Shown: positions 1 to 64,000 of the stretch, piece by piece | Layout of the letters: each line of letters begins with the position of its first letter | Position numbering within the stretch: position 1 is the first letter of the stretch | DNA from: Candidatus Levyibacteriota bacterium | GTDB taxonomy: Bacteria; Patescibacteriota; Microgenomatia; Levybacterales; UBA12049 | Length of the DNA: 64,000 nucleotides | Direction: 5' to 3' | NCBI GenBank assembly: GCA_016182235.1 | Contig: JACOXT010000003.1 | Span: 451,488 to 515,487 of the forward strand | The notes under the pieces: model-generated | Database searches by the model: none | What the model saw: only the letters and a program-made list of their open reading frames with translations | Told to the model about the DNA's origin: nothing | Program-made: the position numbers and the translations under genes

Positions 1-897
1 GAGGAAAGCTTAAAGTATTTCTACGAAGAGCTAATCAACACATTTTCTAATGAGACAATAAAATACGAAGTTATTTTTATTGATGATGGTTCCGACGATT
101 CTTCATTAGAAATTCTAAAAACATTTGAGAATCAAAATAAAAATGTACGGGTTTTTGCATTCAGAAAAAATAGAGGAAAGTCGGAAGCGCTTTTATATGG
201 GTTTTTAAAAGCCAGGGGTGAATATATTTTGACCATGGACGCAGATCTGCAAGACAAGCCTTCTGAGGGATTGTCACTTCTTAAAAAATTGCGAGAAGGC
301 AATGATCATATATCTGGGTGGAGAAAGGTGAGGAAAGATACGGGTCTTAAAATTCTATTCTCAAGAGTTTTTAATACTTTGGTAAGTCTTATTTTTGGCC
401 TAAGGTTTCATGATTATAATTGCGGACTTAAAGCCTATACAAAAGAAGCTGCTAAGAGTCTTAAGCTCTATGGGGGACTTCATAGGTTTATTCCGCTAAT
501 TCTATATCAACAGGGTTTTAAGGTAGGAGAAATGCCCGTCAGTCATGGTCAGCGAAGATTTGGAAAATCGAAGTTTGGAATATCAAAAGTTTGGAAAGAT
601 TTGCCCGATATGCTTACAATGATATTTCTTATTAAATACAGCAATCGTCCGCTTCATTTTTTTGGGGTCGCTGGATTTATGTTCCTTTTTATTGGATTTG
701 GGATTTTAATATATCTTACATTTGCAAAAATTTTTTATGGAGAGGGAATCGGAGATAGGCCAATTATTTTTTTGGGAATTCTTCTCATGCTTACTGGTTT
801 TCAGACCTTATTTACGGGCTTTTTAGCGGACCTTACTATAAACATCTCGCAAAGAGAGACTAAAGAATTTTATCTTAAATATTCAAGTAAAGATTAA
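1..897 (+). CDS. GT2-family glycosyltransferase (polyprenyl-phosphate sugar transferase type, DPM1/GtrB-like); 5-prime end outside window
   Basis: Frame-1 ORF runs in from the window edge. Motifs FIDDGSDDSS and ILTMDADLQD (DXD) are typical of GT2. The C-terminal hydrophobic helices resemble GtrB/DPM1-type enzymes. Confidence 0.8.
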   Translation, partial: EESLKYFYEELINTFSNETIKYEVIFIDDGSDDSSLEILKTFENQNKNVRVFAFRKNRGKSEALLYGFLKARGEYILTMDADLQDKPSEGLSLLKKLREGNDHISGWRKVRKDTGLKILFSRVFNTLVSLIFGLRFHDYNCGLKAYTKEAAKSLKLYGGLHRFIPLILYQQGFKVGEMPVSHGQRRFGKSKFGISKVWKDLPDMLTMIFLIKYSNRPLHFFGVAGFMFLFIGFGILIYLTFAKIFYGEGIGDRPIIFLGILLMLTGFQTLFTGFLADLTINISQRETKEFYLKYSSKD

Positions 898-1505
898 TTT
901 TTTTCATTTTTTTCTCCTAAAATTATTATCCATGGAAAAGGTAATTTTATTTTCTTTATTTTCAATCCATGCTTTTTAAGAAGATTTATGAAGGAAATAA
1001 TGGTCCAATGATTAATATGTCCTGGGTCGTTTCCTAACCTTGAAATATTTTTTCCTCTAAGAAAATTACTTAGCATAAAGAAAGGCTCATTAGGAACAGA
1101 AATAACAACATCTTTTGTTGAAATCCTTAGTATCTCTTTAAGTGCTCTTTGTGGACTATCTAAGTGCTCTAATACTTCAGTACACACAACTAAGTCAAAA
1201 AAATTATTAGGATATGGTATGCTGTAAATACTTCCTCTTTTTATCTTTAGGTCCGGGAAAAGCTTTTTACCTATCGTAATTGTTTCTTCTGAGAACTCTA
1301 TCCCTTCTACATTTTCTCCAATATTATTTTTAATTAAATTATTCATGGTAAATCCTTCTCCGCAGCCTGCGTCAAGCACGGTTTTTGGATTGAGTGGTTT
1401 TATTAATGAGACTAACGAGGAGTAGAAATTATCAATTAAATATTTTTGTAACGGGTTTTTACTTGTATGTTTTATGTAATTTGTGGGAAGTTGAGTTTTA
1501 TCCAT
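894..1505 (-). CDS. class I SAM-dependent methyltransferase
   Basis: 203-aa ORF with motif I LDAGCGEGF and the post-I acidic motif VVCTEVLEHL. Confidence 0.75.
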   Translation of the reverse strand: MDKTQLPTNYIKHTSKNPLQKYLIDNFYSSLVSLIKPLNPKTVLDAGCGEGFTMNNLIKNNIGENVEGIEFSEETITIGKKLFPDLKIKRGSIYSIPYPNNFFDLVVCTEVLEHLDSPQRALKEILRISTKDVVISVPNEPFFMLSNFLRGKNISRLGNDPGHINHWTIISFINLLKKHGLKIKKIKLPFPWIIILGEKNEKN

Positions 1506-1533
1506 GCATAGAATAATATAGAATACTAATTAT

Positions 1534-1773
1534 ATGTGGAATGATATGAAGATACAAGATATTGCGTTTATCATTACTTTATTAAGCTTAATTTATAAAC
1601 GAAGTCCTAAATGGACAGTTGTCTTTGGGATTGTCAGCCTTTTATTATCGATTCCTCTTTTTACCCTTTGGGTTTTCTTTACTGCTGAGCGGCTTACTTG
1701 GTATGCGGCAGGTTTTTTTCTTTTGGCTATCATTTTCTTTTTATTAAATGCAAGAAAGTATAGAGGCAATTAA
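1534..1773 (+). CDS. small hydrophobic membrane protein (hypothetical)
   Basis: 79-aa ORF with two or three predicted TM helices, sitting between flanking genes. Confidence 0.4.
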   Translation: MWNDMKIQDIAFIITLLSLIYKRSPKWTVVFGIVSLLLSIPLFTLWVFFTAERLTWYAAGFFLLAIIFFLLNARKYRGN

Positions 1774-1795
1774 CCCAATCTGATACAATTAAGGG

Positions 1796-2362
1796 ATGAA
1801 GATTGGCATAGATATATCTCAAATTGCATATGAAGGGACTGGAGTTGCGCGATACTTAAGGTCTCTGGTTGAAGAGCTCCTGAGAATTGATAAAAAGAAC
1901 GAGTATGTCCTTTTTTTCTCAAGCCTCAGAAGAAAAATTCCCTCCTTCGCCAAGGCTGCCTCCTTCGCCGAAGTGGCTACGAAGGCCGAGTCGGCGGGCA
2001 AGAGAAATTCCAAAATAAAGGCTTTTAGATTTCCCCCTTCTTTGTTAGATTTACTCTGGAATAGGCTGCATATTTTGCCGGTCGAGTGGCTAATTGGAGA
2101 TGTTGATATTTTTATTACTTCCGACTGGACGGAGCCTCCTGTACTTCGAGCAAAAAAGGCAACAATTCTATACGACCTTATTGTTTATAAATATCCTCAA
2201 GAAACAGATAAACATATTGTCGAGGTTCAAAAGCGAAAATTAGAATGGGCTAAAAAAGAATCAGATTTAATTTTTTGCATATCAGAGGCCACAAAGAAAG
2301 ATGCCATGGAAATCTTAGACGTTGAAGAGGAACGATTAAAGGTTATATTGCCGGGAGTGTGA
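1796..2362 (+). CDS. truncated GT4 glycosyltransferase, N-terminal Rossmann domain only (possible gene remnant)
   Basis: 188 aa. Starts MKIGIDISQ..GTGVARY like a GT4 N-domain and stops just after ...ILPGV, the position where the downstream GT4 has TYPGV. Lacks the C-terminal EX7E/nucleotide-sugar domain. Contains the GC-rich in-frame insertion at 1934-2011. Confidence 0.5.
   Translation: MKIGIDISQIAYEGTGVARYLRSLVEELLRIDKKNEYVLFFSSLRRKIPSFAKAASFAEVATKAESAGKRNSKIKAFRFPPSLLDLLWNRLHILPVEWLIGDVDIFITSDWTEPPVLRAKKATILYDLIVYKYPQETDKHIVEVQKRKLEWAKKESDLIFCISEATKKDAMEILDVEEERLKVILPGV
1934..2011. repeat. GC-rich ~60-bp in-frame insertion flanked by AAATTCC direct repeats inside the GT4 fragment
   Basis: agAAAAATTCC[ctccttcgccaaggctgcctccttcgccgaagtggctacgaaggccgagtcggcgggcaag]AGAAATTCCaaaat. 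The core contains palindromic CTTCGCCGAAG. Confidence 0.6.
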
Positions 2363-3564
2363 TTATGACTATTGGGATCAATGGATACGAAGCTGTAATG
2401 CCGAGGTTTGGATATGATTTTGAAACAAAACTGCCAAGAAGGGTCGGCAGCGGTGAATATTGTTTTGAACTCCTACTATATCTTAACAAAATTGATAAGA
2501 AAAACAAATATATAATATTTCTTCCCAAAACTCCAACAATGGATTTACCTAGGCAATCAGATAGCTGGCGATATAGGATTGTTGGGCCAAAGCGCTTTTG
2601 GACGATTTTTGGGTTATCAATGGAATTTTTGCTTAGGCGGTCTAAGGTAGACGTATTTTTCTCCCCAACTCATTATTTGCCTTTTTTTTTGCCAGTAAAA
2701 TCCGCTGTTTCTGTTTTAGATGTTTCCTTTATTCATTTTCCTAAGCTTTTTAAAAAGAAAGATCTGTATCAGCTTAAGAGTTGGACAGCTTATTCGGTAA
2801 GGAAAGCATCAAAAGTGTTAACGATTAGCCTGGCGTCAAAAGATGATATAATTAAGACATACAATGTTTCGAAGGAAAAGGTGATAGTTACATATCCCGG
2901 AGTAAAATCCGAAATTCAAATATCGAAATTCGAAACAAATGCAAAATTCAAAATGCAAAATTCAAAATTTCTTAAAGATAAGTACGGGGCTGAAGGGAAT
3001 TATATTTTGTTTGTGGGGACATTACAGCCCAGAAAAAATATAGTCCGTCTTATCGAGGCCTTTAGCCATATTTCTTCTTCTTTAATCATTAATCCTGCCT
3101 CGCCGGCAGGCAGGCCTTTATCGTTAATCATTGTGGGTAAAAAGGGTTGGTTATATGAGGAAATTTTGGAGACTCCCAAAAAGCTTAATATTGAGACGAA
3201 AGTAAAGTTTTTAGAAAATATTTCAGATGAAGATTTGCCTTATTTTTATAAAAACGCTTTATGTTTTGTTTTACCTAGCCTATATGAAGGGTTTGGCCTG
3301 CCAATTTTGGAAGCAATGAGATATGGGTGTCCGGTTATCACAAGTAATATCTCCTCGCTTCCCGAGGCAGGAGGAGACGCGGCTCTATACGTAGATCCTC
3401 TCAATGTAGACGATATTGCCAAAAAATTGGAATTAGTAATTAATAATGAAGATTTAAGGAAAAAACTTATAAAAAAAGGTTACGAACAAGTTAGGAAATT
3501 CAGTTGGGAGAAAACAGCAAGAGAAACATTAAGGGTATTGGAAGGTGTAGTAAATAATGAGTAG
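2359..3564 (+). CDS. GT4-family glycosyltransferase
   Basis: 401 aa with the C-terminal GT4 signature EGFGLPILEAMRYGCPVITS. Carries two in-frame mini-insertions (2905-2972 and 3082-3132). Confidence 0.85.
   Translation: MIMTIGINGYEAVMPRFGYDFETKLPRRVGSGEYCFELLLYLNKIDKKNKYIIFLPKTPTMDLPRQSDSWRYRIVGPKRFWTIFGLSMEFLLRRSKVDVFFSPTHYLPFFLPVKSAVSVLDVSFIHFPKLFKKKDLYQLKSWTAYSVRKASKVLTISLASKDDIIKTYNVSKEKVIVTYPGVKSEIQISKFETNAKFKMQNSKFLKDKYGAEGNYILFVGTLQPRKNIVRLIEAFSHISSSLIINPASPAGRPLSLIIVGKKGWLYEEILETPKKLNIETKVKFLENISDEDLPYFYKNALCFVLPSLYEGFGLPILEAMRYGCPVITSNISSLPEAGGDAALYVDPLNVDDIAKKLELVINNEDLRKKLIKKGYEQVRKFSWEKTARETLRVLEGVVNNE
2905..2972. repeat. AT-rich in-frame insertion with GAAATTC/AAAATTC tandem units in GT4
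   Basis: tccGAAATTCaaatatcGAAATTCgaaacaaatgcAAAATTCaaaatgcAAAATTCaaaatttc encodes SEIQISKFETNAKFKMQNSKF. Confidence 0.6.
3082..3132. repeat. GC-rich hairpin mini-insertion with perfect 9-bp direct repeat (TTAATCATT) inside GT4 CDS
   Basis: TTAATCATTaatCCTGCCtcgccGGCAGGcaggcctttatcgTTAATCATT. Repeat-to-repeat distance is 42 nt (14 codons), so it is in frame. Confidence 0.7.
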
Positions 3565-4108
3565 GCTAACAAGAAGAATAAAAACTGTATTGTTGGAATT
3601 TATAGTCATGAAGCTGCATTTTGTGGGATATGTTCCATCGCATCATTATCGTAGGTTTTTTTATAGACTTTTTGGTATGAAAATTGGAAGAGGATCAACA
3701 ATACACATGGGTGCTCGATTTTATAATCCAAGAAACATACAAATTGGTGAGGATTCTATTGTCGGTGAAGGGACAGTATTGGATGGAAGAGACAAATTGA
3801 CTATTGGAGATCATGTGGATATAGCAAGTGAAGTTATGATTTATAATTCAGAACACGATGTTCAAAGTAGCGATTTTCAGGCAAAGACTGCGCCTGTTGA
3901 AATTTCAGATTATGTTTTTATTGGACCACGTGTAATTATTTTGCCCGGAGTAAAAATTGGTAAAGGAGCTGTAATTGCTGCAGGAGCGGTGGTTACAAAA
4001 GACGTTGAGAGTTTTGCAATTATTGGTGGTGTACCTGCACAAAAGATTGGAGAAAGAAAAATTAAGGAATTAAATTACAAACTCGGAAGAGCTGCGTGGT
4101 TTAGATAG
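3557..4108 (+). CDS. hexapeptide-repeat (LbH) sugar O-acetyltransferase, WcaF/maltose acetyltransferase-like
   Basis: 183 aa with repeated [LIV]G-x4 hexapeptide units (IGEDSIVGEGTVLDG..IGDHVDIAS..IGPRVIILPGVKIGKGAVIAAGAVV). Confidence 0.8.
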   Translation: MSRLTRRIKTVLLEFIVMKLHFVGYVPSHHYRRFFYRLFGMKIGRGSTIHMGARFYNPRNIQIGEDSIVGEGTVLDGRDKLTIGDHVDIASEVMIYNSEHDVQSSDFQAKTAPVEISDYVFIGPRVIILPGVKIGKGAVIAAGAVVTKDVESFAIIGGVPAQKIGERKIKELNYKLGRAAWFR

Positions 4109-4127
4109 CCTAAAATCTTTAATTGTT

Positions 4128-5018
4128 GTGATAGAACTCTCTATAATTATTCTTTCTTATAATACCAAAGATTTAACGCGTCGATGCATCCAATCAGTAA
4201 GAAAGCAATATAAAAAAGAACTGATAGACAAAAAATTGGAAATTATAGTTATTGACAATAATTCATCCGATGATTCTGCATCTTTATTGTCAGATCTTAA
4301 AAAAGAAATACTCGCCTCGCGGCGAAGCGGGTCAAATTTTACACTAATTCAAAATAGAGAAAATTTAGGATTTGCTAAAGGTTGCAATTTCGGCGCTAAA
4401 AACGCTAAAGGAAAATATCTTCTTTTTCTAAATTCTGATACTACAGTTCTAGATAGGGGATTTTTACGGATGACAGAATTTTTAGATAATCACAAAGAAG
4501 CTGGTATTTTGGGTGGAAGACTTCTGAATCCAAATGGTACTCCCCAACGATCGGGTGGAAAGTTTTATAACCTATGGTACCTTTTTTTAATGCTTTTAGG
4601 GTTGGAGGTGTTAGTAAGAAGATCACCTACTAAGATAGATAAGATTGATTGGGTAAGTGGGGCTTGCTTGATGATAGGAAAGAATCAATTCAATAATCTA
4701 TCTGGTTTTGATGAACATTTTTTCATGTACATAGAAGACATGGAATTATGCTATAGGATGAGAAAACTTGGTTTTTCAACTTATTTTTATCCTTTTGTTG
4801 GGATTGAGCATAAAACCCTAGGTAGCAGCAACAGATCATTTGCTATAATTAATATTTATAAGGGAATTCTCTATTTTTATTCAAAACACAAAAATCATCT
4901 AGAGTATTTAGTTGCCAAAACATTGCTTATCTCAAAAGCAGAAATTTTAATTTTGGTAGGATTTTTGACATTTAGCTCTGGGCTAAGGGATAGATACAGA
5001 AAGGCGGTAATGTTTTAA
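4128..5018 (+). CDS. GT2-family glycosyltransferase
   Basis: N-terminal IIILSYNTKD and VIDNNSSDDS with a DXD-like FLNSDT. Contains a GC-palindrome insertion at 4311-4332. Confidence 0.8.
   Translation: MIELSIIILSYNTKDLTRRCIQSVRKQYKKELIDKKLEIIVIDNNSSDDSASLLSDLKKEILASRRSGSNFTLIQNRENLGFAKGCNFGAKNAKGKYLLFLNSDTTVLDRGFLRMTEFLDNHKEAGILGGRLLNPNGTPQRSGGKFYNLWYLFLMLLGLEVLVRRSPTKIDKIDWVSGACLMIGKNQFNNLSGFDEHFFMYIEDMELCYRMRKLGFSTYFYPFVGIEHKTLGSSNRSFAIINIYKGILYFYSKHKNHLEYLVAKTLLISKAEILILVGFLTFSSGLRDRYRKAVMF
4311..4332. repeat. GC-rich palindromic core CTCGCCTCGCGGCGAAGCGGGT inside GT2 CDS
   Basis: Same core family as the copies at 29026-29047 and (reverse complement) 45518-45538. Confidence 0.6.
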
Positions 5019-5021
5019 TCC

Positions 5022-8000
5022 ATGAAAATTTTTAAATGGATGTCGGATAATCTTTTGTTTGTTTTCACTTTGATCTTATTGGGACTGATTCCTCTTTACC
5101 CGAAAATCCCTCTTATTGATATAAAAAATACATGGGTGTATGTTAGGGCAGAAGATTTTTTTGTTACATTTGTTGTTTTGTTTTGGGTGGGATTAGTCTT
5201 GTTTAGAAGGGTTACTCTAAAAACACCTTTAACATTGCCGATTTTCATTTTTTGGATTATTGGCGGCATATCAACCCTCCATGGAGTGCTTCTGATTTTC
5301 CCAACCATTTCAGATGTTTTTTCCAACGTAGCCATGCTAAGCCTGCTTAGGAGAGTGGAATATTTATCTTTATTTTTTGTGGCAGTTACTTCAATAAAAG
5401 ATAAAAAAGCAATTTTTTATGTTGTTTGGGCATTGGCAATTGTACTTTTGTTGGTGGCTGGATATGGGTTTGGACAAAAATTCCTAAGCTTTCCGGCGTA
5501 TTTAACCATGAATGAAGAATTCGCGAAAGGAATTCCCATTCACCTTTCCGAGCTTTCAAGAGTGCCGTCTACGTTTGCGGGTCATTACGATCTGGCCGCT
5601 TATTTAGTTCTTGTAATCCCAATACTTATTAGCATAGTTTTTGGATTTAGGAATTTATTTGCAAAACTTTTCTTTCTTACGACATCTGTTTTGGGATTTA
5701 TACTTCTTTTCATGACCGTATCTCGAGTTTCATTTTTTGTTCTTTTGATTTCCATTGTTGTGCTTTTGATTCTTCAGAAAAAAAAATGGTTTATTGGATC
5801 TCTTCTGGTAGTGGCAGTTCTTTTTTTAAGTTTTGCTCCAAGTCTTATTGCCCGGTTTGGAGATACGGTTAAAGAAATTAATGTTTTAGTTGATGCTAGG
5901 ACAGGAGGGGCAATAGGCCAAGTAAAAGAAGTGCCTTCTGCGTATTTCAAAGATAAGATTATTAAAAAGGTGGCAATCTCCAATAAAGACGCCTTAAACG
6001 CAAGCGTTTCGGCAGTAGTTCCATTCTCCCTGATCCCTCCTATAGCCTCCCTTGTTGTTGAGGCCAACAGCCCAACAGGAGAAAATCTTCCGCAGGGAAC
6101 AAGCTATATTAATCTACCTCTGTCACCTGTTATCAAAAAGGTGGACGAGTATTATTATCAAAAATTGACTAACAAGTCTGGATTGGAATCGGAGGAAATT
6201 AGCGTTATCTATGGGGATTTTTTGATAAAAAAAGCAAAAGCATATGATCTTTCTTTTACCACAAGATTTCAAGGAGAGTGGCCAAATGCAATATTGGCTT
6301 TCAAGAGAAATATTTTTCTTGGCAGCGGTTATGGTTCGGTTAGTTTGGCGGTTGACAATAACTATCTGCGAATTTTGGGAGAATCAGGACTATTAGGATT
6401 TGTTTCATTCATATCTATCTTTTTAATTGCAGGAATTTATATCTGGAAAATACTTCCAAATGTTACTTCGCCTGTTGTCAGGAATTTTGTTTTTGGGTTT
6501 GTGGCAGGTGCTTTTGGTTTGGCGTTGAACGCGCTTCTTATTGATGTGTTCGAAGCTTCAAAAGTTGCGTTTACTCTATGGCTTTTAATGGGAATAACTC
6601 TTGGGATTTTAAGTTTGTATAAAACAGAAGATGTAGATATTCTTAAAGAACTTAAAAGAATGGTAACATCTACCGTTGCAGTTGTAGTTTATCTATTTGT
6701 TGCCTCGGTATTACTTTTGGGAGTTTCAAGTTACTTCTTTGTCGGAGACGATTTTACTTGGTTTAAGTGGGTTACAGACCCGTCCAACAGCATTATTAGC
6801 TATTTTACCAAGGCCGATGGATTTTTTTACCGCCCTGGGACAAAACTCTATTTTTACTTAATGCATTCGGTGTTTTGGCTTAATCAGTCTGTTTATCATT
6901 TTGTTTCCATATTTCTTCATTTTGCAGTTTCGGTTTTGGTATTTTTGATCGCCAAAAGAATTTTTAAAAATTATTTCTCATCTGTCGCAGCTGCCTTTTT
7001 ATTTCTTATACTAAGCGGGTATCACGAAGCAGTCTTCTGGATTTCAGCTTCTGGGTTTCTCTTTAATGCATTATTCGCGATGCTTTCTTTGCTTTCGTAT
7101 ATTTACTGGAGGGAAAAAAGGAAATCTGTTTATTTCGCAAGTGCTATAGTTTTTATATTTTTGAGCATGATGTTTCACGAACTCGGAGTAGTCGTTCCTT
7201 TTCTTCTTATTGCGTACGATTTGATTTTTGGAGAGTTTACAATCGGGAAATTTTTTAAGAAGAGCTATCTAGTTTTGCTCTCACCTATTTTACCATATCT
7301 TGCATTTCGCCTTTCTGCCAATAGTCATTGGTTTAGTGGAGATTATAGTTATAGCTTAATCAATTTTCCATTTAACTTTATAGGCAATATCATGGGATAC
7401 TTAGCTCTTGGTTTTTTCGGACCCAAGTCTATGGTTTTTTACCAGGCATTAAGAGATTTTGGAAGAAACAACACGTCCATTTCTATTTTGGTTTATTTGG
7501 TTATTGTATTTGGTGTTTTTATACTTTATAGATTGTTTGCTAAAAAGATTGAAAAACAGGAATGGAGAATTATTGTTTTTGCATCTTTATTTTTTGTTAT
7601 ATCACTCCTGCCATTTTTAGGGTTAGGAAATATGACTTCTCGCTATAGCTATTTATCGTCATTTGGGATTGTAATTCTTTTAGTTTTTTTCTTCAAGAAG
7701 ATATATTTTTACTTAACAAGTATTAGCGATAGATACGTTGGTGCTACGGCTATGACCATGATAGTAATTGTTTACTGCATTTTTCAACTATTTGGACTCC
7801 AAAATATTCATACGGATTGGAAAGTTGCCGGTGAGAAGTCTAAGAGATTTTTTATTTCAATCGAAGAATATTCTAAAGACTTTTGGATAAGAGATAGCAT
7901 GCAATTTTATTTTGTTGACATACCGATTCGAAACGGCGAGGCATGGGTATGGCCGGTAGGATTGGAAGATGCCTTGTGGTTTACATTCAAGAATCCAAAT

Positions 8001-8156
8001 ATCGCAGTTTACAAAATGTCAGATATTAGCCTCGCATTTGATCAGGCGGCAAACTCATCAAGCGCCCACGTATTTCGATTTGATAAGTATGGAAACGTGG
8101 AAGAGGTTGTTAGAGCAAAGAACGGACAAATAAATCTCCTAAATTCTCCAAGATAA
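5022..8156 (+). CDS. large polytopic membrane protein, probable glycan polymerase/ligase-like (O-antigen ligase, Wzy_C-type) with a second multi-TM domain
   Basis: 1044 aa with more than 20 hydrophobic helices in two blocks separated by a soluble loop. Embedded in the glycosyltransferase locus. The function is inferred from context and topology only. Confidence 0.45.
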   Translation: MKIFKWMSDNLLFVFTLILLGLIPLYPKIPLIDIKNTWVYVRAEDFFVTFVVLFWVGLVLFRRVTLKTPLTLPIFIFWIIGGISTLHGVLLIFPTISDVFSNVAMLSLLRRVEYLSLFFVAVTSIKDKKAIFYVVWALAIVLLLVAGYGFGQKFLSFPAYLTMNEEFAKGIPIHLSELSRVPSTFAGHYDLAAYLVLVIPILISIVFGFRNLFAKLFFLTTSVLGFILLFMTVSRVSFFVLLISIVVLLILQKKKWFIGSLLVVAVLFLSFAPSLIARFGDTVKEINVLVDARTGGAIGQVKEVPSAYFKDKIIKKVAISNKDALNASVSAVVPFSLIPPIASLVVEANSPTGENLPQGTSYINLPLSPVIKKVDEYYYQKLTNKSGLESEEISVIYGDFLIKKAKAYDLSFTTRFQGEWPNAILAFKRNIFLGSGYGSVSLAVDNNYLRILGESGLLGFVSFISIFLIAGIYIWKILPNVTSPVVRNFVFGFVAGAFGLALNALLIDVFEASKVAFTLWLLMGITLGILSLYKTEDVDILKELKRMVTSTVAVVVYLFVASVLLLGVSSYFFVGDDFTWFKWVTDPSNSIISYFTKADGFFYRPGTKLYFYLMHSVFWLNQSVYHFVSIFLHFAVSVLVFLIAKRIFKNYFSSVAAAFLFLILSGYHEAVFWISASGFLFNALFAMLSLLSYIYWREKRKSVYFASAIVFIFLSMMFHELGVVVPFLLIAYDLIFGEFTIGKFFKKSYLVLLSPILPYLAFRLSANSHWFSGDYSYSLINFPFNFIGNIMGYLALGFFGPKSMVFYQALRDFGRNNTSISILVYLVIVFGVFILYRLFAKKIEKQEWRIIVFASLFFVISLLPFLGLGNMTSRYSYLSSFGIVILLVFFFKKIYFYLTSISDRYVGATAMTMIVIVYCIFQLFGLQNIHTDWKVAGEKSKRFFISIEEYSKDFWIRDSMQFYFVDIPIRNGEAWVWPVGLEDALWFTFKNPNIAVYKMSDISLAFDQAANSSSAHVFRFDKYGNVEEVVRAKNGQINLLNSPR

Positions 8157-8237
8157 CCTTATTTTTTTTGAAAGCCTAACGATAACTGAGACAATTTGGC
8201 AATAAGAGTAGAATAAGCTACAATAATAGAATAGATA

Positions 8238-9719
8238 ATGAGGAAGTTTGAGATTTTTGCGTTGGCAGTTATTCTTATTGGGGCGTTTACAGTTAGGTTA
8301 TATAGGTTCGACTGGCCGGTTGCGGATTGGCACAGTTGGCGTCAGACTGACACATCGGCAGTTTCCCGAAATTTTGTAAGAGAAGGTTTCGACATATTCC
8401 GTCCCAAATTTGATGATTTATCTTCCGGTGTTTCTTTAATCGATAACCCAGAAGGTTACAGGTTTGTTGAATTTCCTATCTATAATGTGTTTCAAGCCAT
8501 TCTTTATCAGCAAATCGGTAAATTTACACTTGAGGAATGGGGAAGAGTAGTAACTATCTTTTCTTCCCTAATTTCGATAGTTTTTCTTTACCTTCTAGTT
8601 GCAAAGTACACGAATTCTCGCACCGGACTTTTGGCTTCTTTTTTCTTTGCTCTCATTCCATATAATATTTTTTATGGTCGCACCATTCTTCCCGATCAAT
8701 CTATGGTTGCATCACTTCTTGCAGGAACATACTTTTTTTCAAATTGGATGGAAAATAAAGACTTCAAATTTTCGATTTTCAATCTTCAATTTTTTCTAGC
8801 TGTCTTACTTATGGCGATGGCTTTACTTTTGAAGCCTTACGCTTTGTTTTTTACTTTGCCTTTGGTTTATCTTGCATGGAGTCGTTTTGGCTTTGGCTTT
8901 TTAAAAAAATGGCAGCTTTGGGCTTATTTTATTCTGGCAATTTTGCCTTTGATCTTGTGGCATATATGGATGAGTCAAAGGGAGTTTATTCAAGGAATTC
9001 CGCGTAATGATTGGTTATTTAATGGTAACGGCATTAGATTTAAAGGAGCATTTTTTCATTGGCTTTTTGGAGACAGAATAGGTCGTCTTATCTTGGGATA
9101 CTGGGGATTGCCTTTTGTTGTTTTGGGAATCATAAGGAAAATCAATAGAAAAGAAAATTGGTTTTTTTATTTTTTTATAGTTTCCTCTCTTGCCTATATG
9201 ACAATTTTAGCAACAGGAAATATCCAGCACGATTATTATCAAATTCTTATTGTTCCAACCCTTTCAATTTTTCTTGCAAAGGGTGTAGACCTTATACTTA
9301 GCAGTAAAGAATTTTTTAACCGGTCAGTTTCTTATATAATAATTGCTGGTGGAATTATTTTTATGTTAGCCTTCGGTTGGTTTGGGGTCAGGGATTATTA
9401 CAGCATTCAGCACCCGAACCTTATAGCTGCGGGACTCGCAGTTGACGAGCTTACTCCGAAAGATGTAAAAATTATTGCGCCCTATGGCGGGGATACAACC
9501 TTGTTATACCATACCAATCGAAAAGGCTGGCCGGTTTTTGACAGATCTTTTAAGGATTTTAAGAAAGCAGGAGCATCTTATATTGCCTTTGCTGATCCAA
9601 CGCCAGAGGAACTAAATTTAGAAACGTTATTCGAGCCTGTAATTATCACCCCTCAATACGCAATATTTGATCTTACAAAACCCACTCTGCAAGGCTTAAG
9701 AGAACAGAAAAAAGATTAA
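8238..9719 (+). CDS. GT39/GT83-like (ArnT/PMT-type) membrane glycosyltransferase
   Basis: N-terminus RLYRFDWPVADWHSWRQTDTSAVSRNF is the typical PMT_2/ArnT-like signature. Has about 11 TM helices. Contains a heptamer tract at 8763-8795. Confidence 0.7.
   Translation: MRKFEIFALAVILIGAFTVRLYRFDWPVADWHSWRQTDTSAVSRNFVREGFDIFRPKFDDLSSGVSLIDNPEGYRFVEFPIYNVFQAILYQQIGKFTLEEWGRVVTIFSSLISIVFLYLLVAKYTNSRTGLLASFFFALIPYNIFYGRTILPDQSMVASLLAGTYFFSNWMENKDFKFSIFNLQFFLAVLLMAMALLLKPYALFFTLPLVYLAWSRFGFGFLKKWQLWAYFILAILPLILWHIWMSQREFIQGIPRNDWLFNGNGIRFKGAFFHWLFGDRIGRLILGYWGLPFVVLGIIRKINRKENWFFYFFIVSSLAYMTILATGNIQHDYYQILIVPTLSIFLAKGVDLILSSKEFFNRSVSYIIIAGGIIFMLAFGWFGVRDYYSIQHPNLIAAGLAVDELTPKDVKIIAPYGGDTTLLYHTNRKGWPVFDRSFKDFKKAGASYIAFADPTPEELNLETLFEPVIITPQYAIFDLTKPTLQGLREQKKD
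8763..8795. repeat. TTCAATT/TTCGATT heptamer tract inside GT39-like CDS (encodes FKFSIFNLQFF)
   Basis: ttcaaattttcgattttcaatcttcaatttttt. Related to the ileS AATTTTC tract. Confidence 0.6.
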
Positions 9720-9720
9720 G

Positions 9721-9772
9721 ATGACCCGTTCGGCTAACGCTCAGGGTCATAGTGAGTGAAATCGAATCTATG
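9721..9772 (+). promoter_or_regulatory. conserved hairpin-containing 5-prime leader element (copy 1) immediately upstream of the GT4 start codon
   Basis: ATGACCCgttcggctaacgctcaGGGTCATagtgagtgaaatcgaatctATG. Homologous to 22892-22940. Confidence 0.45.
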
Positions 9773-10987
9773 AATATTCTTCTTATCTCGTCATTTCTTC
9801 CTTATCCTCTGTTTACCGGAGGACATATTCGCTTATTTAATTTAATAAAGCTCTTATCAAAAAAACACTCAATAACACTGGTATGTGAAAAAAGAGAATC
9901 GCAAAAGCAAAATGATGTTAGAGAGTTAGAGAAATATTGCAAGATTGTTAGAGTGATTCCTCGAAGAAAGCAATGGTCAATGGGTAATATTTTAAAAACA
10001 GGTTTTTCAATTTCCCCATTTTTAGTAACTGGACACACGAGTAGACTTATGAAAGAGGAAATAAAGAGTCTAATTAGCCAAACTCAATTTGATTTGATTC
10101 ATATAGAAACATCTTATGTGATGCAAAATCTGCGCTCCGGTAAGCTAGGTATTCCTATTGTTTTAGTTGAGCATAATATAGAGTATCTGGTCTATAAACG
10201 ATTTGTTGACAATATGCCTTTATATCTTCGGCCGATTTTGTATTTAGATATATTGAAGCTAAAATACTGGGAGGAAAGGATGTGGAGAAAAGCAACTAAA
10301 TTAATAGCTGTATCAGAGTCTGAAAAGAAAATAATGAGTTTAGAAAAAAAGGACGTGGTAGTGGTGCCAAATGGAGTAGATGTTAATAAATATCAAATAT
10401 CATCCATTCGACAAGCTCAGGATAAAAATAGAAAAGAAGAGAAAAGAGTTCTTTTTATTGGAGACTTTAGATGGATTCAAAACAGAGATGCTCTTACACA
10501 AATTATTTTAGACATTTGGCCAAAACTTAGAGCAGAAGTTATACCTTCATTAACAGAGGGATTAAAACTTTGGGTTGTTGGGAGAAAAATACCAGACTCA
10601 ATAAAGAAATTAACAAGAGACAAAAGTATTTTTTTTGATGAAAATGCGCCCGCCGATACACAGCTTATTTATAAAAATGCTTATCTTTTACTTGCTCCAA
10701 TTAACGTTGGGGGAGGAACAAGTTTTAAGATCTTAGAAGCTATGGCTTCAGGCGTTCCTGTAATAACAACGCGTTTGGGAAACGCTATCGGGGCACAGGA
10801 TAACTTAGAGATTCTTGTTGCTCATTCCCCAAAAGACTTTGTGCAGAGAATTATTGAACTATTCGAGAATAAAGCTCTTTATAGTAAAATTTCTACAAAT
10901 GCGCGAAAACTCGTGGAAGAAAAGTTTAATTGGGATAAGATTGCAAACGATTTAAATTCTGTCTACGAATCTGTAGTATATGCTTGA
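9770..10987 (+). CDS. GT4-family glycosyltransferase
   Basis: N-terminal ILLISSFLPYPLFTGGHIRLFNL and C-terminal FKILEAMASGVPVITT. The ORF track uses GTG 9752, but ATG 9770 is the more likely start. Confidence 0.8.
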   Translation: MNILLISSFLPYPLFTGGHIRLFNLIKLLSKKHSITLVCEKRESQKQNDVRELEKYCKIVRVIPRRKQWSMGNILKTGFSISPFLVTGHTSRLMKEEIKSLISQTQFDLIHIETSYVMQNLRSGKLGIPIVLVEHNIEYLVYKRFVDNMPLYLRPILYLDILKLKYWEERMWRKATKLIAVSESEKKIMSLEKKDVVVVPNGVDVNKYQISSIRQAQDKNRKEEKRVLFIGDFRWIQNRDALTQIILDIWPKLRAEVIPSLTEGLKLWVVGRKIPDSIKKLTRDKSIFFDENAPADTQLIYKNAYLLLAPINVGGGTSFKILEAMASGVPVITTRLGNAIGAQDNLEILVAHSPKDFVQRIIELFENKALYSKISTNARKLVEEKFNWDKIANDLNSVYESVVYA

Positions 10988-11879
10988 TTTATCTATTATT
11001 ATCGTTAATTACAACACCAAAGAATTTTTAGAAGGATGTGTTGATTCGCTTCTGAATTCAATTTCAAAGAAAATTAATTATGAAATTGTTGTGGTTGATA
11101 ATGCATCCATTGATGACTCGCCATCGGCAATCTCTCGCCTTCGTCAAGACTTCGGGGGGAAAGTAAATATAAAAACAATTTTAAATAAGGAAAATTTGGG
11201 GTTTTCTAGAGCGAATAATCAAGGAATAAAAATTTCTCAAAACAGCCGATACATATTGTTTTTAAATCCTGATACTCTTGTCAAAAATGACACGGTCGAA
11301 AAAATGATCGAATTTATGGATAAGCATAAAGATGCGGGGGCTGCAACATGTAAAGTCGTTATGCAAAATGGGCAAATAGATGATGCGTCTCATCGCGGAT
11401 TTCCAACGCCTTGGAACGCTTTTTGTCATTTTGTAGGTTTTGAAAAAATATTTCCAAAGTCAAGATTATTTAGCGGATACACTTTAGGGTGGAAAGAATT
11501 TTCAAAAGTACATGAAATAGATGTTTTGGCCGGAGCTTTTATGCTAGTCAGAAGAAAGGCGGGAGAGGATGTTAGCTGGTGGGATGAAGATTATTTTTTC
11601 TATGGAGAAGACATAGAATTTTGCTATCAATTAAAACAAAAAGGATGGAAGATTTATTATGTGCCACAGGCTTCAATAATGCATTTTAAAGGCGTTTCGG
11701 GAGGAATAAAATCAGTTTCCAAAGATATTACAACAGCAAATCCAGAAACAAAAAGAATAGCAACAAACGCACGATTTAACGCTATGCGTATTTTTTATAA
11801 CAAGCACTACAAAAAAAAGTATCCACAGGTTGTTAACTGGTTAGTACATCTTGGAATTTCAATAAAAGAACATTTATGA
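10980..11879 (+). CDS. GT2-family glycosyltransferase
   Basis: LSIIIVNYNTKEF, VVDNASIDDS and a DXD-like FLNPDT. Confidence 0.8.
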   Translation: MLDLSIIIVNYNTKEFLEGCVDSLLNSISKKINYEIVVVDNASIDDSPSAISRLRQDFGGKVNIKTILNKENLGFSRANNQGIKISQNSRYILFLNPDTLVKNDTVEKMIEFMDKHKDAGAATCKVVMQNGQIDDASHRGFPTPWNAFCHFVGFEKIFPKSRLFSGYTLGWKEFSKVHEIDVLAGAFMLVRRKAGEDVSWWDEDYFFYGEDIEFCYQLKQKGWKIYYVPQASIMHFKGVSGGIKSVSKDITTANPETKRIATNARFNAMRIFYNKHYKKKYPQVVNWLVHLGISIKEHL

Positions 11880-13033
11880 AAATTGGTATTGACGCAAGAC
11901 TTTGGAACGAAGGAGGGGTAGGAAGATACATAAGAAATCTAATTAAGCAAATTCAGCCTTTAGATAAAAGTAATCTTTATACTTTGTTTGTTTTGTCTAA
12001 AGACTATGAAAGTATTAAGTACGAAGTATCAAGTATTAAGGAGGAAAATTGGGAACTTATAAAGACAAATATTCGGTGGCATTCGATTGAGGAGCAGTTA
12101 AAGTTTGCTAACATTTTAAACAAAGAAGAATTAGATTTGGTGCATTTTCCCTATATTTCGGTGCCGTTGAATTATCAAAAGCCATTTATCATTACAATAC
12201 ACGATTTAATTCCATATCATTATCCTTCTTCAAATGCTTCCGCTCTCCCTTTCCCTATTTACTTCTTAAAATTATTGGCATATAAATTTGTGGTGAGAGC
12301 CGCAGCAAGAAAAGCGCAAAAAATTATCGCGCCCTCAAATTTTACAAAAAAGGAAATTGTAGAACATCTAAAAATTGATCCAAGAAAAGTAATAGTAACT
12401 TACGAAGGAGTAAATAGTAAAATTACAAATTCAAAATCTCAAATTCCAAAAAAATCCCAAAATACTAAATACAAAATACTAAATACAAAATACTTTTTAT
12501 ATGTAGGAAACGCGTTTCCGCATAAGAATCTTGAGGTATTGATAGAAGCTTTCAATCTTTTCCGTCAAGAGCATCCTGGTATTTTTCTTGTCTTTGTCGG
12601 CAAGGAGGATTTCTTCTACAGTCGATTAAAAAATGAGGTTTACAAGCGTAAAATTTCAGACGTAGTTTTTTTACATAATATAATTGATGGGCAATTAGTA
12701 AGTTTGTACAGAAGCGCAATTGCATTTGTTTCACCTTCTCTTATGGAAGGATTTGGTCTGCCGGTTCTTGAGGCAATGGTAAATAGATGTTTGGTTTTGG
12801 CATCGGATATTCCAACACATCGAGAAATTTGTGGCAAGGTTGCCTTATACTTTGATCCTAATAATGTTGGGGATCTAACTCAAAAACTAGAATCCATTCA
12901 CTCTAATGATATGTATTATTATAGTGAAAAAAAAAGGGGGTTTGATCGAGCGAAAGTGTTCTCTTGGGAAAAGATGGCAAGAGAAACTTTAAAAATATAT
13001 GAAAGTTGCGTTGGTTTACGACAGAGTGAATAA
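11876..13033 (+). CDS. GT4-family glycosyltransferase
   Basis: C-terminal EGFGLPVLEAM. Contains the AT-rich in-frame insertion at 12418-12493. Confidence 0.8.
   Translation: MKIGIDARLWNEGGVGRYIRNLIKQIQPLDKSNLYTLFVLSKDYESIKYEVSSIKEENWELIKTNIRWHSIEEQLKFANILNKEELDLVHFPYISVPLNYQKPFIITIHDLIPYHYPSSNASALPFPIYFLKLLAYKFVVRAAARKAQKIIAPSNFTKKEIVEHLKIDPRKVIVTYEGVNSKITNSKSQIPKKSQNTKYKILNTKYFLYVGNAFPHKNLEVLIEAFNLFRQEHPGIFLVFVGKEDFFYSRLKNEVYKRKISDVVFLHNIIDGQLVSLYRSAIAFVSPSLMEGFGLPVLEAMVNRCLVLASDIPTHREICGKVALYFDPNNVGDLTQKLESIHSNDMYYYSEKKRGFDRAKVFSWEKMARETLKIYESCVGLRQSE
12418..12493. repeat. AT-rich ~70-bp in-frame insertion (A/C/T heptamer-like tracts) in GT4, homologous to the murE copy at 29515-29585
   Basis: aaaattacaaattcaaaatctcaaattccaaaaaaatcccaaaat... 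encodes KITNSKSQIPKKSQNTKYKILNTKY. The murE copy is aaaattccaaactcaaaatctcaaattacaaataaatccaaaatt. Confidence 0.65.
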
Positions 13034-14099
13034 GTGGGGAGGGGCGGAAAGAGTTTTGCTTGTACTTCATAGGATATTTCCAGATGCGCCGCTTTACACT
13101 TCGGTTTACGATAAAATAAATGCTCCATGGGCGAAAATTTTTGATGTTAAGACATCGTTTTTAGAGAATTTTCCATTTGCTACCCGCCACGAGCTGTACG
13201 CAACCCTGATGCCTCTTGCATTTGAAAGCTTTTCTTTTGATGACTATGACTTAGTCATTTCTGTTACTAGCGAGGCTGCGAAGGGAATAATTACAAAACC
13301 CAAAACAAAGCATATTTGTTATTGCTTGACTCCAACTCGATATCTATGGAGTGGTTATGAGGATTATTTTAGTAATCGATATTTTCGCTTCATATCAAAG
13401 CCAATAGTTTCATATTTAAGAACTTGGGATAGAATTGCAGCTCAAAGACCAGATGGATATATTGCCATTTCGAATGAGGTTAAAAATAGAATTAAGAGAT
13501 ATTACAATCGAGAATCAGAAGTAGTTTATCCCCCTTTGAGTGAAACTTTCAGTCAACTAGCGTCTAGCGCTCAGTTAAAAAATAAGAAATTAAACGCTGA
13601 ACGCTCGTATTTTTTGATTGTTTCGCGGCTTGTTCCTTATAAAAGAATTGATATTGCAATAAATGCATTTAATAGTCTTAAATTACCCTTAAGAATTGTT
13701 GGAGTAGGCTCGGAAATGGGAAGATTGAAAAGTATGGCGGGGCCATCGATTGAATTCCTTGGTAACTTGACTGATGATGAGTTAGTAGGATATTATAGGG
13801 GTTGTCGCGCTCTCATCTTCCCGGGTCTTGAGGACTTTGGGTTAACAATAGTTGAGGCGCAAAGTTTTGGGAAACCAGCCATAGCGTTTCGAGGAGGAGG
13901 AGCGCTTGAGACAATTATTGAAAGGAAAACAGGAATATTTTTTGATGAGCAAAATCCTGAAAGCTTAATTAATGCAATTAAACAATTTAGGAATACAACA
14001 ATTAATTCAGAGGACTGTCTTAGTCAAGCGCGAAGGTTTAGCTTTGATTCATTTAAAAAATCTTTTATGAGTACGTTAGGAACTAATACCCTGAAATAA
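12999..14099 (+). CDS. GT4-family glycosyltransferase
   Basis: N-terminal VYDRVNKWGGAERVLLVL and C-terminal EDFGLTIVEAQSFGKPAIA. Confidence 0.8.
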   Translation: MKVALVYDRVNKWGGAERVLLVLHRIFPDAPLYTSVYDKINAPWAKIFDVKTSFLENFPFATRHELYATLMPLAFESFSFDDYDLVISVTSEAAKGIITKPKTKHICYCLTPTRYLWSGYEDYFSNRYFRFISKPIVSYLRTWDRIAAQRPDGYIAISNEVKNRIKRYYNRESEVVYPPLSETFSQLASSAQLKNKKLNAERSYFLIVSRLVPYKRIDIAINAFNSLKLPLRIVGVGSEMGRLKSMAGPSIEFLGNLTDDELVGYYRGCRALIFPGLEDFGLTIVEAQSFGKPAIAFRGGGALETIIERKTGIFFDEQNPESLINAIKQFRNTTINSEDCLSQARRFSFDSFKKSFMSTLGTNTLK

Positions 14100-14122
14100 A
14101 TTCAGGATGACAATTTTAGTAT

Positions 14123-15205
14123 ATGAAGTTTATAATTTTCGCAGGAGGAGTTGGCACAAGGCTTTGGCCTCTTTCTCGAAAAAATAGTCCAAAACAATTT
14201 GAAAAAATTCTTGGCGACAAGTCCACACTTCAACTGGCAGTGGATCGGCTTCTTCCCGACTTTAGCGTTTCTGATATCTATATAGCAACGGGCGAAAGAT
14301 ACAAAGATGTTGTAGAAGAGCAGCTTACTTCAATACCGAAAGAAAACTTTATCTTCGAGCCAGAGACTAGGGATGTAGGTCCGGCTGTTGGCATGGCTTT
14401 GTCAATCGTAGGTGAAAAATACCCCAATGTTCCTGTCGCCATTCTTTGGAGTGACCATTTTGTTAAAAAGGAAAGACGATTTCGTGAGGTATTGCATTTT
14501 GCGGAAGACCTAGTTTCAAAAAACAATAATTCCCTTATTCTTATAGGGCAGCGCGCTAGATTTGCTAATCAAAATTTGGGATGGATTGAATTTGGCAACG
14601 AGATTAAAAATATTAGAGGAACAAAAGTTTTTGAGTTTAAGAAGCTGATTTATAGACCGAGTCTTGTTGAGGCAGAGGAGTTTTTAAAAAAAGAAAGATT
14701 TTCCTGGAATCCGGGATATTTTGTCACAACGCCTAAATTTTTATTGTCGCAGTTTGAAAAGTTTGCTCCTAATTTATGGAAAAGTCTTTTAAAAATACAA
14801 AATTCGATTGGCAAAAAAGATTTTGTCGAAGTTATGAATAAGGTGTATCCGACACTTGACAAAATAAGTTTTGATAACGCAATCTTGGAAAAAATAGACC
14901 CAAAATACGTATTTGTCATAGCATCAGATCTTGGCTGGAGCGATGTTGGAGCATGGGAAGCATTAAAAGAAGCTCTAGAGGTATCTTCGGAACAAAACGT
15001 AACAAAGGGGAAAGTGTTAATAAACGATTCGTTAGACAATCTTGTTTTTAACTATACTGATCAGCTGGTTGTAGGAATTGATTTAGAAAAAATGATCGTT
15101 ATCAACACCGACGATGTCTTATTAGTTTGTCATAAAAACTCCGTCCCCAAAATTAAGAAACTCGTTGAAGGTTTACAAAATACTCCCAACGTCCATCTCA
15201 CTTAA
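14123..15205 (+). CDS. mannose-1-phosphate guanylyltransferase (nucleotidyltransferase only, no isomerase domain)
   Basis: FAGGVGTRLWPLSR..PKQF is the canonical ManC/CpsB N-terminus. 360 aa. Confidence 0.8.
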   Translation: MKFIIFAGGVGTRLWPLSRKNSPKQFEKILGDKSTLQLAVDRLLPDFSVSDIYIATGERYKDVVEEQLTSIPKENFIFEPETRDVGPAVGMALSIVGEKYPNVPVAILWSDHFVKKERRFREVLHFAEDLVSKNNNSLILIGQRARFANQNLGWIEFGNEIKNIRGTKVFEFKKLIYRPSLVEAEEFLKKERFSWNPGYFVTTPKFLLSQFEKFAPNLWKSLLKIQNSIGKKDFVEVMNKVYPTLDKISFDNAILEKIDPKYVFVIASDLGWSDVGAWEALKEALEVSSEQNVTKGKVLINDSLDNLVFNYTDQLVVGIDLEKMIVINTDDVLLVCHKNSVPKIKKLVEGLQNTPNVHLT

Positions 15206-15206
15206 T

Positions 15207-15881
15207 ATGCCAAGTACTGAAGTGACAGAGATTAAAAAAAGTACGTCTTACCTTGTTGTCAAAAGAGCTATGGATATTTTTTTCTCAATTCTTTTGATTA
15301 TTCTATTTGCGCCTGTTATCATAATAATAGCAATAGCTATAAAGCTTGACTCCAAAGGGCCTATTCTGGCGGATACACCAAACCGTGTTGGTAAAAATGG
15401 CAAACTTTTCAAGATGTATAAATTCCGTTCTATGATTGACAATGCCCATGAGATGTTACGCGATAACCCTAAGTATTCAAATCTTTATAGCATTTATAAA
15501 AAAGGTAGTTATAAATTAAAAGACGACCCTAGAATCACCAAAATTGGGCACTTTTTACGTAAACATTCCTTAGATGAGATTCCTCAAGCTTTGAATATCT
15601 TAAAAGGAGAAATGAGCTTGGTTGGTCCCAGAGCTTACTATCCGGATGAATTACAGGAACAGCAAAAAAAATATCCTTATACTATAGATTCTGTTAAAAT
15701 TGTGTTATCTGTGAAACCGGGGGTGACTGGATACTGGCAAGTTTCAGGCCGTAGTGAAATAAATTTTGACAAACGAATACAAATGGATGCTATGTATGTG
15801 AAGAAAAGGTCAATTCTATATGATCTTTGGATTATTGCAAAAACTCCCTTCGCCATGATCACGGGGGTTGGTGCGTTATAA
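15207..15881 (+). CDS. polyprenyl-phosphate sugar phosphotransferase (bacterial sugar transferase, WbaP/EpsL C-terminal domain type)
   Basis: AMDIFFS..LLIILFAPVIIII..KLDSKGPILA..RVGKNGKLFKMYKFRSM and DEIPQALNILKGEMSLVGPR are hallmark motifs. The start is moved to ATG 15207 to avoid overlap with the upstream gene. Confidence 0.85.
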   Translation: MPSTEVTEIKKSTSYLVVKRAMDIFFSILLIILFAPVIIIIAIAIKLDSKGPILADTPNRVGKNGKLFKMYKFRSMIDNAHEMLRDNPKYSNLYSIYKKGSYKLKDDPRITKIGHFLRKHSLDEIPQALNILKGEMSLVGPRAYYPDELQEQQKKYPYTIDSVKIVLSVKPGVTGYWQVSGRSEINFDKRIQMDAMYVKKRSILYDLWIIAKTPFAMITGVGAL

Positions 15882-15923
15882 TAAGGATTGACAGGGCTTG
15901 TTGACTTTGGTTATAGTTAATAT

Positions 15924-17852
15924 ATGGAAGGTTTTAATAAGATTGATTTGGATAAAGTTAGGAAAAAGAAATGGCGTCTTTCTAAAAGAATGTTAGTTAT
16001 TCTTTCCGTTCTGGGGATATTGTTAATAATTTTCTCTTTTATATTAATTCCGCAGGTATCGAAAACCTACAAGGACGCGAAGAGCACTTTTGACCAAGTA
16101 AAAATTACAGTAGATGCTCTAAAAAAGCAGGATATTGAATTAGCATCTAAAGAGCTTGATAAAACAAAAATTGAACTTACCCAAACCCAAAAAGATCTTG
16201 ACTCCATGAGCTATTTCAGATTTGTCCCTCTGATCAACGTTTATTACAATGATTCACAGCATTTGGTAAAGGCAGGTTTTCATGGACTGGAAGCGGCACG
16301 AGTTCTCATAGATTCTATAGAGCCATATGTTGATGTGTTGGGACTAAAAGGTAAAGGAAGCTTTGTCTCAGGAACTGCCTCACAGCGCATAGAGACAGCA
16401 GTTACAACAATGGGGAAAATTACGCCTCATATAGATGACATTGTTAAATATATGGAATTGGCAAGAAAAGAAATTGATTATGTTGACCCCAGTCACTATC
16501 CTTCAATCTTTGGAGGGGATAAGATTAAAAAAGGATTGACTCAGGTAAGACAGATGACAGATCAGGGCGTCACGCTTATTGCTGACGCAAGGCCTTTAAT
16601 CAAGATTCTTCCGAGTCTTTTGGGCGATCCAAAGGAGAAAAGATATTTGGTGTTATTCCAAAACGATAAAGAGCTTCGTCCAACAGGAGGGTTTATTACC
16701 GCTTATGCTATTTTTAGAATAGATAAAGGTGTTATCCATGTAGATAGGTCAGACGACATCTATAACTTAGATAATGGAATAAGTGGAAAACCTACCGCGC
16801 CCGAGCCCATTCTTAAATACCTTCCCAAAGTTCCTGTTCTTAACCTTCGAGACAGTAATCTTTCTCCGGATTTTATAGAATCAATGAAGACATTTAATTC
16901 TTTGTATTCTAAAGCGCGGGGAGCAGTTGATGTCGATGGAATTATTGCTTTGGATACTAGCGTTTTAGTTTCAACAATTAAAATTTTGGACGATGAGGTT
17001 TATGCGGGAGGGATTAAATTCACTACCCAAAAGGATTCCCGCTGTAACTGCCCCCAGGTTATTTACGAACTGGAGCGTCTGATCTCGACTCCTAAAAGTG
17101 TTGATCTTAAAGTAACTACTCTTGCGGCAGTACAAGCTCAACGAAAAGATCTAATCGGGGTACTTTTGTATGCCATTATGGACAAAGCTCTCAAGTCCTC
17201 ACCAAAGCTGTATTGGGGGCCTTTATTCCAAGATATGTTAGCTCAGGTGGAACAAAAACATGTTATGTTTTATGTTTACAATAAGGACGCTCAAGGCGGG
17301 ATCGAAGCATTGAATGCGGCAGGAAAAATAAGACCATACGATGGAGATTACCTTCATATTAATCAAGCTAATTTTGGAGGAGCAAAGTCTAACTTATTTG
17401 TAGAGGAGGCTGTTAATCAGGATTACGAAGTGTCAGGAGATGGGGTCATAACAAAAAAAATCACTATAAATTATAAAAATCCTCATCCTCCGTCAGATTG
17501 CAACCTGGAACGCGGAAATCTTTGTTTAAACGCGGTTTTGAGGGATTGGATCAGAATATATGTACCAAAAGGGAGTAAGCTCCTTGATAGTCAAGGTTCG
17601 GAAGTTAAAATGACTTCTTATGACGAGCTGGATAAGACCGTATTTGAGGGTTTTCTTACGGTAAGGCCTAAGGGAGCTGCTGTTTTTTCTCTTTCTTACT
17701 CATTGCCATTTAAAGCGGCAGACGGAAACCTCCCCTTACTTATTCAAAAGCAACCGGGGACAAACGCGAATGAATACGTTATAAATGTCAAAGGCAAAGA
17801 AGTTAATAAATTCCCGCTCTTAACAGACAAAGAAGTAAGACTTAAAATATGA
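15924..17852 (+). CDS. N-terminally membrane-anchored large extracytoplasmic protein, DUF4012-like
   Basis: 642 aa with a single N-terminal TM helix followed by a coiled-coil. Such proteins commonly accompany cell-envelope glycan loci. The family assignment is from memory, not a search. Confidence 0.4.
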   Translation: MEGFNKIDLDKVRKKKWRLSKRMLVILSVLGILLIIFSFILIPQVSKTYKDAKSTFDQVKITVDALKKQDIELASKELDKTKIELTQTQKDLDSMSYFRFVPLINVYYNDSQHLVKAGFHGLEAARVLIDSIEPYVDVLGLKGKGSFVSGTASQRIETAVTTMGKITPHIDDIVKYMELARKEIDYVDPSHYPSIFGGDKIKKGLTQVRQMTDQGVTLIADARPLIKILPSLLGDPKEKRYLVLFQNDKELRPTGGFITAYAIFRIDKGVIHVDRSDDIYNLDNGISGKPTAPEPILKYLPKVPVLNLRDSNLSPDFIESMKTFNSLYSKARGAVDVDGIIALDTSVLVSTIKILDDEVYAGGIKFTTQKDSRCNCPQVIYELERLISTPKSVDLKVTTLAAVQAQRKDLIGVLLYAIMDKALKSSPKLYWGPLFQDMLAQVEQKHVMFYVYNKDAQGGIEALNAAGKIRPYDGDYLHINQANFGGAKSNLFVEEAVNQDYEVSGDGVITKKITINYKNPHPPSDCNLERGNLCLNAVLRDWIRIYVPKGSKLLDSQGSEVKMTSYDELDKTVFEGFLTVRPKGAAVFSLSYSLPFKAADGNLPLLIQKQPGTNANEYVINVKGKEVNKFPLLTDKEVRLKI

Positions 17853-18406
17853 GAAATCATAAAATTGAAGCAATTATTTTAAAAAGACGAAATTTGGGGG
17901 ACGCAGATAAAATATTAACGGTGTTAAGCAAAAACAATGGAAAATTTCAAGTAAAAGCTCCCGGCGTTAGAAAAATCACGAGTCGAAGATCTCCTCATGT
18001 TGAACTCCTCAACTTTTCAGAGCTGACCCTTTATTCGGCCAGAATTTCTTCAAATTTTTTGCCAACCCTTACAGGTGCTCATACGATCGAAGATTTTTCC
18101 AATATTAAGGACGATTTAGGGAAAATCGGTTATGCTTATTATATTTGCGAGCTTACCAATGGTCTTTGTGCTGAGGGTCAGGAAAACAAGGAGGCTTTTT
18201 CTTTGCTTAAGTCTACTCTTTATGAGCTTTGCCGGAATTTTGATTCAAAAAAAGTAGTTAGGTATTTTGAAAGAGAGCTTTTAGGAAGTCTTGGTTTTTG
18301 GAGAGAAGTTAATTTACTAAAAACTTATGACGGCCGGGAAGTTATAGAGAGAATTATAGAAAGAAAATTAAAGACTACAAAAGTAATTCCTCTTTTTACT
18401 TCTTAA
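17849..18406 (+). CDS. recO: DNA repair protein RecO
   Basis: The N-terminal OB-fold region (IEAIILKRRNLGDADKILTVLSKNNGKFQVKAPGVRK) matches RecO. 185 aa is a short form. Confidence 0.7.
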   Translation: MRNHKIEAIILKRRNLGDADKILTVLSKNNGKFQVKAPGVRKITSRRSPHVELLNFSELTLYSARISSNFLPTLTGAHTIEDFSNIKDDLGKIGYAYYICELTNGLCAEGQENKEAFSLLKSTLYELCRNFDSKKVVRYFERELLGSLGFWREVNLLKTYDGREVIERIIERKLKTTKVIPLFTS

Positions 18407-18941
18407 TTAAAGCAAGAAAAGTTGATAAATCTACTATTAGCAAAAAAAGAAAATAGATAGAATATATAATTGCGGTTGAAGCATTCACTTTCATAAAAGG
18501 AAAAAGAAAAAATAGAAATATAGCAGTAATTAAAAATAACCCTAAAAACGATGAGATCTTTGCGATTGGCCTTATCCTTAAAAATGTAAGACCCAAAGCG
18601 TTAATTGAGATTATTAAAGTGAGAACGACAAGCCCTAAGTGGTAAATTTCAAATGTTATTGGCCATGAAACACTTAAAAAACTTCCCATTGACTCAAGAT
18701 GTGTCGGAAATCTTAAAAACATGAAATTTGGCGGGGGAAAGACGTGGGGAGGGGTAACAAGTACAATTGTAAAAATAAGGATAAAAAGATATAAAAACCT
18801 TAATATATTAATGTTCAATTTTATATAACCCATATATGTTTTAAGGATATTATATGGGACTTTTAAAATCAATCGCTTATTGTTATAATTTAAAAAAGTG
18901 GAATCTTCTAATCTAATGGATAAAATTGTTGCTCTTTGCAA
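18396..18941 (-). CDS. hypothetical multi-pass membrane protein (uncertain)
   Basis: 181-aa ORF with about 4 hydrophobic segments. Fills the otherwise 490-bp recO-glyS gap. There is no homology anchor. Confidence 0.3.
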   Translation of the reverse strand: MQRATILSIRLEDSTFLNYNNKRLILKVPYNILKTYMGYIKLNINILRFLYLFILIFTIVLVTPPHVFPPPNFMFLRFPTHLESMGSFLSVSWPITFEIYHLGLVVLTLIISINALGLTFLRIRPIAKISSFLGLFLITAIFLFFLFPFMKVNASTAIIYSIYFLFLLIVDLSTFLALIKK

Positions 18942-20268
18942 GAGGCGGGGTTTTATTTATCCCGGAAGCGAAATATACGGAGGGATTACTGGATTTTGGG
19001 ATTACGGACCGCTTGGAGTCGAGCTTAAGAACAATATTAAACGCGAGTGGTGGAAGAGCATAGTCTATGACCGCGACGATGTGGTTGGGATTGATGCCGC
19101 AATAATAATGAACCCCGAAGTTTGGAAAGCATCGGGACACCTGGATGCATTTACGGATCCATTGGTGGAATGCAAGACTTGTCATCATAGATTTAGAATA
19201 GACCATCTACCAGGTGTTTCCCGAGAAGAAAAATATTATAAATTTGATCAATACCCATTTCCTTGTCCAACCGGAGGGCATGAGATTAATCTTGGGATGC
19301 TTAATAAACTCCCCAAAGAAATAAAATCAATAGAGCCGCGCCATTTTAATCTTTTAGTAGAAGCAAAGATTGGCGTGGTTGAAGGAGAAAAGAAAACCGC
19401 TTATCTTCGCGGGGAGATAACGCAGGGTGCGTTTGTGAATTTTGAAAACATTGTAAATTCCTCAAGGGTTAAGATCCCTTTTGGTATCGCGCAAATTGGT
19501 AAAGCGTTTAGAAACGAAATAACTCCCGGTAATTTTACTTTTAGGTCTCGTGAGTTTGAGCAGATGGAGCTTGAATTTCTTGTAAAGCCTGACGATAGGG
19601 AAAGCAACAAGTGGTTTGAATATTGGAGAAAAGAGCGCATGAGGTGGTATTTGGATTTGGGAATGAAAAAAGAAAACTTGCGTTTTCGGATACATGAGGA
19701 GAGCGAAAGAGCGCATTATGCAAGATCAGCTGAAGATATCGAGTATAACGCTCCTTTTGGATGGAGCGAGTTTGAGGGGATTCACCACAGAGGAGATTGG
19801 GATTTATCCCGACATAATCTTAAATACAAAGATGAAAGAGCAAAGGAAGAATTTACTCCTTGGGTGATAGAAACATCTGGTGGAGTTGACCGTTCAACAC
19901 TATTTTTCTTAGTAGATTCATATTATGAAGATGAGAAAAGAGTAGTTTTAAAACTCCATCCCAAACTTGCACCAGTTAAGGTGGCTGTATTTCCTTTGCT
20001 TGCGAATAAATTGCCTCTTGTAAAAATGGCAAAAGATATTTATCATAATCTTAAGGAACAAATTAATGGCATGATTGCGTTTGACGACAGAGGAAACATT
20101 GGAAAGCGTTACTATTCTCAAGACGAAATCGGAACACCATTTTGCGTAACAATAGATTTTCAAAGTATTGAAGACAAAACAGTTACAATTCGCGATCGTG
20201 ATACAATGAAGCAAGAGAGACTTGAAATATCAAAACTTCAAGAATATTTAAAAAAGAAATTATCGTAA
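18898..20268 (+). CDS. glyQS: glycyl-tRNA synthetase (class II, alpha2 type)
   Basis: FIYPGSEIYGG..GFWDYGPLGVELKNNI is the GlyRS N-terminal signature. Class II motifs are present. 456 aa. Confidence 0.9.
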   Translation: MESSNLMDKIVALCKRRGFIYPGSEIYGGITGFWDYGPLGVELKNNIKREWWKSIVYDRDDVVGIDAAIIMNPEVWKASGHLDAFTDPLVECKTCHHRFRIDHLPGVSREEKYYKFDQYPFPCPTGGHEINLGMLNKLPKEIKSIEPRHFNLLVEAKIGVVEGEKKTAYLRGEITQGAFVNFENIVNSSRVKIPFGIAQIGKAFRNEITPGNFTFRSREFEQMELEFLVKPDDRESNKWFEYWRKERMRWYLDLGMKKENLRFRIHEESERAHYARSAEDIEYNAPFGWSEFEGIHHRGDWDLSRHNLKYKDERAKEEFTPWVIETSGGVDRSTLFFLVDSYYEDEKRVVLKLHPKLAPVKVAVFPLLANKLPLVKMAKDIYHNLKEQINGMIAFDDRGNIGKRYYSQDEIGTPFCVTIDFQSIEDKTVTIRDRDTMKQERLEISKLQEYLKKKLS

Positions 20269-20269
20269 G

Positions 20270-20608
20270 ATGATAAAAGAAGCACTTAATGAAGTTTCTC
20301 CTAGCCAGATGAGATTAAGTGAGGAAGAAGTATTTGCTTCATCTACGGGTTTGTTTTTGAGTGTCAGAGGAAGCGCTTTACAGAAAGTCGTAATGCTTGC
20401 GAATGAAATATCTTCTGATCCAGTTTATCCATCGTCAAAAAATGGAAGACGTGATCCAACCCCTATCGCAATTGAACAAACTAAAACAGATTTAAGCAGT
20501 TCCTGCGAGAAAGTAGGAATAGAAAACAATATTTTTGTTTTACATGCACTGCATGAAGAGCTTGTAAGAGTTGTTTCGGAAAGAATTGATAGAGAAAAAT
20601 TAGGGTAA
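20270..20608 (+). CDS. hypothetical protein
   Basis: 112-aa ORF starting 2 nt after the glyQS stop. No recognisable motifs. Confidence 0.4.
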   Translation: MIKEALNEVSPSQMRLSEEEVFASSTGLFLSVRGSALQKVVMLANEISSDPVYPSSKNGRRDPTPIAIEQTKTDLSSSCEKVGIENNIFVLHALHEELVRVVSERIDREKLG

Positions 20609-20626
20609 TAGTAAATGAGAAGTGAG

Positions 20627-20654
20627 TTGACAAAGTTTAAGGGGTTGGTACAAT
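20627..20654 (+). promoter_or_regulatory. sigma70-like promoter (TTGACA, 16-nt spacer, TACAAT)
   Basis: TTGACAaagtttaaggggttggTACAAT lies 9 nt upstream of the GTG start at 20664. Confidence 0.4.
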
Positions 20655-20663
20655 AAATAAATA

Positions 20664-21116
20664 GTGAAAAATCAGAATTTAGTTATTGCTGGAGTTATCG
20701 CTTTAATTATTGTTTTAATTGGAGGATTTTTTATTTTGTCTCCCGGCAAAAAGACAGAGCCTGACTTAGTTACGAAACTGCCTATTGAGGAACAAATAAC
20801 TGAAATTAATCCTGAGGATATAGGGCTTACCCTTACAGCATCTGCGGACAACAGAAAAGTAATTCTTGAAGTAAATAAAACCGAAGGATTATCCGGATTA
20901 GACTATGAATTGTCTTATATCTCAAAGGGAGACATTCCAAGAGGAGTCATCGGGCATGTTGACATAGAACAGGAAGGAGATCCTGTAGCACAATCAATCA
21001 CTCTTGGAACTTGTTCTGATGTTTGCCATTATGACGAAGATGTCTCAGATATTAAGATAATTGTAAAAGTTTCAAAAACAGACGGATCTACAGCGCAAGT
21101 AGAAAAATCCCTCTAA
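20664..21116 (+). CDS. hypothetical protein with N-terminal membrane anchor
   Basis: 150 aa with a GTG start. One N-terminal TM helix, then an acidic soluble domain. Confidence 0.5.
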   Translation: MKNQNLVIAGVIALIIVLIGGFFILSPGKKTEPDLVTKLPIEEQITEINPEDIGLTLTASADNRKVILEVNKTEGLSGLDYELSYISKGDIPRGVIGHVDIEQEGDPVAQSITLGTCSDVCHYDEDVSDIKIIVKVSKTDGSTAQVEKSL

Positions 21117-21204
21117 ACTTCTTTTCTACCAGTTGAGTTTTGAATCTTCTCATTACGCTAAACTGCTGTTTTGATATATTGACAAAGAACTATAAACAGT
21201 TCAA

Positions 21205-21240
21205 AATGGGAATAAGTGGGAAAAGGTGGGTAGGATATGG
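21205..21240 (+). promoter_or_regulatory. MraZ operator: four direct (A/G)TGGG repeats with 10-bp periodicity overlapping the mraZ start
   Basis: aaTGGGaataaGTGGGaaaagGTGGGtaggatATGG, with repeats at 21206, 21216, 21226 and 21236. Confidence 0.6.
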
Positions 21241-21686
21241 CAGGATCATTATTGATAGGTCAATATGATGCACGAATAGACGAGAAACATAGAATTGCTT
21301 TCCCTAAAAAAATAAGAGAAATTATTGGAAATAAATTTATAGTTACACTCGGATATGAAAACTCGCTCATTATTGTCAAAGAAGAAGGATGGAAGGCGCT
21401 TCTTGAAGGCACAGAAGGAAAGCCTTTCATCCAAAAAGGGGCAAGGGAAACTCAAAGATACTTACTTGGAGGAGCAAGTTTCGTTGAGCTTGATAGCAAA
21501 GGAAGGTTTATTATACCTGACTACTTACGACGCTTTGCAAAGATTAAAGGAGAAGTTATATTCTTAGGACTTGAAAGATTTGTAGAACTATGGGATAGAG
21601 AAATATGGGAATCCTATAGACAGAACCTTGAAAAAAATATAGACAAAATTTCAGAGAAACTCATAAATGTCGACAATAAAGAGTGA
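21237..21686 (+). CDS. mraZ: transcriptional regulator MraZ
   Basis: 149 aa with duplicated DxxxR modules (DEKHRIAFP and DSKGRFIIP). First gene of the dcw cluster. Confidence 0.9.
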   Translation: MAGSLLIGQYDARIDEKHRIAFPKKIREIIGNKFIVTLGYENSLIIVKEEGWKALLEGTEGKPFIQKGARETQRYLLGGASFVELDSKGRFIIPDYLRRFAKIKGEVIFLGLERFVELWDREIWESYRQNLEKNIDKISEKLINVDNKE

Positions 21687-22602
21687 ATTGAGTTTCGATA
21701 TGGATAACTTTCATACACCAGTTCTTTTAAAAGAGGTCATTGAAAACTTAAGAATTGAGAAGGACAAAAAATATATTGACGCAACAATTGGCGGAGGGGG
21801 ACACGCAGTTGAGATTTTAAAGCTTGGTGGGAAAGTTCTAGGAATTGACGTAGATAGGGAAGCGATCGGTTATATAAAAGATCAAGAATTAAATATCAAA
21901 AATTCTAAAAATTTAATTTTGGTTAAGGGGAATTTTAGGGATATTGATGAGATAGCGAAATCAAAAGGATTTGATAAAGTGGCGGGAATAATTTTTGATC
22001 TAGGAGCATCAAGTCATCAGCTTGAGAGGCAAGAAAGGGGATTTAGCTTCCAAAAAGAAGGACCGTTAGACATGAGGATGGATCAGGAACTGGCTGTTCG
22101 GGCTTTAGACTTAATAAAAATTTTGACGAAAAGAGAACTTTATGAAATTTTTACTAAATTTGGTGAGGAAAATCGTGCTTGGGCCATTTCTGAACGTATT
22201 GTCAGCTCCCGTAAGATGAAACCGATTAAGACGACAAAGGATTTAACATTGGTTGTTGGGGAGGCTTTTGGCATAGGAGGCAGCAGGTCTAATTTTGCTA
22301 AGGCTCAAGTAGCTAAGAGGGTTTTTCAAGCGTTAAGGATTGCAGTGAACGATGAATTAGACGCTTTAGAGCAAGCTTTACCCAAGGCTATAAGCCTTCT
22401 TGAGAAAAATGGGAAATTAGCGGTAATTTCGTTTCACTCTCTTGAAGATAGAATCGTTAAAAAAGAATTTATAAAATATAAAGAAAAAAAACTTGGAGTA
22501 ATTATTACTGAAAAACCAATAATTCCTGAGGATCACGAGTTAAAAAAAAACTGGAAAGCAAGAAGTGCCAAGCTTAGAATTTTTGAGAAATCATTAATTT
22601 AA
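21667..22602 (+). CDS. rsmH: 16S rRNA (cytosine1402-N4)-methyltransferase RsmH (MraW)
   Basis: HTPVLLKEVIENL..DATIGGGGHA and DLGASSHQL motifs. Confidence 0.9.
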   Translation: MSTIKSELSFDMDNFHTPVLLKEVIENLRIEKDKKYIDATIGGGGHAVEILKLGGKVLGIDVDREAIGYIKDQELNIKNSKNLILVKGNFRDIDEIAKSKGFDKVAGIIFDLGASSHQLERQERGFSFQKEGPLDMRMDQELAVRALDLIKILTKRELYEIFTKFGEENRAWAISERIVSSRKMKPIKTTKDLTLVVGEAFGIGGSRSNFAKAQVAKRVFQALRIAVNDELDALEQALPKAISLLEKNGKLAVISFHSLEDRIVKKEFIKYKEKKLGVIITEKPIIPEDHELKKNWKARSAKLRIFEKSLI

Positions 22603-22610
22603 ATTGAAAT

Positions 22611-22895
22611 ATGAAGAAGTCGTCATTTGTTATACTGTTATTCATAATTACAATTGTCTCGCTATCCGTTGCGCAGGGAGTCGTATCAAATAAGCTTTCC
22701 ACAAAAGGAGTGATTCTGCATGAAATTGAGAAAAAAGTGTATGATTATAAAACCCAAAATAGTATTTTGTCTGAAGAAATTTTATACAACTCATCTCTCA
22801 CGAATTTAGCATCTAAAGCCGCAGAGTTAGGATTTGGTAAACTGAGAGAGCAATTTGTGCTAAATTCGGGGTCAAGTCTGGCAGTTAAGCCATGA
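22611..22895 (+). CDS. ftsL: cell division protein FtsL-like (small bitopic membrane protein)
   Basis: 94 aa with an N-terminal TM helix plus coiled-coil. Sits between rsmH and ftsI. Confidence 0.5.
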   Translation: MKKSSFVILLFIITIVSLSVAQGVVSNKLSTKGVILHEIEKKVYDYKTQNSILSEEILYNSSLTNLASKAAELGFGKLREQFVLNSGSSLAVKP

Positions 22896-22940
22896 TCCTT
22901 CGATTACGCTCAGGATCATACTGAGCATGTCGAATGTATG
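22892..22940 (+). promoter_or_regulatory. conserved hairpin-containing 5-prime leader element (copy 2) immediately upstream of the ftsI start codon
   Basis: ATGATCCTtcgattacgctcAGGATCATactgagcatgtcgaatgtATG. The stem and the 18-19-nt spacing to the ATG are both conserved. Confidence 0.45.
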
Positions 22941-24617
22941 AGATGGAGATATAATTTCCTTTTTATATTCCTATCAGTTCTTTTCGTATCCATAATCGCT
23001 CGGTTGTTCTACTGGCAGGTTGTGAAGGCAGAGATGCTTTCAGAATTAGCAATTTCTCAGTATACTGGTGTTAGGGAAATTGCGCCAACAAGAGGAGAGA
23101 TAAAGACCTCAGATGGGTTTCCAATTGTTGCCAATAAAGTTTCGTATATTCTTTTTGCTAACCCTAAAGAGATAAAAAATAAAAAGGAAACAATTGATAG
23201 GCTTTCATCTTTTATAGACATAGACATAGCTTCCGCAAGCTCCTTACTTAATAGTGATTTGTTCTGGGTTCCAATAAAGTCAGGAGTAAGTGCAAAGGTC
23301 AAAGACGAAATTGAAAAAGATAGTCCTATAGGGGTTGGATTTGAACAGCAATTTAATCGTTTTTATCCAGAAGCATCTATGGCTGCTGAGCTTATTGGTT
23401 TTGTAGGTAAAAGCGATGAGGGGAAAGATAAAGGGTATTTTGGTCTTGAAGGCTATTACGATAGATTACTTAGAGGTAAAGAAGGACGTTCTCTTGAAAT
23501 TCGCGACGCGTTAGGCAGTCCAATATTATCAAAAAGGAATGAAAACATTAGTGGTATAGGAGGAAGTAACGTTATTTTAAGTTTGGATAGATCAGTGCAG
23601 TTCTTGGTAGAAGATAGGTTAAAAAAGGCAATAGAAAGTTATGAGGCAACTGGCGGAATGATAGGAATTATGGATCCCCAGACTGGAAATATTATCGCGA
23701 TGGCATCTTTTCCAACATTTGATCCTGTGAATTTTCAATATTATGACGAAACTTTGTATTCTAATAATTTTATCGCGGATACTTACGAGCCGGGGTCTAC
23801 ATTGAAACCAATTATTATGTCTTCAGCCCTAGACGCAGGGGCGATAACACCCCTTACAAAATGTCCTATTTGTTATGGGCCAGTTTCTGTAAGCGGCTAT
23901 GAACTCCATACTTGGAACGACAAATATTATAAGGATACAAATATGATTGATGTGATTAAGCATTCAGACAATACTGGTATGGCATTTGTTGCTCTAAAAC
24001 TTGGAAGAGATAGGATTATTCGATATCTTGATAGATTTGGAATAGGTAAGTTAACAGATATTGATCTTCAGGGTGAGGCACTCGCGCAGCTTAAGCCGAA
24101 AAACGCATGGTATGATGTAGATCTTGCAACTACCGGATTTGGACAGGGCATATCTGTTACCCCAATCGCACTCTTAAATGCGTTTTCAGCTATTGCGAAT
24201 AAAGGTGTCATGATGCAGCCAAAAGCTGTTTCGGCGATCGAGGGTCCAGATGGAAAAATAATTAAGGTTCCCACAAAGACTAGGGGAACTCCTATTTCTG
24301 AAAAAACGGCAAAAATTATGACTGAAATGTTGGTAAATGCTGTTGATAATGGCGAGGCAAAGTGGGCTCGCGTAAAAGGTTATAGAGTCGCTGGAAAAAC
24401 AGGGACTGCCTCGATTCCAGTTGAGGGACATTACGATCCTGAAAATACAATTGCTTCTTTTATAGGGTTTGCTCCAGCAGATGATCCGAAGTTTGTGATG
24501 CTAGTTATACTTGATAAACCAACAACTTCTATTTATGCCGCAGAGACCGCAGCGCCTTTGTTTTTTGATATCACAAAAGAACTTTTAACCTACTACGGCA
24601 TCCCCCCGAGTGAGTAA
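22938..24617 (+). CDS. ftsI: penicillin-binding protein 2/3 (FtsI-type transpeptidase)
   Basis: N-terminal TM helix, the PBP dimerisation region, and the SxxK (STLKP), SxN (SDN) and KTG (KTGTA) active-site motifs. Confidence 0.9.
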   Translation: MRWRYNFLFIFLSVLFVSIIARLFYWQVVKAEMLSELAISQYTGVREIAPTRGEIKTSDGFPIVANKVSYILFANPKEIKNKKETIDRLSSFIDIDIASASSLLNSDLFWVPIKSGVSAKVKDEIEKDSPIGVGFEQQFNRFYPEASMAAELIGFVGKSDEGKDKGYFGLEGYYDRLLRGKEGRSLEIRDALGSPILSKRNENISGIGGSNVILSLDRSVQFLVEDRLKKAIESYEATGGMIGIMDPQTGNIIAMASFPTFDPVNFQYYDETLYSNNFIADTYEPGSTLKPIIMSSALDAGAITPLTKCPICYGPVSVSGYELHTWNDKYYKDTNMIDVIKHSDNTGMAFVALKLGRDRIIRYLDRFGIGKLTDIDLQGEALAQLKPKNAWYDVDLATTGFGQGISVTPIALLNAFSAIANKGVMMQPKAVSAIEGPDGKIIKVPTKTRGTPISEKTAKIMTEMLVNAVDNGEAKWARVKGYRVAGKTGTASIPVEGHYDPENTIASFIGFAPADDPKFVMLVILDKPTTSIYAAETAAPLFFDITKELLTYYGIPPSE

Positions 24618-24652
24618 GTAAAGTAGTTTATTGCTATTTCAAAAGGAGCCAG

Positions 24653-27600
24653 TCAATTGTTATTTCTCTTAAAATGTTCTCTTATTTTTTCAACTAATTC
24701 AGGAGAGTAGTGTTCGCTTTGAATATTTCTTCTTCCTCTTAAAATTCTAAACCATTCAGGATGATCCTCTCGAAATTGGGTAGCGAATTCACTAACTCGG
24801 GGACTTATTATACCTAGTTCTTTAGCCAAAGTAGTTTTATTTAACCAACCAACTTCCAAATCTGAAGGCCTAGCATTCTCTTGTTTTATCAACGAGGTAA
24901 GTTCTGGAGATACAAAGTAACCAATGTGGCGACTTTCATTCCGAAATACTCCCAAAAGGGTTGGGTGAGATTCTTTATACTGACTTAACAATCTTAATAC
25001 AGAAGCTTCAGATAACCTCAGGTTATTAGATAGTTCAATCGTATTTGACCAGCCAGGTGGTGGCGCTACTACTTCCAAATACTCATTTTTTATCAGTTCT
25101 ACTAATTCAGGTGAAAAGTATTGAGACAGATGGTGTTTTCTTCCTACCAATACTTTAAAATATTCAGGATGTGATTTTCCGTATCTTTTCACGTAGAATC
25201 TAACATTGACAGCATCAATACCAAAAATTTGTTCTATATCATAACTATTCATCCATCCTGTTGGAGGGGTTTCTCTACCTATAATTTCATTTCTTAATAG
25301 CTTTTCTATTTCAGGAGCAACATATTCTCGTACCTTACTTTTTTGTCTTTCTCGATCAATATATATTCTAAAGAGCTGTGGGTAAGTTTTACGATACTCT
25401 TCAATTCTTTTATTTACAGTTGTTCTAGAAATGCCTAATTCTTTGTGAATAACACTATGGTCAATCCATCCTTCATCTGGTTTATTAAGAAGCAGAGTGA
25501 TTTCATCTCTAAGTAAAGTAGCAAGCTCTGGAGAAAAATGCTCAGAAATTCTACCGCCTTGTGTCGTTCTGAACAATTGAATTCCCTCGGCTTGAATGTC
25601 TCTATTTTTTCCTACAAGTGTATTAATAACAGCTGTACTGATTCCAAACTCTTTTCCTAGTAAACTTGGACGCACCCAGCCCTCGCTAGCAACTGGAACT
25701 TTATCTAATTTTGTCTTTAAATAATCAATGATAGAAGCTGATATATATTCTGCGACTCTTCCTCCTCTTTTTTTGAATATTCCAAACATTTCAGGATGAC
25801 TTTCTTTATATCTTGCAGTGAATCTTTTAATAGTTTTTCTATCAACTTTTAATAAACGGGCAGCCTCTCTTTCCGTTACCCAACCTTCAGGTGGAATGTC
25901 AGCAGTTACTAGATTGTCTCTTGTCTGTTGTCTAATTATACCAACTAATTCAGGAGATAAGTATTCAATTATTTGCCCTCCTTCTCTTTTGAAAACTCTA
26001 AAATATCTTGGGATATTTACTCGATATTCATTAATAATTCTTCTAAGCGTTGGGCGCGAGATATTTAACTCACTTTCGATTGAAGTTAAACTTTGCCATC
26101 CTTCTATTGAAGCCTGTAATTTTTCTTTTGTATCTTTGATCATTTCTACCAATTTGGGGGAAACATATTCGTACACCCGTCCTCTAGAGCTACGAAATAA
26201 TTTAAAATCTTCCGAGTATAAGTCTCTTAGGTTGTCTAAAATTCGACGCATAGTTTGCGGACCAACTCGATAAGTGTTATTTAAAGCTGTAATGCTTAAC
26301 CACCCTTCCTGAACAGGTTGATACTTTTGTTCAACCACCTGTTGAACAATTTTCATTACCTCTTCGGCTTCTGTGATAACTTTTAAGCCGTAAATCTCTA
26401 TTTGAGGGTAAAGTATAGTTCCGGTGTCGGTATCTTCTCTAGGATAATCTGGAGGATTATCTTTCCTAAATATATGGGCAGATTCTAGTATTTGAGCAAA
26501 TGAAACCGGAAAACGATTCGGATCTCCAAAATTGTCTATAAAGTCGACGATATAGGCATGCTTGAATGGATTGGCTGGGTCCGGTCTTAATACGCGTCCA
26601 GCCCTTTGTTCAGCAACCACAGGAGATGCAGTTGGTCGAAGATTAAGACATACATTGACGCTAGGATCATCAAAACCCTGTATAAGAAGATCGGCATTAC
26701 ATAATACCTTTATTTCCCCTGTTTTGTATTTTCTTAATATGGTTTTCTGTTCTGCTGGCAACTGATATCCGCTAACAACTGCTGCCTTTATACCATTTTC
26801 TTCAAAACGTTTAGCTAAATCTGTCGCATGATTAACTGTGACACAATAAGCTAATGCCTTTTGATCTAGGAACATAGCTTTATATAGATCGACCGCAGCT
26901 GAATTTCGAGTTGTTATGTTTATTGCTCGTTCAAGATCTTCATCCTTATACTCCCCTGTGCTTGTTATTTTAACTTCACTTAAATCAACATCTGTTTTTC
27001 CAATATACACAGATAAAGAAGAAAGCATCCCCAGCTCTATTGCTTCTCTAATAGGCATGCTATGAATCTCGGTATTTAGCAGGTTACCCAGGTGTTTATC
27101 TTTTGTGTATCTAGGAGTTGCAGTAAAACCAAGTTTTACAGCGTTTGTAAACTTGCGTACTGCTTCCATTCTTCTTGGGCTTAACGATTCATGTGCCTCA
27201 TCCAAAATAAGCAGTTCGTAATCTTCAGGTTTCATTTTTACCGACTCAACATCTTTTAAAAACGACGCATACGTAATAATTGTTACTGGTTTTTCATATT
27301 CTTTTGATCGCGCATAAACTTTTCCAGTTTCAACAGTCGGCGCAAACTCTTCAAATCTCTCTTCTGTTTGGTCAACCAAGATTTGCGTCGGCACAACTAT
27401 GAGAGTTTTAAGGTCGGTGGCTTCGACAAACTCGGTAAATACTACAGTTTTTCCAGAACCAGTAGGCAATCGTATATAACCTTCTGTAACTCCTTCCTCA
27501 ATAGATTTTCTCAATGCTTCAAATGCGTTCATTTGAGGATCAAAAAGAGTTCTCTCGTCTTCGTTTTGGGAATAATAGGTATTAATATATCTATCAAGTG

Positions 27601-27853
27601 CGTTGAGAGCATGTATTCTCCTTTCATATAATAGATTAGGTTCTTCATTTCTTTTTTGTCTGCGTAAAGTATCAACATACACTTTGTATCTGGTAGGAAA
27701 TTTTTCTTTAAGTTCGCTTGAAGTTGTATCAAATAGTACTCCATTATCTAACATTGGAGATATGGGACTACCTAAAGCTTCTGAAACATTGTTAACTTGC
27801 CTACCAAGTTGTTCTATTGTTTTTGGTTTTGCTCGCTCGATCATAGCCAGCAA
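24653..27853 (-). CDS. SF2 helicase (ResIII/XPB-like core) fused to eight tandem ~68-aa winged-HTH-like (excisionase/MerR-like) repeats
   Basis: Walker A LPTGSGKTV, DEAH box ILDEAHE and motif VI QRAGRVLR fall within aa 125-425. From aa 516, eight repeats follow the pattern EGW-x6-LAKELGISRxTV-x6-YRxxHPExF-x7-GGR-x3-EY(F)SPELVxxI. Confidence 0.85.
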   Translation of the reverse strand: MLAMIERAKPKTIEQLGRQVNNVSEALGSPISPMLDNGVLFDTTSSELKEKFPTRYKVYVDTLRRQKRNEEPNLLYERRIHALNALDRYINTYYSQNEDERTLFDPQMNAFEALRKSIEEGVTEGYIRLPTGSGKTVVFTEFVEATDLKTLIVVPTQILVDQTEERFEEFAPTVETGKVYARSKEYEKPVTIITYASFLKDVESVKMKPEDYELLILDEAHESLSPRRMEAVRKFTNAVKLGFTATPRYTKDKHLGNLLNTEIHSMPIREAIELGMLSSLSVYIGKTDVDLSEVKITSTGEYKDEDLERAINITTRNSAAVDLYKAMFLDQKALAYCVTVNHATDLAKRFEENGIKAAVVSGYQLPAEQKTILRKYKTGEIKVLCNADLLIQGFDDPSVNVCLNLRPTASPVVAEQRAGRVLRPDPANPFKHAYIVDFIDNFGDPNRFPVSFAQILESAHIFRKDNPPDYPREDTDTGTILYPQIEIYGLKVITEAEEVMKIVQQVVEQKYQPVQEGWLSITALNNTYRVGPQTMRRILDNLRDLYSEDFKLFRSSRGRVYEYVSPKLVEMIKDTKEKLQASIEGWQSLTSIESELNISRPTLRRIINEYRVNIPRYFRVFKREGGQIIEYLSPELVGIIRQQTRDNLVTADIPPEGWVTEREAARLLKVDRKTIKRFTARYKESHPEMFGIFKKRGGRVAEYISASIIDYLKTKLDKVPVASEGWVRPSLLGKEFGISTAVINTLVGKNRDIQAEGIQLFRTTQGGRISEHFSPELATLLRDEITLLLNKPDEGWIDHSVIHKELGISRTTVNKRIEEYRKTYPQLFRIYIDRERQKSKVREYVAPEIEKLLRNEIIGRETPPTGWMNSYDIEQIFGIDAVNVRFYVKRYGKSHPEYFKVLVGRKHHLSQYFSPELVELIKNEYLEVVAPPPGWSNTIELSNNLRLSEASVLRLLSQYKESHPTLLGVFRNESRHIGYFVSPELTSLIKQENARPSDLEVGWLNKTTLAKELGIISPRVSEFATQFREDHPEWFRILRGRRNIQSEHYSPELVEKIREHFKRNNN

Positions 27854-27910
27854 ATTTTATAACAATATGCCTTTTATTACAAACTTCTATACTATGTTAT
27901 ACTGGATTGT

Positions 27911-28486
27911 ATGGCTGGGAGGACGCATGATTTGGGTGCTTTTACTGCGCTAACTTATACGGTGGCTACGCAGCCCCTACACGAGATGACGCTTGCGACA
28001 GCGATCGTTGCCTTTTTGGCTAACATGGTTGGAGGGTTGGCGCCTGATATTGACCAGCCAACCGGAAATTTGTGGAACAGAGTTCGGGGAGGAAGGTTGG
28101 TTAGCAGACTTGTTACTCCTCTTCTTGGAGGACATCGTTTTATCTCACATTCGTTATTAGGCATATTACTATTTGGGTTCGTTGTGAGTAAACTTCTAGA
28201 TACTGTGAGTTCAGTTCTACTCGTTGATATGAATATTGTTTGGTGGGCTTTTATGATAGGATTTGTGTCTCACCTAATGCTAGATACACTTAGTCGAGAA
28301 GGAGTTCCATGGCTATTTCCGATTCCAATTCGTATCGGAATTCCTCCATTTCGGTTTCTCCGTATAAAAACCGGTGGTATAGTCGAAAAATCATTTGCCT
28401 TTCCCATGCTTTTGATTGCAAATATTTATATGTATTATATCCACTACCCCAAATTTATGGACTTCTTACGGCACTACATAAAGTAG
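27911..28486 (+). CDS. membrane-bound metal-dependent hydrolase, DUF457/YdjM-like
   Basis: 191 aa, GC-rich compared with its neighbours. Has His-rich TM helices. The family assignment is from memory. Confidence 0.5.
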   Translation: MAGRTHDLGAFTALTYTVATQPLHEMTLATAIVAFLANMVGGLAPDIDQPTGNLWNRVRGGRLVSRLVTPLLGGHRFISHSLLGILLFGFVVSKLLDTVSSVLLVDMNIVWWAFMIGFVSHLMLDTLSREGVPWLFPIPIRIGIPPFRFLRIKTGGIVEKSFAFPMLLIANIYMYYIHYPKFMDFLRHYIK

Positions 28487-28518
28487 AGAAGAGGTTAAGA
28501 AAAGGGTATAATGGGGAC

Positions 28519-29757
28519 ATGCTACAGAGAATTAAGAATATTTATCACCTTGGAAATGGCATTCTGGGTAATTTGCGGTTTGGGTTTCCATCACATAAGC
28601 TTACTGTAATAGGCGTTACCGGAACTGATGGTAAAACAACAACTACAAGTCTAATATACCATGTCCTTTCTACATCTGGACGAAATGCATCGATGATAAG
28701 CTCAGTTGGGGCAGTAATAGGAGGAAGAGAGTATGATGTGGGATTTCATGTTACAACTCCTTCTTCCTGGGCGCTTCAGAAGTTTATTAAAGAGGCAGAA
28801 AAGGGCTTTCTGGTTCTTGAGACGACGTCTCATGCCTTGGATCAATTTAGAGTTTGGGGAATAAAATTTGACATTGGAGTTTTAACCAATATCACCCATG
28901 AACACCTAGATTACCACAAGACTTACCATAAATACGTTGAGGCAAAAGCAAAGCTTCTTGAAATGAGCCGAGTAGCGATTGTGAATAGAGACGACAAATC
29001 ATACCCGTTAATAAATTCGAAATTCGCTCGCCTCGCTGCGAAGCGGGAAATTCGAAATTCGAAATTAATTACCTATGGGATGAAAGATAATGCGGATTTA
29101 AATCCAAAAAAATTTCCATTTAAAACAAATATGATTGGAGAGTTCAATATTTACAACAGTCTTGCCGCAATAGCGGTATGTAGAGCTCTTGGTATTCCAG
29201 ATGAAGATATTAGAACGGGTTTAAAGTCATTTAAGCCTCCGATTGGCAGAGAAGAAGTAGTTTATAAGAAAGATTTTACCGTTATGATTGATTTTGCACA
29301 TACACCTAACGCCTTTGAGGAAATTCTGAGTTCAATTAAACCGAGTATAAAAGGCAGACTTATTCACGTATTTGGGTCGGCGGGACTTAGAGACAATACC
29401 AAAAGACCAATTATGGGGAGAGTCTCATCAAAATATGCGGATATTATTGTTTTGACCTCTGAAGATCCAAGATCGGAATCGGTTGAGAAGATTTCAGACG
29501 AGATAGAATCAGGAATAAAAATTCCAAACTCAAAATCTCAAATTACAAATAAATCCAAAATTCAAATATATAAAATTCCAAATCGACAAGAAGCAATTCA
29601 ATTTGCTATTAAGATTGCTAGAAAAGGAGATTTGGTCTTGACAACGGGGAAATCGCACGAAAAATCAATGAATTATGGACATGGAGAAGTTCCGTGGGAC
29701 GAGTACAGCGCTGTACGAAAAGCATTAAAAGGTTTGGGATTAAAGATTAAGGATTAA
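28519..29757 (+). CDS. murE: UDP-N-acetylmuramoyl-tripeptide ligase (MurE-type Mur ligase)
   Basis: P-loop VIGVTGTDGKTTT and a C-terminus GDLVLTTGKSHEKSMNYG resembling MurE GKGHE. Start set at ATG 28519 (MLQRIKN). Carries two in-frame mini-insertions (29014-29066 and 29515-29585). Confidence 0.75.
   Translation: MLQRIKNIYHLGNGILGNLRFGFPSHKLTVIGVTGTDGKTTTTSLIYHVLSTSGRNASMISSVGAVIGGREYDVGFHVTTPSSWALQKFIKEAEKGFLVLETTSHALDQFRVWGIKFDIGVLTNITHEHLDYHKTYHKYVEAKAKLLEMSRVAIVNRDDKSYPLINSKFARLAAKREIRNSKLITYGMKDNADLNPKKFPFKTNMIGEFNIYNSLAAIAVCRALGIPDEDIRTGLKSFKPPIGREEVVYKKDFTVMIDFAHTPNAFEEILSSIKPSIKGRLIHVFGSAGLRDNTKRPIMGRVSSKYADIIVLTSEDPRSESVEKISDEIESGIKIPNSKSQITNKSKIQIYKIPNRQEAIQFAIKIARKGDLVLTTGKSHEKSMNYGHGEVPWDEYSAVRKALKGLGLKIKD
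29014..29066. repeat. mini-insertion in murE: GAAATTC heptamer duplications flanking GC palindrome GCTCGCCTCGCTGCGAAGCGGG
   Basis: aaattcGAAATTC[gctcgcctcgctgcgaagcggg]GAAATTCGAAATTCGAAATT. In frame. Confidence 0.7.
29515..29585. repeat. AT-rich in-frame insertion in murE, homologous (~85% over ~50 nt, same reading frame) to 12418-12493
   Basis: Encodes KIPNSKSQITNKSKIQIYKIPNRQ. The tail tccaaaattcaaatata matches tccgaaattcaaatatc of the copy at 2905-2972. Confidence 0.65.
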
Positions 29758-31196
29758 TGATAAAAAAAATAAGATATATTCACTTCGCAGGGGTAAAAGG
29801 TGTTGGCATGGCTCCTCTTGCGATTATTGCCAAGGAAGCCGGAATAAATGTAACTGGCTCAGACATTGAAGACGAATTCATCACTGATGAGCTTCTTGAA
29901 AAAGCAAATATTAAGCCTTTTGTTGGTTTTTCAAAAAAAAATATCAAAGACCCAGATCTTGTTATTACAACAGGCGCACATGGCGGATTTGATAATTTAG
30001 AAGTTAAAGAGGCAAAGAGGAAAAAAATCAGAGTTATGACACAAGGCGAGGCAGTGGGTCTTTTTATGGATGGAACGATCTTTGGGAGAAGATTTACTGG
30101 AATTTCAGTAACTGGAACACATGGTAAAACGACAACAACAGCTATGGTAGCAACGATTCTTAAAGAAGCAAATCTTGACCCCTCATATGTTGTTGGAACA
30201 GGTTTTGTGCCGTCTCTTGGATCATCAGGGCACTTAGGGCAAGGAAAGTATTTTGTTTCAGAAGCCGATGAATATATAACAGAACCAAAATATGATAGAA
30301 AAATAAAATTCATGTGGCAAAACCCCAAAATTGCGGTTATTACAAACATAGAGTTTGATCATCCGGATGCTTATAAAACAATTGATGACGTAAAAGAAGC
30401 GTTCAAAAAATTCCCTAGCAAACTTCCAAAAGATGGCATATTAATTACCTGTGGCGATGATCATGAAGTAAGGAAGCTTTTTAAAGCTTATAAAGGGAAC
30501 AGAATTACGTATGGATTTTCAAAAGATAACGACTTTACAGTCAGCGAGGTCCGACCTTGTAATGACGGTAAGAAATATAAAGGCATACTAGAATTTAGGG
30601 TTATGAGAAAAAATCAAGATTTTGGAAAGTTCTATCTTAATGTTTTTGGCATACATAATGCTCTTAATGCCACTGCGGCATTTGTTGTGGGGCATAATCT
30701 TGGTTTGAATACACACAGTATTAAAAAAGGTTTGCTTGCATTTCAAGGCACAAAAAGAAGATCGGAATTTATAGGTGCACTAAAATCCGGTGCTAGGGTT
30801 TTCGACGATTACGCGCATCATCCAACAGAAATAAAAAACACACTTAGGGGATTTAAACAGAATTTTTCGAATATAAAATTAGTATGCATATTCCAGCCAC
30901 ATACCTACTCTCGAACAAAATCATTGTTCGAACAATTTTCTAAATCGTTTACGGATGCTGATATACTCATACTAACAAATATTTTTGCGTCCCTTCGTGA
31001 GAAAAAAGATCCTGAAATGTCATCTGAGCTTTTAGCAAATGAGGCTAGAAAATATAACAAGGAAGTATATTTCAAGCCTGCGCTTTCAGATGTGGTAAAA
31101 TATGTCAATTCTAAAAAATACGGGAAAGACACGATTATCATTACAATGGGAGCAGGAGACGTATATAAAATAAGTGAAGGGTTAAGATTACATTAA
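29757..31196 (+). CDS. murC: UDP-N-acetylmuramate--L-alanine ligase
   Basis: IHFAGVKGVGMAPLA and GTHGKTTTTAM with the Mur ligase C-terminal domain. Confidence 0.85.
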   Translation: MIKKIRYIHFAGVKGVGMAPLAIIAKEAGINVTGSDIEDEFITDELLEKANIKPFVGFSKKNIKDPDLVITTGAHGGFDNLEVKEAKRKKIRVMTQGEAVGLFMDGTIFGRRFTGISVTGTHGKTTTTAMVATILKEANLDPSYVVGTGFVPSLGSSGHLGQGKYFVSEADEYITEPKYDRKIKFMWQNPKIAVITNIEFDHPDAYKTIDDVKEAFKKFPSKLPKDGILITCGDDHEVRKLFKAYKGNRITYGFSKDNDFTVSEVRPCNDGKKYKGILEFRVMRKNQDFGKFYLNVFGIHNALNATAAFVVGHNLGLNTHSIKKGLLAFQGTKRRSEFIGALKSGARVFDDYAHHPTEIKNTLRGFKQNFSNIKLVCIFQPHTYSRTKSLFEQFSKSFTDADILILTNIFASLREKKDPEMSSELLANEARKYNKEVYFKPALSDVVKYVNSKKYGKDTIIITMGAGDVYKISEGLRLH

Positions 31197-31262
31197 TGTC
31201 ATCCCGAATTTATTTCGGGATCTAATTAGATGCTGAAGCAAGTTCAGCATGACAACTAATAA
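31197..31262 (+). terminator. two adjacent 8-bp-stem hairpins after murC (putative terminator or processing site)
   Basis: aTCCCGAAtttattTTCGGGAt followed by ATGCTGAAgcaagTTCAGCAT, nested within outer GTCAT/ATGAC complementarity. No clear U-tract. Confidence 0.35.
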
Positions 31263-31264
31263 AT

Positions 31265-32605
31265 ATGGAGAAGTTAATTATAAATGGCGGAAGGAAATTA
31301 AAAGGCAATATTTCGGTATCGGGAGCGAAAAATGTTGCTTTGAAAGCTTTGGTTGCCGCGTGTCTAACAAATGAGGAGGTAACTATTAAAAATATTCCAT
31401 TAATTACGGATTTTATGGTGATGGTCGCGATAATTCGAGATCTTGGCGGGCATGTTAAGCTTCTTGATCACACCGTAACTGTTCAGATTAAGGAATTTAA
31501 GAAAGAAAAAATTTCCTTAGACCAGGGAGCAAAAATAAGAACCTCTGCCATGTTTATGGCGCCGCTTCTCGCAAGAGTGGGAGTTGCAATTATTCCCAAT
31601 CCCGGAGGTTGTAGAATTGGAGCGCGCCCGATTGACAGAACAATAAAAGGAATAAAAGAATTAGGAGTAGAGGCTAAGTACAATAGGAGGGATGGGTATT
31701 TTTATCTTAAAAAAGAAAATAGAAAAAAAGACTGGAAAAAAGTTGTCCATAAGTTTGACAAAAACACCCATACCGGGACAGAAATAATGATCCTTGCTTC
31801 CACGCTTTTCAACGGAGAAGTTATTCTTAAAAATGCTGCGGAAGAGCCGGAAATTGATGAGCTTATAAATCTTTTAGTTCTCATGGGCGCCAAGATTGTA
31901 AGAACAGGAAAAAGAGAAATCACAATAGACGGCGTAGGAAAACTTCATGGAGCGACATTTACAATCGCTCCGGATAGGAATGAGATAGTAACCTTCGCTG
32001 TTGCGGGAATTGTAACAAAAGGAGATATTTTTGTTCTTGGCGCTCATAATGTTGATCTTAAAGAATTTATCAAAAGGCTAAAAAGTGCCGGAGGAGGCGT
32101 TGAGGAAAGGCAAGACGGAATACGTTTCTTTTACAAAGGACCTCTTACAAAAACATACATAAATACATCTTTTTATCCCGGGTTTATGACAGACTGGCAA
32201 GGTCCTTGGGCGGTTCTTATGACTCAAGCGAATGGAGATTCGGTGATTCATGAGACAGTATATGAAAGCAGGTTCGGATATGTAAAGGAGCTTAGAAAAA
32301 TGGGCGCAAATATTACTTTTTTTAATCCGAAGATTGTAAGCCCCGATAACGTTTATAATTTTAATCTTTCCGACCGGATCCCGGACTATTATCACGCAAT
32401 AAAGATTAAGGGTCAAATAAGGCTTCATAACGCGGTGGTTGAGATTTCAGATCTTCGGGCAGGCGCGTCTCTTGTTTTGGCTGCATTGTCTTCTCCCAAC
32501 GAAAGCGTTATTTTTGGCGTGGAGCATTTGGATAGAGGCTACGAGAATTTTGAAGAAAGATTAAAAAGTTTGGGAGGTGAAATTAAACGTGTTAAAAATG
32601 AATAA
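31265..32605 (+). CDS. murA: UDP-N-acetylglucosamine 1-carboxyvinyltransferase
   Basis: N-terminus MEKLIINGGRKLKGNISVSGAKNVALKAL and length 446 aa match MurA. Confidence 0.9.
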   Translation: MEKLIINGGRKLKGNISVSGAKNVALKALVAACLTNEEVTIKNIPLITDFMVMVAIIRDLGGHVKLLDHTVTVQIKEFKKEKISLDQGAKIRTSAMFMAPLLARVGVAIIPNPGGCRIGARPIDRTIKGIKELGVEAKYNRRDGYFYLKKENRKKDWKKVVHKFDKNTHTGTEIMILASTLFNGEVILKNAAEEPEIDELINLLVLMGAKIVRTGKREITIDGVGKLHGATFTIAPDRNEIVTFAVAGIVTKGDIFVLGAHNVDLKEFIKRLKSAGGGVEERQDGIRFFYKGPLTKTYINTSFYPGFMTDWQGPWAVLMTQANGDSVIHETVYESRFGYVKELRKMGANITFFNPKIVSPDNVYNFNLSDRIPDYYHAIKIKGQIRLHNAVVEISDLRAGASLVLAALSSPNESVIFGVEHLDRGYENFEERLKSLGGEIKRVKNE

Positions 32606-33866
32606 AGTTCAGGCAGTTGTACTAGCGGCTGGAGAATCTAGGAGGTTTTATCCATTTAATGGTTTTTCTCATAAAACACTTGTTGCAGTATTGGGAAAAC
32701 CAATTATCGTTCATACGATAGAATCAATCAAGCGATCAGGGATAACTGACATCATTATTGTTACATCTCCAAACGGCGAAATTAAATCAATTCTTGGGAA
32801 TGGAGAAAGATTTGGAGTATCTATTAGGTATGTTGTACAGGACAAGCCTGAAGGTATGGGCGATGCGCTTTTACTTTGTAGAGAGCGTATAAAAAGCGAC
32901 TTTTTTCTAATGCACGCTTCGCATCTTGATTTTGATACCTTTGCTGAAGATTTGTTAAAAGCAAAAAAAGAAGACATAAAAGGAGTTTTACTGGCTAAAA
33001 GGAAGAAATTAGGTCAGAATCAAGGCATTCTGAAATTATCTGGGAGAAAAGTAGAAGAGATAATTGAGAAGCCAAAAAAAGTTGAGGATCCTTCAAGTAT
33101 GCACGTGGTCGGAATATATCTTCTCAATAAGGACTTTCTGAATACGCTTGAGAAGTCGTCCAAAGAGCACTATAGACTGGAAAAAGCGATTTCAGATTAC
33201 GCTAAAGAAAATCACATTGGGTTTTTAGAAACTAAGAAAGATACGATATCTTTAAAATATCCCTGGGATTTACTAGCGGTTAAAGATTACCTTTTCAAGA
33301 ACATTAAAAGACAAATAAGTCCAAATGCGCGTATCGCGAAAAACGCTGAGATTATCGGAGAAGCTGTGGTAGGAGATGGAGTCGAAATAATGGAAGGTGC
33401 TCGCATAAAAGGCCCTTGTTTTATTGGTAAAAATGTGACTGTCGGGAATAACGCGCTTTTAAGGAATGGTGTAGACGTCGAAGAACATAGCGTTGTGGGC
33501 GGATATATGGAAATGAAAAATACTATACTTATGAGAAATTCAACAACTCACTCCGGGTTTATCGGCGACTCGATAATTGGACCAAACTGCAAAATAGCTG
33601 CTCAATTTTGCACAGGCAATTTACGTTTGGATCGCAATTTAGTCAAATCAAATGTGGGGCAGGACGAAACAGACACCGGGCTAAAATATTTAGGGGTAAT
33701 TGTTGGAGAAGATACAAATATAGGCATTAAGGTTTCGACAATGCCGGGCGTAATAATTGGCAGACATTCGGTTATCGGACCATCAACAGTTGTCATGAAA
33801 AATGTTTCCGATAATACGAGATATTATACAAAGTTTGCGGAGATTGTGAGTAAAAATGAAAAATAA
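32598..33866 (+). CDS. bifunctional sugar-1-phosphate nucleotidyltransferase / LbH acetyltransferase (GlmU-like, archaeal type)
   Basis: N-terminal AVVLAAGESRRF nucleotidyltransferase fold plus C-terminal hexapeptide repeats (IGEAVVGDGVEI, GKNVTVGNNALL). Start set to ATG 32598. Confidence 0.65.
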   Translation: MNKVQAVVLAAGESRRFYPFNGFSHKTLVAVLGKPIIVHTIESIKRSGITDIIIVTSPNGEIKSILGNGERFGVSIRYVVQDKPEGMGDALLLCRERIKSDFFLMHASHLDFDTFAEDLLKAKKEDIKGVLLAKRKKLGQNQGILKLSGRKVEEIIEKPKKVEDPSSMHVVGIYLLNKDFLNTLEKSSKEHYRLEKAISDYAKENHIGFLETKKDTISLKYPWDLLAVKDYLFKNIKRQISPNARIAKNAEIIGEAVVGDGVEIMEGARIKGPCFIGKNVTVGNNALLRNGVDVEEHSVVGGYMEMKNTILMRNSTTHSGFIGDSIIGPNCKIAAQFCTGNLRLDRNLVKSNVGQDETDTGLKYLGVIVGEDTNIGIKVSTMPGVIIGRHSVIGPSTVVMKNVSDNTRYYTKFAEIVSKNEK

Positions 33867-34434
33867 ATCCATCACTTTTCTATCGCAGAGCAGTGACTCG
33901 CTAGAAAAAAATAACCATATTCGCACACACACTAAACACCGAAATTTTAAAAAGGTGCTGGATAAACCCGTTGTCCTTTTTGACATTGACTATACACTTT
34001 TTGACACAGATCATTTTAAGAAAAGTTATCTTACAAAACATAGAATTTATGAAGAAGTGGGAAATGTTTTGAAGAGTTTAAGTAATATAGCAATTCTTGG
34101 AATTTTTTCAGAGGGAGATTTAGAACTTCAAAAAAGGAAGCTAATTAAAACTGCAATTCTAAATTACTTTGAAAAAGGTAACACCCATATAGTTCTTAAT
34201 AAATTAGTCGACCTTAAAAGAGTGTTGGGAAAATACAAAAATAGAAAAACCTTTTTTATTGACGATAAGCTTAGTATTTTATGCGATACGAAAAAAATAT
34301 TTCCAGAAGTTGTCGCTATTTGGGTGAAAAGAGGCGTTTACGCGAAGAACCAGAAGGAGATCGCAGGATTTAAGCCGGATGCGGAAGTTGAAGATTTGAA
34401 AGAAGTTGTTAAGATTATAAATTCTAAGTTATAA
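33856..34434 (+). CDS. HAD-superfamily hydrolase (putative sugar phosphatase)
   Basis: HAD motif I LFDIDYTLFDT. Sits between the glmU-like gene and glmS. Confidence 0.5.
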   Translation: MKNKSITFLSQSSDSLEKNNHIRTHTKHRNFKKVLDKPVVLFDIDYTLFDTDHFKKSYLTKHRIYEEVGNVLKSLSNIAILGIFSEGDLELQKRKLIKTAILNYFEKGNTHIVLNKLVDLKRVLGKYKNRKTFFIDDKLSILCDTKKIFPEVVAIWVKRGVYAKNQKEIAGFKPDAEVEDLKEVVKIINSKL

Positions 34435-34449
34435 ATCTTAAATTATTTT

Positions 34450-36210
34450 ATGTGCGGTATATTCGGCTATGTTGGCAAGAAATCTAGTGCTGCCAAAATT
34501 GTTTTTGACGGACTGAAACTTCTTGAGTATAGAGGGTATGATTCATGGGGAATCGCAATAAAAATCAAAAATAAGTTTATTATTGAAAAACACGTTGGTA
34601 AAATTGGAGATGCAAAGATTAATCTTCCGGAAGGTGATTTGGGAATAGGGCATACTCGCTGGGCGACTCACGGAGGAGTAACGGTTGCAAATGCTCATCC
34701 TCATCTGGATTGCACAAAGTCCATAACTGTTGTTCATAACGGCATTGTTGAGAATTTTCAGGAAATAAAAGATAAGCTTGTAAAATTAGGACACAAGTTT
34801 GTTTCAGAAACTGATACAGAAGTCATCCCTCATCTTATTGAAGAAAACTTGAAACATATTGGTTTTGCATCTTCTGTTCGTAACTCCTTTAATAAATTAA
34901 GAGGTCTAAACGCTATTGTGGTTGCGAATGCCGTTTCAAAAGAAATCGTAGCGGCCAAGAACGGTTCGCCTCTTATTGCGGGTATAGGAAGTGGGGAGTT
35001 TCTTGTCTCGTCCGATATTGTTGGAATTGTGCCTCATACAAGAAATGTAATTTTTCTAAAAGATAATGAAATGGTGATCTTGGGTAAAGAAATTCAGCTT
35101 ATTTCTCTTCCAACCGGAAAAAAACTTTCTATAAGACCCGAAAAAATAGATTGGAAATTTGAAAATACATCAAAAGGCAAGTTCCAGGACTTTATGATTA
35201 AGGAAATCCATGAACAGCCGCTTATCGTACGAAATATCGCCAAAAATTATTCGGAGAGTTTGAAAAAACTTGCAAATTATGTTCAAAATGCCAAAGGCAC
35301 ATTTTTTATTGGAGCTGGTACCGCGTTTCATGCCGGCCTTTCCGGAACTTATTTTTTTTCCAAAATCGCCAAAAAACACGTAAATACTACAGTTGCCTCT
35401 GAATTTAATTATTTGGAGGATTTTTTGACAAAAGAAAGCCTTGTTATTGTTCTTTCCCAAAGTGGTGAGACAATTGATGTTGTTGAGCCTGTAAATAGGG
35501 CAAAAAGTAAAAAAAGTAAAATCGTTGCGATTACAAATTCCTTGGGTTCAACACTTTATAGGATGGCAGATTATAATGTTTTGTTAAACGCCGGTCCGGA
35601 AAAGGCAGTCGCCTCAACAAAAGCCTATATCGCAAAACTTTCGGTTTTATTGATGCTGACATTTGCCTTAATTAACAAAGAAGAAAGAGCAAAAGAAATT
35701 CTTCTTAGGACTGCAAAGGAGATGGAAAGGCTTTTGGAAAGCAAACAAGTTTTGGAAATTAAAAAAATTGCCAAGTTTTTGTCAAAAACTAGAAATATTT
35801 ACGCACTTGGCCGCGGCGCGTCTTATCCTTCAGCCCTTGAGGCTGCTTTGAAAATAAAAGAAGTGACCTATATTCCAACAGAAGGATTTCCCGGAGGAGA
35901 GCTAAAGCACGGCACAATTGCACTGATAGGGCATGGAACGCCGGTTATAGTATTTGCTCCTCAGGATGAGACTTATGAATCTATTATTTCAAATGCTATT
36001 GAAATCAAATCAAGAGGCGGAGTTATAATTGGAATTTCCGATAGACAATCTTCAGCTTTTGATTATTTTATTTCAGTCAAGGACGTGGAAGAAGGTTCAT
36101 ATTTAGCGCAAGTTGTAGTTGCTCAGCTTTTGGCTTATTATATGGCAGTTGAATTGAAGCTTGATCCTGATATGCCCCGCAACCTCGCAAAATCAGTTAC
36201 CGTAAAATGA
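34450..36210 (+). CDS. glmS: glutamine--fructose-6-phosphate aminotransferase
   Basis: Begins MCGIFGY (N-terminal nucleophile Cys2) and has two SIS domains. 586 aa. Confidence 0.9.
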   Translation: MCGIFGYVGKKSSAAKIVFDGLKLLEYRGYDSWGIAIKIKNKFIIEKHVGKIGDAKINLPEGDLGIGHTRWATHGGVTVANAHPHLDCTKSITVVHNGIVENFQEIKDKLVKLGHKFVSETDTEVIPHLIEENLKHIGFASSVRNSFNKLRGLNAIVVANAVSKEIVAAKNGSPLIAGIGSGEFLVSSDIVGIVPHTRNVIFLKDNEMVILGKEIQLISLPTGKKLSIRPEKIDWKFENTSKGKFQDFMIKEIHEQPLIVRNIAKNYSESLKKLANYVQNAKGTFFIGAGTAFHAGLSGTYFFSKIAKKHVNTTVASEFNYLEDFLTKESLVIVLSQSGETIDVVEPVNRAKSKKSKIVAITNSLGSTLYRMADYNVLLNAGPEKAVASTKAYIAKLSVLLMLTFALINKEERAKEILLRTAKEMERLLESKQVLEIKKIAKFLSKTRNIYALGRGASYPSALEAALKIKEVTYIPTEGFPGGELKHGTIALIGHGTPVIVFAPQDETYESIISNAIEIKSRGGVIIGISDRQSSAFDYFISVKDVEEGSYLAQVVVAQLLAYYMAVELKLDPDMPRNLAKSVTVK

Positions 36211-36299
36211 CTTTGCCCTGAGTGAATAGATGCGAATCGAAGGACAAAAAGCGTGACTGTAAAGTAAATCCTCAGAAAAAGTGGTAAAATCTGCTTGTT

Positions 36300-37127
36300 A
36301 TGAGTAGAGTGGAAACTTTTCCCAGGCCAACACAAGTTGAAATCCCTAAAGTAAAGAACATGCCTCTTTCTGATATTGTTCCTGAACCGGAGAGGCGATC
36401 CTCACCTCCCGGATTAATAACTGTTGCGGGCCATGAACTCAACCATGCTCTGGTCGCACTGGCTCATGGGATACCAATTGTTAGTCTTTCCGTAATGCCG
36501 AAAGGCGACTCACTAGGCAGAACAGTTATCGGAGGGTGGGTTTCAACGGAAACGATGAAGGTAATCGCGGCAGGCGGAGGGGTTGAGACGCATGATGGAA
36601 GCGCGGAGGGCTTTGGAAGCGATAAATACAAGGTAGATGTCATGCATCATTTTCATGGCGGGCATTCCTGGGACTCGGCAAGAAATCAAGCCGCGAGTAT
36701 CGTTTCCAGATTTTCAAATAGAATTAGGGAAAGAGCTGCGGAAATTATAGCTTATTTGGGGACAGTAGCAGGATCACTTATTGGAGACATAATGCGTCGT
36801 GCGCAAATGGAACTTGATCAAGAAAAAGGAATCGAAACAGAGCAATTAATATTAGTTTCAAACCCTCAGCAGGAATATAAATATAAAACAATTATTGACG
36901 AGCTTCCGGGCAATGTGCAAAGAATTAGATATGTAGTGGTAGGAGTAGTTAAAAAAGAAGAATATCTTTGCGGAATTTGCCAGGGAATAAACAGCCATGA
37001 AGAAGATTGCCCAAACGCAAAACTCAAAGAAAATTCGGATGAATCTAAATCTTCCCCAAAACCGCTAACAAATGAAGGGATAATTATCTCTTTCCCAGTC
37101 CGCAAGCCTCTAAAACTTGTTGCATGA
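36300..37127 (+). CDS. putative Zn-metallopeptidase-like protein (HExxH) with C-terminal Cys-rich zinc-ribbon-like motif
   Basis: AGHELNHALVALAHG (HExxH) and CGICQGINSHEEDCPN. GC content of about 48% against about 33% in the flanks. Confidence 0.45.
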   Translation: MSRVETFPRPTQVEIPKVKNMPLSDIVPEPERRSSPPGLITVAGHELNHALVALAHGIPIVSLSVMPKGDSLGRTVIGGWVSTETMKVIAAGGGVETHDGSAEGFGSDKYKVDVMHHFHGGHSWDSARNQAASIVSRFSNRIRERAAEIIAYLGTVAGSLIGDIMRRAQMELDQEKGIETEQLILVSNPQQEYKYKTIIDELPGNVQRIRYVVVGVVKKEEYLCGICQGINSHEEDCPNAKLKENSDESKSSPKPLTNEGIIISFPVRKPLKLVA

Positions 37128-37291
37128 TAGGTTGATATATAATGAATTGAAAGACTGAATGGTGAAAAAAAGTAGAGAAGAGATTATAATAATGGTATAA
37201 ATTCAAATGCGAAAGAGAATTTAAAGGCGACTAGTGTATTGGCGAAATTCGTAATTAAAAGGAACACTTAAAGAAAATAATAAAGAAGTAG

Positions 37292-40024
37292 ATGAATAAA
37301 CTGCAAAAAGAAGCAAAAGAAAAAATTAAAGAACTTATCGGTAAGTATGAGTTAGCTGTTGTGGCGGGGCAAATTAAGAAGTACACGGAAGAAGAGACAA
37401 AAAATTCTTTTATAAAACCTCTTTTTGAAGCTCTAGGATGGGATTTTTCAGAAAAAAACGAAGTCTCTGCGGAAGAAAATATTATATCTTCAGGCAGAGT
37501 TGATTACGGATTTTATATTAACGGTCGAGCCAAATTTTATCTTGAAGCAAAAAAGTTAAAAGCGGATTTAAATTCGGAAGAATTTGCCCGCCAAGCAATT
37601 AGATACGGCTTCAATAAGGGCGTTACTTGGGCTGTTTTAACTGATTTCGAAAGCATCAAGGTCTTTAATTCCCAAGCTCTTTCAAATTATTTAGGGGATA
37701 AACTGTATTTTGAAATAAATTATTCGGAATATTTAGAGTGTTTGGATCAATTATGGCTCTTGTCAAAAGAAGCATTTGAAACTGACCTAATTGATAAGGA
37801 GGCTGAGAAAGCAGGTAAGAAATTACAAAAAGTTCCTGTTACTGAGCTTCTCTATAAAGATTTAAATGAATGCAGAAAAATATTGACAGAATATTTGGGT
37901 AAATGGAATCCGAAAGTGACAAAAGATCTTTTAGATGAAGGTGTACAAAAATTACTAGATAGATTAATTTTTATCAGAGTTGCCGAAGATAGAAAAATTG
38001 AACAGAATATTTTAGTTCCTTTAATTAATCAGTGGAGAGCTTTTGCTGGTAAGAATAAACCCGAGCTGTATGAATCCATGGCTGACAAATTTAGAGAGCT
38101 TGATGATATTTACAATTCCAATCTATTTACTCCGCATCCTTTTGAGAAATGGGAGGACGATGGCGGAGCGCTAGAGAAAGTCATAAAAATTCTACACGGA
38201 AAATCAGGTTATTATGAATATGACTTTAGTGTTATGCCGGCTGATGTTTTAGGAAGTGTCTATGAAAATTACTTGGGACATAAATTATCTCAGTCTAAAA
38301 AAGGACTGACGTTGGATAAAACAGCAAATAAAAGAAAAGAACAGGGAATTTACTATACTCCAACTTTTATAGTTGATTATATTGTCAGAAATGCTCTAAA
38401 ACCAGTTTTGGATAAGTGCAGAAGCATTAATGATTTGAAGAAAATTAAAGTTTTGGACCCTGCTTGCGGTTCGGGATCTTTTCTCATAAAAGCGTTGGAA
38501 GTTATAGCGGAAAAGTACAAGGATTTTAACGCTCCAATAAATGAGTTTACGAAAATACAAATAATTTTAGAGAATTTATATGGAGTTGATTTGGATATGC
38601 AAGCGGTAGAAATTGCAAGACTTAATCTACTGGTTAATACTCTCGAGGAAAAAGGCAAACTGCCCTCTTTGGACAAAAATATAAAGAATGGCAATTCGTT
38701 GATTTCAGGAACAGACGAAGAACTGGAAAAATATTTCGACAAAAACTTCAGAGACAAAAAACCTTTTAATTGGCAAGAAGAATTTCCGGAAGTCTTCAAG
38801 CAAGGTGGATTTGATGTAATAATAGGCAATCCTCCATACATTTTTGCTCGGGGTGGTAATTTTGATGACAATGAAAAAAAATATTATTATGACAACTATA
38901 AACTTCAAAAATATCAGATTAATACGTACCTTCTTTTTATAGAACGCACATACAACTTACTTAAACAGAACGGGAGATTAGGGTTCATAGTTCCTAACAA
39001 CTGGTTAACGATAAGCACTTTCAAGAATCTTAGAGAATTTATCCTGAAGGAGATGGGGGGAGTAAGAATAATTAATACTGTTGAAGCAGTATTTTCTCAG
39101 GCAAGTGTTGATACTTGCATTCTAATATTTGAAAAGTCAAAACCAACAGAAATTCAACTTGGAGAGCTAAGGGAAAATCAAGCACCATTAATGAAAAAAT
39201 ACAAGCCAGAAGATTTTTATGCGAACGATTTTATAATAAATATAACAAAAATATCTAGCCTTAAAGGCAATGCTATATTGAACAAAATAGATAGCAATTC
39301 CCTTTCTCTTAGTGACATAGCAAGAGTGTCTTCTGGGTTAAAAGCTTATCAGGAAGGCAAAGGTAAGCCGATTCAAACAAAAGAGATTAAAGAATCAAGA
39401 AAATATCATTCTCAGAAAAGACTAGATAAAACTTATTTTCCATATTTACAAGGTAGCGATGTCAAACGATATTTTCTTGACTGGTCTAAGGAATACTTAA
39501 GTTATGGTGATTGGTTAGCCGAACCAAGAAAATCTGTTCCCTTCAACGGCCATAGAATCTTAGTTCGGCAAATACCTTCTTCTTTACCTTACTGCATAAA
39601 TGCTGCATATACAGAAGATTACTATTTTAACGATATTAACAGTATGGTTATTTTCGATTCGATTAGAGGATACGATCTTAGATACATTCTGGGTATTATA
39701 AATACTAAGTTAATTTCCTATTGGTTTGCAAATGTTTTTGATAAATTTCAACGTAAAATATTCCCACAATTTAAGGTAAATGAGCTAGCTAAATTTCCGA
39801 TTTATAAGGCAGAAAAAAATAAACAAAAAGCAATTATTGAATTGGTTAATAAGATAATGCAGCTTAAGAAAGATTTAAAAAAATTAGATGCAAATTCCAA
39901 TAAATGGGTCAAGATAAAAGAAGAAATAGAAAAAACGGACAAAAAAATTGATGAAGAAGTCTATAAACTCTATGGTCTCACGCAGGAAGAAATTAGAGTT
40001 GTGGAAGATAATAACGAGAACTAA
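37292..40024 (+). CDS. Type IIG/IIL restriction-modification enzyme (MmeI-like): N-terminal PD-(D/E)xK nuclease, gamma-class N6-adenine methyltransferase, C-terminal TRD
   Basis: N-terminal ...GRVDYGF..FYLEAKK (D...E-x-K), methyltransferase motif I VLDPACGSGSFL, motif IV IGNPPY. 910 aa, close to the MmeI family size. Confidence 0.75.
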   Translation: MNKLQKEAKEKIKELIGKYELAVVAGQIKKYTEEETKNSFIKPLFEALGWDFSEKNEVSAEENIISSGRVDYGFYINGRAKFYLEAKKLKADLNSEEFARQAIRYGFNKGVTWAVLTDFESIKVFNSQALSNYLGDKLYFEINYSEYLECLDQLWLLSKEAFETDLIDKEAEKAGKKLQKVPVTELLYKDLNECRKILTEYLGKWNPKVTKDLLDEGVQKLLDRLIFIRVAEDRKIEQNILVPLINQWRAFAGKNKPELYESMADKFRELDDIYNSNLFTPHPFEKWEDDGGALEKVIKILHGKSGYYEYDFSVMPADVLGSVYENYLGHKLSQSKKGLTLDKTANKRKEQGIYYTPTFIVDYIVRNALKPVLDKCRSINDLKKIKVLDPACGSGSFLIKALEVIAEKYKDFNAPINEFTKIQIILENLYGVDLDMQAVEIARLNLLVNTLEEKGKLPSLDKNIKNGNSLISGTDEELEKYFDKNFRDKKPFNWQEEFPEVFKQGGFDVIIGNPPYIFARGGNFDDNEKKYYYDNYKLQKYQINTYLLFIERTYNLLKQNGRLGFIVPNNWLTISTFKNLREFILKEMGGVRIINTVEAVFSQASVDTCILIFEKSKPTEIQLGELRENQAPLMKKYKPEDFYANDFIINITKISSLKGNAILNKIDSNSLSLSDIARVSSGLKAYQEGKGKPIQTKEIKESRKYHSQKRLDKTYFPYLQGSDVKRYFLDWSKEYLSYGDWLAEPRKSVPFNGHRILVRQIPSSLPYCINAAYTEDYYFNDINSMVIFDSIRGYDLRYILGIINTKLISYWFANVFDKFQRKIFPQFKVNELAKFPIYKAEKNKQKAIIELVNKIMQLKKDLKKLDANSNKWVKIKEEIEKTDKKIDEEVYKLYGLTQEEIRVVEDNNEN

Positions 40025-40045
40025 CTGGCCGATGAAAATTTTCAT

Positions 40046-41128
40046 TTGAATATGGCATACCCACTTATCATTTTAGGAGCAGGTGCATCCTTTGACTTTC
40101 AAGATCTTTTAGATTATGAGGGAAGCAATGACATTATTAAGCTACTTGAATGGCGTCCTCCACTTGTAAATAAAATGTTTGATGTTGCGCGACTTGGAAG
40201 AATAATTGGAAACTATGATGATGTTAAACCACTTGCCTCAACAGTAAATAATCTTGTTAAAAATAAAAATATCAACTTTGATTTTGAAAAGCATTTGTCA
40301 CAAATAGAAAGCAAGTATCCTGAAAATAGCTATAAACAGATAATGGCCTTAAGGTTTTACCTTGCAGAACTTTTTAGTAAAATTTCTTACTACTATTTTA
40401 GACATACAAATAACCATCTTCATTTAATTAACGAGGTCAATAACAGAGGAGGAAATGCCTGTGTTGTAAACTTTAATTATGATACTTTATTTGAAAAGAA
40501 TATTAAAACTATCGGTAATAATGATAATATCGATGCCTATATTTCAGGAAACATCAAGATAATTAAAATACACGGTGCTCATAATTGGCGTTACAGCCCC
40601 AAAGCAGCAATTGCTAAAACTGGTGTTTATGATTTTTTTATATCTGGAGGGCGGAGCTTCTATGAAGAATATAAAGATCATGAAGTTGATCCAACAACTA
40701 CAAAAATTCTTGACTACAGTAAAGAAAATTTTGACCTAAACGAGTATAGGAAAAGTAGGGAAGATAAAACCCTCTCTATCAACACATGGCTATACTACTT
40801 ACCTGCAATAGCAATACCTATAGGGACAAAAGGAAATCACGTATGCCCAAAAAAACACATAAACACTTTAATTGAACAGTTAAAGATGGTTGACAGGATT
40901 CTTGTTATTGGATGGCGCGTTCAGGATGAGTACCTTTTATCACTATTAAAAGCACACTTACAAAATGGTGTTAAGTTAACTGTCGTATCTAGTGGCAATA
41001 CCTCAGCAAAAGAATACATAGAAAAGTTTAAGGCAATAATTCAAATAAAAATTCTAGACATGACTTTTCCTAATAATGGATATACAAATTTTATGATTAA
41101 CGGAGGGATTGAACGATTTTTATCATAA
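40046..41128 (+). CDS. SIR2_2-like (Thoeris ThsA/DSR-type SIR2) domain protein, putative NAD+-consuming defense effector
   Basis: LIILGAGASFDF (GAGxS), VVNFNYDTLFE (NYD motif) and IKIHGAHNW (HG motif). Confidence 0.6.
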   Translation: MNMAYPLIILGAGASFDFQDLLDYEGSNDIIKLLEWRPPLVNKMFDVARLGRIIGNYDDVKPLASTVNNLVKNKNINFDFEKHLSQIESKYPENSYKQIMALRFYLAELFSKISYYYFRHTNNHLHLINEVNNRGGNACVVNFNYDTLFEKNIKTIGNNDNIDAYISGNIKIIKIHGAHNWRYSPKAAIAKTGVYDFFISGGRSFYEEYKDHEVDPTTTKILDYSKENFDLNEYRKSREDKTLSINTWLYYLPAIAIPIGTKGNHVCPKKHINTLIEQLKMVDRILVIGWRVQDEYLLSLLKAHLQNGVKLTVVSSGNTSAKEYIEKFKAIIQIKILDMTFPNNGYTNFMINGGIERFLS

Positions 41129-41264
41129 CTCATGAAATTTGACCAACCGGTAAAAAATTATGAGGAGATATAAAACTAAATTGTTCGATATTGCAACCCA
41201 GACAGAACGAAAATTTACATGATAAAATCTCAAGAGATACTTGTGGAGATATTTAAAAAATAAT

Positions 41265-41420
41265 ATGGGTAAAAGTAAAAAAATTATTGTAAAAGGAAGC
41301 AAAATCGGTATCATCTTACATATTGGGGATAATGATTTTATCTCTCTAACCGATATGGCAAAATATAAAACTTACTGGTTTGGGGACTGGTTTGGGGACG
41401 GTCCTCGGAGGTGTTGTTAA
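41265..41420 (+). CDS. 51-aa ORF resembling a KilA-N/Bro-N-like N-terminal fragment (possible mobile-element remnant)
   Basis: MGKSKKIIVKGSKIGIILHIGDNDFISLTDMAKYK... The 3-prime end overlaps the TTTGGGGAC repeat motif. The assignment is weak. Confidence 0.2.
   Translation: MGKSKKIIVKGSKIGIILHIGDNDFISLTDMAKYKTYWFGDWFGDGPRRCC
41378..41410. repeat. GGTTTGGGGAC x2 + GGTCCTCGGAG motif (copy 1 of 3)
   Basis: ggtttggggactggtttggggacggtcctcggag. Confidence 0.6.
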
Positions 41421-41547
41421 GACACTCCAAAACAAACGCTGTTCTTGGAGCACCCACAACTCACCCTTAAATACTTGAGAATATTGGCATGTTATCGATT
41501 ATCTATTTCTTTTACTATCTCGAGCATGAAGGAGTAGATGTCTATTT

Positions 41548-42198
41548 CTATTGTTCAATTGCTAAAACCTGAAGGTGACTTTCGTGTTGTTCCAGAACCC
41601 CGCCATATGTCTGAACATATATGGATACAGTATGGTTTCCGGCAGATACAGGGAATACTCCGTTTACCGCTAAAGGAACTGCGGCATTTGCCGTAGTCAT
41701 AGTCGTTTGGTTGAACACTGCTTGATCAATATCATCAATATAAATATGGTAGAGGTGCTGAAATCCTCCGACTGTATTTCTGGTATCAACGTCGTAGTTT
41801 ACCCATAGAAGGCAATTTTCCGGGCAATTGGCTGTAATCTCATCAGGCGTTTTTACACTGTGTGGGTGTGTTATAGAAGTGCTAAAGAAAGATCCCCTTC
41901 TGGACCATATTCCAAAAACTATTTTATTTGATAAATTCTTGTTTTCAATTTCTTCAATTTTTGCAGACATTGTCGCATCATTAGTCTTGAGATCCTCTAT
42001 ATCGTCTTCATTTTGACTGACCCTGTTACTTAGGTCGTCGATGTCTTTTGACAAATTTGAGATAGCATCGGATATGAGTTGTTCAACTTGTACTATTGTT
42101 GCGAAAATGGGATTATTTACAGGTGCCGCTTTTACTAACTGGGGAAAAGCTAGGATGCCAGCAAGGAAAAGAAGCAGGATTGTTCTTTTAACTACCAT
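41548..42198 (-). CDS. secreted coiled-coil protein with C-terminal beta-rich domain (hypothetical)
   Basis: Signal peptide MVVKRTILLLFLAGILAFPQLVKA, then an acidic coiled-coil (DDLSNRVSQNEDDIEDLK), then a C-terminal globular domain. Flanked on both sides by the GGGGAYGGTCCT motif. Confidence 0.6.
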   Translation of the reverse strand: MVVKRTILLLFLAGILAFPQLVKAAPVNNPIFATIVQVEQLISDAISNLSKDIDDLSNRVSQNEDDIEDLKTNDATMSAKIEEIENKNLSNKIVFGIWSRRGSFFSTSITHPHSVKTPDEITANCPENCLLWVNYDVDTRNTVGGFQHLYHIYIDDIDQAVFNQTTMTTANAAVPLAVNGVFPVSAGNHTVSIYVQTYGGVLEQHESHLQVLAIEQ

Positions 42199-42240
42199 AA
42201 TTAAGTTGTATTGTAAGAATATTAAATCTATTTGTCAATC

Positions 42241-42260
42241 GTTTGGGGATGGTCCTGAGA
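42241..42260. repeat. GTTTGGGGATGGTCCTGAGA motif (copy 2 of 3), 43 nt upstream of the minus-strand secreted-protein gene
   Basis: gtttggggatggtcctgaga. Confidence 0.6.
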
Positions 42261-42449
42261 TATATTGTTGTAGTAAGCTGAAAGTGAAACATTTTGATCC
42301 TTCGGCCAGCTCAGGACAAGTATGTAGGCATCAATTCAAATGTTAATTATTTTGCCTTGAGAAGATTTTAAGGGTTAGAAACAAGAACTATGTTAAAAAG
42401 TATTTAAACTTTAATTTTTTCTTAAAAAGCTTTAAGATAGTAAGATTGC

Positions 42450-42818
42450 ATGATGGATGAAGAAAGATTTAGAGAGTTGGTGGAGGAGGCGATTGATTCA
42501 CTTCCGACTGAGTTTGCGGAAAAACTTAATAACGTTGCAGTTATTGTGGAGGATACTCCCTCTCCAATGCAAATTAGAAAACTTGGGCTTCGTTCGTTAA
42601 CTCTTCTTCTGGGACTTTATGAAGGAATCCCCCAAACAAAAAGAGGGCATTATTCAGGAGTGCTTCCTGACAAAATAACAATATTCAAAAGCTCAATTGA
42701 GATGATCGCAAGAACTGAAGAGGAGATAAAAGAAAAGGTCAGAGATACGGTTATCCATGAAATCGGGCATCACTTCGGGCTTTCCGATAAAGACTTGGAC
42801 AAGAATAGGGTAGAATAG
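42450..42818 (+). CDS. small zincin-like metallopeptidase family protein (HExxH)
   Basis: VIHEIGHHFGLSD in a 122-aa protein, placed immediately upstream of mraY. Confidence 0.6.
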   Translation: MMDEERFRELVEEAIDSLPTEFAEKLNNVAVIVEDTPSPMQIRKLGLRSLTLLLGLYEGIPQTKRGHYSGVLPDKITIFKSSIEMIARTEEEIKEKVRDTVIHEIGHHFGLSDKDLDKNRVE

Positions 42819-42832
42819 TATAATATAGTTCT

Positions 42833-43843
42833 ATGGCGCAACTTTTGGGGCTGATTCTCCTTTCTTTATTCATTACCGCCATTCTTTTAGTTCCCTTTAT
42901 AGATTTTCTATATCGGATGAAGTTTCGCCGCCTCAAGCAAAGGACGCTGGATATGTTTAATAAGCCAACGCCTGTTTTTGATAAGTTCAATAACTGGAAA
43001 GTTGGAACGCCTGTAGGAGGAGGATTACTAATTATCGCTGTTGTTTCCATCTTGACCTTGTGGGCATATGGAATACTGGGTGTTGAGTATAAGCCGTGGC
43101 AGCTTTTTGCCATTTTATTTACATTCATAGGTTTTGGAGCGTTGGGGTTTTATGATGATATGAAAAAGCTGGTTAACGGCAGAAAAATAGCTTTTTTTGG
43201 TCTTCGCTTTAGGCATAAATTTATAATTCAATGGATATTGGCCCTTATTATCGCATCAGTATTGTATTTCAAACTGGGTTACTCTTTTATCTTCATCAAA
43301 GGGTTTGATCTTATAACATTGGGGTTTCTATTTATACCGTTTGCGGCTTTTGTAATAGTCTCATTTGCTAACGCATTTAATATAGCTGATGGATTAGACG
43401 GACTTTCATCAGGGCTTCTTCTTATTTGTCTTGCGGCCTTTCTTGCAATTACAGCTAATCAATTAGATGAGCCTCTTGGAATTTTTATCGCGATCCTCAT
43501 GGGAAGCGTTGCCGCATTTTTATATTTTAACATCTATAAAGCAAGAATTTGGCTTGGAGATGTCGGTTCCTTGTCTCTGGGCGCTGTTTTGGCTGTTATG
43601 GGACTATTGACAGGTAAGATTATCGCCCTTGCTTTTATAGGCGGAGTATTTGTTATAGAAATAGCATCTTCTCTTATTCAGATTATCTCTAAAAAATTTT
43701 TTCATAGAAAGGTGTTTTTAGCCTCGCCTTTTCATTTGTTTTTACAAAGACTTGGCTGGGAAGAACCGAAAGTTGTTATGAGAGCGTGGCTTTTAGGATT
43801 TCTTTTTGCAATATTAGGTCTTTATATTGCTTTTATAACTTAG
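42833..43843 (+). CDS. mraY: phospho-N-acetylmuramoyl-pentapeptide-transferase
   Basis: Ten-TM protein with the NAFNIADGLDGL motif. Confidence 0.9.
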   Translation: MAQLLGLILLSLFITAILLVPFIDFLYRMKFRRLKQRTLDMFNKPTPVFDKFNNWKVGTPVGGGLLIIAVVSILTLWAYGILGVEYKPWQLFAILFTFIGFGALGFYDDMKKLVNGRKIAFFGLRFRHKFIIQWILALIIASVLYFKLGYSFIFIKGFDLITLGFLFIPFAAFVIVSFANAFNIADGLDGLSSGLLLICLAAFLAITANQLDEPLGIFIAILMGSVAAFLYFNIYKARIWLGDVGSLSLGAVLAVMGLLTGKIIALAFIGGVFVIEIASSLIQIISKKFFHRKVFLASPFHLFLQRLGWEEPKVVMRAWLLGFLFAILGLYIAFIT

Positions 43844-43864
43844 TACCAGCCGCTTCAAAAGCTT

Positions 43865-45001
43865 ATGGGAAAGATTGATATTTCGCTTTTTATATCAGTA
43901 ATCCTACTTACTCTTTTTGGTCTTTTTATCATTTATGATGCTTCATCCTTTGTAGCCTACCGTGACTTTTCGGATAAATATCATTATATTAAAGATCAAT
44001 TTTTTTGGGTTGCGTTAGGAGTGGGTTTACTTATTTTTTTTTCGATGTTCGATTATCATAAGTTGTATTTACTTTCAATTCCCATTCTCTGTACCGCCTT
44101 AATTTTACTTATATTGGTTTTTGTGCCGGGAATTGGCGTTCGCCTTTTGGGAGCAAATAGATGGATTAACTTGGGAGCGTTTGTTTTGCAACCGGCGGAG
44201 TTTGTTAAACTTGCATTAGCAATCTATCTTTCCGCATGGTTCTCAAACAAAGAAAAAGGAAGACTATTGGCATTTTTACTTATATTAGGTTTGGTGTTAT
44301 TTCTTGTATTAATGGAGCCGGATATGGGCACTGCCGCCGTTATCCTTTCTGAAGCACTGGCAATTTATTTTTTATCTGGAGCAAACGTATTTTATTATGT
44401 CTTATTGGCGCCTATTTTGTTTGTATTGGGATTAATTATTATAAAGGTTTCTCCATATAGGGCTGAAAGACTTCAGGCATTTTTAAACATAGATCAGTCA
44501 ATAAGTACATCCTCTTACCATGTAAAACAGGCTCTAATTGCTCTAGGAGCTGGAGGATTAACAGGAGTTGGGCTTGGTAACTCATTACAAAAATATGCTT
44601 ATTTACCGGAGAGTGCGACTGATTCAATTTTTGCCATAATCGCTGAAGAACTCGGTTTTATTGGCGCGACTGGTCTTATTTTGGTTTTTGTTTTTATTGT
44701 TTGGAGATGTTTTCGTATTGCAGTTTCGGCGAAAGATGAATTCGGAAGACTTTTAGCTTCAGGCATCGCGACTTTTCTGGCAGTTCAGGCTGTTATTAAT
44801 TTGGGGTCACAAACAGCGCTTATTCCTCTGACAGGAATTCCTCTTCCTTTTCTGTCCTATGGAGGATCGGCTCTTATTGTGGATCTTTGTTCGATCGGAA
44901 TACTCCTTAATATATCAAAACAGGGTCTAGGGACTAACATTCAGCGTTCAGTTTATAGGAGTCGAAAAACTAGACGCCAGGCGGTAATAACTAAACGCTA
45001 A
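43865..45001 (+). CDS. ftsW: SEDS-family peptidoglycan glycosyltransferase FtsW
   Basis: SEDS motifs (QPAEFVK, LPESATDSIFA, PLPFLSYGGS). Sits between mraY and murG. Confidence 0.85.
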   Translation: MGKIDISLFISVILLTLFGLFIIYDASSFVAYRDFSDKYHYIKDQFFWVALGVGLLIFFSMFDYHKLYLLSIPILCTALILLILVFVPGIGVRLLGANRWINLGAFVLQPAEFVKLALAIYLSAWFSNKEKGRLLAFLLILGLVLFLVLMEPDMGTAAVILSEALAIYFLSGANVFYYVLLAPILFVLGLIIIKVSPYRAERLQAFLNIDQSISTSSYHVKQALIALGAGGLTGVGLGNSLQKYAYLPESATDSIFAIIAEELGFIGATGLILVFVFIVWRCFRIAVSAKDEFGRLLASGIATFLAVQAVINLGSQTALIPLTGIPLPFLSYGGSALIVDLCSIGILLNISKQGLGTNIQRSVYRSRKTRRQAVITKR

Positions 45002-45006
45002 ATATT

Positions 45007-46143
45007 ATGAAAGTTGTAGTAATAGGAGGCCATTTATCTCCAGCGTTATCCGTAATCGAAGCGCTGCCAAAAGAGGTAAGTATATTATTTGTTGGAAGAA
45101 AATATTCTTTTGAGGGAGATAAGTCAAAATCTTTGGAATACGAGACCATTAATTCTCTTAAGTTTCCTTTTGCTGAGATTACTACAGCAAGGTGGCAAAG
45201 AAAGTTTACAAGACACACTATTAATTCGCTCTTTAAATTTCCTATTGGAGTTATTCAGTCGTTATTTATTTTATTAAGATTTAAGCCAGATGTTGTTGTT
45301 GGATTTGGAGGGTATGTGTCTCTGCCAGTTGCTATATCTTCTTTTATCCTAAGAGTTCCCGTTGTAATTCACGAGCAGACTTTGGAGGCAGGTTTTTCAA
45401 ATAGAATAATTTCGGTATGGGCTTCTAAGATATGTATATCATGGGAGTCATCACGCTCATTTTTTCCAAAAGAAAAAACGGTATTGACAGGAAACCCGAT
45501 ACGGAAGTTCGAAGTTCCCGCTTCGCAGAGAGGCGAGCGAAGTATGAAGTATGAAGTTGATAAGAAGGTTCCTACAATTTATATAACCGGTGGAAGTTCG
45601 GGATCGCATTTTATCAACAAATTAGTCGAAGGTTGTATTGGGGAACTGCTGAGAAAATTCAACATAATCCATCAGATTGGAGAGTCAAAATTTGGCGATT
45701 TTGAACGCTTAGTAAAGCTTCGTGAGACATTTTCTTTTGATCAACGCAAAAGATATATTTTAAAAAAATTTGTTAAACCGTCCCAAGTTGCCTCAATTTT
45801 AAAATATTGCGATTTAGCTATATCACGTTCGGGTATAAATACAATAACAGAACTTATTTATTTTGAAAAACCAGCTATTCTAATACCCCTCCCATTTTCT
45901 CAAAATAACGAACAATTGAAAAACGCAAGATTTTTGGAGACGTTCAAATTAGGAAAAGTATTGTCTCAAAACGAAGCTGACTCAAGAAGCTTATCTCAAA
46001 TGGTAGACTTAATATTTGATAATATAAAAGAGCATAAGTTAAATGAGAGCGAATCAGCGAAGAGGCAAATAGAAAATGCGGCTCAAAATATAGTTAAGAT
46101 TGTTGAATATGTCGGTGAAACAAAGAAAGTCCCGAAATTATAG
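45007..46143 (+). CDS. murG: undecaprenyldiphospho-muramoylpentapeptide beta-N-acetylglucosaminyltransferase
   Basis: N-terminal VIGGHLSPALSV and a GT28 C-terminal domain. Carries the GC-palindrome insertion at 45504-45558. Confidence 0.8.
   Translation: MKVVVIGGHLSPALSVIEALPKEVSILFVGRKYSFEGDKSKSLEYETINSLKFPFAEITTARWQRKFTRHTINSLFKFPIGVIQSLFILLRFKPDVVVGFGGYVSLPVAISSFILRVPVVIHEQTLEAGFSNRIISVWASKICISWESSRSFFPKEKTVLTGNPIRKFEVPASQRGERSMKYEVDKKVPTIYITGGSSGSHFINKLVEGCIGELLRKFNIIHQIGESKFGDFERLVKLRETFSFDQRKRYILKKFVKPSQVASILKYCDLAISRSGINTITELIYFEKPAILIPLPFSQNNEQLKNARFLETFKLGKVLSQNEADSRSLSQMVDLIFDNIKEHKLNESESAKRQIENAAQNIVKIVEYVGETKKVPKL
45504..45558. repeat. mini-insertion in murG: GAAGTTC/GAAGTAT heptamer duplications flanking GC palindrome CCGCTTCGCAGAGAGGCGAGC (reverse orientation of the murE core)
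   Basis: GAAGTTCGAAGTTC[ccgcttcgcagagaggcgagc]GAAGTATGAAGTATGAAGTT. In frame. Confidence 0.7.
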
Positions 46144-46516
46144 GAAAAAGATTATATGGTATTTCCTGTATTTATTTGTTTTGGGCTTACTGGTTTTTTC
46201 ATATTACTATTTTAATCTCTCAAAAAACGGAACGTTTATTAGTCCACTTGCAAAGAGTAACAACAAAACTCAGGATAACGTTGAAAAAAAGTTAAAAGAA
46301 TCAAGCATCCCATATTCTGAAATAGAGTCCAATTCCGATTCTTCGTACACTATTACATCTGACCAAGGAGGTGAAATTATTCTATCTTCAAAAAAAGACT
46401 TAGATACGCAAATATCCTCTTTACAAAGAATACTCAGAGAGCTTACAATGAGAGGAAAAGGTTTTAAAAATATTGATTTTAGGTTCGAAAAACCTGTTGT
46501 TGAGTTTAGCGAGTAA
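46109..46516 (+). CDS. ftsQ: FtsQ/DivIB-like small bitopic protein (putative)
   Basis: Basic N-terminus, one TM helix and a short periplasmic domain. Lies between murG and ftsA. Overlaps the murG 3-prime end by 35 nt. Confidence 0.4.
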   Translation: MSVKQRKSRNYRKKIIWYFLYLFVLGLLVFSYYYFNLSKNGTFISPLAKSNNKTQDNVEKKLKESSIPYSEIESNSDSSYTITSDQGGEIILSSKKDLDTQISSLQRILRELTMRGKGFKNIDFRFEKPVVEFSE

Positions 46517-46519
46517 ATT

Positions 46520-47800
46520 ATGAATGACGGGAAGATAGTGGTTGGAGTGGACATCGGAACTTCAAAAATCGTTACTATCATCGCCAGAGTTGGTGAATCA
46601 ATAAATGTTTTGGGTGTTTCCGAAGCTCTTGCCCAAGGTGTAAAAAAAGGACAGATAGTAGACATTAAGGAAGCGGTAAATTCTATAAATAACTCACTTG
46701 ACGGGGCAGAAAGAATGGCAGGATATTCTGTTTCTCACGTAGTCTCGTCAATCGGAGGAAGCCATATCGAATCCCAGAATTCAAGAGGAGTGGTCGCTGT
46801 CTCGACTCCTGAGGGGGAAATTGCGGAGAACGACACCCATAGGGTAATTGATGCGGCAAAAGCAATTTCCCTTCCGTCAAGCAGGCAAATAATCCACGTT
46901 TTGCCTAGAAGTTACGTTGTTGATGGACAGGAGGGCATAAAAGACCCAATAGGAATGACAGGGATAAGACTTGAGGTAGACACTCATATCATTACTGGAG
47001 CTTTAACATCTTTAACAAACCTTCAAAAAGCTTTTTCTCAAGTCGGGATTGATTTGGACGCGGTTGTCTTTAGCGGATATGCATCCAGCCTTGCGGTCCT
47101 ATCGGAAACAGAGAAAGAATTAGGAGCCGTTTTAGTCGACATGGGCGCTGGAACAACCGATATATCTATCTATGTTGATGGATCGGTTGCTTATTCTTCG
47201 GTATTGCCAATTGGAGCTCGCCACATAACAAATGATTTGGCAATTGGACTTAGGATATCTTTGGATAGTGCAGAAAAAATAAAAATGCACCTATCTAAAA
47301 CTGCAAAAAAACGCAAAATTGAACGGTTAGGTGAAACTTTTGAACCACAAAGAAACGTAGATGAGATAGATCTTACTAGCCTTAATCTACCTGAGGAGCT
47401 AAGGAAAGTTTCAAATAAAACACTTGTTGATGGAATTATAAGACCAAGGCTTAACGAGCTTTTTACAATGATAGGTTTTGAAATAAAAAGAAGTGGCTTC
47501 CTCGGCCAAACACCATCAGGTATTGTGGTAACAGGTGGAGGCGCACTCACGGTTGGGGTGACAGAATGCGCAAAAAGAACACTTGCAATGCCCGTTCGAA
47601 TTGGAATACCGACAAATATAAAAGGACTGATAGACGAGATACAAGATCCTTCTTTTGCGGCGGTTGTTGGGCTTGCAAGCTTTGGATCGACACTTGATGA
47701 AAAAAAATCACTTTTGCCTTTTGGCATGAACCTTCCTAATTTTGGTTTTAATAAAATATTTTCTCGCATTTGGGGCTTTATCAAATCTTTCCTACCCTGA
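46520..47800 (+). CDS. ftsA: cell division protein FtsA
   Basis: VGVDIGTSKIVTII actin-fold phosphate-1 motif, then VDMGAGTTDISI. Confidence 0.9.
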   Translation: MNDGKIVVGVDIGTSKIVTIIARVGESINVLGVSEALAQGVKKGQIVDIKEAVNSINNSLDGAERMAGYSVSHVVSSIGGSHIESQNSRGVVAVSTPEGEIAENDTHRVIDAAKAISLPSSRQIIHVLPRSYVVDGQEGIKDPIGMTGIRLEVDTHIITGALTSLTNLQKAFSQVGIDLDAVVFSGYASSLAVLSETEKELGAVLVDMGAGTTDISIYVDGSVAYSSVLPIGARHITNDLAIGLRISLDSAEKIKMHLSKTAKKRKIERLGETFEPQRNVDEIDLTSLNLPEELRKVSNKTLVDGIIRPRLNELFTMIGFEIKRSGFLGQTPSGIVVTGGGALTVGVTECAKRTLAMPVRIGIPTNIKGLIDEIQDPSFAAVVGLASFGSTLDEKKSLLPFGMNLPNFGFNKIFSRIWGFIKSFLP

Positions 47801-47847
47801 ATAGGTCATTGCAATAGAGTTTTATATATGTTAGATTTAAATCAATA

Positions 47848-48948
47848 ATGTTAATAAAGCCGCATACTACAAATTTCGCAAAAATTCGCGTTATGGGAGT
47901 TGGGGGAGGCGGAATGAATGCTCTTTCCTCAATGATGAGTGACAGTCAAATAAAAGGGGTTGATTTTGTCGCAGTCAATACTGATGCTCAAGTTTTACTT
48001 TTATCCCGTGCACAGACAAAAATACAAATAGGAGAAAATCTTACAAAAGGGTTAGGCAGTGGCGGCAACCCAGAAATTGGGAGGCAAGCAGCAGAAGAAT
48101 CATACGAGAAAATAAAAGAATTTATAGAAGGTTCTGACATGGTTTTTATAACTTCCGGCATGGGAGGAGGTACGGGAACTGGAGCTTCTCCTGTAATTGC
48201 GCGCGCTGCTAAAGAGATAGGAGCTTTGACGGTTGCTGTAGTTACTAAGCCTTTCGCGTTTGAAGGAACAAGGCGCATGGTTACAGCTGAGGATGGAATT
48301 GAAAGTATAAGAGGCATGGTTGATACGCTTATTGTTATTCCCAATCAAAGGATATTGGATGTAGTTGATAAAAAAGTGTCATTGCTTGATGCTTTTAGAG
48401 TTGCAGATTCTGTTTTGACCCAAGGCGTTCAGGGGATTTCGGATCTTATTACAATTCCGGGCCTAATTAATGTAGATTTTGCAGATGTAAAAGCGATTAT
48501 GAGTAATGCAGGATCAGCTCTTATGGGCATTGGAACTGGCGCTGGGGAAAATAGAGCACAAACCGCAGCTAGAATGGCAATTGCTTCCCCTCTTCTTGAA
48601 ATATCAATGGATGGAGCAAGAGGGGTCTTATTTAATATTACAGGAGGAGCGGATCTTACGATGTCTGAAGTTGATGAGGCATCGAAGATCATCTCAAGTG
48701 CCGCTGATCCGGACGCGAATATTATTTTTGGAGCTACTGTTAATGAGGCCATGAAAGACCAAATAAAAATAGCAGTTATCGCAACTGGTTTTGATCGCAC
48801 AAGACAAACCCTTAAAGAATTTGTCAAGCCGGTTGAAATTCCTAAGCAAGAAGTTAAAACTGATGAGGGGGGAGAGCCTCCACAAGAAACTCCACAACAA
48901 ACTGACGATGTGTGGGACATCCCCGCATTTCTAAGGCAGAAGAATTAG
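47848..48948 (+). CDS. ftsZ: cell division GTPase FtsZ
   Basis: Tubulin signature GGGTGTG (..[14 protein letters not shown]), T7 loop NVDFADV, and the C-terminal peptide DIPAFLRQK. Confidence 0.95.
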
Positions 48949-49020
48949 CTTCTAGAAACGACATTGCTAAACCACTCGGGAAAATAGAATTAAGCCAAGA
49001 ACTGATGTTATAATATATGC

Positions 49021-49512
49021 GTGAACAAGCTAAAACTTTTTGTTGTAAGTATTCTGGCCATAAACTTAATTGGGACAACAATTGTTGATTCACGCTATCT
49101 TTCAAAAAAAATATTCTTCCTTCCAAACGGCGCATTGGATACTACTTTTGAGTTATCTTCTACAAAAGTAAAAACAACAAAAGATATTAACCAAATAAAG
49201 AACGTTAATGTGATAGTTTTAAAAATTAACCTTAAAAATAATGCATCCTACCCTTTAACTAATATGAAATTAATCGTAGCAAATAAGGGGATTGATGCAC
49301 TTGAAACACCATCTGCTTTGCGTTTTACACATTTCCCTCCAAATACATCTGAATCTGCTTTTAAAGTACCAGATTTGTCGGCAGGAAGCGAAAGATCTTC
49401 AGAGATTCTTTTATACGCCAGAGAGAGAGGTACTTATTCAACGAATGTTATTGTTGAGAATGATGAAAAAGTAAAAGGCAGTACAGATCTTATCACCTTT
49501 ACAGCGGAATAA
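49021..49512 (+). CDS. hypothetical secreted/anchored protein
   Basis: 163 aa with a GTG start and an N-terminal hydrophobic signal/anchor. Preceded by an extended -10 element (TGtTATAAT at 49006-49014). Confidence 0.45.
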   Translation: MNKLKLFVVSILAINLIGTTIVDSRYLSKKIFFLPNGALDTTFELSSTKVKTTKDINQIKNVNVIVLKINLKNNASYPLTNMKLIVANKGIDALETPSALRFTHFPPNTSESAFKVPDLSAGSERSSEILLYARERGTYSTNVIVENDEKVKGSTDLITFTAE

Positions 49513-49517
49513 AAAGT

Positions 49518-51110
49518 TTAATATTGACGGCTGTCTGTGAAATTGCAAGTCCCCCCATGAGGGTAGTAATTGGTTTGTGACCTTTTTTTCATGACTAGCA
49601 AATATTGCAGATTATATACCACGGCATCATCTATGTCGGTTTTGCTGATATTATAAAATGACTGTTGTGCTACATTGTTTTTGCCCCATAAAGCAATACT
49701 TACTGGGTCAACAGAAAAATATAATCCCACAAAGTTAAGGGTACTTAGTAATAATAAGAAAAAAACAGGTATTTTTTTAATGTTTGAGGCAATGACAAAT
49801 GAAGCAGCAATAACAATAATTGGAATTAAAGGCAAAGCATATCGTGGGGTACTTAATACTGGAAATGTGAGCACGGAAATAGTATAAAACACAAAAAAAA
49901 TTATCATAGCAACGATTGTTTTTATCTTTTGATTTCTTTGTGAGATAGCCAATCTCAATTGATATGAGATTGTTTGTGTTTTTGCTAGAAAAGCCGCGAA
50001 AAAGATAAATATAATTAATGTCATTACCCAATAGACGCCGTTGAAGTTAAAATAGGTTACATAGGGATTAGGAGCTATCAATGCTTGCAGTGTAACTGTA
50101 GCAAGGGTGTATGCTAGAAGAAAAGACAATAAGAATAAAAGTAGAAACACTTTTTGTTTGTTTTTCTCAAAACTAAGTTTTATTTTTTGATGTTTAAAAT
50201 TTTTTATTGTTTGCGTAAATCCTATTATGATAATAAGCCAATAAACCCAAGTAAAATTCAGGTAAAATAATTGAAGGATATGAGCTTGAGCATATTGATG
50301 AAAAAAATTAAAAGTTAATAGATTATAGAATATTGTAACAAATGCTCCCTTACTAGCAGTTTCCGAAAGTATGTATTTGTGAAAAATTTCAAACCCATTG
50401 AATTTTACGTATGAATACCATATGAAATACATAATTATGGGGATAATTACTATGGAAAGTCTTAAGGCTTTTAGGAAAAATTTCTGTTTCTCCAAAAAAA
50501 AAGAGTACAGTTCAAGCAATAAGATAGATAAGGGCAAAATAAATCCTGTGTCTTTTGAGAGAGTAGTGAATGATGCAAGAATTGCATAGAAAATAAGTCT
50601 TTTTTGGGAATATGCAAATAGAGCTAGTACCAAAAATACAGTCACAAAAAAATCTGTATAGTTATCAAGACTATTTGCAACAAAGAGGGGAAAGGTGGCA
50701 AAAAGTAGTGATGCGATAATTCCAACCCCTTTATCAAACAATTTTTTACATAAAAAATATATGCCCAATATAGCAAGATATCCTAGCGTAAGGCCCATAA
50801 GGTGATAGCTTAATATGTTTTCTCCCCCAATAGTGTAATAAATACTTGATACAATAAATTTAAAAGGAGGGTGGAGTCCGCCATTTGTTAAATTTTTTAT
50901 ATAATCGTAAATGCTTTGTAGAAAGCCGCCCCTGAAAGTTCCTGTATTGGTGCTAAGTTCTGTTGAGCCATCCCAACAAGGACTTGTGTATAAGAAGGGG
51001 AAAAGCAAAAAGGAATACATAACTAAAGGAAGGATAACAACAAGATTCTCTGATAGGAATTTTTTGAAGTTTACAATAAAACTTCTTCTCGTATTTTTTT
51101 CTTTACTCAT
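49518..51110 (-). CDS. GT39/GT83-like (ArnT/PMT-type) polytopic membrane glycosyltransferase
   Basis: 530 aa with about 13 TM helices and an N-terminal periplasmic-loop pattern like PMT_2 proteins. Assigned by topology and family feel only. Confidence 0.5.
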   Translation of the reverse strand: MSKEKNTRRSFIVNFKKFLSENLVVILPLVMYSFLLFPFLYTSPCWDGSTELSTNTGTFRGGFLQSIYDYIKNLTNGGLHPPFKFIVSSIYYTIGGENILSYHLMGLTLGYLAILGIYFLCKKLFDKGVGIIASLLFATFPLFVANSLDNYTDFFVTVFLVLALFAYSQKRLIFYAILASFTTLSKDTGFILPLSILLLELYSFFLEKQKFFLKALRLSIVIIPIIMYFIWYSYVKFNGFEIFHKYILSETASKGAFVTIFYNLLTFNFFHQYAQAHILQLFYLNFTWVYWLIIIIGFTQTIKNFKHQKIKLSFEKNKQKVFLLLFLLSFLLAYTLATVTLQALIAPNPYVTYFNFNGVYWVMTLIIFIFFAAFLAKTQTISYQLRLAISQRNQKIKTIVAMIIFFVFYTISVLTFPVLSTPRYALPLIPIIVIAASFVIASNIKKIPVFFLLLLSTLNFVGLYFSVDPVSIALWGKNNVAQQSFYNISKTDIDDAVVYNLQYLLVMKKRSQTNYYPHGGTCNFTDSRQY

Positions 51111-51236
51111 TTGTCAATTTATATATCTTTCCAGCATCAATAGTCAATAGCCCTATTGGTTTTTAATGGTTATTTTATGTTAAATTTGATAAAGTCAGAG
51201 GCTTTACGCCTCGAAGGGGTATCAACGCTTTGATGT

Positions 51237-52429
51237 CTACGAGGTCGGGAGGCGAAAGCCTAATATTTGTAAAATTGATGAAATTCTTTGCGAGTTTTCT
51301 AAACCATTTCTGGCTGATTTTAAAATATAAGATAATACACTAGGTGTATCTAGGTCATTGTTCATATAGACTTCAAATTCTTTCTGTGAAAGAGAATCTT
51401 CTTTGTTTTTCAGATTACCTTCTTGGAAGTTTTTAATATATTCTTCGATAAAATTAACATTTTCCTGAGCTTTTTCCATTTCACCCTCAGTAAACTCCCA
51501 GGAACTCCTGTAATGATGGGACAGCAACATCCAGCGGATGGCGTTAGGGGAATATTTTTTTAGAAGATCAGAAATAAGAACTAGATTTCCCAAAGATTTT
51601 GACATTTTTCCGCCTTTGTATCTTACCTCTCCTGTGTGAAGCCAATATTTGGCAAATGGAATTTTGCCAGTTGCGCCTTCTGATTGTATGACTTCACTTT
51701 CGTGATGAGGAAATTTAAGATCCTGCCCTCCTCCGTGGATATCGATTTGTTGTCCAAGTGATGAGATTGCCATAGCCGAACATTCAATGTGCCAGCCAGG
51801 ACGCCCCATTCCAAAAGGACTATCAAATGAGGGAATATGTTTGGCTTGATTAGGAGTTGACGCGCGCCAAAGAGTAATATCCAGCCGGTGTTTTTTAAAT
51901 GGGTTATCCAGGTCTTCATCAAACTCTTTTGCAATTTTTAGCATTTCTTTTTCGGAAAGATGAGAAAGTTTGCCATATTGAGGAAAGTTTGTAATGTCAA
52001 GAAAAATATTTCCTTGGACTTTGTACGCTAGACCATTATTAAGTAATTGCGCAATTAAATTGATCATAGAATTAATTTGTTCAGAAGCTTTTAGATAGTT
52101 TGTGGGTATAATCCAATTGAGTTTTCCCATATCGTCATGAAACCTTTTTGTCCAGAAATCCGCAAGTTCATGCCAAGAAACATTTTGCTCTTTAGCACGA
52201 GCCAAAAGATCACTATCGCGGTCATTTATATCGGTTACGTTTTGAAAATTACTTTATATCCTTTAAGCATTAGGTAACGGATTAGGGTATCAAAGGAAAT
52301 GTAAGTGAAGGCATGACCTAGATGAGTAGTGTCGTATGGAGTTATACCGCAGACATACATAAGAACTTTTTTGTTGTAAAGAGGCTTGAACTCTTCAGCT
52401 TTGTGTGTTAATGAATTATACAAATGCAT
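51237..52429 (-). pseudogene. cysS: cysteinyl-tRNA synthetase interrupted by a single-nucleotide frameshift in a homopolymer (authentic pseudogene, programmed shift or assembly error)
   Basis: The N-terminal ORF (52235-52429) has the HIGH motif HLGHAFTY and ends ...GYKVIFKT*. The downstream ORF (51237-52205) has KMSKSLGN. The +1 frame reads ...[11 protein letters not shown], joining the two across the T4/A4 run at 52245-52248. Confidence 0.7.
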
Positions 52430-52452
52430 AGAGTTATTATATAATAATTTAC

Positions 52453-53154
52453 ATGAAAATTATGTTTGTCTTTGCGCATCCAGATGATGAGAGTTTCTCA
52501 TCAGGCGGAACCATTGCAGAGCTTGCTAAGAAAGGTCATGAAATAGCACTCATTACGGCAACAAAAGGCGAAAAAGGCGAACTAGGTGATCCGCCGATAA
52601 CAACAAAAGCGAATCTCGGAAAAACGAGAGAACAAGAACTTAGAAAAGCTGCCAGAATCTTAGGAATTAGAAGTGTTGAATTTTTAGGTTTTATCGATGG
52701 GACGCTTAAAAATTATGTGAAAGATCTTAAAAAGAAGATTTTAGTAATACTCATAAAAGAGACTCCTGATATTATTGTGACATTTGACAGATATGGAGGA
52801 TCTAATCATCCTGATCATATCGCGATATCGAATGTTACTACTACTTCGTTTAGGGAGTACATGAAAAGATCAAAGAAACGTGTTTGTCTATATCACACTG
52901 CGGTTCCCCGAAGCTATCTTAGAAAGTACGAGAAAACAAATCTTAGTTATACTGCATTTGGAAAAATGAGGGGAACTCCTGATTCTAATATTACAACAAT
53001 AGTTGATATCAAAAAAACGTACCCGGTTAAAGTTAGAGCTCTTCAGTGTCACAAGACTCAAAAAAAAGATGTTGACCGGTTTCTCAAACGTGTTTCGTAT
53101 GTAGACTTAAAGAGAGAGTTTTTTGAGTTGATTTGCGAGAATAGCTTGATTTAA
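52453..53154 (+). CDS. PIG-L/LmbE-family N-acetylglucosaminyl deacetylase
   Basis: The [17 protein letters not shown] and HPDH motifs are characteristic. Confidence 0.8.
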
Positions 53155-53169
53155 GCTAATATTAAGTTT

Positions 53170-56097
53170 ATGTTCGAAGTTGTAGATCCAAAATTAAATT
53201 TCCCCAAGCTCGAAGAGGACCTTCTTAAAATGTGGTACAAAGAGGGAATTGTGAAAAAATATCTTCAAAAAAATAATTCTTCCAAGAAGAAATTTTCTTT
53301 TCTTGATGGGCCAATAACTGCTAACAATCCCATGGGTGTTCACCATGCCTGGGGAAGAACTTACAAAGATCTCTGGCAAAGATTTTGGAACATGAGAGGC
53401 TATAAGCAAAGATTCCAGAATGGATTTGATGAACAAGGGCTTTGGGTCGAGGTAGAAGTTGAAAAAGAATTGGGTTTGAAGAATAAGAAAGATATTGAAA
53501 ATTTAATTCCGGGCAATAAGTTTGCAAGTCTTGAGAAATTTATAAATCTTTGTAAAGAAAGAGTAAGAAAATTTTCTAAGATTCAAACCGAACAAAGCAA
53601 GAGGCTTGGATATTTTATGGACTGGGACAACTCTTATCATACCTCTTCGGATCGAAATAACTACACAATCTGGAATTTCTTAAAAATCGTCAATGAAAAA
53701 GGCTGGCTTTACAAGGGACGAGACAGTGTGCCGTGGTGCCCAAGATGCGGGACTGCAATTTCTCAACATGAAATTTTGACTGAGGAATACAAAGAACTTA
53801 CTCATAAAACAGTCGTTTTTAAACTTACAATTAAAGGGAGAAACAAAGAATATTTACTTGCTTGGACTACAACGCCCTGGACAATTCCGGGAAATGTCGC
53901 GCTTGCAGTTGACAATAATCTATCGTATTGGAAGATGGAAAACGCCAAAGGCGAGAAAATAATTATTGTTAATCCGACAGCAAATGGTGATCTTAATAAG
54001 GAAGCTATGCTTGTTAATAGGCTAGGATTAATAGAAGGTTATGTAAAAGTAGAGGAACTTAAGGGAAAAGATCTTGTAGGACTTGGATACGAGGCGCCTT
54101 ATGATAGTTTGCCTTCTGTTAAAAAAACCCTTGGGAATTATACGCATCGGGTAGTTGCAACTGATCCCCAAGTATTACCGATTAATCCAGCTGAGGGTAC
54201 TGGAATTGTCCATATTGCTCCTGGCGCGGGCGCGGAAGATTTTAAGCTTAGCAAGAAAGAAAAAATACCTGCAATTGAGGAAATTGACGAAAGTGGTGTA
54301 TTTATAGACGGATTTGATTTTATGTCTGGAAAGCATGTTAAAAAAGCAATGCCTCAGATTTTGGAGGACCTTGAAAAACGTAACTTTGCTTTTAAAATTT
54401 TTGACTATATGCATCGCTATCCTACATGCTGGAGGTGTAAAACTGAGTTAGTCTGGAGAGTAGTTGATGAATGGTATATAGCAATGGATAAAGCATTAAA
54501 GTCAAAAGTCAAAAGTCAAAAGTCAAAAGTTGAAGAAAATAAAACATATAGAGAACAGATGATTGAGGTAGCTAAGAAGATTAACTGGATACCTAAATGG
54601 GGATTAGATAGGGAACTTGATTGGCTTTCCAACATGCACGATTGGCTTATAAGCAAAAAGCGTTTTTGGGGACTGGCATTACCAATTTGGGAATGCAAAG
54701 AGTGCGGAAGTTTTGAGGTGATTGGCGGACGGGAGGAGCTTAAAGTTCGAGCATTTAGCGGTTGGAAGGAGTTCGATGGAAATAGCCCCCATAGACCATG
54801 GATTGATCAAATAAAAATAAAATGCAAAAATTGTAGATCAATAATGTCACGAATACCTGATGTTGGAAACCCATGGCTTGATGCAGGTATTGTTCCTTTC
54901 TCAACATTGCCCGCTGGTTGGTTTCCAGCAGATTTTATTACTGAAAGTTTTCCAGGGCAATTTAAAAATTGGTTTTACTCTCTTATTGCAATGGCAACAG
55001 CTATTAAAAATGAACCTCCTTTTAAAACAGTTTTGGGGTTTGCTTCAGTTCGAGACGAAAAAGGAGAGGAAATGCATAAATCAAAAGGAAATGCTATTGA
55101 ATTCAATGAAGCCGCAGGCAAGATTGGGGGAGACGTCATGAGGTGGCTTTACACGACTCAAAAGCCTGAACTCAATCTTAATTTTGGTTATGGACCCGCA
55201 ACAGACGTAAAAAGAAGATTCTATTTAATACTTTGGAACAGTTATAAATTTTTTGTTGACTACGCAAAAGCTTCTTCATGGGAATGTGGAAGAAATGTTA
55301 AAGATTTAACAATACTAGATAAATGGATTCTGGCAAGATTAACAGAAGTAGTTTTCTTGGTAAATGAATCTTTAGAAAGATTCGATGCAAGTCGCGCCTC
55401 TTTCGCAATAGAGGAATTTGTAGTGAAAGATTTTTCTACATGGTACATAAGAAGATCTCGAGACAGGGTTTCGCCAATTTCAGACGCAAATGACAGAAAT
55501 ACTTGTTTTTCAGTTATGTACGGAGTCTTGGTTACGCTTTCCAAATTACTTGCTCCTTTTACGCCATTTATTGCTGAGGAAATATTTAGAAATTTGGCAA
55601 ATGAAGAATCAGTACATTTACAAAGTTATCCGAAGGGCGACAAGTCGCTATTGAATAGAAATCTTATTGAGGATATGAAGAAAGTAAGGGAAGTTGTCGA
55701 AGCTGGACACGCAAAACGAAAAGAAATTGGGATAAGAGTAAGACAACCGCTACCCAAATTTTCAATTTTCAATTTTCAATTTTCAATTGAAGAGAAGCTA
55801 ATAGATCTTATTAGGGATGAGTTAAATGTTAAAAATGTTATTTTCAAGATGAGAAAAGGACCGTTTTCTGTGGAGTTCGATACGGAGATTACAAACGATC
55901 TTAAAAATGAAGGTGAGGCAAGAGAAATAGTTAGAAGAATTCAGCAGGAACGAAAAATTATAGGTACGACATTGAATGAGAGGGTAAATGTCACTTTGGA
56001 GAGTTGGCCGGCTTCATATAGCAATTACATTAAAAGAAATGCGTTAGTTGGAAGTCTCAAAAAAGGAGACGAATTTTCGGTCGCAAGGCAGAAATGA
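53170..56097 (+). CDS. ileS: isoleucyl-tRNA synthetase, type 2 (eukaryote/archaeal-like)
   Basis: FLDGPITANNPMGVHHAWGRTYKDL..GFDEQGLWVE matches the type-2 IleRS N-terminus. KMSKS-like HKSKGN present. Carries in-frame repeat tracts at 54498-54531 and 55757-55789. Confidence 0.85.
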   Translation: MFEVVDPKLNFPKLEEDLLKMWYKEGIVKKYLQKNNSSKKKFSFLDGPITANNPMGVHHAWGRTYKDLWQRFWNMRGYKQRFQNGFDEQGLWVEVEVEKELGLKNKKDIENLIPGNKFASLEKFINLCKERVRKFSKIQTEQSKRLGYFMDWDNSYHTSSDRNNYTIWNFLKIVNEKGWLYKGRDSVPWCPRCGTAISQHEILTEEYKELTHKTVVFKLTIKGRNKEYLLAWTTTPWTIPGNVALAVDNNLSYWKMENAKGEKIIIVNPTANGDLNKEAMLVNRLGLIEGYVKVEELKGKDLVGLGYEAPYDSLPSVKKTLGNYTHRVVATDPQVLPINPAEGTGIVHIAPGAGAEDFKLSKKEKIPAIEEIDESGVFIDGFDFMSGKHVKKAMPQILEDLEKRNFAFKIFDYMHRYPTCWRCKTELVWRVVDEWYIAMDKALKSKVKSQKSKVEENKTYREQMIEVAKKINWIPKWGLDRELDWLSNMHDWLISKKRFWGLALPIWECKECGSFEVIGGREELKVRAFSGWKEFDGNSPHRPWIDQIKIKCKNCRSIMSRIPDVGNPWLDAGIVPFSTLPAGWFPADFITESFPGQFKNWFYSLIAMATAIKNEPPFKTVLGFASVRDEKGEEMHKSKGNAIEFNEAAGKIGGDVMRWLYTTQKPELNLNFGYGPATDVKRRFYLILWNSYKFFVDYAKASSWECGRNVKDLTILDKWILARLTEVVFLVNESLERFDASRASFAIEEFVVKDFSTWYIRRSRDRVSPISDANDRNTCFSVMYGVLVTLSKLLAPFTPFIAEEIFRNLANEESVHLQSYPKGDKSLLNRNLIEDMKKVREVVEAGHAKRKEIGIRVRQPLPKFSIFNFQFSIEEKLIDLIRDELNVKNVIFKMRKGPFSVEFDTEITNDLKNEGEAREIVRRIQQERKIIGTTLNERVNVTLESWPASYSNYIKRNALVGSLKKGDEFSVARQK
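54498..54531. repeat. (AAAGTC)x5 hexamer tandem repeat inside ileS (encodes KSKVKSQKSKV)
   Basis: Seen directly: aaagtcaaaagtcaaaagtcaaaagtcaaaagt. Confidence 0.8.
55757..55789. repeat. (AATTTTC)x4.7 heptamer tandem repeat inside ileS (encodes KFSIFNFQFSI)
   Basis: Seen directly: aattttcaattttcaattttcaattttcaattg. Confidence 0.8.
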
Positions 56098-57167
56098 ATA
56101 GGAGATTTTATTTTGATATTGACTGGGCACTAATTACTCCCATAATGGTTCTAGCTACGTTAAGTCTGGTTACACTTTTTTCTATTAATATAGAGTTATT
56201 CAAAAACCAACTTCTTTTTTTAATTATAGGAATAATAGCTTTTTTATTTTTTTCTAAAGTAAATTACAGCATAATTAAGTTATACTCATTCCCAATCTAT
56301 ATTGCTTCGGTCGTGTCTTTTGTCCTGGTGCTATTTATCGGCATCGAGAGTCGCGGATCTTCAAGGTGGTTTGAGATTTTAGGTTTTAGATTTCAATTTT
56401 CTGAAATATTCAAGCCTTTTCTTGCGATTTCGTTATCTTCCTACCTTGGATCAAAAGAGAGTTATTCTTTAAAAACATTTTTTATTGTATTTTGTTTGTT
56501 GGTGCCTTTAGCTTTTTTAATTTTTATGCAGCCAGATTTGGGTAACGCTTTAATATATGGCATGGTGGTAGTATTGACACTTTTGGCATATGGATTTCCA
56601 AAACGTTTCTTCTTGGGGCTCCTTGTGTTAGGCTTTTTAGCATTTCCAGTAGTTTTTAGATTTTTGCATGACTATCAGAGAGAGCGCATCTTAACTTTTT
56701 TGAATCCGTCGGATCCTCTAGGGCTTTCTTACAATATTATCCAGTCAGTGATATCTGTGGGATCTGGGATGTTATTTGGCCGCGGACTGGGCTTAGGTAC
56801 CCAATCCAGTCTTAGATTTTTACCCGAGTTACATACTGATTTTATTTTCGCAACCATTTCCGAGCAATTGGGCTTTGTTGGAGCAATTACTATAGTTTTA
56901 GCGTTTTTTGTATTACTCTATAGAATTTTGAAAATCATTTCTCATCAGGAAGAAATCTTTAGTAAAATATTTTCTATTGCTGCGTTCTTTTTGATATTTA
57001 TTCAGTTCTTTGTAAATATTGGGATGAATATTGGCATGCTCCCAATCGTTGGAATAACTCTTCCTTTTGTTTCTTATGGAGGAAGTTCACTTCTGTCCAG
57101 TTTTATTTTGATCGGACTTATTTCCGCAATTAACAAGAAAACATCCCAAGTGTTGGAAATAAGATAG
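56094..57167 (+). CDS. rodA: SEDS-family protein RodA (second SEDS paralogue)
   Basis: SEDS motifs (QPDLGNALIY, LPELHTDFIFA, LPFVSYGGSS). Lies outside the dcw cluster. Confidence 0.8.
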   Translation: MNRRFYFDIDWALITPIMVLATLSLVTLFSINIELFKNQLLFLIIGIIAFLFFSKVNYSIIKLYSFPIYIASVVSFVLVLFIGIESRGSSRWFEILGFRFQFSEIFKPFLAISLSSYLGSKESYSLKTFFIVFCLLVPLAFLIFMQPDLGNALIYGMVVVLTLLAYGFPKRFFLGLLVLGFLAFPVVFRFLHDYQRERILTFLNPSDPLGLSYNIIQSVISVGSGMLFGRGLGLGTQSSLRFLPELHTDFIFATISEQLGFVGAITIVLAFFVLLYRILKIISHQEEIFSKIFSIAAFFLIFIQFFVNIGMNIGMLPIVGITLPFVSYGGSSLLSSFILIGLISAINKKTSQVLEIR

Positions 57168-57192
57168 AAACTTTGTTATAATACTTCAAAAG

Positions 57193-57510
57193 ATGGAATA
57201 CGTAGTTTTAAAATTAGGTGGCAGGCAGTATAGGGTTTCAAAGGGAGACATACTAGAAATAGATAAAATGGAAGGCAAAAAAGGTCAAGAATTTACTTTA
57301 TCTAATGCATTACTTTTTGTGTCAAATGGCAAGGTTCATGTTGGTAAACCAGCCCTTTCCAATGTAAAAGTAAAGGCTAAGATTTTGGATCAAAAAAAAG
57401 GAGAGAAAATTCGAGTCGCTAAGTTTAAGGCCAAGGTAAGATATAGAAGAGTCATGGGATTCAGACCGTCATTAACTCAATTACAAATCGTTGACATTAA
57501 AGAAGGCTAA
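57193..57510 (+). CDS. rplU: 50S ribosomal protein L21
   Basis: MEYVVLKLGGRQYRVSKGD. 105 aa. Confidence 0.95.
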   Translation: MEYVVLKLGGRQYRVSKGDILEIDKMEGKKGQEFTLSNALLFVSNGKVHVGKPALSNVKVKAKILDQKKGEKIRVAKFKAKVRYRRVMGFRPSLTQLQIVDIKEG

Positions 57511-57541
57511 GCCTCATTTAATCTGATATATTTTGATATTC

Positions 57542-57570
57542 TTGACATCCGTGAAAAATTAACGTAATAT
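57542..57570 (+). promoter_or_regulatory. sigma70-like promoter upstream of rpmA (TTGACA, 17-nt spacer, TAATAT)
   Basis: cTTGACAtccgtgaaaaattaacgTAATAT is followed by an AT-rich leader containing AACTAACT direct repeats and no Shine-Dalgarno sequence. Confidence 0.5.
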
Positions 57571-57629
57571 AGGGTAGATTTTCACAGTTCCAATAACTAA
57601 CTATCCAACTAACTAATTAACTATCTAAT

Positions 57630-57878
57630 ATGGCACATACCAAAGCGCAGGGGTCAGTTAAGGGAAATAGAGATTCAAGATCAAAAAGATTGGGCGTTAA
57701 AATATATAGCGGCCAGAAAATTTTTAAAGGCAATATTATCGTAAGACAGAGGGGGACAAAGCTCTTTGCGGGAAGTGGTGTGTCTATGGGAAAAGACCAT
57801 ACTCTATTTGCGATTAGAGACGGTACGGTAGATTTTAAGAGATTAAAAAGTAAAAGAATTGCCCAGATTATCAATTAA
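57630..57878 (+). CDS. rpmA: 50S ribosomal protein L27
   Basis: [24 protein letters not shown]. Confidence 0.95.
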
Positions 57879-57896
57879 AATTAAAGCCATAAGTAT

Positions 57897-58724
57897 ATGG
57901 ATAATGTAAACTTAGATGAAAAAGTATACGAACTAGAAATAGATATGCTTCAATCTAATCCTCTGCAACCTCGGGGCATAATTTCTCCCTCTTCATTAAA
58001 TGAACTTATAGATTCAATAAGAGAGCAGGGAATTCTTGAGCCATTGGTTGTCGCAAAAACGCCGGCTGGATATCAGATTATTGCGGGAGAAAGACGTTGG
58101 AGAGCTGCCAAAATCCTCGGACACTCAAAGGTTCCAGTTGTTGTTAGAGAAACTACTCCCCAGGGAATGCTTGAAATGTCTATTGTCGAGAATGTACAGC
58201 GAGAGGATTTAAATCCGATTGAAAGAGCCCAAGCCTACAAAAGATTAATTGATGAGTTCGGATTAGGGACAAATGAAGTAGCAAAAAAAGTCGGAAAAAG
58301 TGCTCCTGCAGTATCTAATACCATAAGGCTTTTGTCTCTTCCGGATGCAATTAAAGATGCACTTGTTGCAGGTGTTATCACTGAAGGGCACGTTCGTCCT
58401 TTAATTACGCTAGGGGACACTAATTTGATGCTTGAGCTGTTCAAAAGGATACTACGCGAGAACAGTACGGTTCGTCAAACGGAAGAACAGGCGCGCAAAT
58501 TAAAAGGTGAAATTCAGAAAAGGGAACCAAGAACGGCTATTGATAGACTATGGGTTCCTGAAATGGATGAGATGGCAAAAAGAATTCAAGACCTTTTTGG
58601 ACTTACAAAAGTATCAATCTTTCAGTCAAGCAAAAAAGGGAGATTTGTAATAGAAAAAGATGGAGATGTGGAAGTAACCGGACCTTTAATAAAAAAGATA
58701 AGCGAAAAACTTTTGGTTCAATAA
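57897..58724 (+). CDS. parB: chromosome partitioning protein ParB/Spo0J
   Basis: ParB box GERRWRAAKILG and the HTH region. Confidence 0.85.
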   Translation: MDNVNLDEKVYELEIDMLQSNPLQPRGIISPSSLNELIDSIREQGILEPLVVAKTPAGYQIIAGERRWRAAKILGHSKVPVVVRETTPQGMLEMSIVENVQREDLNPIERAQAYKRLIDEFGLGTNEVAKKVGKSAPAVSNTIRLLSLPDAIKDALVAGVITEGHVRPLITLGDTNLMLELFKRILRENSTVRQTEEQARKLKGEIQKREPRTAIDRLWVPEMDEMAKRIQDLFGLTKVSIFQSSKKGRFVIEKDGDVEVTGPLIKKISEKLLVQ

Positions 58725-58726
58725 TA

Positions 58727-59296
58727 TCACTCAGAGTAAGGATTTTTTATTGCTCCAATCTTATCTGGCGGCCAATAGACAAAGAATGCTTCTCCAACTA
58801 TTGAATTAAAAGGGACGAAACCCCACTCTCTTGAATCTGAGCTTTCAAGCCTATTATCGCCCATTACAAAATACTCGTTTTCGGGAACCGTTATGGTCTT
58901 TCCTTCTTGAATAAAGGACCCTCCGGGAGTTACAATAGAGCTCTTTAGGTATTTCTTCTCATTGAGTTCTTTTTCATTTAGATATACTTTCCCAGATTCT
59001 AATAATATCTTATCTCCAGGTACTCCTATTACGCGCTTTATGTAATCTCTCTCAGGGTCTGGTGGAGCTCTGAATATGACTACATCCCCAAACTTTGGTT
59101 CCTTAAACCTCATAGTAATTATATTTGTTAATATGTATTCTTTGTGGAAAAAATTTGGATACATAGAGTCTCCGTTAACTTGAAATGGGCGAAATAAAAA
59201 GATGTAAATAACTATGAATATTGCAAATACCAAAAGAAGGGTCTGGATTATATCTAAGAAAAAAAAGTAAATTTTCCGGATAATGTCCAAAATCAT
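58727..59296 (-). CDS. lepB: signal peptidase I
   Basis: N-terminal TM helix, catalytic Ser motif NGDSMYPN, Lys box KRVIGVPGD and C-terminal GDNRLES. Confidence 0.9.
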   Translation of the reverse strand: MILDIIRKIYFFFLDIIQTLLLVFAIFIVIYIFLFRPFQVNGDSMYPNFFHKEYILTNIITMRFKEPKFGDVVIFRAPPDPERDYIKRVIGVPGDKILLESGKVYLNEKELNEKKYLKSSIVTPGGSFIQEGKTITVPENEYFVMGDNRLESSDSREWGFVPFNSIVGEAFFVYWPPDKIGAIKNPYSE

Positions 59297-59329
59297 ACGA
59301 TCTTTACATTGTCCTCAATTTAATCCACT

Positions 59330-59358
59330 TTGTCAATGCGAGAGAAAAGATGTAAAAT
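59330..59358 (+). promoter_or_regulatory. candidate promoter for tRNA-Val (TTGTCA, 17-nt spacer, TAAAAT)
   Basis: TTGTCAatgcgagagaaaagatgTAAAAT ends about 35 nt upstream of the tRNA 5-prime end. Confidence 0.35.
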
Positions 59359-59393
59359 AAGGATGTCGTGGTAGACATACCCACTTGCCATAT

Positions 59394-59465
59394 GAGTCCG
59401 TAGCTCAGCGGTAGAGCGTTGCATTCACATTGCAAATGTCGGAGGTTCAAATCCTCCCGGGCTCA
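59394..59465 (+). tRNA. tRNA-Val (anticodon CAC)
   Basis: Manual cloverleaf. 7-bp acceptor stem (GAGTCCG/CGGGCTC with one G-U), D arm GCTC-AGCGGTA-GAGC, anticodon arm TTGCA-TTCACAT-TGCAA, T arm GGAGG-TTCAAAT-CCTCC. A73 discriminator, and no encoded CCA. Confidence 0.85.
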
Positions 59466-59569
59466 CTAGAAAATGGCTGTTAATATCAGGAGTGGATTTT
59501 ACTTTTGTATAAACAAATACACCTGCCTGTATTTTAGAAGTGCTTTGCTCGATTATTTTTTTAAGTTCA

Positions 59570-60595
59570 TCATTCATAATCCTTGCAAGATGGAATTACA
59601 CCTTTATAACCTTGTTCAAACTTTATAGTTTCCGCTGATAAACAAGCATTATAAATACTTTCTTGAACTGCTTTAGCGGCGGCATTACCTACTACATCAA
59701 CGCTAAATAGTGGCCAGCCGGGGGTTTCCCAGCTTTTACCATTTTTGTTAAGGAGATTCTTATTTTCTTCTGTAGAAAAGACAAAAACAGTGTCGCCATC
59801 AACTGATGTGTGGACAGGATTGATAGCTCTTATTTGGCCATGCGTAGCCATGTGAGCAACTCTTTCATAGTTTTCTCTAGTTTTTAGGTCTATATTCATT
59901 CCAACAATATTAATGGTGGTATTTGTTTTCGATGTTACAAATTCTGAAGTTTCGTCAAACACCTTAAACTTTTTCTTTTCGTCTCTATTTCCTGCAAGTA
60001 TTGTGCCGTCTTCTTTAACAACGTTTCCTAAAGCATTGACTACCGATAAAGCACAAATCATTGATCCACCACCTAAATCAATGCGGGCAGAACCTACGCC
60101 CGATTTCATTCCGCCATTCTTTTTTCCCATTTCCAAGTATTGAAACTTACCAACTGCTGTTCCGGTTCCTGCTCCTACATTTCCATTGGCTACTGGATCG
60201 ACTGATAAATTTTCAAATGCTTCTCTTCCGAATTTAGGGTCAAAATTTTGGCCAAGATCTACACCTAAATCAAACACGATAGCTCCTCTTATGACTGGAT
60301 TGATAATTTTTCCATCAGGAGAACCTATTTTATTTTCGATCATAGCCTGCATAATTTCAGATGCAGACATTAACCCTGTCAAACTTCCGCCAGCAATAAA
60401 TATTCCGTTGCTTCGGTAAAAACTCATTCCACTTTTAAGAATCTCTGTATTAAATGTTCCTGGAGCGCCTCCGTACGATTTATAAGCGGTGGGGTACCAA
60501 TCGTCGAACATAACAAGCGTGCAGCCGGTGAGTTTGTCTAAATGAGTAGAGTGTCCAACCTTTACACCTTTTAGTGCTGTAAGAGTTTTATTCAT
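59570..60595 (-). CDS. DmpA/ArgJ-fold (peptidase S58) family aminopeptidase/amidase
   Basis: 341 aa with a Gly-rich core (GAGTGTAVGKF) and GGS motifs typical of DmpA-family Ntn hydrolases. Confidence 0.6.
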   Translation of the reverse strand: MNKTLTALKGVKVGHSTHLDKLTGCTLVMFDDWYPTAYKSYGGAPGTFNTEILKSGMSFYRSNGIFIAGGSLTGLMSASEIMQAMIENKIGSPDGKIINPVIRGAIVFDLGVDLGQNFDPKFGREAFENLSVDPVANGNVGAGTGTAVGKFQYLEMGKKNGGMKSGVGSARIDLGGGSMICALSVVNALGNVVKEDGTILAGNRDEKKKFKVFDETSEFVTSKTNTTINIVGMNIDLKTRENYERVAHMATHGQIRAINPVHTSVDGDTVFVFSTEENKNLLNKNGKSWETPGWPLFSVDVVGNAAAKAVQESIYNACLSAETIKFEQGYKGVIPSCKDYE

Positions 60596-60651
60596 ATCTT
60601 CTAAGTTCGATTATATAACAAAAGCTGAGAGAAAGTTTATCGAAACGTACA

Positions 60652-60693
60652 TGGGGACCATTTTGGGGACCATTTTGGGGATGGTCCTCAGAG
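60652..60693. repeat. GGGGACCATTTT x2 + GGGGATGGTCCTCAGAG motif (copy 3 of 3), 57 nt upstream of the minus-strand DmpA-family gene
   Basis: tggggaccattttggggaccattttggggatggtcctcagag. GGACCAT and ATGGTCC can pair as a 7-bp hairpin. Confidence 0.6.
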
Positions 60694-60898
60694 CGATTGA
60701 TTTAACAATCCAGACTAATCATAGATTTGAGATATAACTCCACTTTGATAAAATTAGCCGATTGGAATAATTGTCAACAATTTGGCTTTGATTTTATGAA
60801 TAATATTAAATGTTTTGAAACATTTAATCTAATTCATAATTTCTCATATTTTATTTTATTGAATAGCATGGTAGAATCTAAGGCGTTGAAAATTAACA

Positions 60899-61957
60899 AT
60901 GAATGTTTTATTTTTATCTCGCTTATTTTATCCCCATATTGGAGGTGTCGAGAAGCACGTTTTGGAAATAAGTAAGATTTTGGTTGAAAAAGGACACAAA
61001 ATAACAATTATTACAGAACAATACTCAAGAGACCTTCCGAAAGAAGAAGATTTTAACGGAATTAGAGTATTAAGAATATTTACAGGACAAGACGATTGGT
61101 TTAAGAAATTTAGAATCTGGAAAGAATTGTTTAAATTAAAAAAACTAATCAGAAATGCTAGCATAGTCCATTGTCACGATGTGTTTTTTTGGTACTTCCC
61201 ATTTCTTTTTTTATACCCCAAGAAAAAAGTATATGTGACATTTCATGGGTATGAAGATTACCCGATTCCCAAAAAGGCGGTATTGGTAAGAAGACTCTCT
61301 GAAAAATTATCTAAGGGAAATATATGTATTGGAGACTTTATGAAAAAATGGTATGGAACAGAACCAACATTTGTGACATACGGAGGGGTTGACAAATATC
61401 AAATATCAAACATTAAATATCAAAAAGATGAGAGATTAAAAGATCCAAATTCTGCAGTCTTTGTTGGCAGATTGGATGAGCAGACAGGAATAAAAACTTA
61501 TTTGAAAGCTTTTAAGATGATAAAGAAGAAAATTAAAAATTTTAAATTATTGGTGGTAGGAGACGGTAAATTCAAAAAACATATTGTTAAAAATGTTCGA
61601 GGAGTAGGTTTTCAGTTGAACCCAGAAAAATATATTAGAGAATACCGATTTGCATTTGTTTCTCGCTATCTATCAATTCTTGAAGCCTTTGTCTCAAAAA
61701 GACTAGTCTTTGCCGTTTACGATAACCCTTTGAAGGAAGATTATCTTAAAATGTCTCCATTTGCGAAATATATAATTGTTGCCAGAAATTCAAAAAAACT
61801 TTCGGACGCAGTTTTTTACTTTTTAAACAATCCGAATGAAGAGAAAAAAATGCTAAACAAAGCGTATAATTGGGTTAATAAGCAGACATGGGAAAAAGTG
61901 ACAGACACATATTTGAATCTTTGGGGTTTCAAGACAGAAAATATAATTTTTCCTTGA
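60899..61957 (+). CDS. GT4-like glycosyltransferase
   Basis: N-terminus MNVLFLSRLFYPHIGGVEKHVLEISKIL has the GT4 N-domain pattern. Carries the AAATATC heptamer tract at 61394-61421. Confidence 0.6.
   Translation: MNVLFLSRLFYPHIGGVEKHVLEISKILVEKGHKITIITEQYSRDLPKEEDFNGIRVLRIFTGQDDWFKKFRIWKELFKLKKLIRNASIVHCHDVFFWYFPFLFLYPKKKVYVTFHGYEDYPIPKKAVLVRRLSEKLSKGNICIGDFMKKWYGTEPTFVTYGGVDKYQISNIKYQKDERLKDPNSAVFVGRLDEQTGIKTYLKAFKMIKKKIKNFKLLVVGDGKFKKHIVKNVRGVGFQLNPEKYIREYRFAFVSRYLSILEAFVSKRLVFAVYDNPLKEDYLKMSPFAKYIIVARNSKKLSDAVFYFLNNPNEEKKMLNKAYNWVNKQTWEKVTDTYLNLWGFKTENIIFP
61394..61421. repeat. (AAATATC) heptamer tandem tract inside GT4-like CDS (encodes KYQISNIKYQ)
   Basis: aaatatcaaatatcaaacattaaatatc. 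Confidence 0.7.
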
Positions 61958-61982
61958 TAATATTGACTTTTATAGATATAGA

Positions 61983-62777
61983 ATGAGAGTAAAAACTGAA
62001 GAATATTTTAGGAGATATTTGAGAATTTCTCCGCTTTGTGTTGCTCTTTGGAGATCTGTTGAGGCAAAACATTTATCAAAAGTTAAGCTAAATCGCCCGA
62101 TTCTTGATATTGGCTGTGGATGGGGAGAGTTTGCAGAGGCGTTTGGAAAGAAAATTGATATGGGTATCGACATCGCGCCACGCGACCTATATGTTGCTTC
62201 AAAAGGAAAAATGTATAAAAATTTAACTCTTGCTGATGCACGAGCTTTGCCGTTTGCAGACGAAAGCTTCGGATCTATAATCTCCATAAGTACATTTGAA
62301 CATATTCCAAACGAAAAAAAACTTTTAAAAGAAATGTATAGAGTACTAAAGCCCAATGGAGTTATTGCTATAACAATGGAAACAGAAGATGTGGATAAAA
62401 ATACTTTCTATAGGCCAATGTTGCGAAAGATTGGCCTTTCATTTTTAAGTGATTTTTTGACATGGGCATATAATACAAAGTTCCATAGACATAATTTGCC
62501 TTCGAAAGAAAAATGGTTAAGCGACTTTAAAAAGACAGGCTTTCAAATAGTTCAGGCCCGCGATATAATCTCTCCAACAATTACAAAACTTTATGATTTT
62601 TTTATTCTCACAGCCTGGCCGGCTCAACTTTTCCGTCCGTTTATTGGAAAAAGGAAAGTATTTAGGCCAAGATTTACAGAAGATTTACTTGTGAAAATAT
62701 TCTTGAGATACGTTGAGGAAGATGAAAAAATAGGGACCAATTTATTTATTGTGGCAAAAAAACCTTCAAGTGCTTAA
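61983..62777 (+). CDS. class I SAM-dependent methyltransferase
   Basis: Motif I ILDIGCGWGEF and VLKPNGVIAI. Confidence 0.75.
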   Translation: MRVKTEEYFRRYLRISPLCVALWRSVEAKHLSKVKLNRPILDIGCGWGEFAEAFGKKIDMGIDIAPRDLYVASKGKMYKNLTLADARALPFADESFGSIISISTFEHIPNEKKLLKEMYRVLKPNGVIAITMETEDVDKNTFYRPMLRKIGLSFLSDFLTWAYNTKFHRHNLPSKEKWLSDFKKTGFQIVQARDIISPTITKLYDFFILTAWPAQLFRPFIGKRKVFRPRFTEDLLVKIFLRYVEEDEKIGTNLFIVAKKPSSA

Positions 62778-63610
62778 GACCATTTTCTTCCTTCCAGGAG
62801 AGTTTGTTTTACGAAAAGGTAAATTTCCATAAGTCCTTTTTTAATATTTCCTCTATATAATATAAAAAGTGTAACAGGATTGACCTCAATTGTTACTGAT
62901 CCTTTCCACTTTTTCTTATTTAACCATAAAAGCTGCTCTTCAGCGAGTGAATTTTCATGTTTAGTTATTTTCTTTAATCCATTTATTCCAATAAAAGTTA
63001 GCTGAATACATTTGATTTTTTTAACCCCTATCCAATTCCAAAATTTCTGCCAACTATTAAATCCGTAGTTTTTTGCCCACCTTAATGATTGATCATCCCG
63101 ACAGTCAACGACAACATTATGAGTCTCATCTTTCATCCAAATTTTTAATTTTTTAGGATTTATAGAGGTACCAATTATTTCATATAAAATTCCTCCAGGG
63201 AATTCTTTTCCTTGATTGTCTTTTGTCCAATTGTCTGAAATGTCATGCACCGTAACGGGAATATTTAAGTTTTGGGTTAATAATTCAATAAGGTTATTCG
63301 ATTCTCTGACTTTTGGGAAAAGCAAAAATCGAAGCATTATAAAAAACAAAGATGAAATAAAGCCTATCCCATACTCTTCGTCGTGTCCTACATCAAGACG
63401 CCAACTTTGATGCACGTTCTTTACATAACTCATCTCTACGTCATTTCTAAAAGCATTTTGCCTGTATGACTTGAGCAGTTCAGAAGTGATGCGTTTAAAC
63501 GGAACGAGTTCTATTCCATCAAGGCCAGTTTCTTTTGCTAACTTTATGGATTGTTTTGTGTTTAACCAGGGAATACTTCCTCCGGATAGATAAATATTAC
63601 ATTTATTCAT
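62774..63610 (-). CDS. hypothetical protein (possible TIM-barrel sugar-phosphate isomerase/epimerase-like)
   Basis: 278-aa ORF. GLDGIEL resembles the xylose-isomerase-like TIM-barrel motif. The assignment is weak. Confidence 0.3.
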   Translation of the reverse strand: MNKCNIYLSGGSIPWLNTKQSIKLAKETGLDGIELVPFKRITSELLKSYRQNAFRNDVEMSYVKNVHQSWRLDVGHDEEYGIGFISSLFFIMLRFLLFPKVRESNNLIELLTQNLNIPVTVHDISDNWTKDNQGKEFPGGILYEIIGTSINPKKLKIWMKDETHNVVVDCRDDQSLRWAKNYGFNSWQKFWNWIGVKKIKCIQLTFIGINGLKKITKHENSLAEEQLLWLNKKKWKGSVTIEVNPVTLFILYRGNIKKGLMEIYLFVKQTLLEGRKWS

Positions 63611-63662
63611 AGTACGGTATTTATTGAATATTTGATATTATTATGATATCTTCATTGAATAT

Positions 63663-64000
63663 ATGAAGAGTATACCAGTATCAGGACCATTGTTCTCTGG
63701 AAATGAAATTAAATATGTCACCGATTGCATTACAACATCGTGGGTTTCAACAGGAAAATATATAACAAAATTCGAAAAAAAATTTGCGCGATTTTGTAAT
63801 TCATCGTATGCTCTTACGACTTCAAGCGGAACATCATCTCTCCATCTTACGCTTCTTGCATTAGGTATTAAACCAGGAGATGAAGTTATGATCCCTGACT
63901 TAACTTATGTTTCTACAGCAAATGCAATAAAGTACGTTGGGGCTACGCCCGTTTTTGTTGAGGTAGATAAAGACATATGGTCAATTGATCCTGAGGAGCT
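63663..64000 (+). CDS. DegT/DnrJ/EryC1/StrS-family PLP-dependent sugar aminotransferase; 3-prime end outside window
   Basis: Hand-translated from ATG 63663: MKSIPVSGPLFSGNEIKYVTDCITTSWVSTGKYITKFEKKFA...TSSGTSSLHLTLLALGIKPGDEVMIPDLTY matches the family N-terminus. Missing from the ORF track because it is truncated. Confidence 0.8.
   Translation, partial: MKSIPVSGPLFSGNEIKYVTDCITTSWVSTGKYITKFEKKFARFCNSSYALTTSSGTSSLHLTLLALGIKPGDEVMIPDLTYVSTANAIKYVGATPVFVEVDKDIWSIDPEE

Follow-up and report, generated by a model that had tools for sequence, protein, structure and literature searches.

A GC-rich block in a Levybacteria GT4 gene is probably built of two nested copies of a short dispersed repeat

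We analyzed a 64,000-nucleotide stretch of a Candidatus Levyibacteriota genome (the window) and found that a GC-rich block on its forward strand, at positions 1940-2002, is probably selfish repeat DNA made of two nested copies of a 30-nt element that we call F1. Judging from the sequences, we put the probability of this reading at roughly 0.7. The element belongs to a dispersed family found in numerous unrelated genes of Levybacteria and of other low-GC, CPR-like contigs, and the gene that carries the block is an old, conserved one.

Genomes of the CPR/Patescibacteria are described as streamlined and nearly without non-coding DNA. Here, small structured repeats persist in frame inside essential genes, including those for IleRS, Mur ligases, MurG, TopA, SecA, and TsaD. 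If our reading is correct, it would explain the length-variable low-complexity loops of CPR proteins and would bear on annotation, alignment, and structure prediction; it would also link the unexplained, long-noted excess of heptanucleotide repeats in bacteria to a second class of elements.

The GC-rich block and the structure of F1

The block is 63 nt long and 68% GC, compared to 36% GC for the window as a whole. It lies in the longest (1939-2005) of the 27 GC islands in the window, defined as 30-nt windows of at least 66.7% GC, a cut-off that marks the window's top 0.1%. A sequence-only reading had pointed to a segment of more than 65% GC at this place, and that segment is real: the 61-nt string it quoted lies at 1942-2002, the palindrome CTTCGCCGAAG is present at 1963-1973, and the block is in frame with the 188-aa ORF at 1796-2362, where it encodes PSFAKAASFAEVATKAESAGK. 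Within 1940-2002, all three sense frames are free of stop codons; an example of a peptide spanning the insert is SFAKAASFAEVATK. We found no exceptional folding energy for the small palindrome or for the block as a whole (z = -1.4, with 20 of 200 shuffles equaling it).

F1 is composed of a 6-bp GC-rich stem, TTC, a 3-bp stem with a 2-nt loop, a second TTC, the closing strand, and a tail conserved as CAAG or CAGG (CTTG or CCTG on the other strand). When 1940-1957 is joined to 1991-2002, the result is one complete 30-nt F1, and the inner copy is nested within the 3' internal loop of this outer one (Table 1). The inner copy matches our covariance model of the element (R1) over the full length of the model, although the match is weak (15.2 bits, E = 0.31), and in principle it could be a diverged internal duplication instead. 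The point of nesting (GGCT^TC) is identical in the window and at two other loci, L007 and L027; further nested or composite copies, with the junction elsewhere within F1, occur in metagenome contigs (e.g., L117, L122, L125, and L160). The F1 at L007 itself holds a nested insert.

Table 1 Positions of the repeat elements, their flanks, and the host gene in the window.
Feature	Positions	Strand	Basis and context
Host gene, stand-alone GT4 N-terminal-domain protein, 188 aa	1796..2362	+	Pfam PF13439, homologues, synteny
Left flank AAAAATT	1933..1939	+	Remnant heptamer unit whose last T precedes the element; flank logo AAAWYT^element; orthologues have 4-unit heptamer arrays here
Outer F1, 5' part CCCTCC TTC GCC AA GGC T	1940..1957	+	Fits the F1 consensus
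Inner F1-like copy, 33 nt, GCCTCC TTC GCC GAAGT GGC TAC GAAGGC CGAG	1958..1990	+	Covariance model R1
Outer F1, 3' part TC GGCGGG CAAG	1991..2002	+	Same as the 3' end of F1 in L019, L039, and L007
Right flank AGAAATTCCAAAATAAA	2003..2019	+	Degenerate heptamer units; downstream logo CAAAAWTT; orthologues show CAAAATTTCAAAATAAA
Heptamer array (AAAATTC-type)	2904..2969	+	Read through by the ribosome; follows the PGV motif of the full GT4; TRF: period 7, 9.9 copies
F5 GC palindrome CCTGCCTCGCCGGCAGGCAGGCC	3094..3116	+	In frame in the full-length GT4 gene
F3 (21-nt GC element family)	4311..4331	-	Antisense, in frame in GT2 gene 4128-5018 (Pfam); BLAST 95% identity to other F3 copies
Second F1 copy CTCGCCTTCGTCAAGACTTCGGGGGGAAAG	11134..11163	+	In frame in GT2 gene 10980-11879 (Pfam); R1 27.6 bits, E = 4e-4
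F3 copy 29025-47 with flanks	29008..29066	-	Between (AAATTCG)2 and (GAAATTC)3 units; in frame, Mur ligase gene
F3 copy 45517-39 with flanks	45503..45557	+	Between (GAAGTTC)2 and (GAAGTAT)2.7 units; MurG interdomain linker

The two stems are best seen in alignments. In the first (A2), 92.9% of cells are paired compared to 81.2% in shuffled versions (0 of 500 as high), and the covariation score is 0.346 against 0.163 when shuffled and 0.03-0.10 in slid controls. An independent set of 59 distinct copies (A6), retrieved through the 3' half of the element only, behaves in the same way: pairing reaches 90.4% compared to 81.0% (0 of 500), covariation is 0.239 compared to 0.102, and GC, CG, UA, and AU are all seen at pair 4-23. 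Across both sets of aligned sequences, the two F1 stems covary. It is covariation, and not the folding of individual copies, that argues for this structure; single F1 copies do not fold better than shuffled sequences by thermodynamic criteria (z ~ 0). We rejected a simple thermodynamic hairpin given that single-sequence DNA folds of F1 and of another family, F2, match their shuffles. We also rejected an assembly artefact, since copies with compensatory changes are present in independent NCBI, ENA, JGI, and Logan assemblies.

Searches of existing collections yielded little. No Rfam family was found in the window at the gathering threshold, and at the E-value threshold there was nothing relevant around the block; the viral copies of F1 gave no Rfam match either. 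A 35-nt F1 query against annotated collections returned 11 weak plasmid and 3 phage matches, none of them annotated as a repeat, and literature searches by topic, DNA string, and encoded peptide found no description of F1.

Dispersal, orientation, and insertion sites

While the entire 63-bp string is unique within the window, its 30-nt building block recurs at 11134-11163 and elsewhere; given that it is built of repeated units, the segment is not a unique, non-repeated piece of GC-rich DNA. BLAST searches with the cores of the elements revealed that a 29-30-nt sequence recurs in other genes and other species with up to 100% identity. The R1 model gave 19 matches across 1.23 Mb of Levybacteria loci, each of them on the same strand as the query gene, and F1 is found in at least 120 metagenome contigs, mostly of 31-49% GC. 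The F1 core is also found in GC-rich viral contigs, at gene junctions.

We collected 117 distinct copies of F1, nearly all of them single. Most lie in the sense orientation in ORFs of at least 100 aa (90/117); 7 are antisense and 20 fall outside a long ORF. The hosts include KsgA, SecA, Fmt, TsaD, FemAB, TopA, and ParB. Because F1 is read in all three frames (35, 37, and 18 copies by phase), what is conserved is the DNA or RNA and not a peptide. At one locus (L166), convergent TopA and ParB genes each hold a sense copy, and for this reason we rejected replication strand as the cause of the orientation.

F1 typically sits between two heptamer units of the CAAAANY type. Heptamers with at least five of seven identical positions are found on both sides at 13 of 20 sites, compared to 6-8% in controls, and the target logo reads AAAWYT^ / CAAAAN[T/C]^. 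Heptamer tandem arrays are strongly enriched inside the genes of this lineage, with period 7 far commoner than neighboring periods, and the GC elements usually occur among them. Most arrays span 28-34 nt, or about 4-5 units; of 88 perfect arrays, 85 are located within ORFs, where they are translated in all three phases. The sister families share this setting. Relatives of the F5 palindrome lie between AAGTATT-type heptamers at L017 and L028, with another copy at L085, and are nested in F1 at L122 and L125; the F3 copy at 45503-45557 is 87% complementary to the one at 29016-29060.

Comparisons of orthologues yielded pairs of filled and empty sites. The array at 2904-2969 is an empty allele of a site where L033 carries F3, seen as a 21-nt alignment gap. 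Comparing L016/L047 with L008 and with L053 gave a difference of +30 nt in each case, and with L025 a difference of +33 nt. For other copies the boundaries give lengths of 24 and 39 nt, and every length (21-39 nt) is divisible by three. A given site can hold one element family in one species and another family in the next. None of the filled/empty alignments contains an extra flanking unit or a target duplication. The bracketing heptamers do resemble a 7-bp target duplication, and the case against one comes from two alignments together with reading-frame arithmetic: a duplication is disfavored because 30 + 7 breaks the frame.

Could the host instead be keeping F1 as a functional cis-element, for example an mRNA hairpin that tunes translation or decay, or a site where a protein binds the two CTTCG motifs, which lie 11 nt apart? 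We regard this as unlikely. In its favor, both stems covary while the TTC/TTC bases of the loops stay invariant, sense copies outnumber antisense copies by 90 to 7, and the element is conserved in distant lineages, including the viral contigs with their copies at gene junctions. However, F1 is scattered over unrelated genes in all three frames, it is present in some orthologues and absent from others, and other families take the same site elsewhere. A nested copy interrupts the outer hairpin, and a functional motif should not survive this. The sense bias, moreover, is already explained by a stop-codon filter, because the heptamer landing pads are free of stops in one orientation only.

Far less probable is a purely local origin that needs no mobile element, with the block produced by slippage during replication or by internal duplication within a linker that is hypervariable and of low complexity. 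The site is a hot spot of heptamer arrays whose units change in concert between species, and the block contains an 18-nt imperfect internal repeat (TCCTTCGCCAAGGCTGCC / TCCTTCGCCGAAGTGGCT). Slippage would not, however, account for a 29-30-nt sequence that is up to 100% identical elsewhere and present in at least 120 metagenome contigs; AT-rich heptamers cannot give rise to this GC-rich sequence, and the inner piece has a complementary stem of its own.

The host gene

The sequence-only reading had taken the host ORF for a tandem duplicate, cut short, of the GT4 gene that follows it, with an element inserted between AAATTCC repeats. The observations behind it are accurate as far as they go: both genes contain GT4 N-domains, the short ORF closes with ILPGV at the place of TYPGV in the following gene, and AAATTCC is present on either side of the block, at 1935-1941 and 2005-2011. 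The model of a recent truncation followed by an insertion with AAATTCC as its target-site duplication is very improbable. The host ORF and the downstream GT4 N-domain share 24% identity, a similarity at the family level, which the sequence-only reading had itself named as grounds for refuting the duplication. The lengths of the 120 best homologues all fall within 176-196 aa, and in 28 aligned homologues, with about 70% identity to the query, the GT4 domain stops at a PG[IVLA] motif followed by a short extra tail at most. The gene order is conserved as well (half-GT4, full GT4, hexapeptide transferase, GT2, and a membrane protein of about 1050 aa), and relatives are encoded in 447 GTDB species genomes. 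Given this low identity, conserved length, synteny, and breadth, the host ORF is an old conserved gene with no recent truncation, and not a broken duplicate.

The starts of the two AAATTCC copies are separated by 70 bp, a distance not divisible by three, and the left copy runs into the element, whose first two bases supply its CC. This spacing, the filled/empty alignments, and element lengths in multiples of three led us to reject a target-site duplication, whether AAATTCC or any 7-bp unit; the AAATTCC flanks are leftover units of a heptamer array. The proposal of an insertion of about 60 bp survives in part. That there was an insertion is borne out by the dispersed repeats and by their presence and absence at orthologous sites; the net excess over the shortest orthologues, however, is 33 bp (188 compared to 177 aa), and at the site of the block these orthologues have either one element of 30 nt or some four heptamer units.

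The region of the insertion is hypervariable across orthologues, and AlphaFold assigns residues 44-78 of the host protein a pLDDT below 50. From this model we infer that the insertion site is a low-confidence, permissive loop following strand beta-2 of the GT4 N-domain.

A translational bypass ('hop') like that of yeast mitochondrial byps or T4 gene 60 would suit a GC-rich structured insert between short direct repeats in AT-rich coding sequence, yet its probability is negligible: inserts are all multiples of three with no stop codon in the three sense frames, the AAATTCC copies lie in different codon phases so that a hop would meet a stop codon at once, and ORF calls across hundreds of genomes read through.

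A possible insertion system and comparison with known systems

If F1 is mobile, its insertion would be specific for site and orientation and would leave no target duplication; we saw no polymorphism within a population that would point to recent transposition. The element would land 3' of the T at an ...AAAAYT^C junction between heptamer units; its own AAGGCT^TC loop may mimic this target, which would explain the nesting. The copies that survive would be those in permissive loops with a length in multiples of three and no stop codons, and in 1796-2362 the ribosome would simply translate the insert.

The target logo, the absence of a duplication, and the fixed orientation of F1 would fit single-strand transposition of the IS200/IS605 (HUH Y1) type, and among enzyme classes we consider an IS200/RAYT-type single-strand HUH/Y1 transposase the likeliest candidate. 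Y1 transposase genes are common in Levybacteria genomes. The hairpins next to five distinct Y1-transposase genes of Levybacteria/CPR are not F1; at the loci with Y1_Tnp genes (L167, L224-L230) these are CACCTGGGAGGTG, CCACCCCCGAGGTGG, or TGGTCAAAGCTCGGCTTTGACCA, and R1 detected no F1 near the genes except for a copy in a neighboring half-GT4 gene. A direct link to RAYT was rejected because these flanking hairpins differ from F1.

We tentatively suggest that F1, the F2, F3, F5, and F8 families, and the in-gene heptamer arrays might form one previously undescribed CPR insertion system that remodels the surface loops of essential proteins without target duplication. As a single system this is doubtful; were it true, the occurrence of the hairpin in viral contigs rich in GC would be a hint that it has moved from one phylum to another.

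The Rickettsia palindromic elements (RPE) were reportedly described by Ogata et al. in 2000. Like F1, they are selfish palindromic repeats, in frame in conserved genes of a small-genome bacterium, translated through at permissive positions, and present or absent between orthologues. In contrast, RPE are about 100-150 bp long with a CGTC end, whereas F1 has 30 nt, a CAAG tail, and no CGTC, and so is set apart by the descriptions of RPE (discussed in PMC3733652 and PMC1779305; CGTC end tag in PMC3733652). F1 also differs in its defined two-stem fold, its self-nesting, and its tie to heptanucleotide arrays, and it ranges over CPR-like contigs and some GC-rich viral contigs where RPE are described from Rickettsia. 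We noticed no resemblance in sequence between the two.

REP/REPIN elements, including intragenic REPs, are mobilized by RAYT, an IS200/IS605-type Y1 transposase (PMC3733652, PMC3337134). They share with F1 a GC-rich imperfect palindrome of 20-40 nt repeated throughout the genome, a tetranucleotide adjoining the hairpin, the lack of target duplication, the ability to enter other palindromes, and known intragenic copies. The REP tag, however, is GTAG or CGTC and that of F1 is CAAG (CTTG on the other strand); REPs are mainly extragenic and often in inverted pairs, while F1 is mostly single and intragenic (90/117 sense in long ORFs). In a REPtron the RAYT gene is flanked by its own repeat, and F1 has no such gene among the Y1 genes examined.

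Published bacterial heptanucleotide repeats include the cyanobacterial STRR, Xanthomonas GGGAATC, and Beggiatoaceae TAACTGA (PMC4692102, PMC4679880, citing Mrazek 2007). As in our arrays, period 7 dominates and units are uniform within an array and variable between relatives, but the published repeats are mainly intergenic, compared to 85 of 88 inside ORFs here.

MITEs have terminal inverted repeats, for which the 6-bp stems of F1 could count, and a fixed-length target duplication. We rejected this class because filled and empty sites align without an added flank unit and a 7-bp duplication would break the frame. The GC clusters or double-hairpin elements of fungal mitochondria are mobile, organellar, and in some cases bypassed or gene-disrupting. 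Like F1, they are short, GC-rich, and structured, they have spread in an AT-rich genome including its coding regions, and they nest mutually; their sequences are different, and F1 is bacterial and always in frame. Overall, F1 falls outside both the REP/REPIN-RAYT and the RPE classes, and intragenic REPs and RPE are its closest analogues.

The GC-rich block and its host gene

GC content is 36% over the whole window and 68% over the 63 nt at 1940-2002, which lie in frame within the 188-aa ORF at 1796-2362 and encode the peptide PSFAKAASFAEVATKAESAGK. The island at 1939-2005 is the longest of the 27 high-GC islands found in the window, defined by 30-nt windows of at least 66.7% GC (the top 0.1% of the window). 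What the sequence-only reading stated about the sequence of this block is correct throughout: CTTCGCCGAAG is located at 1963-1973, and AAATTCC at 1935-1941 and 2005-2011. Three observations weaken what was inferred from it: the start-to-start distance between the AAATTCC copies, 70 bp, does not keep the frame; the first two bases of the element are already part of the left copy; and as DNA, 1934-2011 folds unremarkably (z = -1.4, equalled by 20 of 200 shuffles).

That reading proposed an insertion within a truncated tandem duplicate of the next gene, a full-length GT4, and only half of the proposal stands. The duplicate was not borne out: the ORF and the N-domain of the next gene share 24% identity, a resemblance no closer than family level. 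Searching 5.8 billion proteins gave 2454 relatives; the best 120 of these are all 176-196 aa long and share ~70% identity, with several assigned to Candidatus Levybacteria. Across 28 of these 120 that were aligned, the GT4 domain stops at a common PG[IVLA] motif, any tail beyond it being short, and 53 columns are invariant. The surrounding genes are also kept (half-GT4, full GT4, hexapeptide transferase, GT2, and a ~1050-aa membrane protein), and a relative is encoded in 447 GTDB species genomes. The conserved short length, the kept synteny, and this spread across species argue that the ORF is an old, conserved, stand-alone gene for a GT4 N-domain.

Between conserved flanks, the orthologue alignment is variable at residues 46-72, in length as well as in sequence; in the AlphaFold model, residues 44-78 follow strand beta-2 with pLDDT below 50, which fits a permissive loop. 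In most species the DNA here contains one heptamer repeated four times (AATTTTC, AATCTCA, AATTTCA, AATTCAA, AATATCA, and others), uniform within an array and different between species. Some have a GC-rich core between heptamer units; in the window's closest relatives it is a single 30-nt core, CCCCACTTCGCTGAAGCTTCGCGGGGCAAG. The insertion site is a hot spot of extreme variability, with heptamers as its ground material.

Structure, nesting, and dispersal of the elements

BLAST of the cores against the comparison loci (L-numbers) revealed that they recur in other genes and other species. The half-GT4 gene in L008 and a GT2 gene in L012 share the F1 sequence CCCACCTTCGCCAAGGCTTCGGCGGGCAG at 100% identity, and F1 has copies at about ten more sites; BLAST of the loci also yielded the family F2, CCCCGGCCTYGCCAAGCGAAGYGGGGCGGG. 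F3 has five copies in all; its hosts are genes for GT2, Mur ligase, and MurG, and it occurs either way round. The window copies in the Mur ligase and MurG genes are 87% complementary and oppositely oriented. F5 keeps the reading frame of the GT4 genes that carry it, with AAGTATT-type heptamers on either side, and is nested within F1 in two metagenome contigs (L122, L125).

Alignment of 25 F1 copies suggests the following order of parts: a 6-bp stem, TTC, a 3-bp stem with a 2-nt loop, the 3-bp closing strand, TTC, the 6-bp closing strand, and CAAG. Standard pairs fill 92.9% of cells, compared to 81.2% when shuffled (0/500); the covariation score is 0.346 versus 0.163 shuffled (0/500; slid controls 0.03-0.10), and six pairs show both-sided changes. 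An independent alignment came from a metagenome scan fixing the 3' half and flank alone (GCTTCGNNGGGCAAGCAAAA), which matched at least 120 contigs; most hold a complete F1 whose 5' stem is complementary to the free NN positions. The 59 distinct copies among the matches listed have 90.4% standard pairs versus 81.0% (0/500) and a covariation score of 0.239 versus 0.102 (0/500; slid controls 0.015-0.086), with pair 4-23 seen as GC, CG, UA, and AU. Folding energies of single copies showed no significance, and Rfam has no family matching F1. The pair counts in both data sets support a defined two-stem structure. At different sites F1 reads PxFAKASxGKQ (phase 0), LRQGFGGQA (phase 1), or PSPRLRRA (phase 2); because it is read in three phases, the conserved object is the nucleic acid and not the peptide.

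A covariance model made from the F1 alignment matches the middle of the GC block (Table), where GCCTCC TTC GCC GAAGT GGC TAC GAAGGC CGAG has its own complementary stem. Removing this stretch joins 1940-1957 to 1991-2002 and restores a canonical F1, CCCTCCTTCGCCAAGGCTTCGGCGGGCAAG, which places the inner copy at GGCT^TC of the outer. On this evidence we read the GC block as two nested F1 copies. The nesting point, AAGGCT^TC, is similar to the external target. The same point is used in L007, where a 24-nt element of another family lies within F1, and in L027, where F1 lies within F1; L117, L122, L125, and L160 hold more nested or composite copies at other F1 points. L027 also has, in a 700-aa ORF, a tandem duplication of a 67-nt unit composed of a nested F1 pair and one CAAAACT heptamer, the two copies being in different reading phases.

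Coordinates of repeats, arrays, and transposase genes
Feature	Source	Position	Remarks
F1, covariance-model match	window	11134-11163	27.6 bits; GT2 gene
F1, covariance-model match	window	1958-1990	15.2 bits, full model length
67-nt unit, tandem	L027	1787-1913	
F3 (21 nt)	window	4311-4331 (-), 29025-29047 (-), 45517-45539 (+)	CCCGCTTCGCAGMGAGGCGAG
F3	L033	11114-11136	
F3	L018	15975-15991	
F5 (20-nt GC palindrome)	window	3094-3116	CCTGCCTGCCGGCAGGCAGG
F5	L017	12890-12906	
F5	L028	3074-3087	
F5	L085	433-454	
F5	L122, L125		
Heptamer arrays	window	54498-54530, 55757-55788, 29519-29583, 12010-12040, 12420-12494, 61393-61424, 8767-8793, 2904-2969	in frame
Y1 gene (PF01797)	L224	1910-2584	
Y1 gene (PF01797)	L226	798-1466	
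Y1 gene (PF01797)	L227	2501-3169	
Y1 gene (PF01797)	L230	2501-3181	
Y1 gene (PF01797)	L167	4027-4713	
Y1 gene (PF01797)	L014	3-623	
Intergenic motif TTTGGGGAYGGTCCTSRGAG	window	41374-41421, 42242-42272, 60652-60704	
Double palindrome (58 nt)	window	31197-31254	TGTCATCCCGAATTTATTTCGGGAT...GCTGAAGCAAGTTCAGCATGACA

Insertion into heptamer arrays

Heptamer arrays are characteristic of the lineage, as we saw by counting perfect tandem arrays of at least three copies in 1.23 Mb of Levybacteria loci. There are 65 arrays of period 7, compared to 2, 2, and 3 of periods 5, 6, and 8, and 0 of periods 9-15; period 7 outnumbers each of periods 5, 6, and 8 by a factor of 20-30, and shuffled sequence has no period-7 arrays. 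Perfect arrays of at least 19 nt are mostly 28-34 nt long (~4-5 units), and 85 of 88 lie inside ORFs of at least 100 aa; with a period of 7, they are read in all three phases. Common units on the coding strand consist of an A run, then a T run, then one C, a pattern that would avoid stop codons in every phase. Arrays in the window occur in the genes for IleRS, Mur ligase, MurG, GT4 proteins, RsmH, and a PMT-like protein, with units including AAAGTCA, AATTTTC, AAAATTC, AAATACT, and CAAATAT. Both IleRS arrays are perfect (4.6-4.7 copies), the remaining listed ones imperfect; the first inserts 18 residues when compared with the Thermus enzyme 1ILE. Bacteria are known to have an unexplained excess of heptanucleotide repeats, in cases that are mostly intergenic (PMC4692102, PMC4679880).

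The logo AAAWYT^element^CAAAAWTT summarises the flanks of 24 element copies from ~20 sites; at 13 of 20 sites, the left and right heptamers agree in at least 5/7 positions (controls 6-8%). Among the metagenome matches listed, the upstream flank, unconstrained in the scan, reads CAAAAN[T/C] and matches the downstream unit at 61% of sites. Orthologous sites are filled or empty: the GT4 linker of the window is the empty allele of the F3 copy in L033 (+21 nt), and compared with L016/L047 there are 30 nt more in L008 (F1, after unit 1), 30 nt in L053 (F2, after unit 3), and 33 nt in L025. The inserts are clean, with no extra flanking unit. With core families dispersed and orthologous sites filled or empty, the insertion half of the sequence-only reading is upheld. 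Element lengths are 21, 24, 30, 30, 33, and 39 nt, every one a multiple of three (24 and 39 nt are measured from element boundaries, the others from filled/empty pairs). A 7-bp target duplication was rejected, as it would break the frame and the filled/empty alignments have no added unit.

In Levybacteria loci, 19 of 19 matches to the covariance model share their strand with the query gene. Among the metagenome matches listed, 90 of 117 distinct copies are sense in ORFs of at least 100 aa, 7 are antisense, and 20 fall outside long ORFs, with reading phases split 35/37/18. Pfam places copies in genes for KsgA, SecA, Fmt, TsaD, FemAB, an ornithine cyclodeaminase family protein, TopA, and ParB, among others. 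The TopA and ParB genes of L166 are convergent and each carries a sense F1, so orientation follows the gene and not the replication fork, ruling out a replication-fork account. The sense bias could instead arise if heptamer landing pads are stop-free in one orientation only and F1 always enters them the same way round.

Viral contigs, Y1 transposases, and known systems

The pattern CTTCGCCAAGGCTTCGNNGGG matched 18 IMG/VR contigs of 51-70% GC (L086-L103). Their F1 cores have compensatory stems (CCCGC/GCGGG, CCCTC/GAGGG, CCCTG/CAGGG), often with CAGG or CAAG next, and ~7 of 19 copies directly follow a TGA/ATGA gene junction. The copies in L098 are at gene junctions; two are inverted and flank a 152-aa ORF between genes for an MT-A70-like methylase and a GcrA-like protein. 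Searches with F1 queries found it almost absent from annotated plasmids and phages.

A motif screen of 2.15 Mb identified two Y1 (IS200-like) transposase genes, one directly adjoining the half-GT4 gene in L014; a Y1 gene has the same position in L224. These transposases have 1958 and 6063 homologues at E <= 1e-10, from Levybacteria, Daviesbacteria, Blackburnbacteria, Zambryskibacteria, and Parcubacteria; RAYT-like Y1 genes, with thousands of homologues, occur widely among Levybacteria and in other CPR groups. Each has its own flanking GC hairpins (CACCTGGGAGGTG, CCACCCCCGAGGTGG, TGGTCAAAGCTCGGCTTTGACCA) and a TTGACACCTAGGG motif, a REPtron-like module, and CPR genomes thus hold REP/RAYT-like modules. 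F1 was not found as a flanking repeat of the examined Y1 genes, and the idea that it is their cognate repeat failed, since the flanks carry other hairpins.

The window has further intergenic repeats. Of the three TTTGGGGAYGGTCCTSRGAG copies, two follow 12-nt tandem repeats (ACTGGTTTGGGG, TGGGGACCATTT), and this motif may be a regulatory or promoter-associated repeat. The double palindrome between two Mur-ligase-region genes looks like a terminator.

We found no published description of F1 in the literature searched, and wherever the defining features of the REP/RAYT, RPE, and MITE families were tested, F1 fails them. The element behind the GC block is probably selfish DNA of a known general kind, in a form, F1, that is new and worth following up. 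Closest to it in behaviour are the Rickettsia palindromic elements and intragenic REPs (PMC3733652), from which F1 differs in its size and end tag, its fold, its nesting, and its tie to in-gene heptamer arrays.

Follow-up and report, generated by a model that had tools for sequence, protein, structure and literature searches.

The window, that is the whole 64-kb stretch of DNA analysed here, contains a glycosyltransferase gene of the GT4 type. In Pfam, the encoded protein has a Glyco_transf_4 N-domain (PF13439, 30.9 bits) and a Glycos_transf_1 C-domain (PF00534, about 131 bits), and the gene order GT4, hexapeptide transferase, and GT2 is common to the window and the GT4 orthologues. The annotated proteins of a Candidatus Levybacteria MAG include an identical one (P0001); its contig has 600,876 bp and belongs to a single assembly. 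As the first-pass annotation had recorded, the gene includes two identical 9-mers, TTAATCATT, whose starts are 42 nt apart, and between them the GC hairpin CCTGCC tcgcc GGCAGG (3094-3110). Both 9-mers and the hairpin are in phase with the reading frame, the translation of which contains ...SSSLIINPASPAGRPLSLIIVGKKGW.... The coordinates are collected in Table 1, together with those of the 21-bp modules of two families, 'c' and 'a'.

Table 1. Features of the GT4 gene and copies of the two 21-bp modules, in positions of the window.
Feature	Position	Strand	Basis
Host gene, GT4 glycosyltransferase, 401 aa	2359..3564	+	ORF list, translation, Pfam
Left half of the AT-rich tract, TCT TTA ATC ATT AAT, including the first TTAATCATT (3082-3090); predicted loop after helix 226-239	3079..3093	+	
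Module 'c', CCTGCCTCGCCGGCAGGCAGG, 21 bp, GC-rich palindrome, codes for P246-R252 (PASPAGR)	3094..3114	+	codon-aware alignment
Right half of the AT-rich tract, CCT TTA TCG TTA ATC ATT, including the second TTAATCATT (3124-3132)	3115..3132	+	
Module 'a', CTCGCCTCGCGGCGAAGCGGG, 21 bp, codes for LASRRSG, variable loop of the neighbouring GT2 gene	4311..4331	+	
Module 'a' with 1 mismatch, codes for ARLAAKR, in the AAATTCG array of a Mur ligase gene	29027..29047	+	
Module 'a' with 2 mismatches, reverse orientation, codes for PASQRGE, in the GAAGTTC/GAAGTAT array of murG	45517..45537	-	

The extent of the insertion was defined by a codon-aware alignment with the orthologues L001, L002, L003, L087, and L088. 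The gap is exactly 21 columns and abuts neither 9-mer. The hairpin-less L001 and L003/L004 read TTAATCATT AAT CCT TTA TCA TTAATCATT, with the two 9-mers 21 nt apart. The orthologues provide an exact empty site, in which the insert peptide PASPAGR is absent as a 7-residue gap. The earlier proposal that the GC-rich segment is an insertion, and that empty sites should be sought in related sequences, is borne out by this site. The size proposed for the inserted element, 33 nt plus a 9-bp duplication, does not hold. The insert is exactly 21 nt (7 codons) and not 33 nt, because L001 and L003/L004 carry both 9-mers without the hairpin. Its placement is ambiguous by a 3-nt CCT repeat, and 3097-3117 is equally possible. 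The gain of the hairpin in the window lineage is argued from its absence in the other 119/119 top homologues and not from the NJ tree of the 120 GT4 homologues. This tree is star-like, does not group the window with the tract-bearing orthologues, and gave no polarity (gain or loss) for the AT-rich tract. A profile search of genome contigs with the GT4 alignment returned only about 8 close relatives and missed the genome of the window itself, the result being swamped by the generic PSLYEGFGL pattern.

The two 9-mers are best understood together with the AT-rich tract in which they lie. In L003 the tract reads TCATTAA TCATTAA TCCTTTA TCATTAA TCATT, that is, tandem 7-nt units, and variants of it, also hairpin-less, are found in L002, L087, and L088. 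The tract is identical to that of L001 at 37/39 positions, compared with only 67% identity for the whole gene. These alignments show that both TTAATCATT copies are units of an older TCATTAA-like heptamer tract which predates the hairpin. The spacing is 42 nt because the three heptamers (21 nt) and the insert (21 nt) add up. The 21-bp module joined this older period-7 tract in frame and without a detectable target-site duplication. Repeats of this kind are frequent in the window, where 9-mers are repeated within 60 nt at 103 positions versus 39 ± 10 in Markov-1 controls, because it is AT-rich and dense in period-7 arrays. TRF gave 16 period-7 and 5 period-14 rows among 55, and at least 16 further period-7 array loci are present besides the hairpin tract. 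The TTAATCATT repeat is real and is kept in the orthologues, yet it is not statistically remarkable alone.

These observations bear directly on the interpretation of the 9-mers as a target-site duplication, in which an element of about 33 nt was inserted and duplicated its 9-bp target TTAATCATT. Two perfect 9-mers do flank the hairpin, and perfect direct repeats also abut both sides of some other copies (e.g., 14 bp at 29013-29061). However, the same 9-mers stand 21 nt apart in orthologues that have no hairpin, the 21-nt gap adjoins neither of them, and 9-mer repeats are common in the window. The empty (L212) and filled sites of the Mur ligase have equal numbers of units, and the abutting repeats elsewhere are array units. 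We regard target duplication as highly improbable.

In the AF2 model of the GT4 protein, a helix spans residues 226-239 and a β-strand residues 254-259, with pLDDT below 50 across residues 243-251. The model places the 21-nt insert in a putative loop that leads from the first helix of the C-terminal Rossmann domain to its second strand. The insertion site is hypervariable among the 120 GT4 homologues. The right flank of the hairpin aligns with the strand xLxL[VI]I[VI]G, which is conserved in 120/120 homologues, and the second TTAATCATT codes for the LII of this native strand (LSLIIV by AF2 secondary structure). The in-silico deletion suggested in the first-pass annotation speaks for an insert of 7 residues and not of 14. 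The fit to the GT4 Pfam domain improves when 7 residues are removed (Glycos_transf_1 score of 136.0 bits versus 131.5 bits for the native protein) and does not when 14 are removed (131.5 bits). The 14-residue deletion leaves a loop of 9 residues, while the minimum among the 120 homologues is 11. The 14-residue segment, whose occurrence in homologous GT4 proteins was named as counter-evidence, is half present there: P0061, P0075, P0013, P0112, and P0020 have 7/14 residues (NP...LSLI).

The window has a single CCTGCC-tcgcc-GGCAGG pattern, and 0/100 shuffles contain one. DNA folding favours a 7-bp stem (CCTGCCT/AGGCAGG) with a 7-nt loop at -6.6 kcal/mol (z = -1.3), and RNA folding of the hairpin context gives -15.3 kcal/mol (z = -1.65). 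Since these z-scores are weak (63-nt context), thermodynamics alone fails to single out the hairpin. The GC hairpins match no known RNA family, because the search of Rfam at gathering thresholds gave one tRNA only.

The LII ... LII arrangement was also noted earlier as the geometry of a programmed translational bypass, in which the ribosome leaves the first LII (or CCT) and lands on the matched codons past the hairpin, so that the insert is not translated. The matched codons do exist, CCT...CCT stands directly around 18 nt, and a GC hairpin in an AT-rich genome recalls the byps of yeast mitochondria. A bypass predicts the peptide LIEAFSHISSSLIIVGK, or ...LIINPLSLIIVGK / ...SLIINPLSLIIVGK, without LIEAFSHISSSLIINPASPAGR, which is the tryptic peptide predicted for read-through of the insert. 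The geometry is not diagnostic, however, as the hairpin-less orthologues carry LII...LII too. The match is automatic, because 21 nt entered a tract with a codon period of 21 nt. The gap has no stop or frameshift; module 'c' is stop-free in all six frames, its length is a multiple of three, and a stop-free 21-nt module would never require bypass. None of the codons is rare or starved: AAT after LII is used at 35.7 per 1000, GCC after CCT at 7.5 per 1000, and the codons of the insert at 6.7-20.3 per 1000. A jump from LII to LII would yield the same 9-residue loop, shorter than in any of the 120 homologues, and the Mur ligase and MurG copies have no matched flanking codons. Taken together, bypass is very unlikely in our view.

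The sister module 'a' shows a comparable association with period-7 arrays. Exact CTCGCCTCGCGGCGAAGCGGG is also present in other assemblies (L085, L214, and twice in L215), the sister module thus being shared with further Levybacteria, and the family consists of the three members in the window and those in L085, L213, L214, and L215. L212 (P0204) contains an unbroken AAATTCG x4, which is the exact empty counterpart of the Mur ligase site and equals the filled one in its number of units. Exact copies lie within TAATTTC and CAACTTT arrays of L214 and L215, and in L215 the core and one heptamer are tandemly duplicated. The same arrays were hit independently in different lineages and frames, giving the peptides SPRGEAG, LASRRSG, PASPRGE, and ARLAAKR. 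The Mur ligase and MurG copies are in the proteins P0121 and P0241, each found identically on 2 contigs (ncbi and Logan).

The exact 21-mer of module 'c' was found on at least 120 metagenome contigs with 119 different flanks. The contigs come from JGI, ENA, and NCBI assemblies, and nearly all have a GC content of 0.30-0.50, with sources such as Hainich groundwater. Module 'c' is a widespread mini-repeat of uncultivated low-GC bacteria, the contigs being known by GC and source alone. Of 122 copies, 59 lie in frames that stay open for 40 codons or more in both directions, and six of six frames are used. In L116, the module lies 29 nt downstream of tRNA-Trp and outside the tRNA as delimited by ARAGORN. 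Viral contigs have 3 exact copies of module 'c' and 0 of module 'a', which is uninformative. An unbiased scan for GC-rich cores between identical heptamers recovered mainly the 21-mers of modules 'c' and 'a' and a few cores of 24-30 nt. A length of 21 nt is therefore typical of these two families and not universal.

A local de novo origin, through slippage or the correction of a quasi-palindrome, or an artefact of assembly could be suspected from the GCAG duplication in GGCAGGCAGG and from the occurrence of the GT4 protein on a single contig. Against this, the exact 21-mer is present on at least 120 independent contigs, half of the copies being in frame in ORFs, and the sister copies on the Mur ligase and MurG proteins were recovered identically in a second, independent assembly. 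We give these two explanations hardly any credence.

The flanks of the exact module 'c' copies show how far the preference for arrays extends. The 7 nt on the left match the 7 nt on the right at 6/7 or more in 22/119 copies, where 0.2 are expected, and no comparable excess was seen for flank matching at 3-6 or 8-12 nt. The heptamers concerned are unrelated (CGAAATC, CAGTCAC, CAAAATA, TTTGAGA, and others). Clear heptamer repeats accompany 18% of the exact copies, and the other 82% have none. The target rule is not simple, because many copies are nested in or beside other GC-rich palindromes. In 50-59% of copies a C stands next to the module, but a conserved tetranucleotide was not seen.

An enrichment of flanking repeats that is specific to 7 bp could reflect transposition with a 7-bp target duplication, followed by excision that leaves the duplication as a footprint. 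Cycles of this kind would build the arrays, and orthologues without a hairpin would have lost it by excision. Core-less arrays at protein sites where other lineages hold cores agree with this proposal. However, the 7-bp repeat accompanies only 18% of the copies that are exact and hence young, and the filled and empty Mur ligase sites do not differ in unit number. Each 28-nt step would frameshift the essential Mur ligase and MurG genes. Orthologous sites have unrelated heptamers, whereas separate sites of a single genome have heptamers in common; repeats derived from the target should show the reverse. This model appears improbable.

Another alternative accepts the same object but supposes that no dedicated transposase spreads it. 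Short-homology recombination, gene conversion, or template switching in replication or repair would carry copies of the 21-mer from one heptamer array to another, with the arrays acting as regions of homology and slippage-prone landing pads. In its favour, copies lie within arrays with no duplication made, and the same heptamer family recurs at several sites, in both orientations, within one genome. For example, ATTGGAA occurs twice in one L085 gene, the TTAATCA family is found at 1260/1415/1861 of L088 and at 3079/29738 of the window, and the 29027 and 45517 copies have similar flanking heptamers. The tandem duplication of the core with one heptamer in L215 also fits, and a transposase was not found in the scan of the window or beside the copies. 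The exact core is nevertheless present in arrays of many unrelated heptamers, and 82% of the copies have no array at all. Flank homology is therefore not the general vehicle, and we consider such copying rather unlikely, although clearly ahead of the footprint and duplication models.

The 21-bp GC palindromic modules belong to a dispersed family, with copies in either orientation and in any frame and with a preference for heptanucleotide arrays. We think it probable that they are tiny REP/RPE-like palindromes which colonise such arrays and are translated. The ribosome would read the GT4 module through as seven extra loop residues, PASPAGR, which the protein would tolerate. The module would spread as a non-autonomous REP/RPE-like hairpin element. 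In the mechanism that we prefer, the folded single-stranded hairpin would integrate into AT-rich heptamer arrays, which may be easily unwound or slipped, by means of a putative trans-acting factor and without target duplication. Filled and empty alleles side by side in one population were not seen. The comparison of roughly 34 ORFs of the 64-kb window with Pfam gave no transposase domain, the genome being at least 600 kb in size. An all-against-all ORF comparison of 120 loci with module 'c' gave no enriched neighbour family, transposase-like or other.

More tentatively, the modules may be ultra-small mobile modules of a class not described before, from genomes of the CPR/Patescibacteria type. 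Such modules could specifically colonise heptanucleotide microsatellites in the loops of essential proteins in a structure-directed and duplication-free manner, adding quanta of 7 residues and perhaps stabilising frameshift-prone arrays. The literature searched did not describe modules of this kind from CPR bacteria, and this absence is not proof of novelty. Should the dispersed family be what it seems, the module would be the smallest in-frame palindromic insertion element known to us and a concrete source of variation in protein length that can be counted in the reduced genomes of uncultivated Patescibacteria, including the essential cell-wall enzymes Mur ligase and MurG. The array association would tie the bacterial excess of 7-nt repeats to dispersed GC hairpins in AT-rich genomes, and the exact pairs of filled and empty sites are material for testing the mechanism. 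For annotation, the modules would explain the recurring CPR peptides PASPAGR, LASRRSG, SPRGEAG, and xLPAGEAG, and array units should not be mistaken for target-site duplications or bypass signals.

Several known systems resemble parts of this picture. Heptanucleotide tandem repeats are described as over-represented in bacteria (Mrazek et al., 2007, as cited in PMC4692102), and other heptanucleotide repeats are the cyanobacterial STRR and, separately, the TAACTGA repeats (PMC4679880). The tract around the hairpin is likewise a period-7 array. The published repeats are mainly intergenic, whereas those of the window lie in frame in loops of conserved proteins and host GC-rich 21-mers. REP sequences are characterised as GC-rich imperfect palindromes of 20-40 bp (PMC3733652, PMC2817692), with a GTAG or CGTC tetranucleotide tag at one end (PMC3733652). 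They are mobilised by RAYTs, Y1 transposases similar to those of IS200/IS605. Like the REP/REPIN-RAYT system, the module is a short GC palindrome with many dispersed copies in both orientations and without target-site duplication; it would also be non-autonomous and plausibly move as a single-stranded hairpin. The tag is found neither within nor abutting either 21-mer. REPs are extragenic and number hundreds per genome, whereas the modules are about half in ORFs and a few per 64 kb; the window copies of both families are inside genes (GT4, GT2, Mur ligase, and MurG). To our knowledge, REPs do not favour heptanucleotide arrays. No RAYT/Y1 transposase was found among roughly 34 scanned ORFs of the 64-kb window, and none is enriched near the copies.

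With MITEs, the likeness is limited to the 7-bp arms, which could pass as inverted repeats, whereas the empty and filled pairs of the GT4 and Mur ligase sites show no duplication. The byp elements of Magnusiomyces, the GC clusters of yeast mitochondria, and T4 gene 60 share the short GC hairpin in an AT-rich genome, its location in genes, and the matched codons. However, the gaps of byp and gene 60 are untranslatable, because they contain stops, shift the frame, or place a stop or hungry codon behind the take-off site, whereas the insert described here is stop-free, has ordinary codons, and is a multiple of three. The palindromic elements of Rickettsia (RPEs), reportedly described by Ogata and colleagues in 2000, are said to be palindromic repeats inserted in frame in protein genes and translated as additional surface segments that the fold accommodates. 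The module resembles them as an in-frame palindrome in protein genes, including essential ones, at a permissive surface segment and in a form compatible with the fold. It differs in that RPEs measure about 100-150 bp and are confined to Rickettsia, whereas the module has 21 bp (7 residues), is found in low-GC genomes of the CPR type, and is associated with period-7 arrays.

The GT4 glycosyltransferase gene carries two in-frame copies of TTAATCATT around a GC hairpin (translation ...AFSHISSSLIINPASPAGRPLSLIIVGKKGW...), and this layout, described in the first-pass annotation, was confirmed. Its protein is identical to one from a Candidatus Levybacteria MAG (600,876-bp contig). The hairpin pattern occurs once in the window, whose GC content is 36%, and in 0 of 100 shuffles. 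The 9-mer pair is real yet not exceptional, because a second exact copy of a 9-mer within 60 nt is frequent here (103 window positions vs 39 +/- 10 in Markov-1 controls).

Aligning the 120 best GT4 homologues (62-72% identity) revealed a hypervariable hotspot between AFSxI and xLxLVIVGKKGW. Its AF-to-VG loop ranges from 11 to 34 residues; a short version (AFSKI-K-NDIQLVIVG) is the most frequent. The hairpin is present in 0 of the other 119 homologues of this set. Several orthologues (P0061, P0075, P0013, P0112, and the P0020 group) contain ...S(S)LIINPLSLIIVG, which is the window sequence less seven residues. At the DNA level, the related locus L001 (TCT TTA ATC ATT AAT CCT TTA TCA TTA ATC ATT GTC GGT) has two TTAATCATT copies spaced by 21 nt without the GC hairpin; L003 and L004 have the same tract, and L002, L087, and L088 have variants. 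Because AAT and CCT are separated by exactly 21 gap columns in the codon-aware alignment, the insertion is CCTGCCTCGCCGGCAGGCAGG, coding PASPAGR, with a placement ambiguous by 3 nt (CCT) only. The GC segment had been read as an insertion flanked by duplicated 9-mers. The insertion stands, supported by an exact empty site in orthologues, at a size of 21 nt. The 9-mers are excluded from it and are not a target-site duplication, since both predate the insertion, being present in the hairpin-less L001, L003, and L004, and neither abuts it. The older tract has a period of 7 (TCATTAA TCATTAA TCCTTTA TCATTAA TCATT in L003), which places identical codons every 21 nt; the 21-nt insert brings this to the 42-nt spacing noted earlier.

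With the seven residues removed, the protein scored better against Pfam Glycos_transf_1 (136.0 bits, up from 131.5), while the proposed deletion of 14 residues returned the score to 131.5 and left a 9-residue loop, below the minimum of 11 among the 120 homologues. The module is located in a surface loop. In the AlphaFold model (mean pLDDT 84), the residues coded by the hairpin form a loop together with the first LII, and the second LII is part of the native beta-strand, since the model places the strand LSLIIV there. Bypass of the gene-60 type is defined by take-off from a codon within the 5' side of a stem, with a stop or starved codon next in line, by landing on a matched codon, and by a gap impossible to translate (10.1101/2022.08.31.505936). 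The GT4 gap is an open frame and a multiple of three, the codon after the first LII is AAT (35.7 per 1000), the insert codons have frequencies of 6.7-20.3 per 1000, and matched LII codons also occur in hairpin-less orthologues, so the suggested take-off/landing site is not borne out. A subtler variant, a CCT-to-CCT ribosome jump, is conceivable, but matched codons do not flank the sister copies of Mur ligase and MurG, and bypass therefore does not characterise the family.

The GC hairpin does exist as a repeated object, with a wider distribution than could be known from the window. The discrete 21-bp module, here called 'c', has exact copies in at least 120 metagenome contigs. Among the matches listed, nearly all contigs have a GC content of 30-50%, all 119 usable copies differ in their flanks, and 59 of 122 lie in frames that stay open for 40 codons or more on each side. 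Copies occur in both orientations and all six frames (PASPAGR 14, xLPRRQAG 14, xLPAGEAG 21, and others, among the matches listed), and none of the six frames contains a stop codon. Two loci (L162 and L173) have two exact copies each, within 1-3 kb.

The module strongly prefers period-7 arrays. The 7-nt left and right flanks match at 6 or more of 7 positions in 22 of the 119 copies among the matches listed, against 0.2 expected from random positions of the same loci; flank matches of 3-6 or 8-12 nt showed no comparable excess around these copies. The flank-matched copies sit within heptanucleotide arrays whose units vary widely in sequence, for example cagtcaccagtcac[c]cagtcaccagtcac, cgaaatc[c]cgaaatc, and caaaata[c]caaaatacaaaata, where [c] is one copy of the module. 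Further copies are found within or next to different GC-rich palindromes. L147 has a CTTAAAC array in which a perfect-palindrome variant, CCTGCCTGCCGGCAGGCAGG, precedes 'c' by 14 nt.

A sister 21-mer, 'a' (CTCGCCTCGCGGCGAAGCGGG), has 14-15 of 21 positions in common with 'c', with compensatory stem changes. At its Mur ligase site, nearly all 120 orthologues have a heptamer-encoded peptide (NSKFKIQNSK, SNFKFLISK, and others), and P0195 and P0204 read NSKFEIRNSKL, the window protein minus the module-encoded residues. The DNA of P0204 (L212) is an uninterrupted AAATTCG x4 with the unit number of the window, and by its sequence represents a second exact empty site without duplication. Exact empty sites without target duplication are therefore found in two genes. 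The same arrays have been struck recurrently and independently; in other lineages the same module occupies them at different positions and frames, with SPRGEAG in P0159 (L214, exact) and LASRRSG in P0179 (L213, 1 mismatch) for Mur ligase, and SPRGEAG, PASPRGE, TASQRGE, and LAS(R/L)RSG for MurG. A MurG gene from Hainich groundwater (L215, 1001-2158) has two exact 'a' copies with one CAACTTT between them, a 28-nt tandem unit. A second assembly yielded identical sequences for the Mur ligase and MurG proteins with 'a' copies, which argues against an artefact. In many MurG orthologues (P0254, P0267, P0274, P0293, P0296, P0326, and others), the heptamer-encoded peptide is interrupted midway by only 4 extra residues (PAGK, AAAG, SAGG, EASG), which may stem from short GC palindromes or from decayed 21-mers.

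Coordinates of the features (window positions unless a locus or residues are named)
Feature	Position	Strand	Host	Detail
GT4 ORF	2359..3564	+		Pfam PF00534 + PF13439
TTAATCATT 9-mers	3082-3090, 3124-3132		GT4	
Hairpin CCTGCC-tcgcc-GGCAGG	3094-3110		GT4	
Helix	residues 226-239		GT4	AlphaFold model
Low-confidence loop	residues 243-251		GT4	AlphaFold model; IINPASPAG
Strand LSLIIV	residues 254-259		GT4	AlphaFold model
'a' copy	4311		GT2 gene	LASRRSG
'a' copy, 1 mismatch	29027		Mur ligase	ARLAAKR; AAATTCG array
'a' copy, 2 mismatches	45517	-	MurG	PASQRGE; GAAGTTC/GAAGTAT array
Exact 'a' copy	L085 13633		GT4 paralogue, another genome	ATTGGAA array
Period-7 arrays (among others)	2904-2969, 8767-8793, 12010-12040, 12420-12494, 45539-45557, 54498-54530, 55757-55788, 61393-61424			

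Period 7 is the dominant tandem-repeat class of the window (16 of 55 TRF rows, with 5 of period 14). Published cases of heptameric repeat excess in bacteria, tentatively ascribed to polymerase slippage, are mainly intergenic (PMC4692102; PMC4679880). Many arrays of the window are in frame within conserved genes. A tRNA-synthetase ORF (53155-56094) holds AAAGTCA x4.7 and AATTTTC x4.6, and the first array of the table, which belongs to the GT4 gene with the hairpin, falls on the model's other low-confidence segment (residues 185-196). The AT-rich TTAATCA/TTTATCA tract (3079-3132 vs L001 and L003) is 92-95% identical, and the GT4 genes are 67% identical in nucleotides. The same family occurs in reverse orientation at 29738-29767 (-), L088 1260 and 1861 (-), and L086 5498 (-). 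Because one family recurs at several sites within one genome in both orientations, the arrays themselves seem to behave as dispersed or homogenised repeats. An indel census against orthologues over about 15 kb found two types of in-frame inserts in this lineage: AT-rich, heptamer-derived ones, often exactly 21 nt (SKFETNA, LNSKSEK, NWKLEIA), and GC-rich palindromic ones of 21, 36, or 51-57 nt. In the closest orthologues, L085 (4054-5262) and L086 (4309-5520), the same helix-to-strand loop holds instead a 56-62-nt imperfect palindrome, GTCATCCTGA...TCAGAATGAC, translated as CHPERSEGSRDSS.../CHPELVSGSQ...; the loop was thus independently struck by a different, larger palindromic repeat family. 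L085 14160-14222, in a GT4 paralogue, was recorded alongside this palindrome.

Directly upstream of the complete GT4 gene, with a 4-nt overlap, ORF 1796-2362 encodes 188 aa with a GT4 N-terminal domain only. At 1950-2004 it contains a ~60-nt GC-rich composite (repeated CCTCCTTCGCC, a CCTTCG...CGAAGG hairpin, and TCGGCGGGC) that lies between AGAAA(A)ATTCC repeats and encodes PSFAKAASFAEVATKAESAGK; at the same site L086 has a shorter version, and L003 has an AT-rich heptamer-type peptide only. A 23S_rRNA_IVP gene (four-helix-bundle, bAvd-like) lies directly upstream of GT4 in L002 (427-798), L003 (1126-1470), and L004, and in L003 it stands between the N-domain-only ORF and the complete GT4. A 1067-aa ORF at 24656-27856 (-) combines a ResIII/DEAD helicase core with HTH_29, HTH_23, and HTH_28, on the opposite strand where GC skew reverses (24-28 kb). 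Such HTH domains are frequent in transposase N-termini.

The module is presumably translated and tolerated, and probably spreads as a non-autonomous hairpin element. We tentatively propose that a single-stranded hairpin might integrate into AT-rich arrays that have slipped or unwind easily, in a REP/RAYT- or IS200/IS605-like manner. The core length is exactly three heptamer units. The main alternative, array-to-array copying via short-homology recombination or template switching, seems to us rather unlikely. A 7-bp duplication followed by excision, which would build the arrays, is disfavoured: the 7-bp repeat accompanies only 18% of exact copies among the matches listed, filled and empty sites are equal in unit number, every step would frameshift essential genes, and unrelated heptamers occur at orthologous sites while separate sites of one genome have heptamers in common. 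A search of ~34 ORFs in the window, which covers about a tenth of the genome, found no transposase, nor was one found near the metagenome 'c' copies among the matches listed.

We found no description of such a module in CPR bacteria in the literature searched. A gene-60-type bypass cassette has an untranslatable gap, whereas the GT4 insert is translatable, and a MITE duplicates its target, whereas the module does not. Like REPs, the module is a short GC palindrome making no duplication, but REPs are extragenic and have a GTAG/CGTC tag, and the module is neither extragenic nor tagged. Although the module differs in size from the Rickettsia RPE, it resembles that element in its in-frame, presumably translated insertion in permissive loops.

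Follow-up and report, generated by a model that had tools for sequence, protein, structure and literature searches.

Probable in-gene copies of a dispersed A-rich heptamer repeat in glycosyltransferase and murE genes of Candidatus Levybacteria

Heptameric repeats have been described from several bacterial groups, including the STRR of heterocystous cyanobacteria, GGGAATC in Xanthomonas, GGGGA(T/C)T in Nostoc, and TAACTGA in Beggiatoaceae, Cyanobacteria, and Bacteroidetes, the last of which is patchily distributed across phyla without a known vehicle (PMC4679880, PMC4692102). RPEs are palindromes of 105–146 bp, found in Rickettsia only, in which the whole palindrome is inserted (Ogata 2000; Delihas 2011, PMC3184786). 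PARCELs are 25-residue amphipathic domains that form tandem arrays in proteins of unknown function, often ones targeted to the membrane (PMC2996958). Our literature searches turned up no publication that deals with heptameric or in-frame repeats of CPR/Patescibacteria. Here we describe such repeats in a 64-kb stretch of DNA (the window) from Candidatus Levybacteria, a CPR clade.

Two genes in the window share an AT-rich stretch, which the initial annotation had placed correctly and had rightly described as read in the same frame in both. The first copy (12419..12494, + strand) is A-rich and G-free (0 G in 77 nt) with a degenerate 7/14-nt periodicity. It encodes KITNSKSQIPKKSQNTKYKILNTKY within ORF 11876..13033, a GT4 glycosyltransferase (Pfam Glyco_transf_4 and Glycos_transf_1; in-frame peptide KITNSKSQIPKKSQ), where it forms the interdomain linker of the GT-B fold. 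The second copy (29518..29583, + strand; 0 G in 67 nt) encodes KIPNSKSQITNKSKIQIYKIPN as part of a C-terminal-domain loop in MurE (ORF 28309..29757, Mur_ligase_M/C; in-frame peptide KIPNSKSQITNKSK), the annotated 412-aa protein starting at 28519. Linker and loop are both permissive sites, and disorder is predicted for the K/N/S/Q/I-rich peptide that the element adds there. In the AF2 model of GT4, pLDDT falls below 50 only at residues 184–197 and in the C-terminal tail (382–385); in MurE, residues 336–346 of the 412-aa protein are among three short segments below this value. We interpret the two segments as probable copies, lying within genes, of a single arm of a dispersed repeat made of A-rich, G-free heptamer units, surviving in frame at permissive sites.

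The two copies are 80% identical over 66 nt (12419-12484 vs 29518-29583; ungapped repeat search, family D1). Their best 40-nt window (12418-12457 vs 29517-29556) matches at 35 of 40 positions on a single diagonal, compared with at most 26/40 on the remaining diagonals, so the likeness is specific and exceeds what a common periodicity gives. Comparing the pair with itself at a shift of 7 or 14 gave 25–30/40, and the next-best match to either 40-mer, on both strands of the window and 66 related loci (1.2 Mb, in which heptamer arrays abound), was 30–31/40. These diagonal and 40-mer scans supersede a 14-mer search within the window, which had returned six matches at ≤2 mismatches vs four expected. 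The shared string reads AAATTAC AAATTC AAAATCTC AAATTCC AAATAAATCC ... in degenerate 7-base units, the core being composed of units of 6–10 bases in the irregular order 8, 6, 8, 7, 10. TRF reports period 7 or 14 at 12420-12450 and 12458-12494 and periods 17 and 32 at 29519-29583, with imperfect arrays (70–85% matches). Copies of the core are 76–95% alike whatever the gene or genome, with the exception of the diverged L160; the L162 and L163 rows of this similarity matrix are out of register, the anchor not having been found in them.

Heptamer arrays are abundant in the clade. Non-redundant TRF arrays in 1.2 Mb numbered 67 at period 7, 36 at 14, and 10 at 21, vs 0 at 6, 4 at 8, and 11 at 9. Period-7 density per 100 kb was 6.95 in Levybacteria-like loci vs 0.36 in outgroups (~20x), and the window alone yielded eight period-7 TRF rows vs one in total in 30 Markov-simulated windows. 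Of the 113 Levybacteria arrays, 82 lie within ORFs; with ORFs covering ~95% of the sequence, this means that arrays are enriched at gene ends and in spacers. A GATTAAA-type array that contains stop codons, for example, lies across the murE stop and murF start (29738..29765, + strand), and stop-bearing arrays occupy the same gene junctions in relatives. Within genes, a class I aminoacyl-tRNA synthetase (ORF 53170..56097) carries two perfect arrays on the + strand, (AAAGTCA) x4.7 at 54498..54530 (KSKVKSQKSKV) and (AATTTTC) x4.6 at 55757..55788 (KFSIFNFQFSI; sense strand T-rich), and units of both types also fill the murE loop in other species. Further + strand arrays were found in the focal GT4 gene itself (12010..12040, AAGTATT type, ESIKYEVSSIK), a PMT_2 membrane glycosyltransferase (8767..8793, AATTTTC type, KFSIFNLQF), FtsW/RodA (56370..56400, T-rich, FEILGFRFQF, 71–76% complementary to the focal A-rich copies), and the interdomain linker of a third GT4 (61393..61424 in ORF 60899..61957, CAAATAT type, DKYQISNIKYQ).

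Like the described heptameric repeats, these are short tandem 7-base arrays that are strongly over-represented relative to other unit lengths, that include inverted array pairs able to form stem-loops, and in which the stop-bearing strand sets ORF orientation and arrays with stops lie at gene ends (PMC4679880, PMC4692102). The head-to-tail 7-base unit characteristic of the class is present, including in the perfect synthetase arrays. Known heptameric repeats are overwhelmingly intergenic, whereas most arrays here (the 82/113 above, with ~95% ORF coverage) are in ORFs, many of them essential genes. Units here are also G-free and A-rich, and in contrast to homogeneous heptameric arrays the focal copy is irregular and degenerate, with an order conserved across species and genes. 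For the known heptameric families, no synonymous-site conservation of the kind given below is reported in PMC4679880 or PMC4692102. Our observations would extend a poorly understood repeat class to CPR and to gene interiors.

Comparison with orthologues shows both copies to have been vertically inherited since before the sampled species diverged. The linker element is kept in most of 53 Levybacteria GT4 orthologues, with 77–87% nucleotide identity of the element in four of them. The murE copy is common, in register, to one subclade (P0002, P0007, P0018, and P0033; DNA in L161-L163), and the best murE match among the genome contigs searched has 68% identity. Most MurE orthologues have something else or a short loop at the site, the loop ranging from 8 to ~60 aa across species and being filled by differing heptamers or hairpins.

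The specific sequence also occurs well outside Levybacteria. A scan for the core 24-mer (AAATTCAAAATCTCAAATTCCAAA, searched with two free positions) found it in 89 metagenome contigs of 33–62% GC, the free positions being almost always T and C. Non-genic sites make up 79 of the 90. Among the 62 distinct non-genic copies, 30 serve as the A-rich 5' arm of a ~120–130-nt AT-rich hairpin with a complementary T-rich arm downstream. In-frame copies were found in TsaD, UvrC, SecA, UDP-sugar dehydrogenase, and a 62%-GC Opitutaceae TrpC whose orthologues mostly have no insert. With MurE, this provides both filled and empty sites among orthologues, the comparison that the initial annotation had called for. 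Its proposal of a mobile or duplicative, translatable element is borne out in this respect: in-frame copies of one specific sequence in unrelated genes and organisms, together with the filled and empty sites, indicate a duplicative element that has dispersed and whose translation is tolerated. Beyond the fixed 24-mer itself, likeness among the metagenome copies is only moderate, with a column consensus of 40–70% beside the motif that falls to compositional likeness further out. Across 501 kb of these contigs outside the matches the element did not recur, so on that sample it is not a high-copy MITE. Given these moderate flanks and the lack of a second copy, some of the sharing between phyla could come from a favored combination of heptamer units that are themselves very common. 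Viral contigs gave zero matches for the motif and for two unit-permuted controls alike, and Rfam identified only tRNAs in 12 element-carrying loci, full hairpins included.

This evidence bears on the leading alternative, that the arrays are independent microsatellites: polymerase slippage would favor 7-base units and act on local seeds, and likeness between arrays would come from the small A-rich heptamer vocabulary of the clade. Several observations agree with it. Period-7 arrays are strongly over-represented, perfect 4–5-unit arrays exist, metagenome flanks are only moderately conserved, and some murE-loop arrays have clearly grown from native codons (GAATCAGGAAT; seen in L027, L002, and L041); heptamer over-representation and an explanation of it by polymerase slippage have also been published (Mrazek 2007, cited by PMC4692102 and PMC4679880). 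Independent growth, however, does not predict an in-register match of 35/40 despite irregular unit order, when other diagonals reach at most 26/40 and heptamer-rich relatives offer at best 31/40 over 1.2 Mb. Nor does it predict orthologues that keep the same irregular string, free scan positions that are almost always T and C, or a TrpC of 62% GC that carries the string as an AT-rich block absent from most of its orthologues. We therefore regard independent microsatellites as an unlikely source of the focal pair, and treat local slippage as a secondary process, as the arrays from native codons and the perfect synthetase arrays suggest.

Under the preferred reading of dispersed repeat copies, the string would have been copied to the GT4 and murE sites from a pre-existing repeat by transposition, template switching, or ectopic conversion, and would not have arisen twice by local slippage. 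Related arrays would later change through gain and loss of heptamer units and the nesting of GC-rich mini-hairpins. In essential genes, only insertions that are sense-oriented, divisible by three in length, and open in frame would survive, which would explain the shared frame; composition and selection would together account for the translatability of the element. The element is most likely a tolerated, possibly co-opted, flexible spacer.

The distribution of stop codons fits this account. A G-free sequence can contain TAA as its only stop codon. The antisense strand of the focal element has stops in all three frames, and on the sense strand one of three frames is closed in both the GT4 core and the murE copy. 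Across the full 77-nt GT4 element two of three sense frames are closed and only the used frame is open throughout, whereas two sense frames are open in the murE copy and all three in pure heptamer arrays. The expectation of stops in most frames, on which the initial annotation had built its case, is therefore partly right, holding for the antisense strand and for one or two sense frames; in composition-matched shuffles the used frame is open in 11–33% of cases. With the antisense strand closed in three frames and only the used frame open across the GT4 element, co-framing reflects survivorship: the shared frame is what remains once stop codons exclude the others. The further claim that the element is constrained to be genic and frame-conserved is not supported. 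Intergenic copies and copies in all frames had been named beforehand as the observation that would speak against it, and the metagenome copies are of this kind, with 79/90 sites non-genic and the ~11 genic sites using all three sense frames at 7:3:1. The generic microsatellite that had been offered as the alternative is a poor fit too, as species, genes, and phyla share the same irregular ordering of units and synonymous sites are unusually conserved. These patterns suggest a survival rule for in-gene copies in which the stop-carrying strand decides persistence.

In its spread, the element resembles RPE and MITE fusions, being a short dispersed repeat found between genes and in ORFs, in multiple copies at unrelated loci. 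As with RPEs, in-frame reading spares essential proteins, the positions are surface-exposed or permissive, and orthologues include filled and empty sites. It differs from RPEs in that the in-gene copies represent one hairpin arm of ~45–75 nt, built of heptamers and found across phyla. No complementary arm occurs near the in-gene copies, which are single A-rich arms without a palindrome, and at these copies we saw no terminal inverted repeats and, by eye at the borders, no evident target-site duplication. PARCELs share with it a translated repeat DNA that has dyad symmetry and has spread horizontally among unrelated microbes (PMC2996958); the focal element differs in being a single hydrophilic, disordered stretch in housekeeping enzymes that is mostly intergenic elsewhere.

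CPR genomes are small and tightly packed, and short repeats would here have colonized the loops of essential enzymes (MurE, MurG, tRNA synthetase, FtsW/RodA, and glycosyltransferases) and then been inherited over long periods. In a clade usually framed by gene loss, repeat insertion would then supply new disordered linkers and make proteins vary in length. Such inserts can also cause errors when CPR proteins are run through alignment, orthology, or structure pipelines.

Conservation of the element extends to nucleotides that the protein would not be expected to fix. Third-position identity is 68–88% inside the element vs 45–52% outside it in GT4, and 63–95% vs 45–51% in murE, while identical amino acids share the same codon in 75% of cases inside vs 50% outside; these figures come from 19–25 codons in five or four related sequences. 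Across copies, K is always AAA and Q always CAA, with 0–2 G. The AAA/AAT/CAA codon bias of an AT-rich genome explains part of this synonymous conservation. In these alignments the nucleotides of the element nonetheless appear conserved beyond what the peptide requires, which points to an added DNA or RNA constraint or to concerted evolution. Together with an irregular string that recurs across phyla, the conserved synonymous sites would suggest either a function at the nucleic-acid level or a novel copying mechanism. One specific form of the former is that the G-free string is a conserved cis-acting nucleic-acid signal, present in intergenic hairpins and coding regions, spread horizontally (CPR, Verrucomicrobia, and others), and held by purifying selection on nucleotides. 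It may be an array on which single-strand-binding OB-fold proteins of the S1/Csp type land, one per heptamer, or a Rho- or RNase-related signal. We consider this signal doubtful; if real, it would be a regulatory element inside the coding sequence of essential genes.

Selection might instead act on the peptide, with NSKSQIPNKSQ serving as a binding or targeting tag that moves between proteins and is kept for its role. Three observations agree with such a module: the GT4 orthologues are 64–84% identical in peptide inside the element vs 56–67% outside, ~30 of 53 keep a 38-aa spacing between TYEGV and FLYVGN, and the NSKSQI frame is the commonest among genic copies (7/11). Most sites (79/90) are non-genic, however, and the other genic copies read IQNLKFQ or KFKISNSK. 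Conservation reaches synonymous positions and G avoidance, the region is predicted to be disordered and without secondary structure, and in other species unrelated heptamer or hairpin peptides replace the element at the same sites. A functional peptide module is accordingly improbable. A coiled coil arising from 7-aa periodicity was a separate candidate; it was rejected because hydrophobic spacing is unlike that of a heptad and AF2 gives coil.

Phase-variable contingency repeats have tetra- to heptanucleotide units in Haemophilus and Neisseria and are usually found in dispensable surface-protein genes. Both systems have intragenic tandem units of a length not divisible by three, and two perfect arrays in one gene (54498-54530 and 55757-55788) might suggest a switch in which gain or loss of a 7-base unit shifts the frame and turns the gene off or on. 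The arrays here differ from contingency repeats in being imperfect, in essential genes, and conserved across species, with no sign of on/off switching. As the focal arrays are degenerate (70–85% matches), their hosts include housekeeping genes such as murE, murG, the class I tRNA synthetase, and FtsW/RodA, their unit order is stable across species, and an independent assembly of the region is identical, we find a phase-variation switch very improbable. An assembly or annotation artefact, in which low-complexity sequence was mis-joined into genes, is hardly credible: AT-rich low-complexity repeats do assemble poorly and all data are metagenome-assembled, but a second assembly of the region (Logan, contig L067) shows no difference from the window along 8,666 bases, orthologous copies occur in MAGs and contigs of many independent studies, and frames run through every copy into conserved downstream domains.

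Other repeats in the window belong to the same class or are nested with it. A third relative of the focal pair had been proposed at 2905-2972; there, at 2904..2969 (+ strand), an AAAATTC-type array (TRF period 7/14) encoding KSEIQISKFETNAKFKMQNSKF occupies the same interdomain linker in a paralogous GT4 (ORF 2359..3564). The array exists and is co-framed (S-E/K-I-Q-I register), but its identity is only 68%, and its best diagonal against the focal element, at 30/40, is barely above the 29/40 reached on others. What lies there is a generic array of heptamers, which shares the repeat class of the focal element without being a specific copy. Among orthologues of this gene, L158 has no array at the site and L157 combines one with a GC hairpin. 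No full AT-rich hairpin of the focal family was found within the 64 kb. GC-rich mini-hairpins are present in three genes of the window. One, flanked by GAAATTC heptamers and open in all six frames, lies in frame in murE (29016..29066, + strand; SKFARLAAKREIRNSK). An inverted copy, 87% complementary to the first, lies in frame in murG (45504..45557, - strand; KFEVPASQRGERSMKYEV), and a third copy matching at 20/23 bases is in frame in ORF 4128..5018 (4309..4331, + strand; EILASRRSGSN).

Sequence lookup confirmed the placement given in the initial annotation for the repeated segments in a GT4 glycosyltransferase ORF (11876..13033) and in the murE ORF (28309..29757). An ungapped repeat search placed 12419-12484, 29518-29583 and 2903-2968 in one family, the second and third copies being 80% and 68% identical to the first. 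Likeness beyond shared A-rich periodicity was judged by scoring all diagonals in a 40-nt window. The GT4 and murE segments matched at 35/40 on one diagonal and at no more than 26/40 on all others, and each matched itself at 25–30/40 when shifted by 7 or 14. The runner-up match to either focal 40-mer, on both strands of the window and 66 related loci (1.2 Mb), was 30–31/40. The sole 35/40 diagonal and the absence of any match above 31/40 in 1.2 Mb therefore indicate that the GT4/murE pair is specifically related, as had been proposed. The proposed third relative (2904-2969) did not hold up as a specific copy, its best diagonal (30/40) being no better than its others (29/40).

MurE of the window has an identical counterpart among the proteins of a Candidatus Levybacteria MAG. 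Levybacteria are members of the Candidate Phyla Radiation (CPR), and the window is rich in intragenic 7-base tandem arrays detected by TRF. These occur in three GT4 paralogues (in the same interdomain linker in each), a PMT_2 membrane glycosyltransferase, MurE, MurG, FtsW/RodA, RsmH and a class I tRNA synthetase, which holds two, both perfect. Eight period-7 rows were found in the real window versus one in total over 30 Markov-simulated windows. TRF applied to murE neighbourhoods from 66 genomes plus the window yielded non-redundant arrays of period 7 (n = 67), 14 (n = 36) and 21 (n = 10), with none of period 6, four of period 8 and eleven of period 9. Period-7 density was 6.95 per 100 kb in loci whose MurE shares 53% identity or more with the query versus 0.36 per 100 kb in outgroups. 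Pure convergence through slippage, which would draw on this abundance and would have to yield the single diagonal joining the focal pair, is in our view unlikely.

Three heptamers equal seven codons, and arrays of at least 21 bases are therefore read in all three unit phases. Among 52 genic period-7 arrays, 29 were open in all three sense frames, the opposite strand was closed in all three frames for 29, and the sense strand was A-rich in 40. Of 11 arrays that overlap gene ends, nine had every frame stopped, for instance the (AAGAATT)n and (AAAGACT)n arrays of the murE/murF and murF/mraY junctions.

Both focal copies lie within long ORFs and share one frame, as first described. G is absent from the 77 nt of the GT4 copy and the 67 nt of the murE copy (host genes, ~20% G), leaving TAA as the sole possible stop. 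The initial remark that stops would be expected in most frames was partly right. Openness of one frame is unremarkable by itself, the used frame being open in 11–33% of composition-matched shuffles. The GT4 element has no open sense frame but the used one, the murE copy has two open sense frames, and neither copy has an open antisense frame. To persist in an essential gene, a copy must therefore lie in the sense orientation and in an open frame. This stop-codon filter suffices for the co-framing of the focal copies, which needs no further explanation.

In an alignment of 61 MurE proteins from Levybacteria, most are ~390–400 aa long, with length variation clustered at a few hot spots. The initial annotation had called for comparison with orthologues lacking the insert; the ESGI-to-IPDR loop that holds the focal copy ranges from ~8 to ~60 aa, and its contents differ by species. 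They include translated GAAATTC (NSKFEIR), AAAGTCA (KSKVKSQ) or AATTTTC (NFQFSIF) units, GC-rich hairpin peptides, and arrays extending straight from the native codons GAATCAGGAAT. The version in the window, KIPNSKSQITNKSKIQIYKIP, is common to a subclade (proteins P0002, P0007, P0018 and P0033), and the DNA of the murE copy keeps its register across 72 nt in related loci L161-L163. Most of the 53 GT4 orthologues have the linker DDKITNSKSQIPNKSQNTKYKILNTKY, ~30 of them at a constant spacing of 38 aa, and in some species GC-rich mini-hairpin peptides are inserted into it. AlphaFold models of GT4 and MurE were confident overall (mean pLDDT 87 and 84). Values fell below 50 in GT4 only at residues 184-197 and the C-terminal tail (382-385), and in MurE in three short segments, residues 336-346 among them; secondary structure was predicted in neither element. 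Both insertion sites are permissive loops, and both copies have been passed on by descent.

Third codon positions were compared between the window and four GT4 orthologue DNAs (ten pairs). They were 68–88% identical inside the element versus 45–52% outside in all ten; for murE the ranges were 63–95% and 45–51%. Identical amino acids used the same codon in 75% of cases inside the element versus 50% outside, and inside it lysine was always AAA and glutamine always CAA. Drawn from few related sequences, this synonymous-site conservation is suggestive of nucleotide constraint or some homogenisation.

A metagenome-collection scan with AAAYTCAAAATCTCAAATTNCAAA (two free positions) matched 89 contigs of 33–62% GC, the free positions being T and C in nearly all. 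By ORF test 79 of 90 sites were non-genic, contrary to the expectation that copies be all genic and co-framed. The ~11 genic sites encoded NSKSQI (seven), IQNLKFQ (three) or KFKISNSK (one); with all three sense frames in use and the stop-codon filter accounting for co-framing, the claimed frame constraint is not supported. A selected peptide module, which the prevalence of the NSKSQI frame would suit and the other genic frames would not, is rated as distinctly improbable. Clear in-frame copies were found in TsaD, UvrC, SecA (adjoining a GC hairpin), UDP-sugar dehydrogenase and TrpC, the last on a 62% GC Opitutaceae (Verrucomicrobia) contig, L115. Its TrpC orthologues mostly have a short loop where the insert lies, a few having inserts coded by other heptamers (GTRDSGLGTRDLGLGT, MKNEKWKMENGQ and TSDKWQV among Opitutaceae proteins P0242-P0258); housekeeping enzymes outside CPR therefore also contain in-frame heptamer arrays.

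A complementary T-rich arm lay within 170 nt downstream in 30 of 62 distinct non-genic copies and upstream in none, the paired arms forming a hairpin of ~120–130 nt. No Rfam family matched loci carrying the element, and neither the motif nor either of two permuted controls matched anything in the viral collection. Metagenome copies were only moderately alike beyond the 24-mer, and a search of 501 kb on those contigs found no second copy; part of the cross-organism spread may therefore reflect a preferred combination of units that are themselves very common. In two ~60% GC contigs (L114:2734 and L132:1183) the G-free motif fills the entire ~32-nt spacer from stop codon to next ATG, with no Shine-Dalgarno visible there. 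Such arrangements hint that some intergenic copies act as leaders or in translation initiation.

The best-supported reading takes the element for a single arm of a G-free repeat, dispersed and built from heptamers, that is now a disordered hydrophilic spacer. The analysis shows that the pair is specific, lies in loops, is inherited and has relatives elsewhere, and it shows the frame logic and the nucleotide conservation. We infer that the arm was copied into sites coding for permissive loops, where stop codons and the need for a length divisible by three would have decided which copies survived; vertical inheritance as a spacer followed. Clade-wide heptamer slippage and nested GC-hairpin insertion would continually remodel the same loops; any function beyond tolerance is putative. 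Phase variation, suggested by a unit length that shifts the frame and at odds with a unit order stable across species, is very hard to credit, and an artefact, with orthologous copies in related loci, is the least likely reading.

Heptameric repeats are over-represented in bacteria, with polymerase slippage proposed as the cause, according to work cited in PMC4692102 and PMC4679880. TAACTGA repeats occur across phyla (Beggiatoaceae, cyanobacteria, Bacteroidetes) with no known vehicle, and S1 or Csp protein binding has been proposed for them (PMC4692102, PMC4679880); their stop-codon logic is the same as that of the arrays here. Small palindromic repeats fused in-frame to genes include Rickettsia RPEs and several MITEs (PMC3184786), and PARCELs are a looser parallel. 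Of the Levybacteria arrays, 82 of 113 lie inside ORFs, but ORFs cover ~95% of the DNA, and gene ends and spacers are in fact enriched. Unlike these heptamer, RPE and MITE repeats, ours sit mostly within genes, many of them essential, of a CPR lineage, use a single hairpin arm, conserve an irregular unit order over species, genes and phyla, and carry a synonymous-site signal. Literature searches found no paper on such in-gene repeats in CPR.

The GT-B interdomain linker past the G-V/I motif is a recurrent hot spot for heptamer arrays. Heptamer-coded peptides occupy it in several GT4 paralogues (window 2359..3564, 9752..10987, 11876..13033 and 60899..61957; related loci L157, L158 and L160), each with an array in some species and none in others (none in L158 for the 2359 paralogue or L157 for the 9752 paralogue). 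Sense-T-rich arrays give F/I/L-rich peptides in membrane proteins (KFSIFNLQF in PMT_2, 8767-8793; FEILGFRFQF in FtsW/RodA, 56370-56400), and A-rich arrays lie in soluble loops. An exception is the T-rich array (AATTTTC) x4.6 at 55757-55788 in the soluble class I aminoacyl-tRNA synthetase (ORF 53170..56097), which also has (AAAGTCA) x4.7 at 54498-54530. Both arrays are perfect. Their perfection suggests recent expansion, and gain or loss of one unit in either would frameshift this essential gene.

In many species the murE/murF and murF/mraY junctions coincide exactly with heptamer arrays, of GATTAAA, AAGAATT and AAAGACT types, that have a stop in every frame (L002:4972-5000; L004:11191-11223 and 12561-12596; L009:12586-12614; L059:12679-12721). 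The window array at 29738-29765 codes for the MurE C-terminal tail, its stop and the murF start. The mechanical murE ORF begins 210 nt 5' of the annotated 412-aa protein start (28519). The long N-terminal stretch so added (28309-28518), which runs into the YdjM-like ORF before it (27911..28486), is probably spurious.

A GC-rich mini-hairpin, CTCGCCTCGC[G/T]GCGAAGCGGG, is dispersed and often flanked by GAAATTC heptamers. In the window it is in-frame in murE (29016-29066, with all six frames open), murG (45504-45557, inverted) and ORF 4128..5018 (4309-4331), giving peptides such as ARLAAKRE, PASQRGER and LASRRSGS. In relatives it occurs at the same MurE hot spots (L008:8679; L015:6956; L023:1967 and 3780; L059:6988). 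A 58-nt double-hairpin palindrome, TGTCATCCCGAATTTATTTCGGGATC...GATGCTGAAGCAAGTTCAGCATGACA, occupies 31197-31254 in the spacer from murF to the next gene. When translated (CHPEFISGS...MLKQVQHD), it matches inserts read in frame around position ~94 in MurE from other Levybacteria (P0009, P0015, P0033, P0055 and P0086), so that a sequence intergenic in the window is genic in those MurE.
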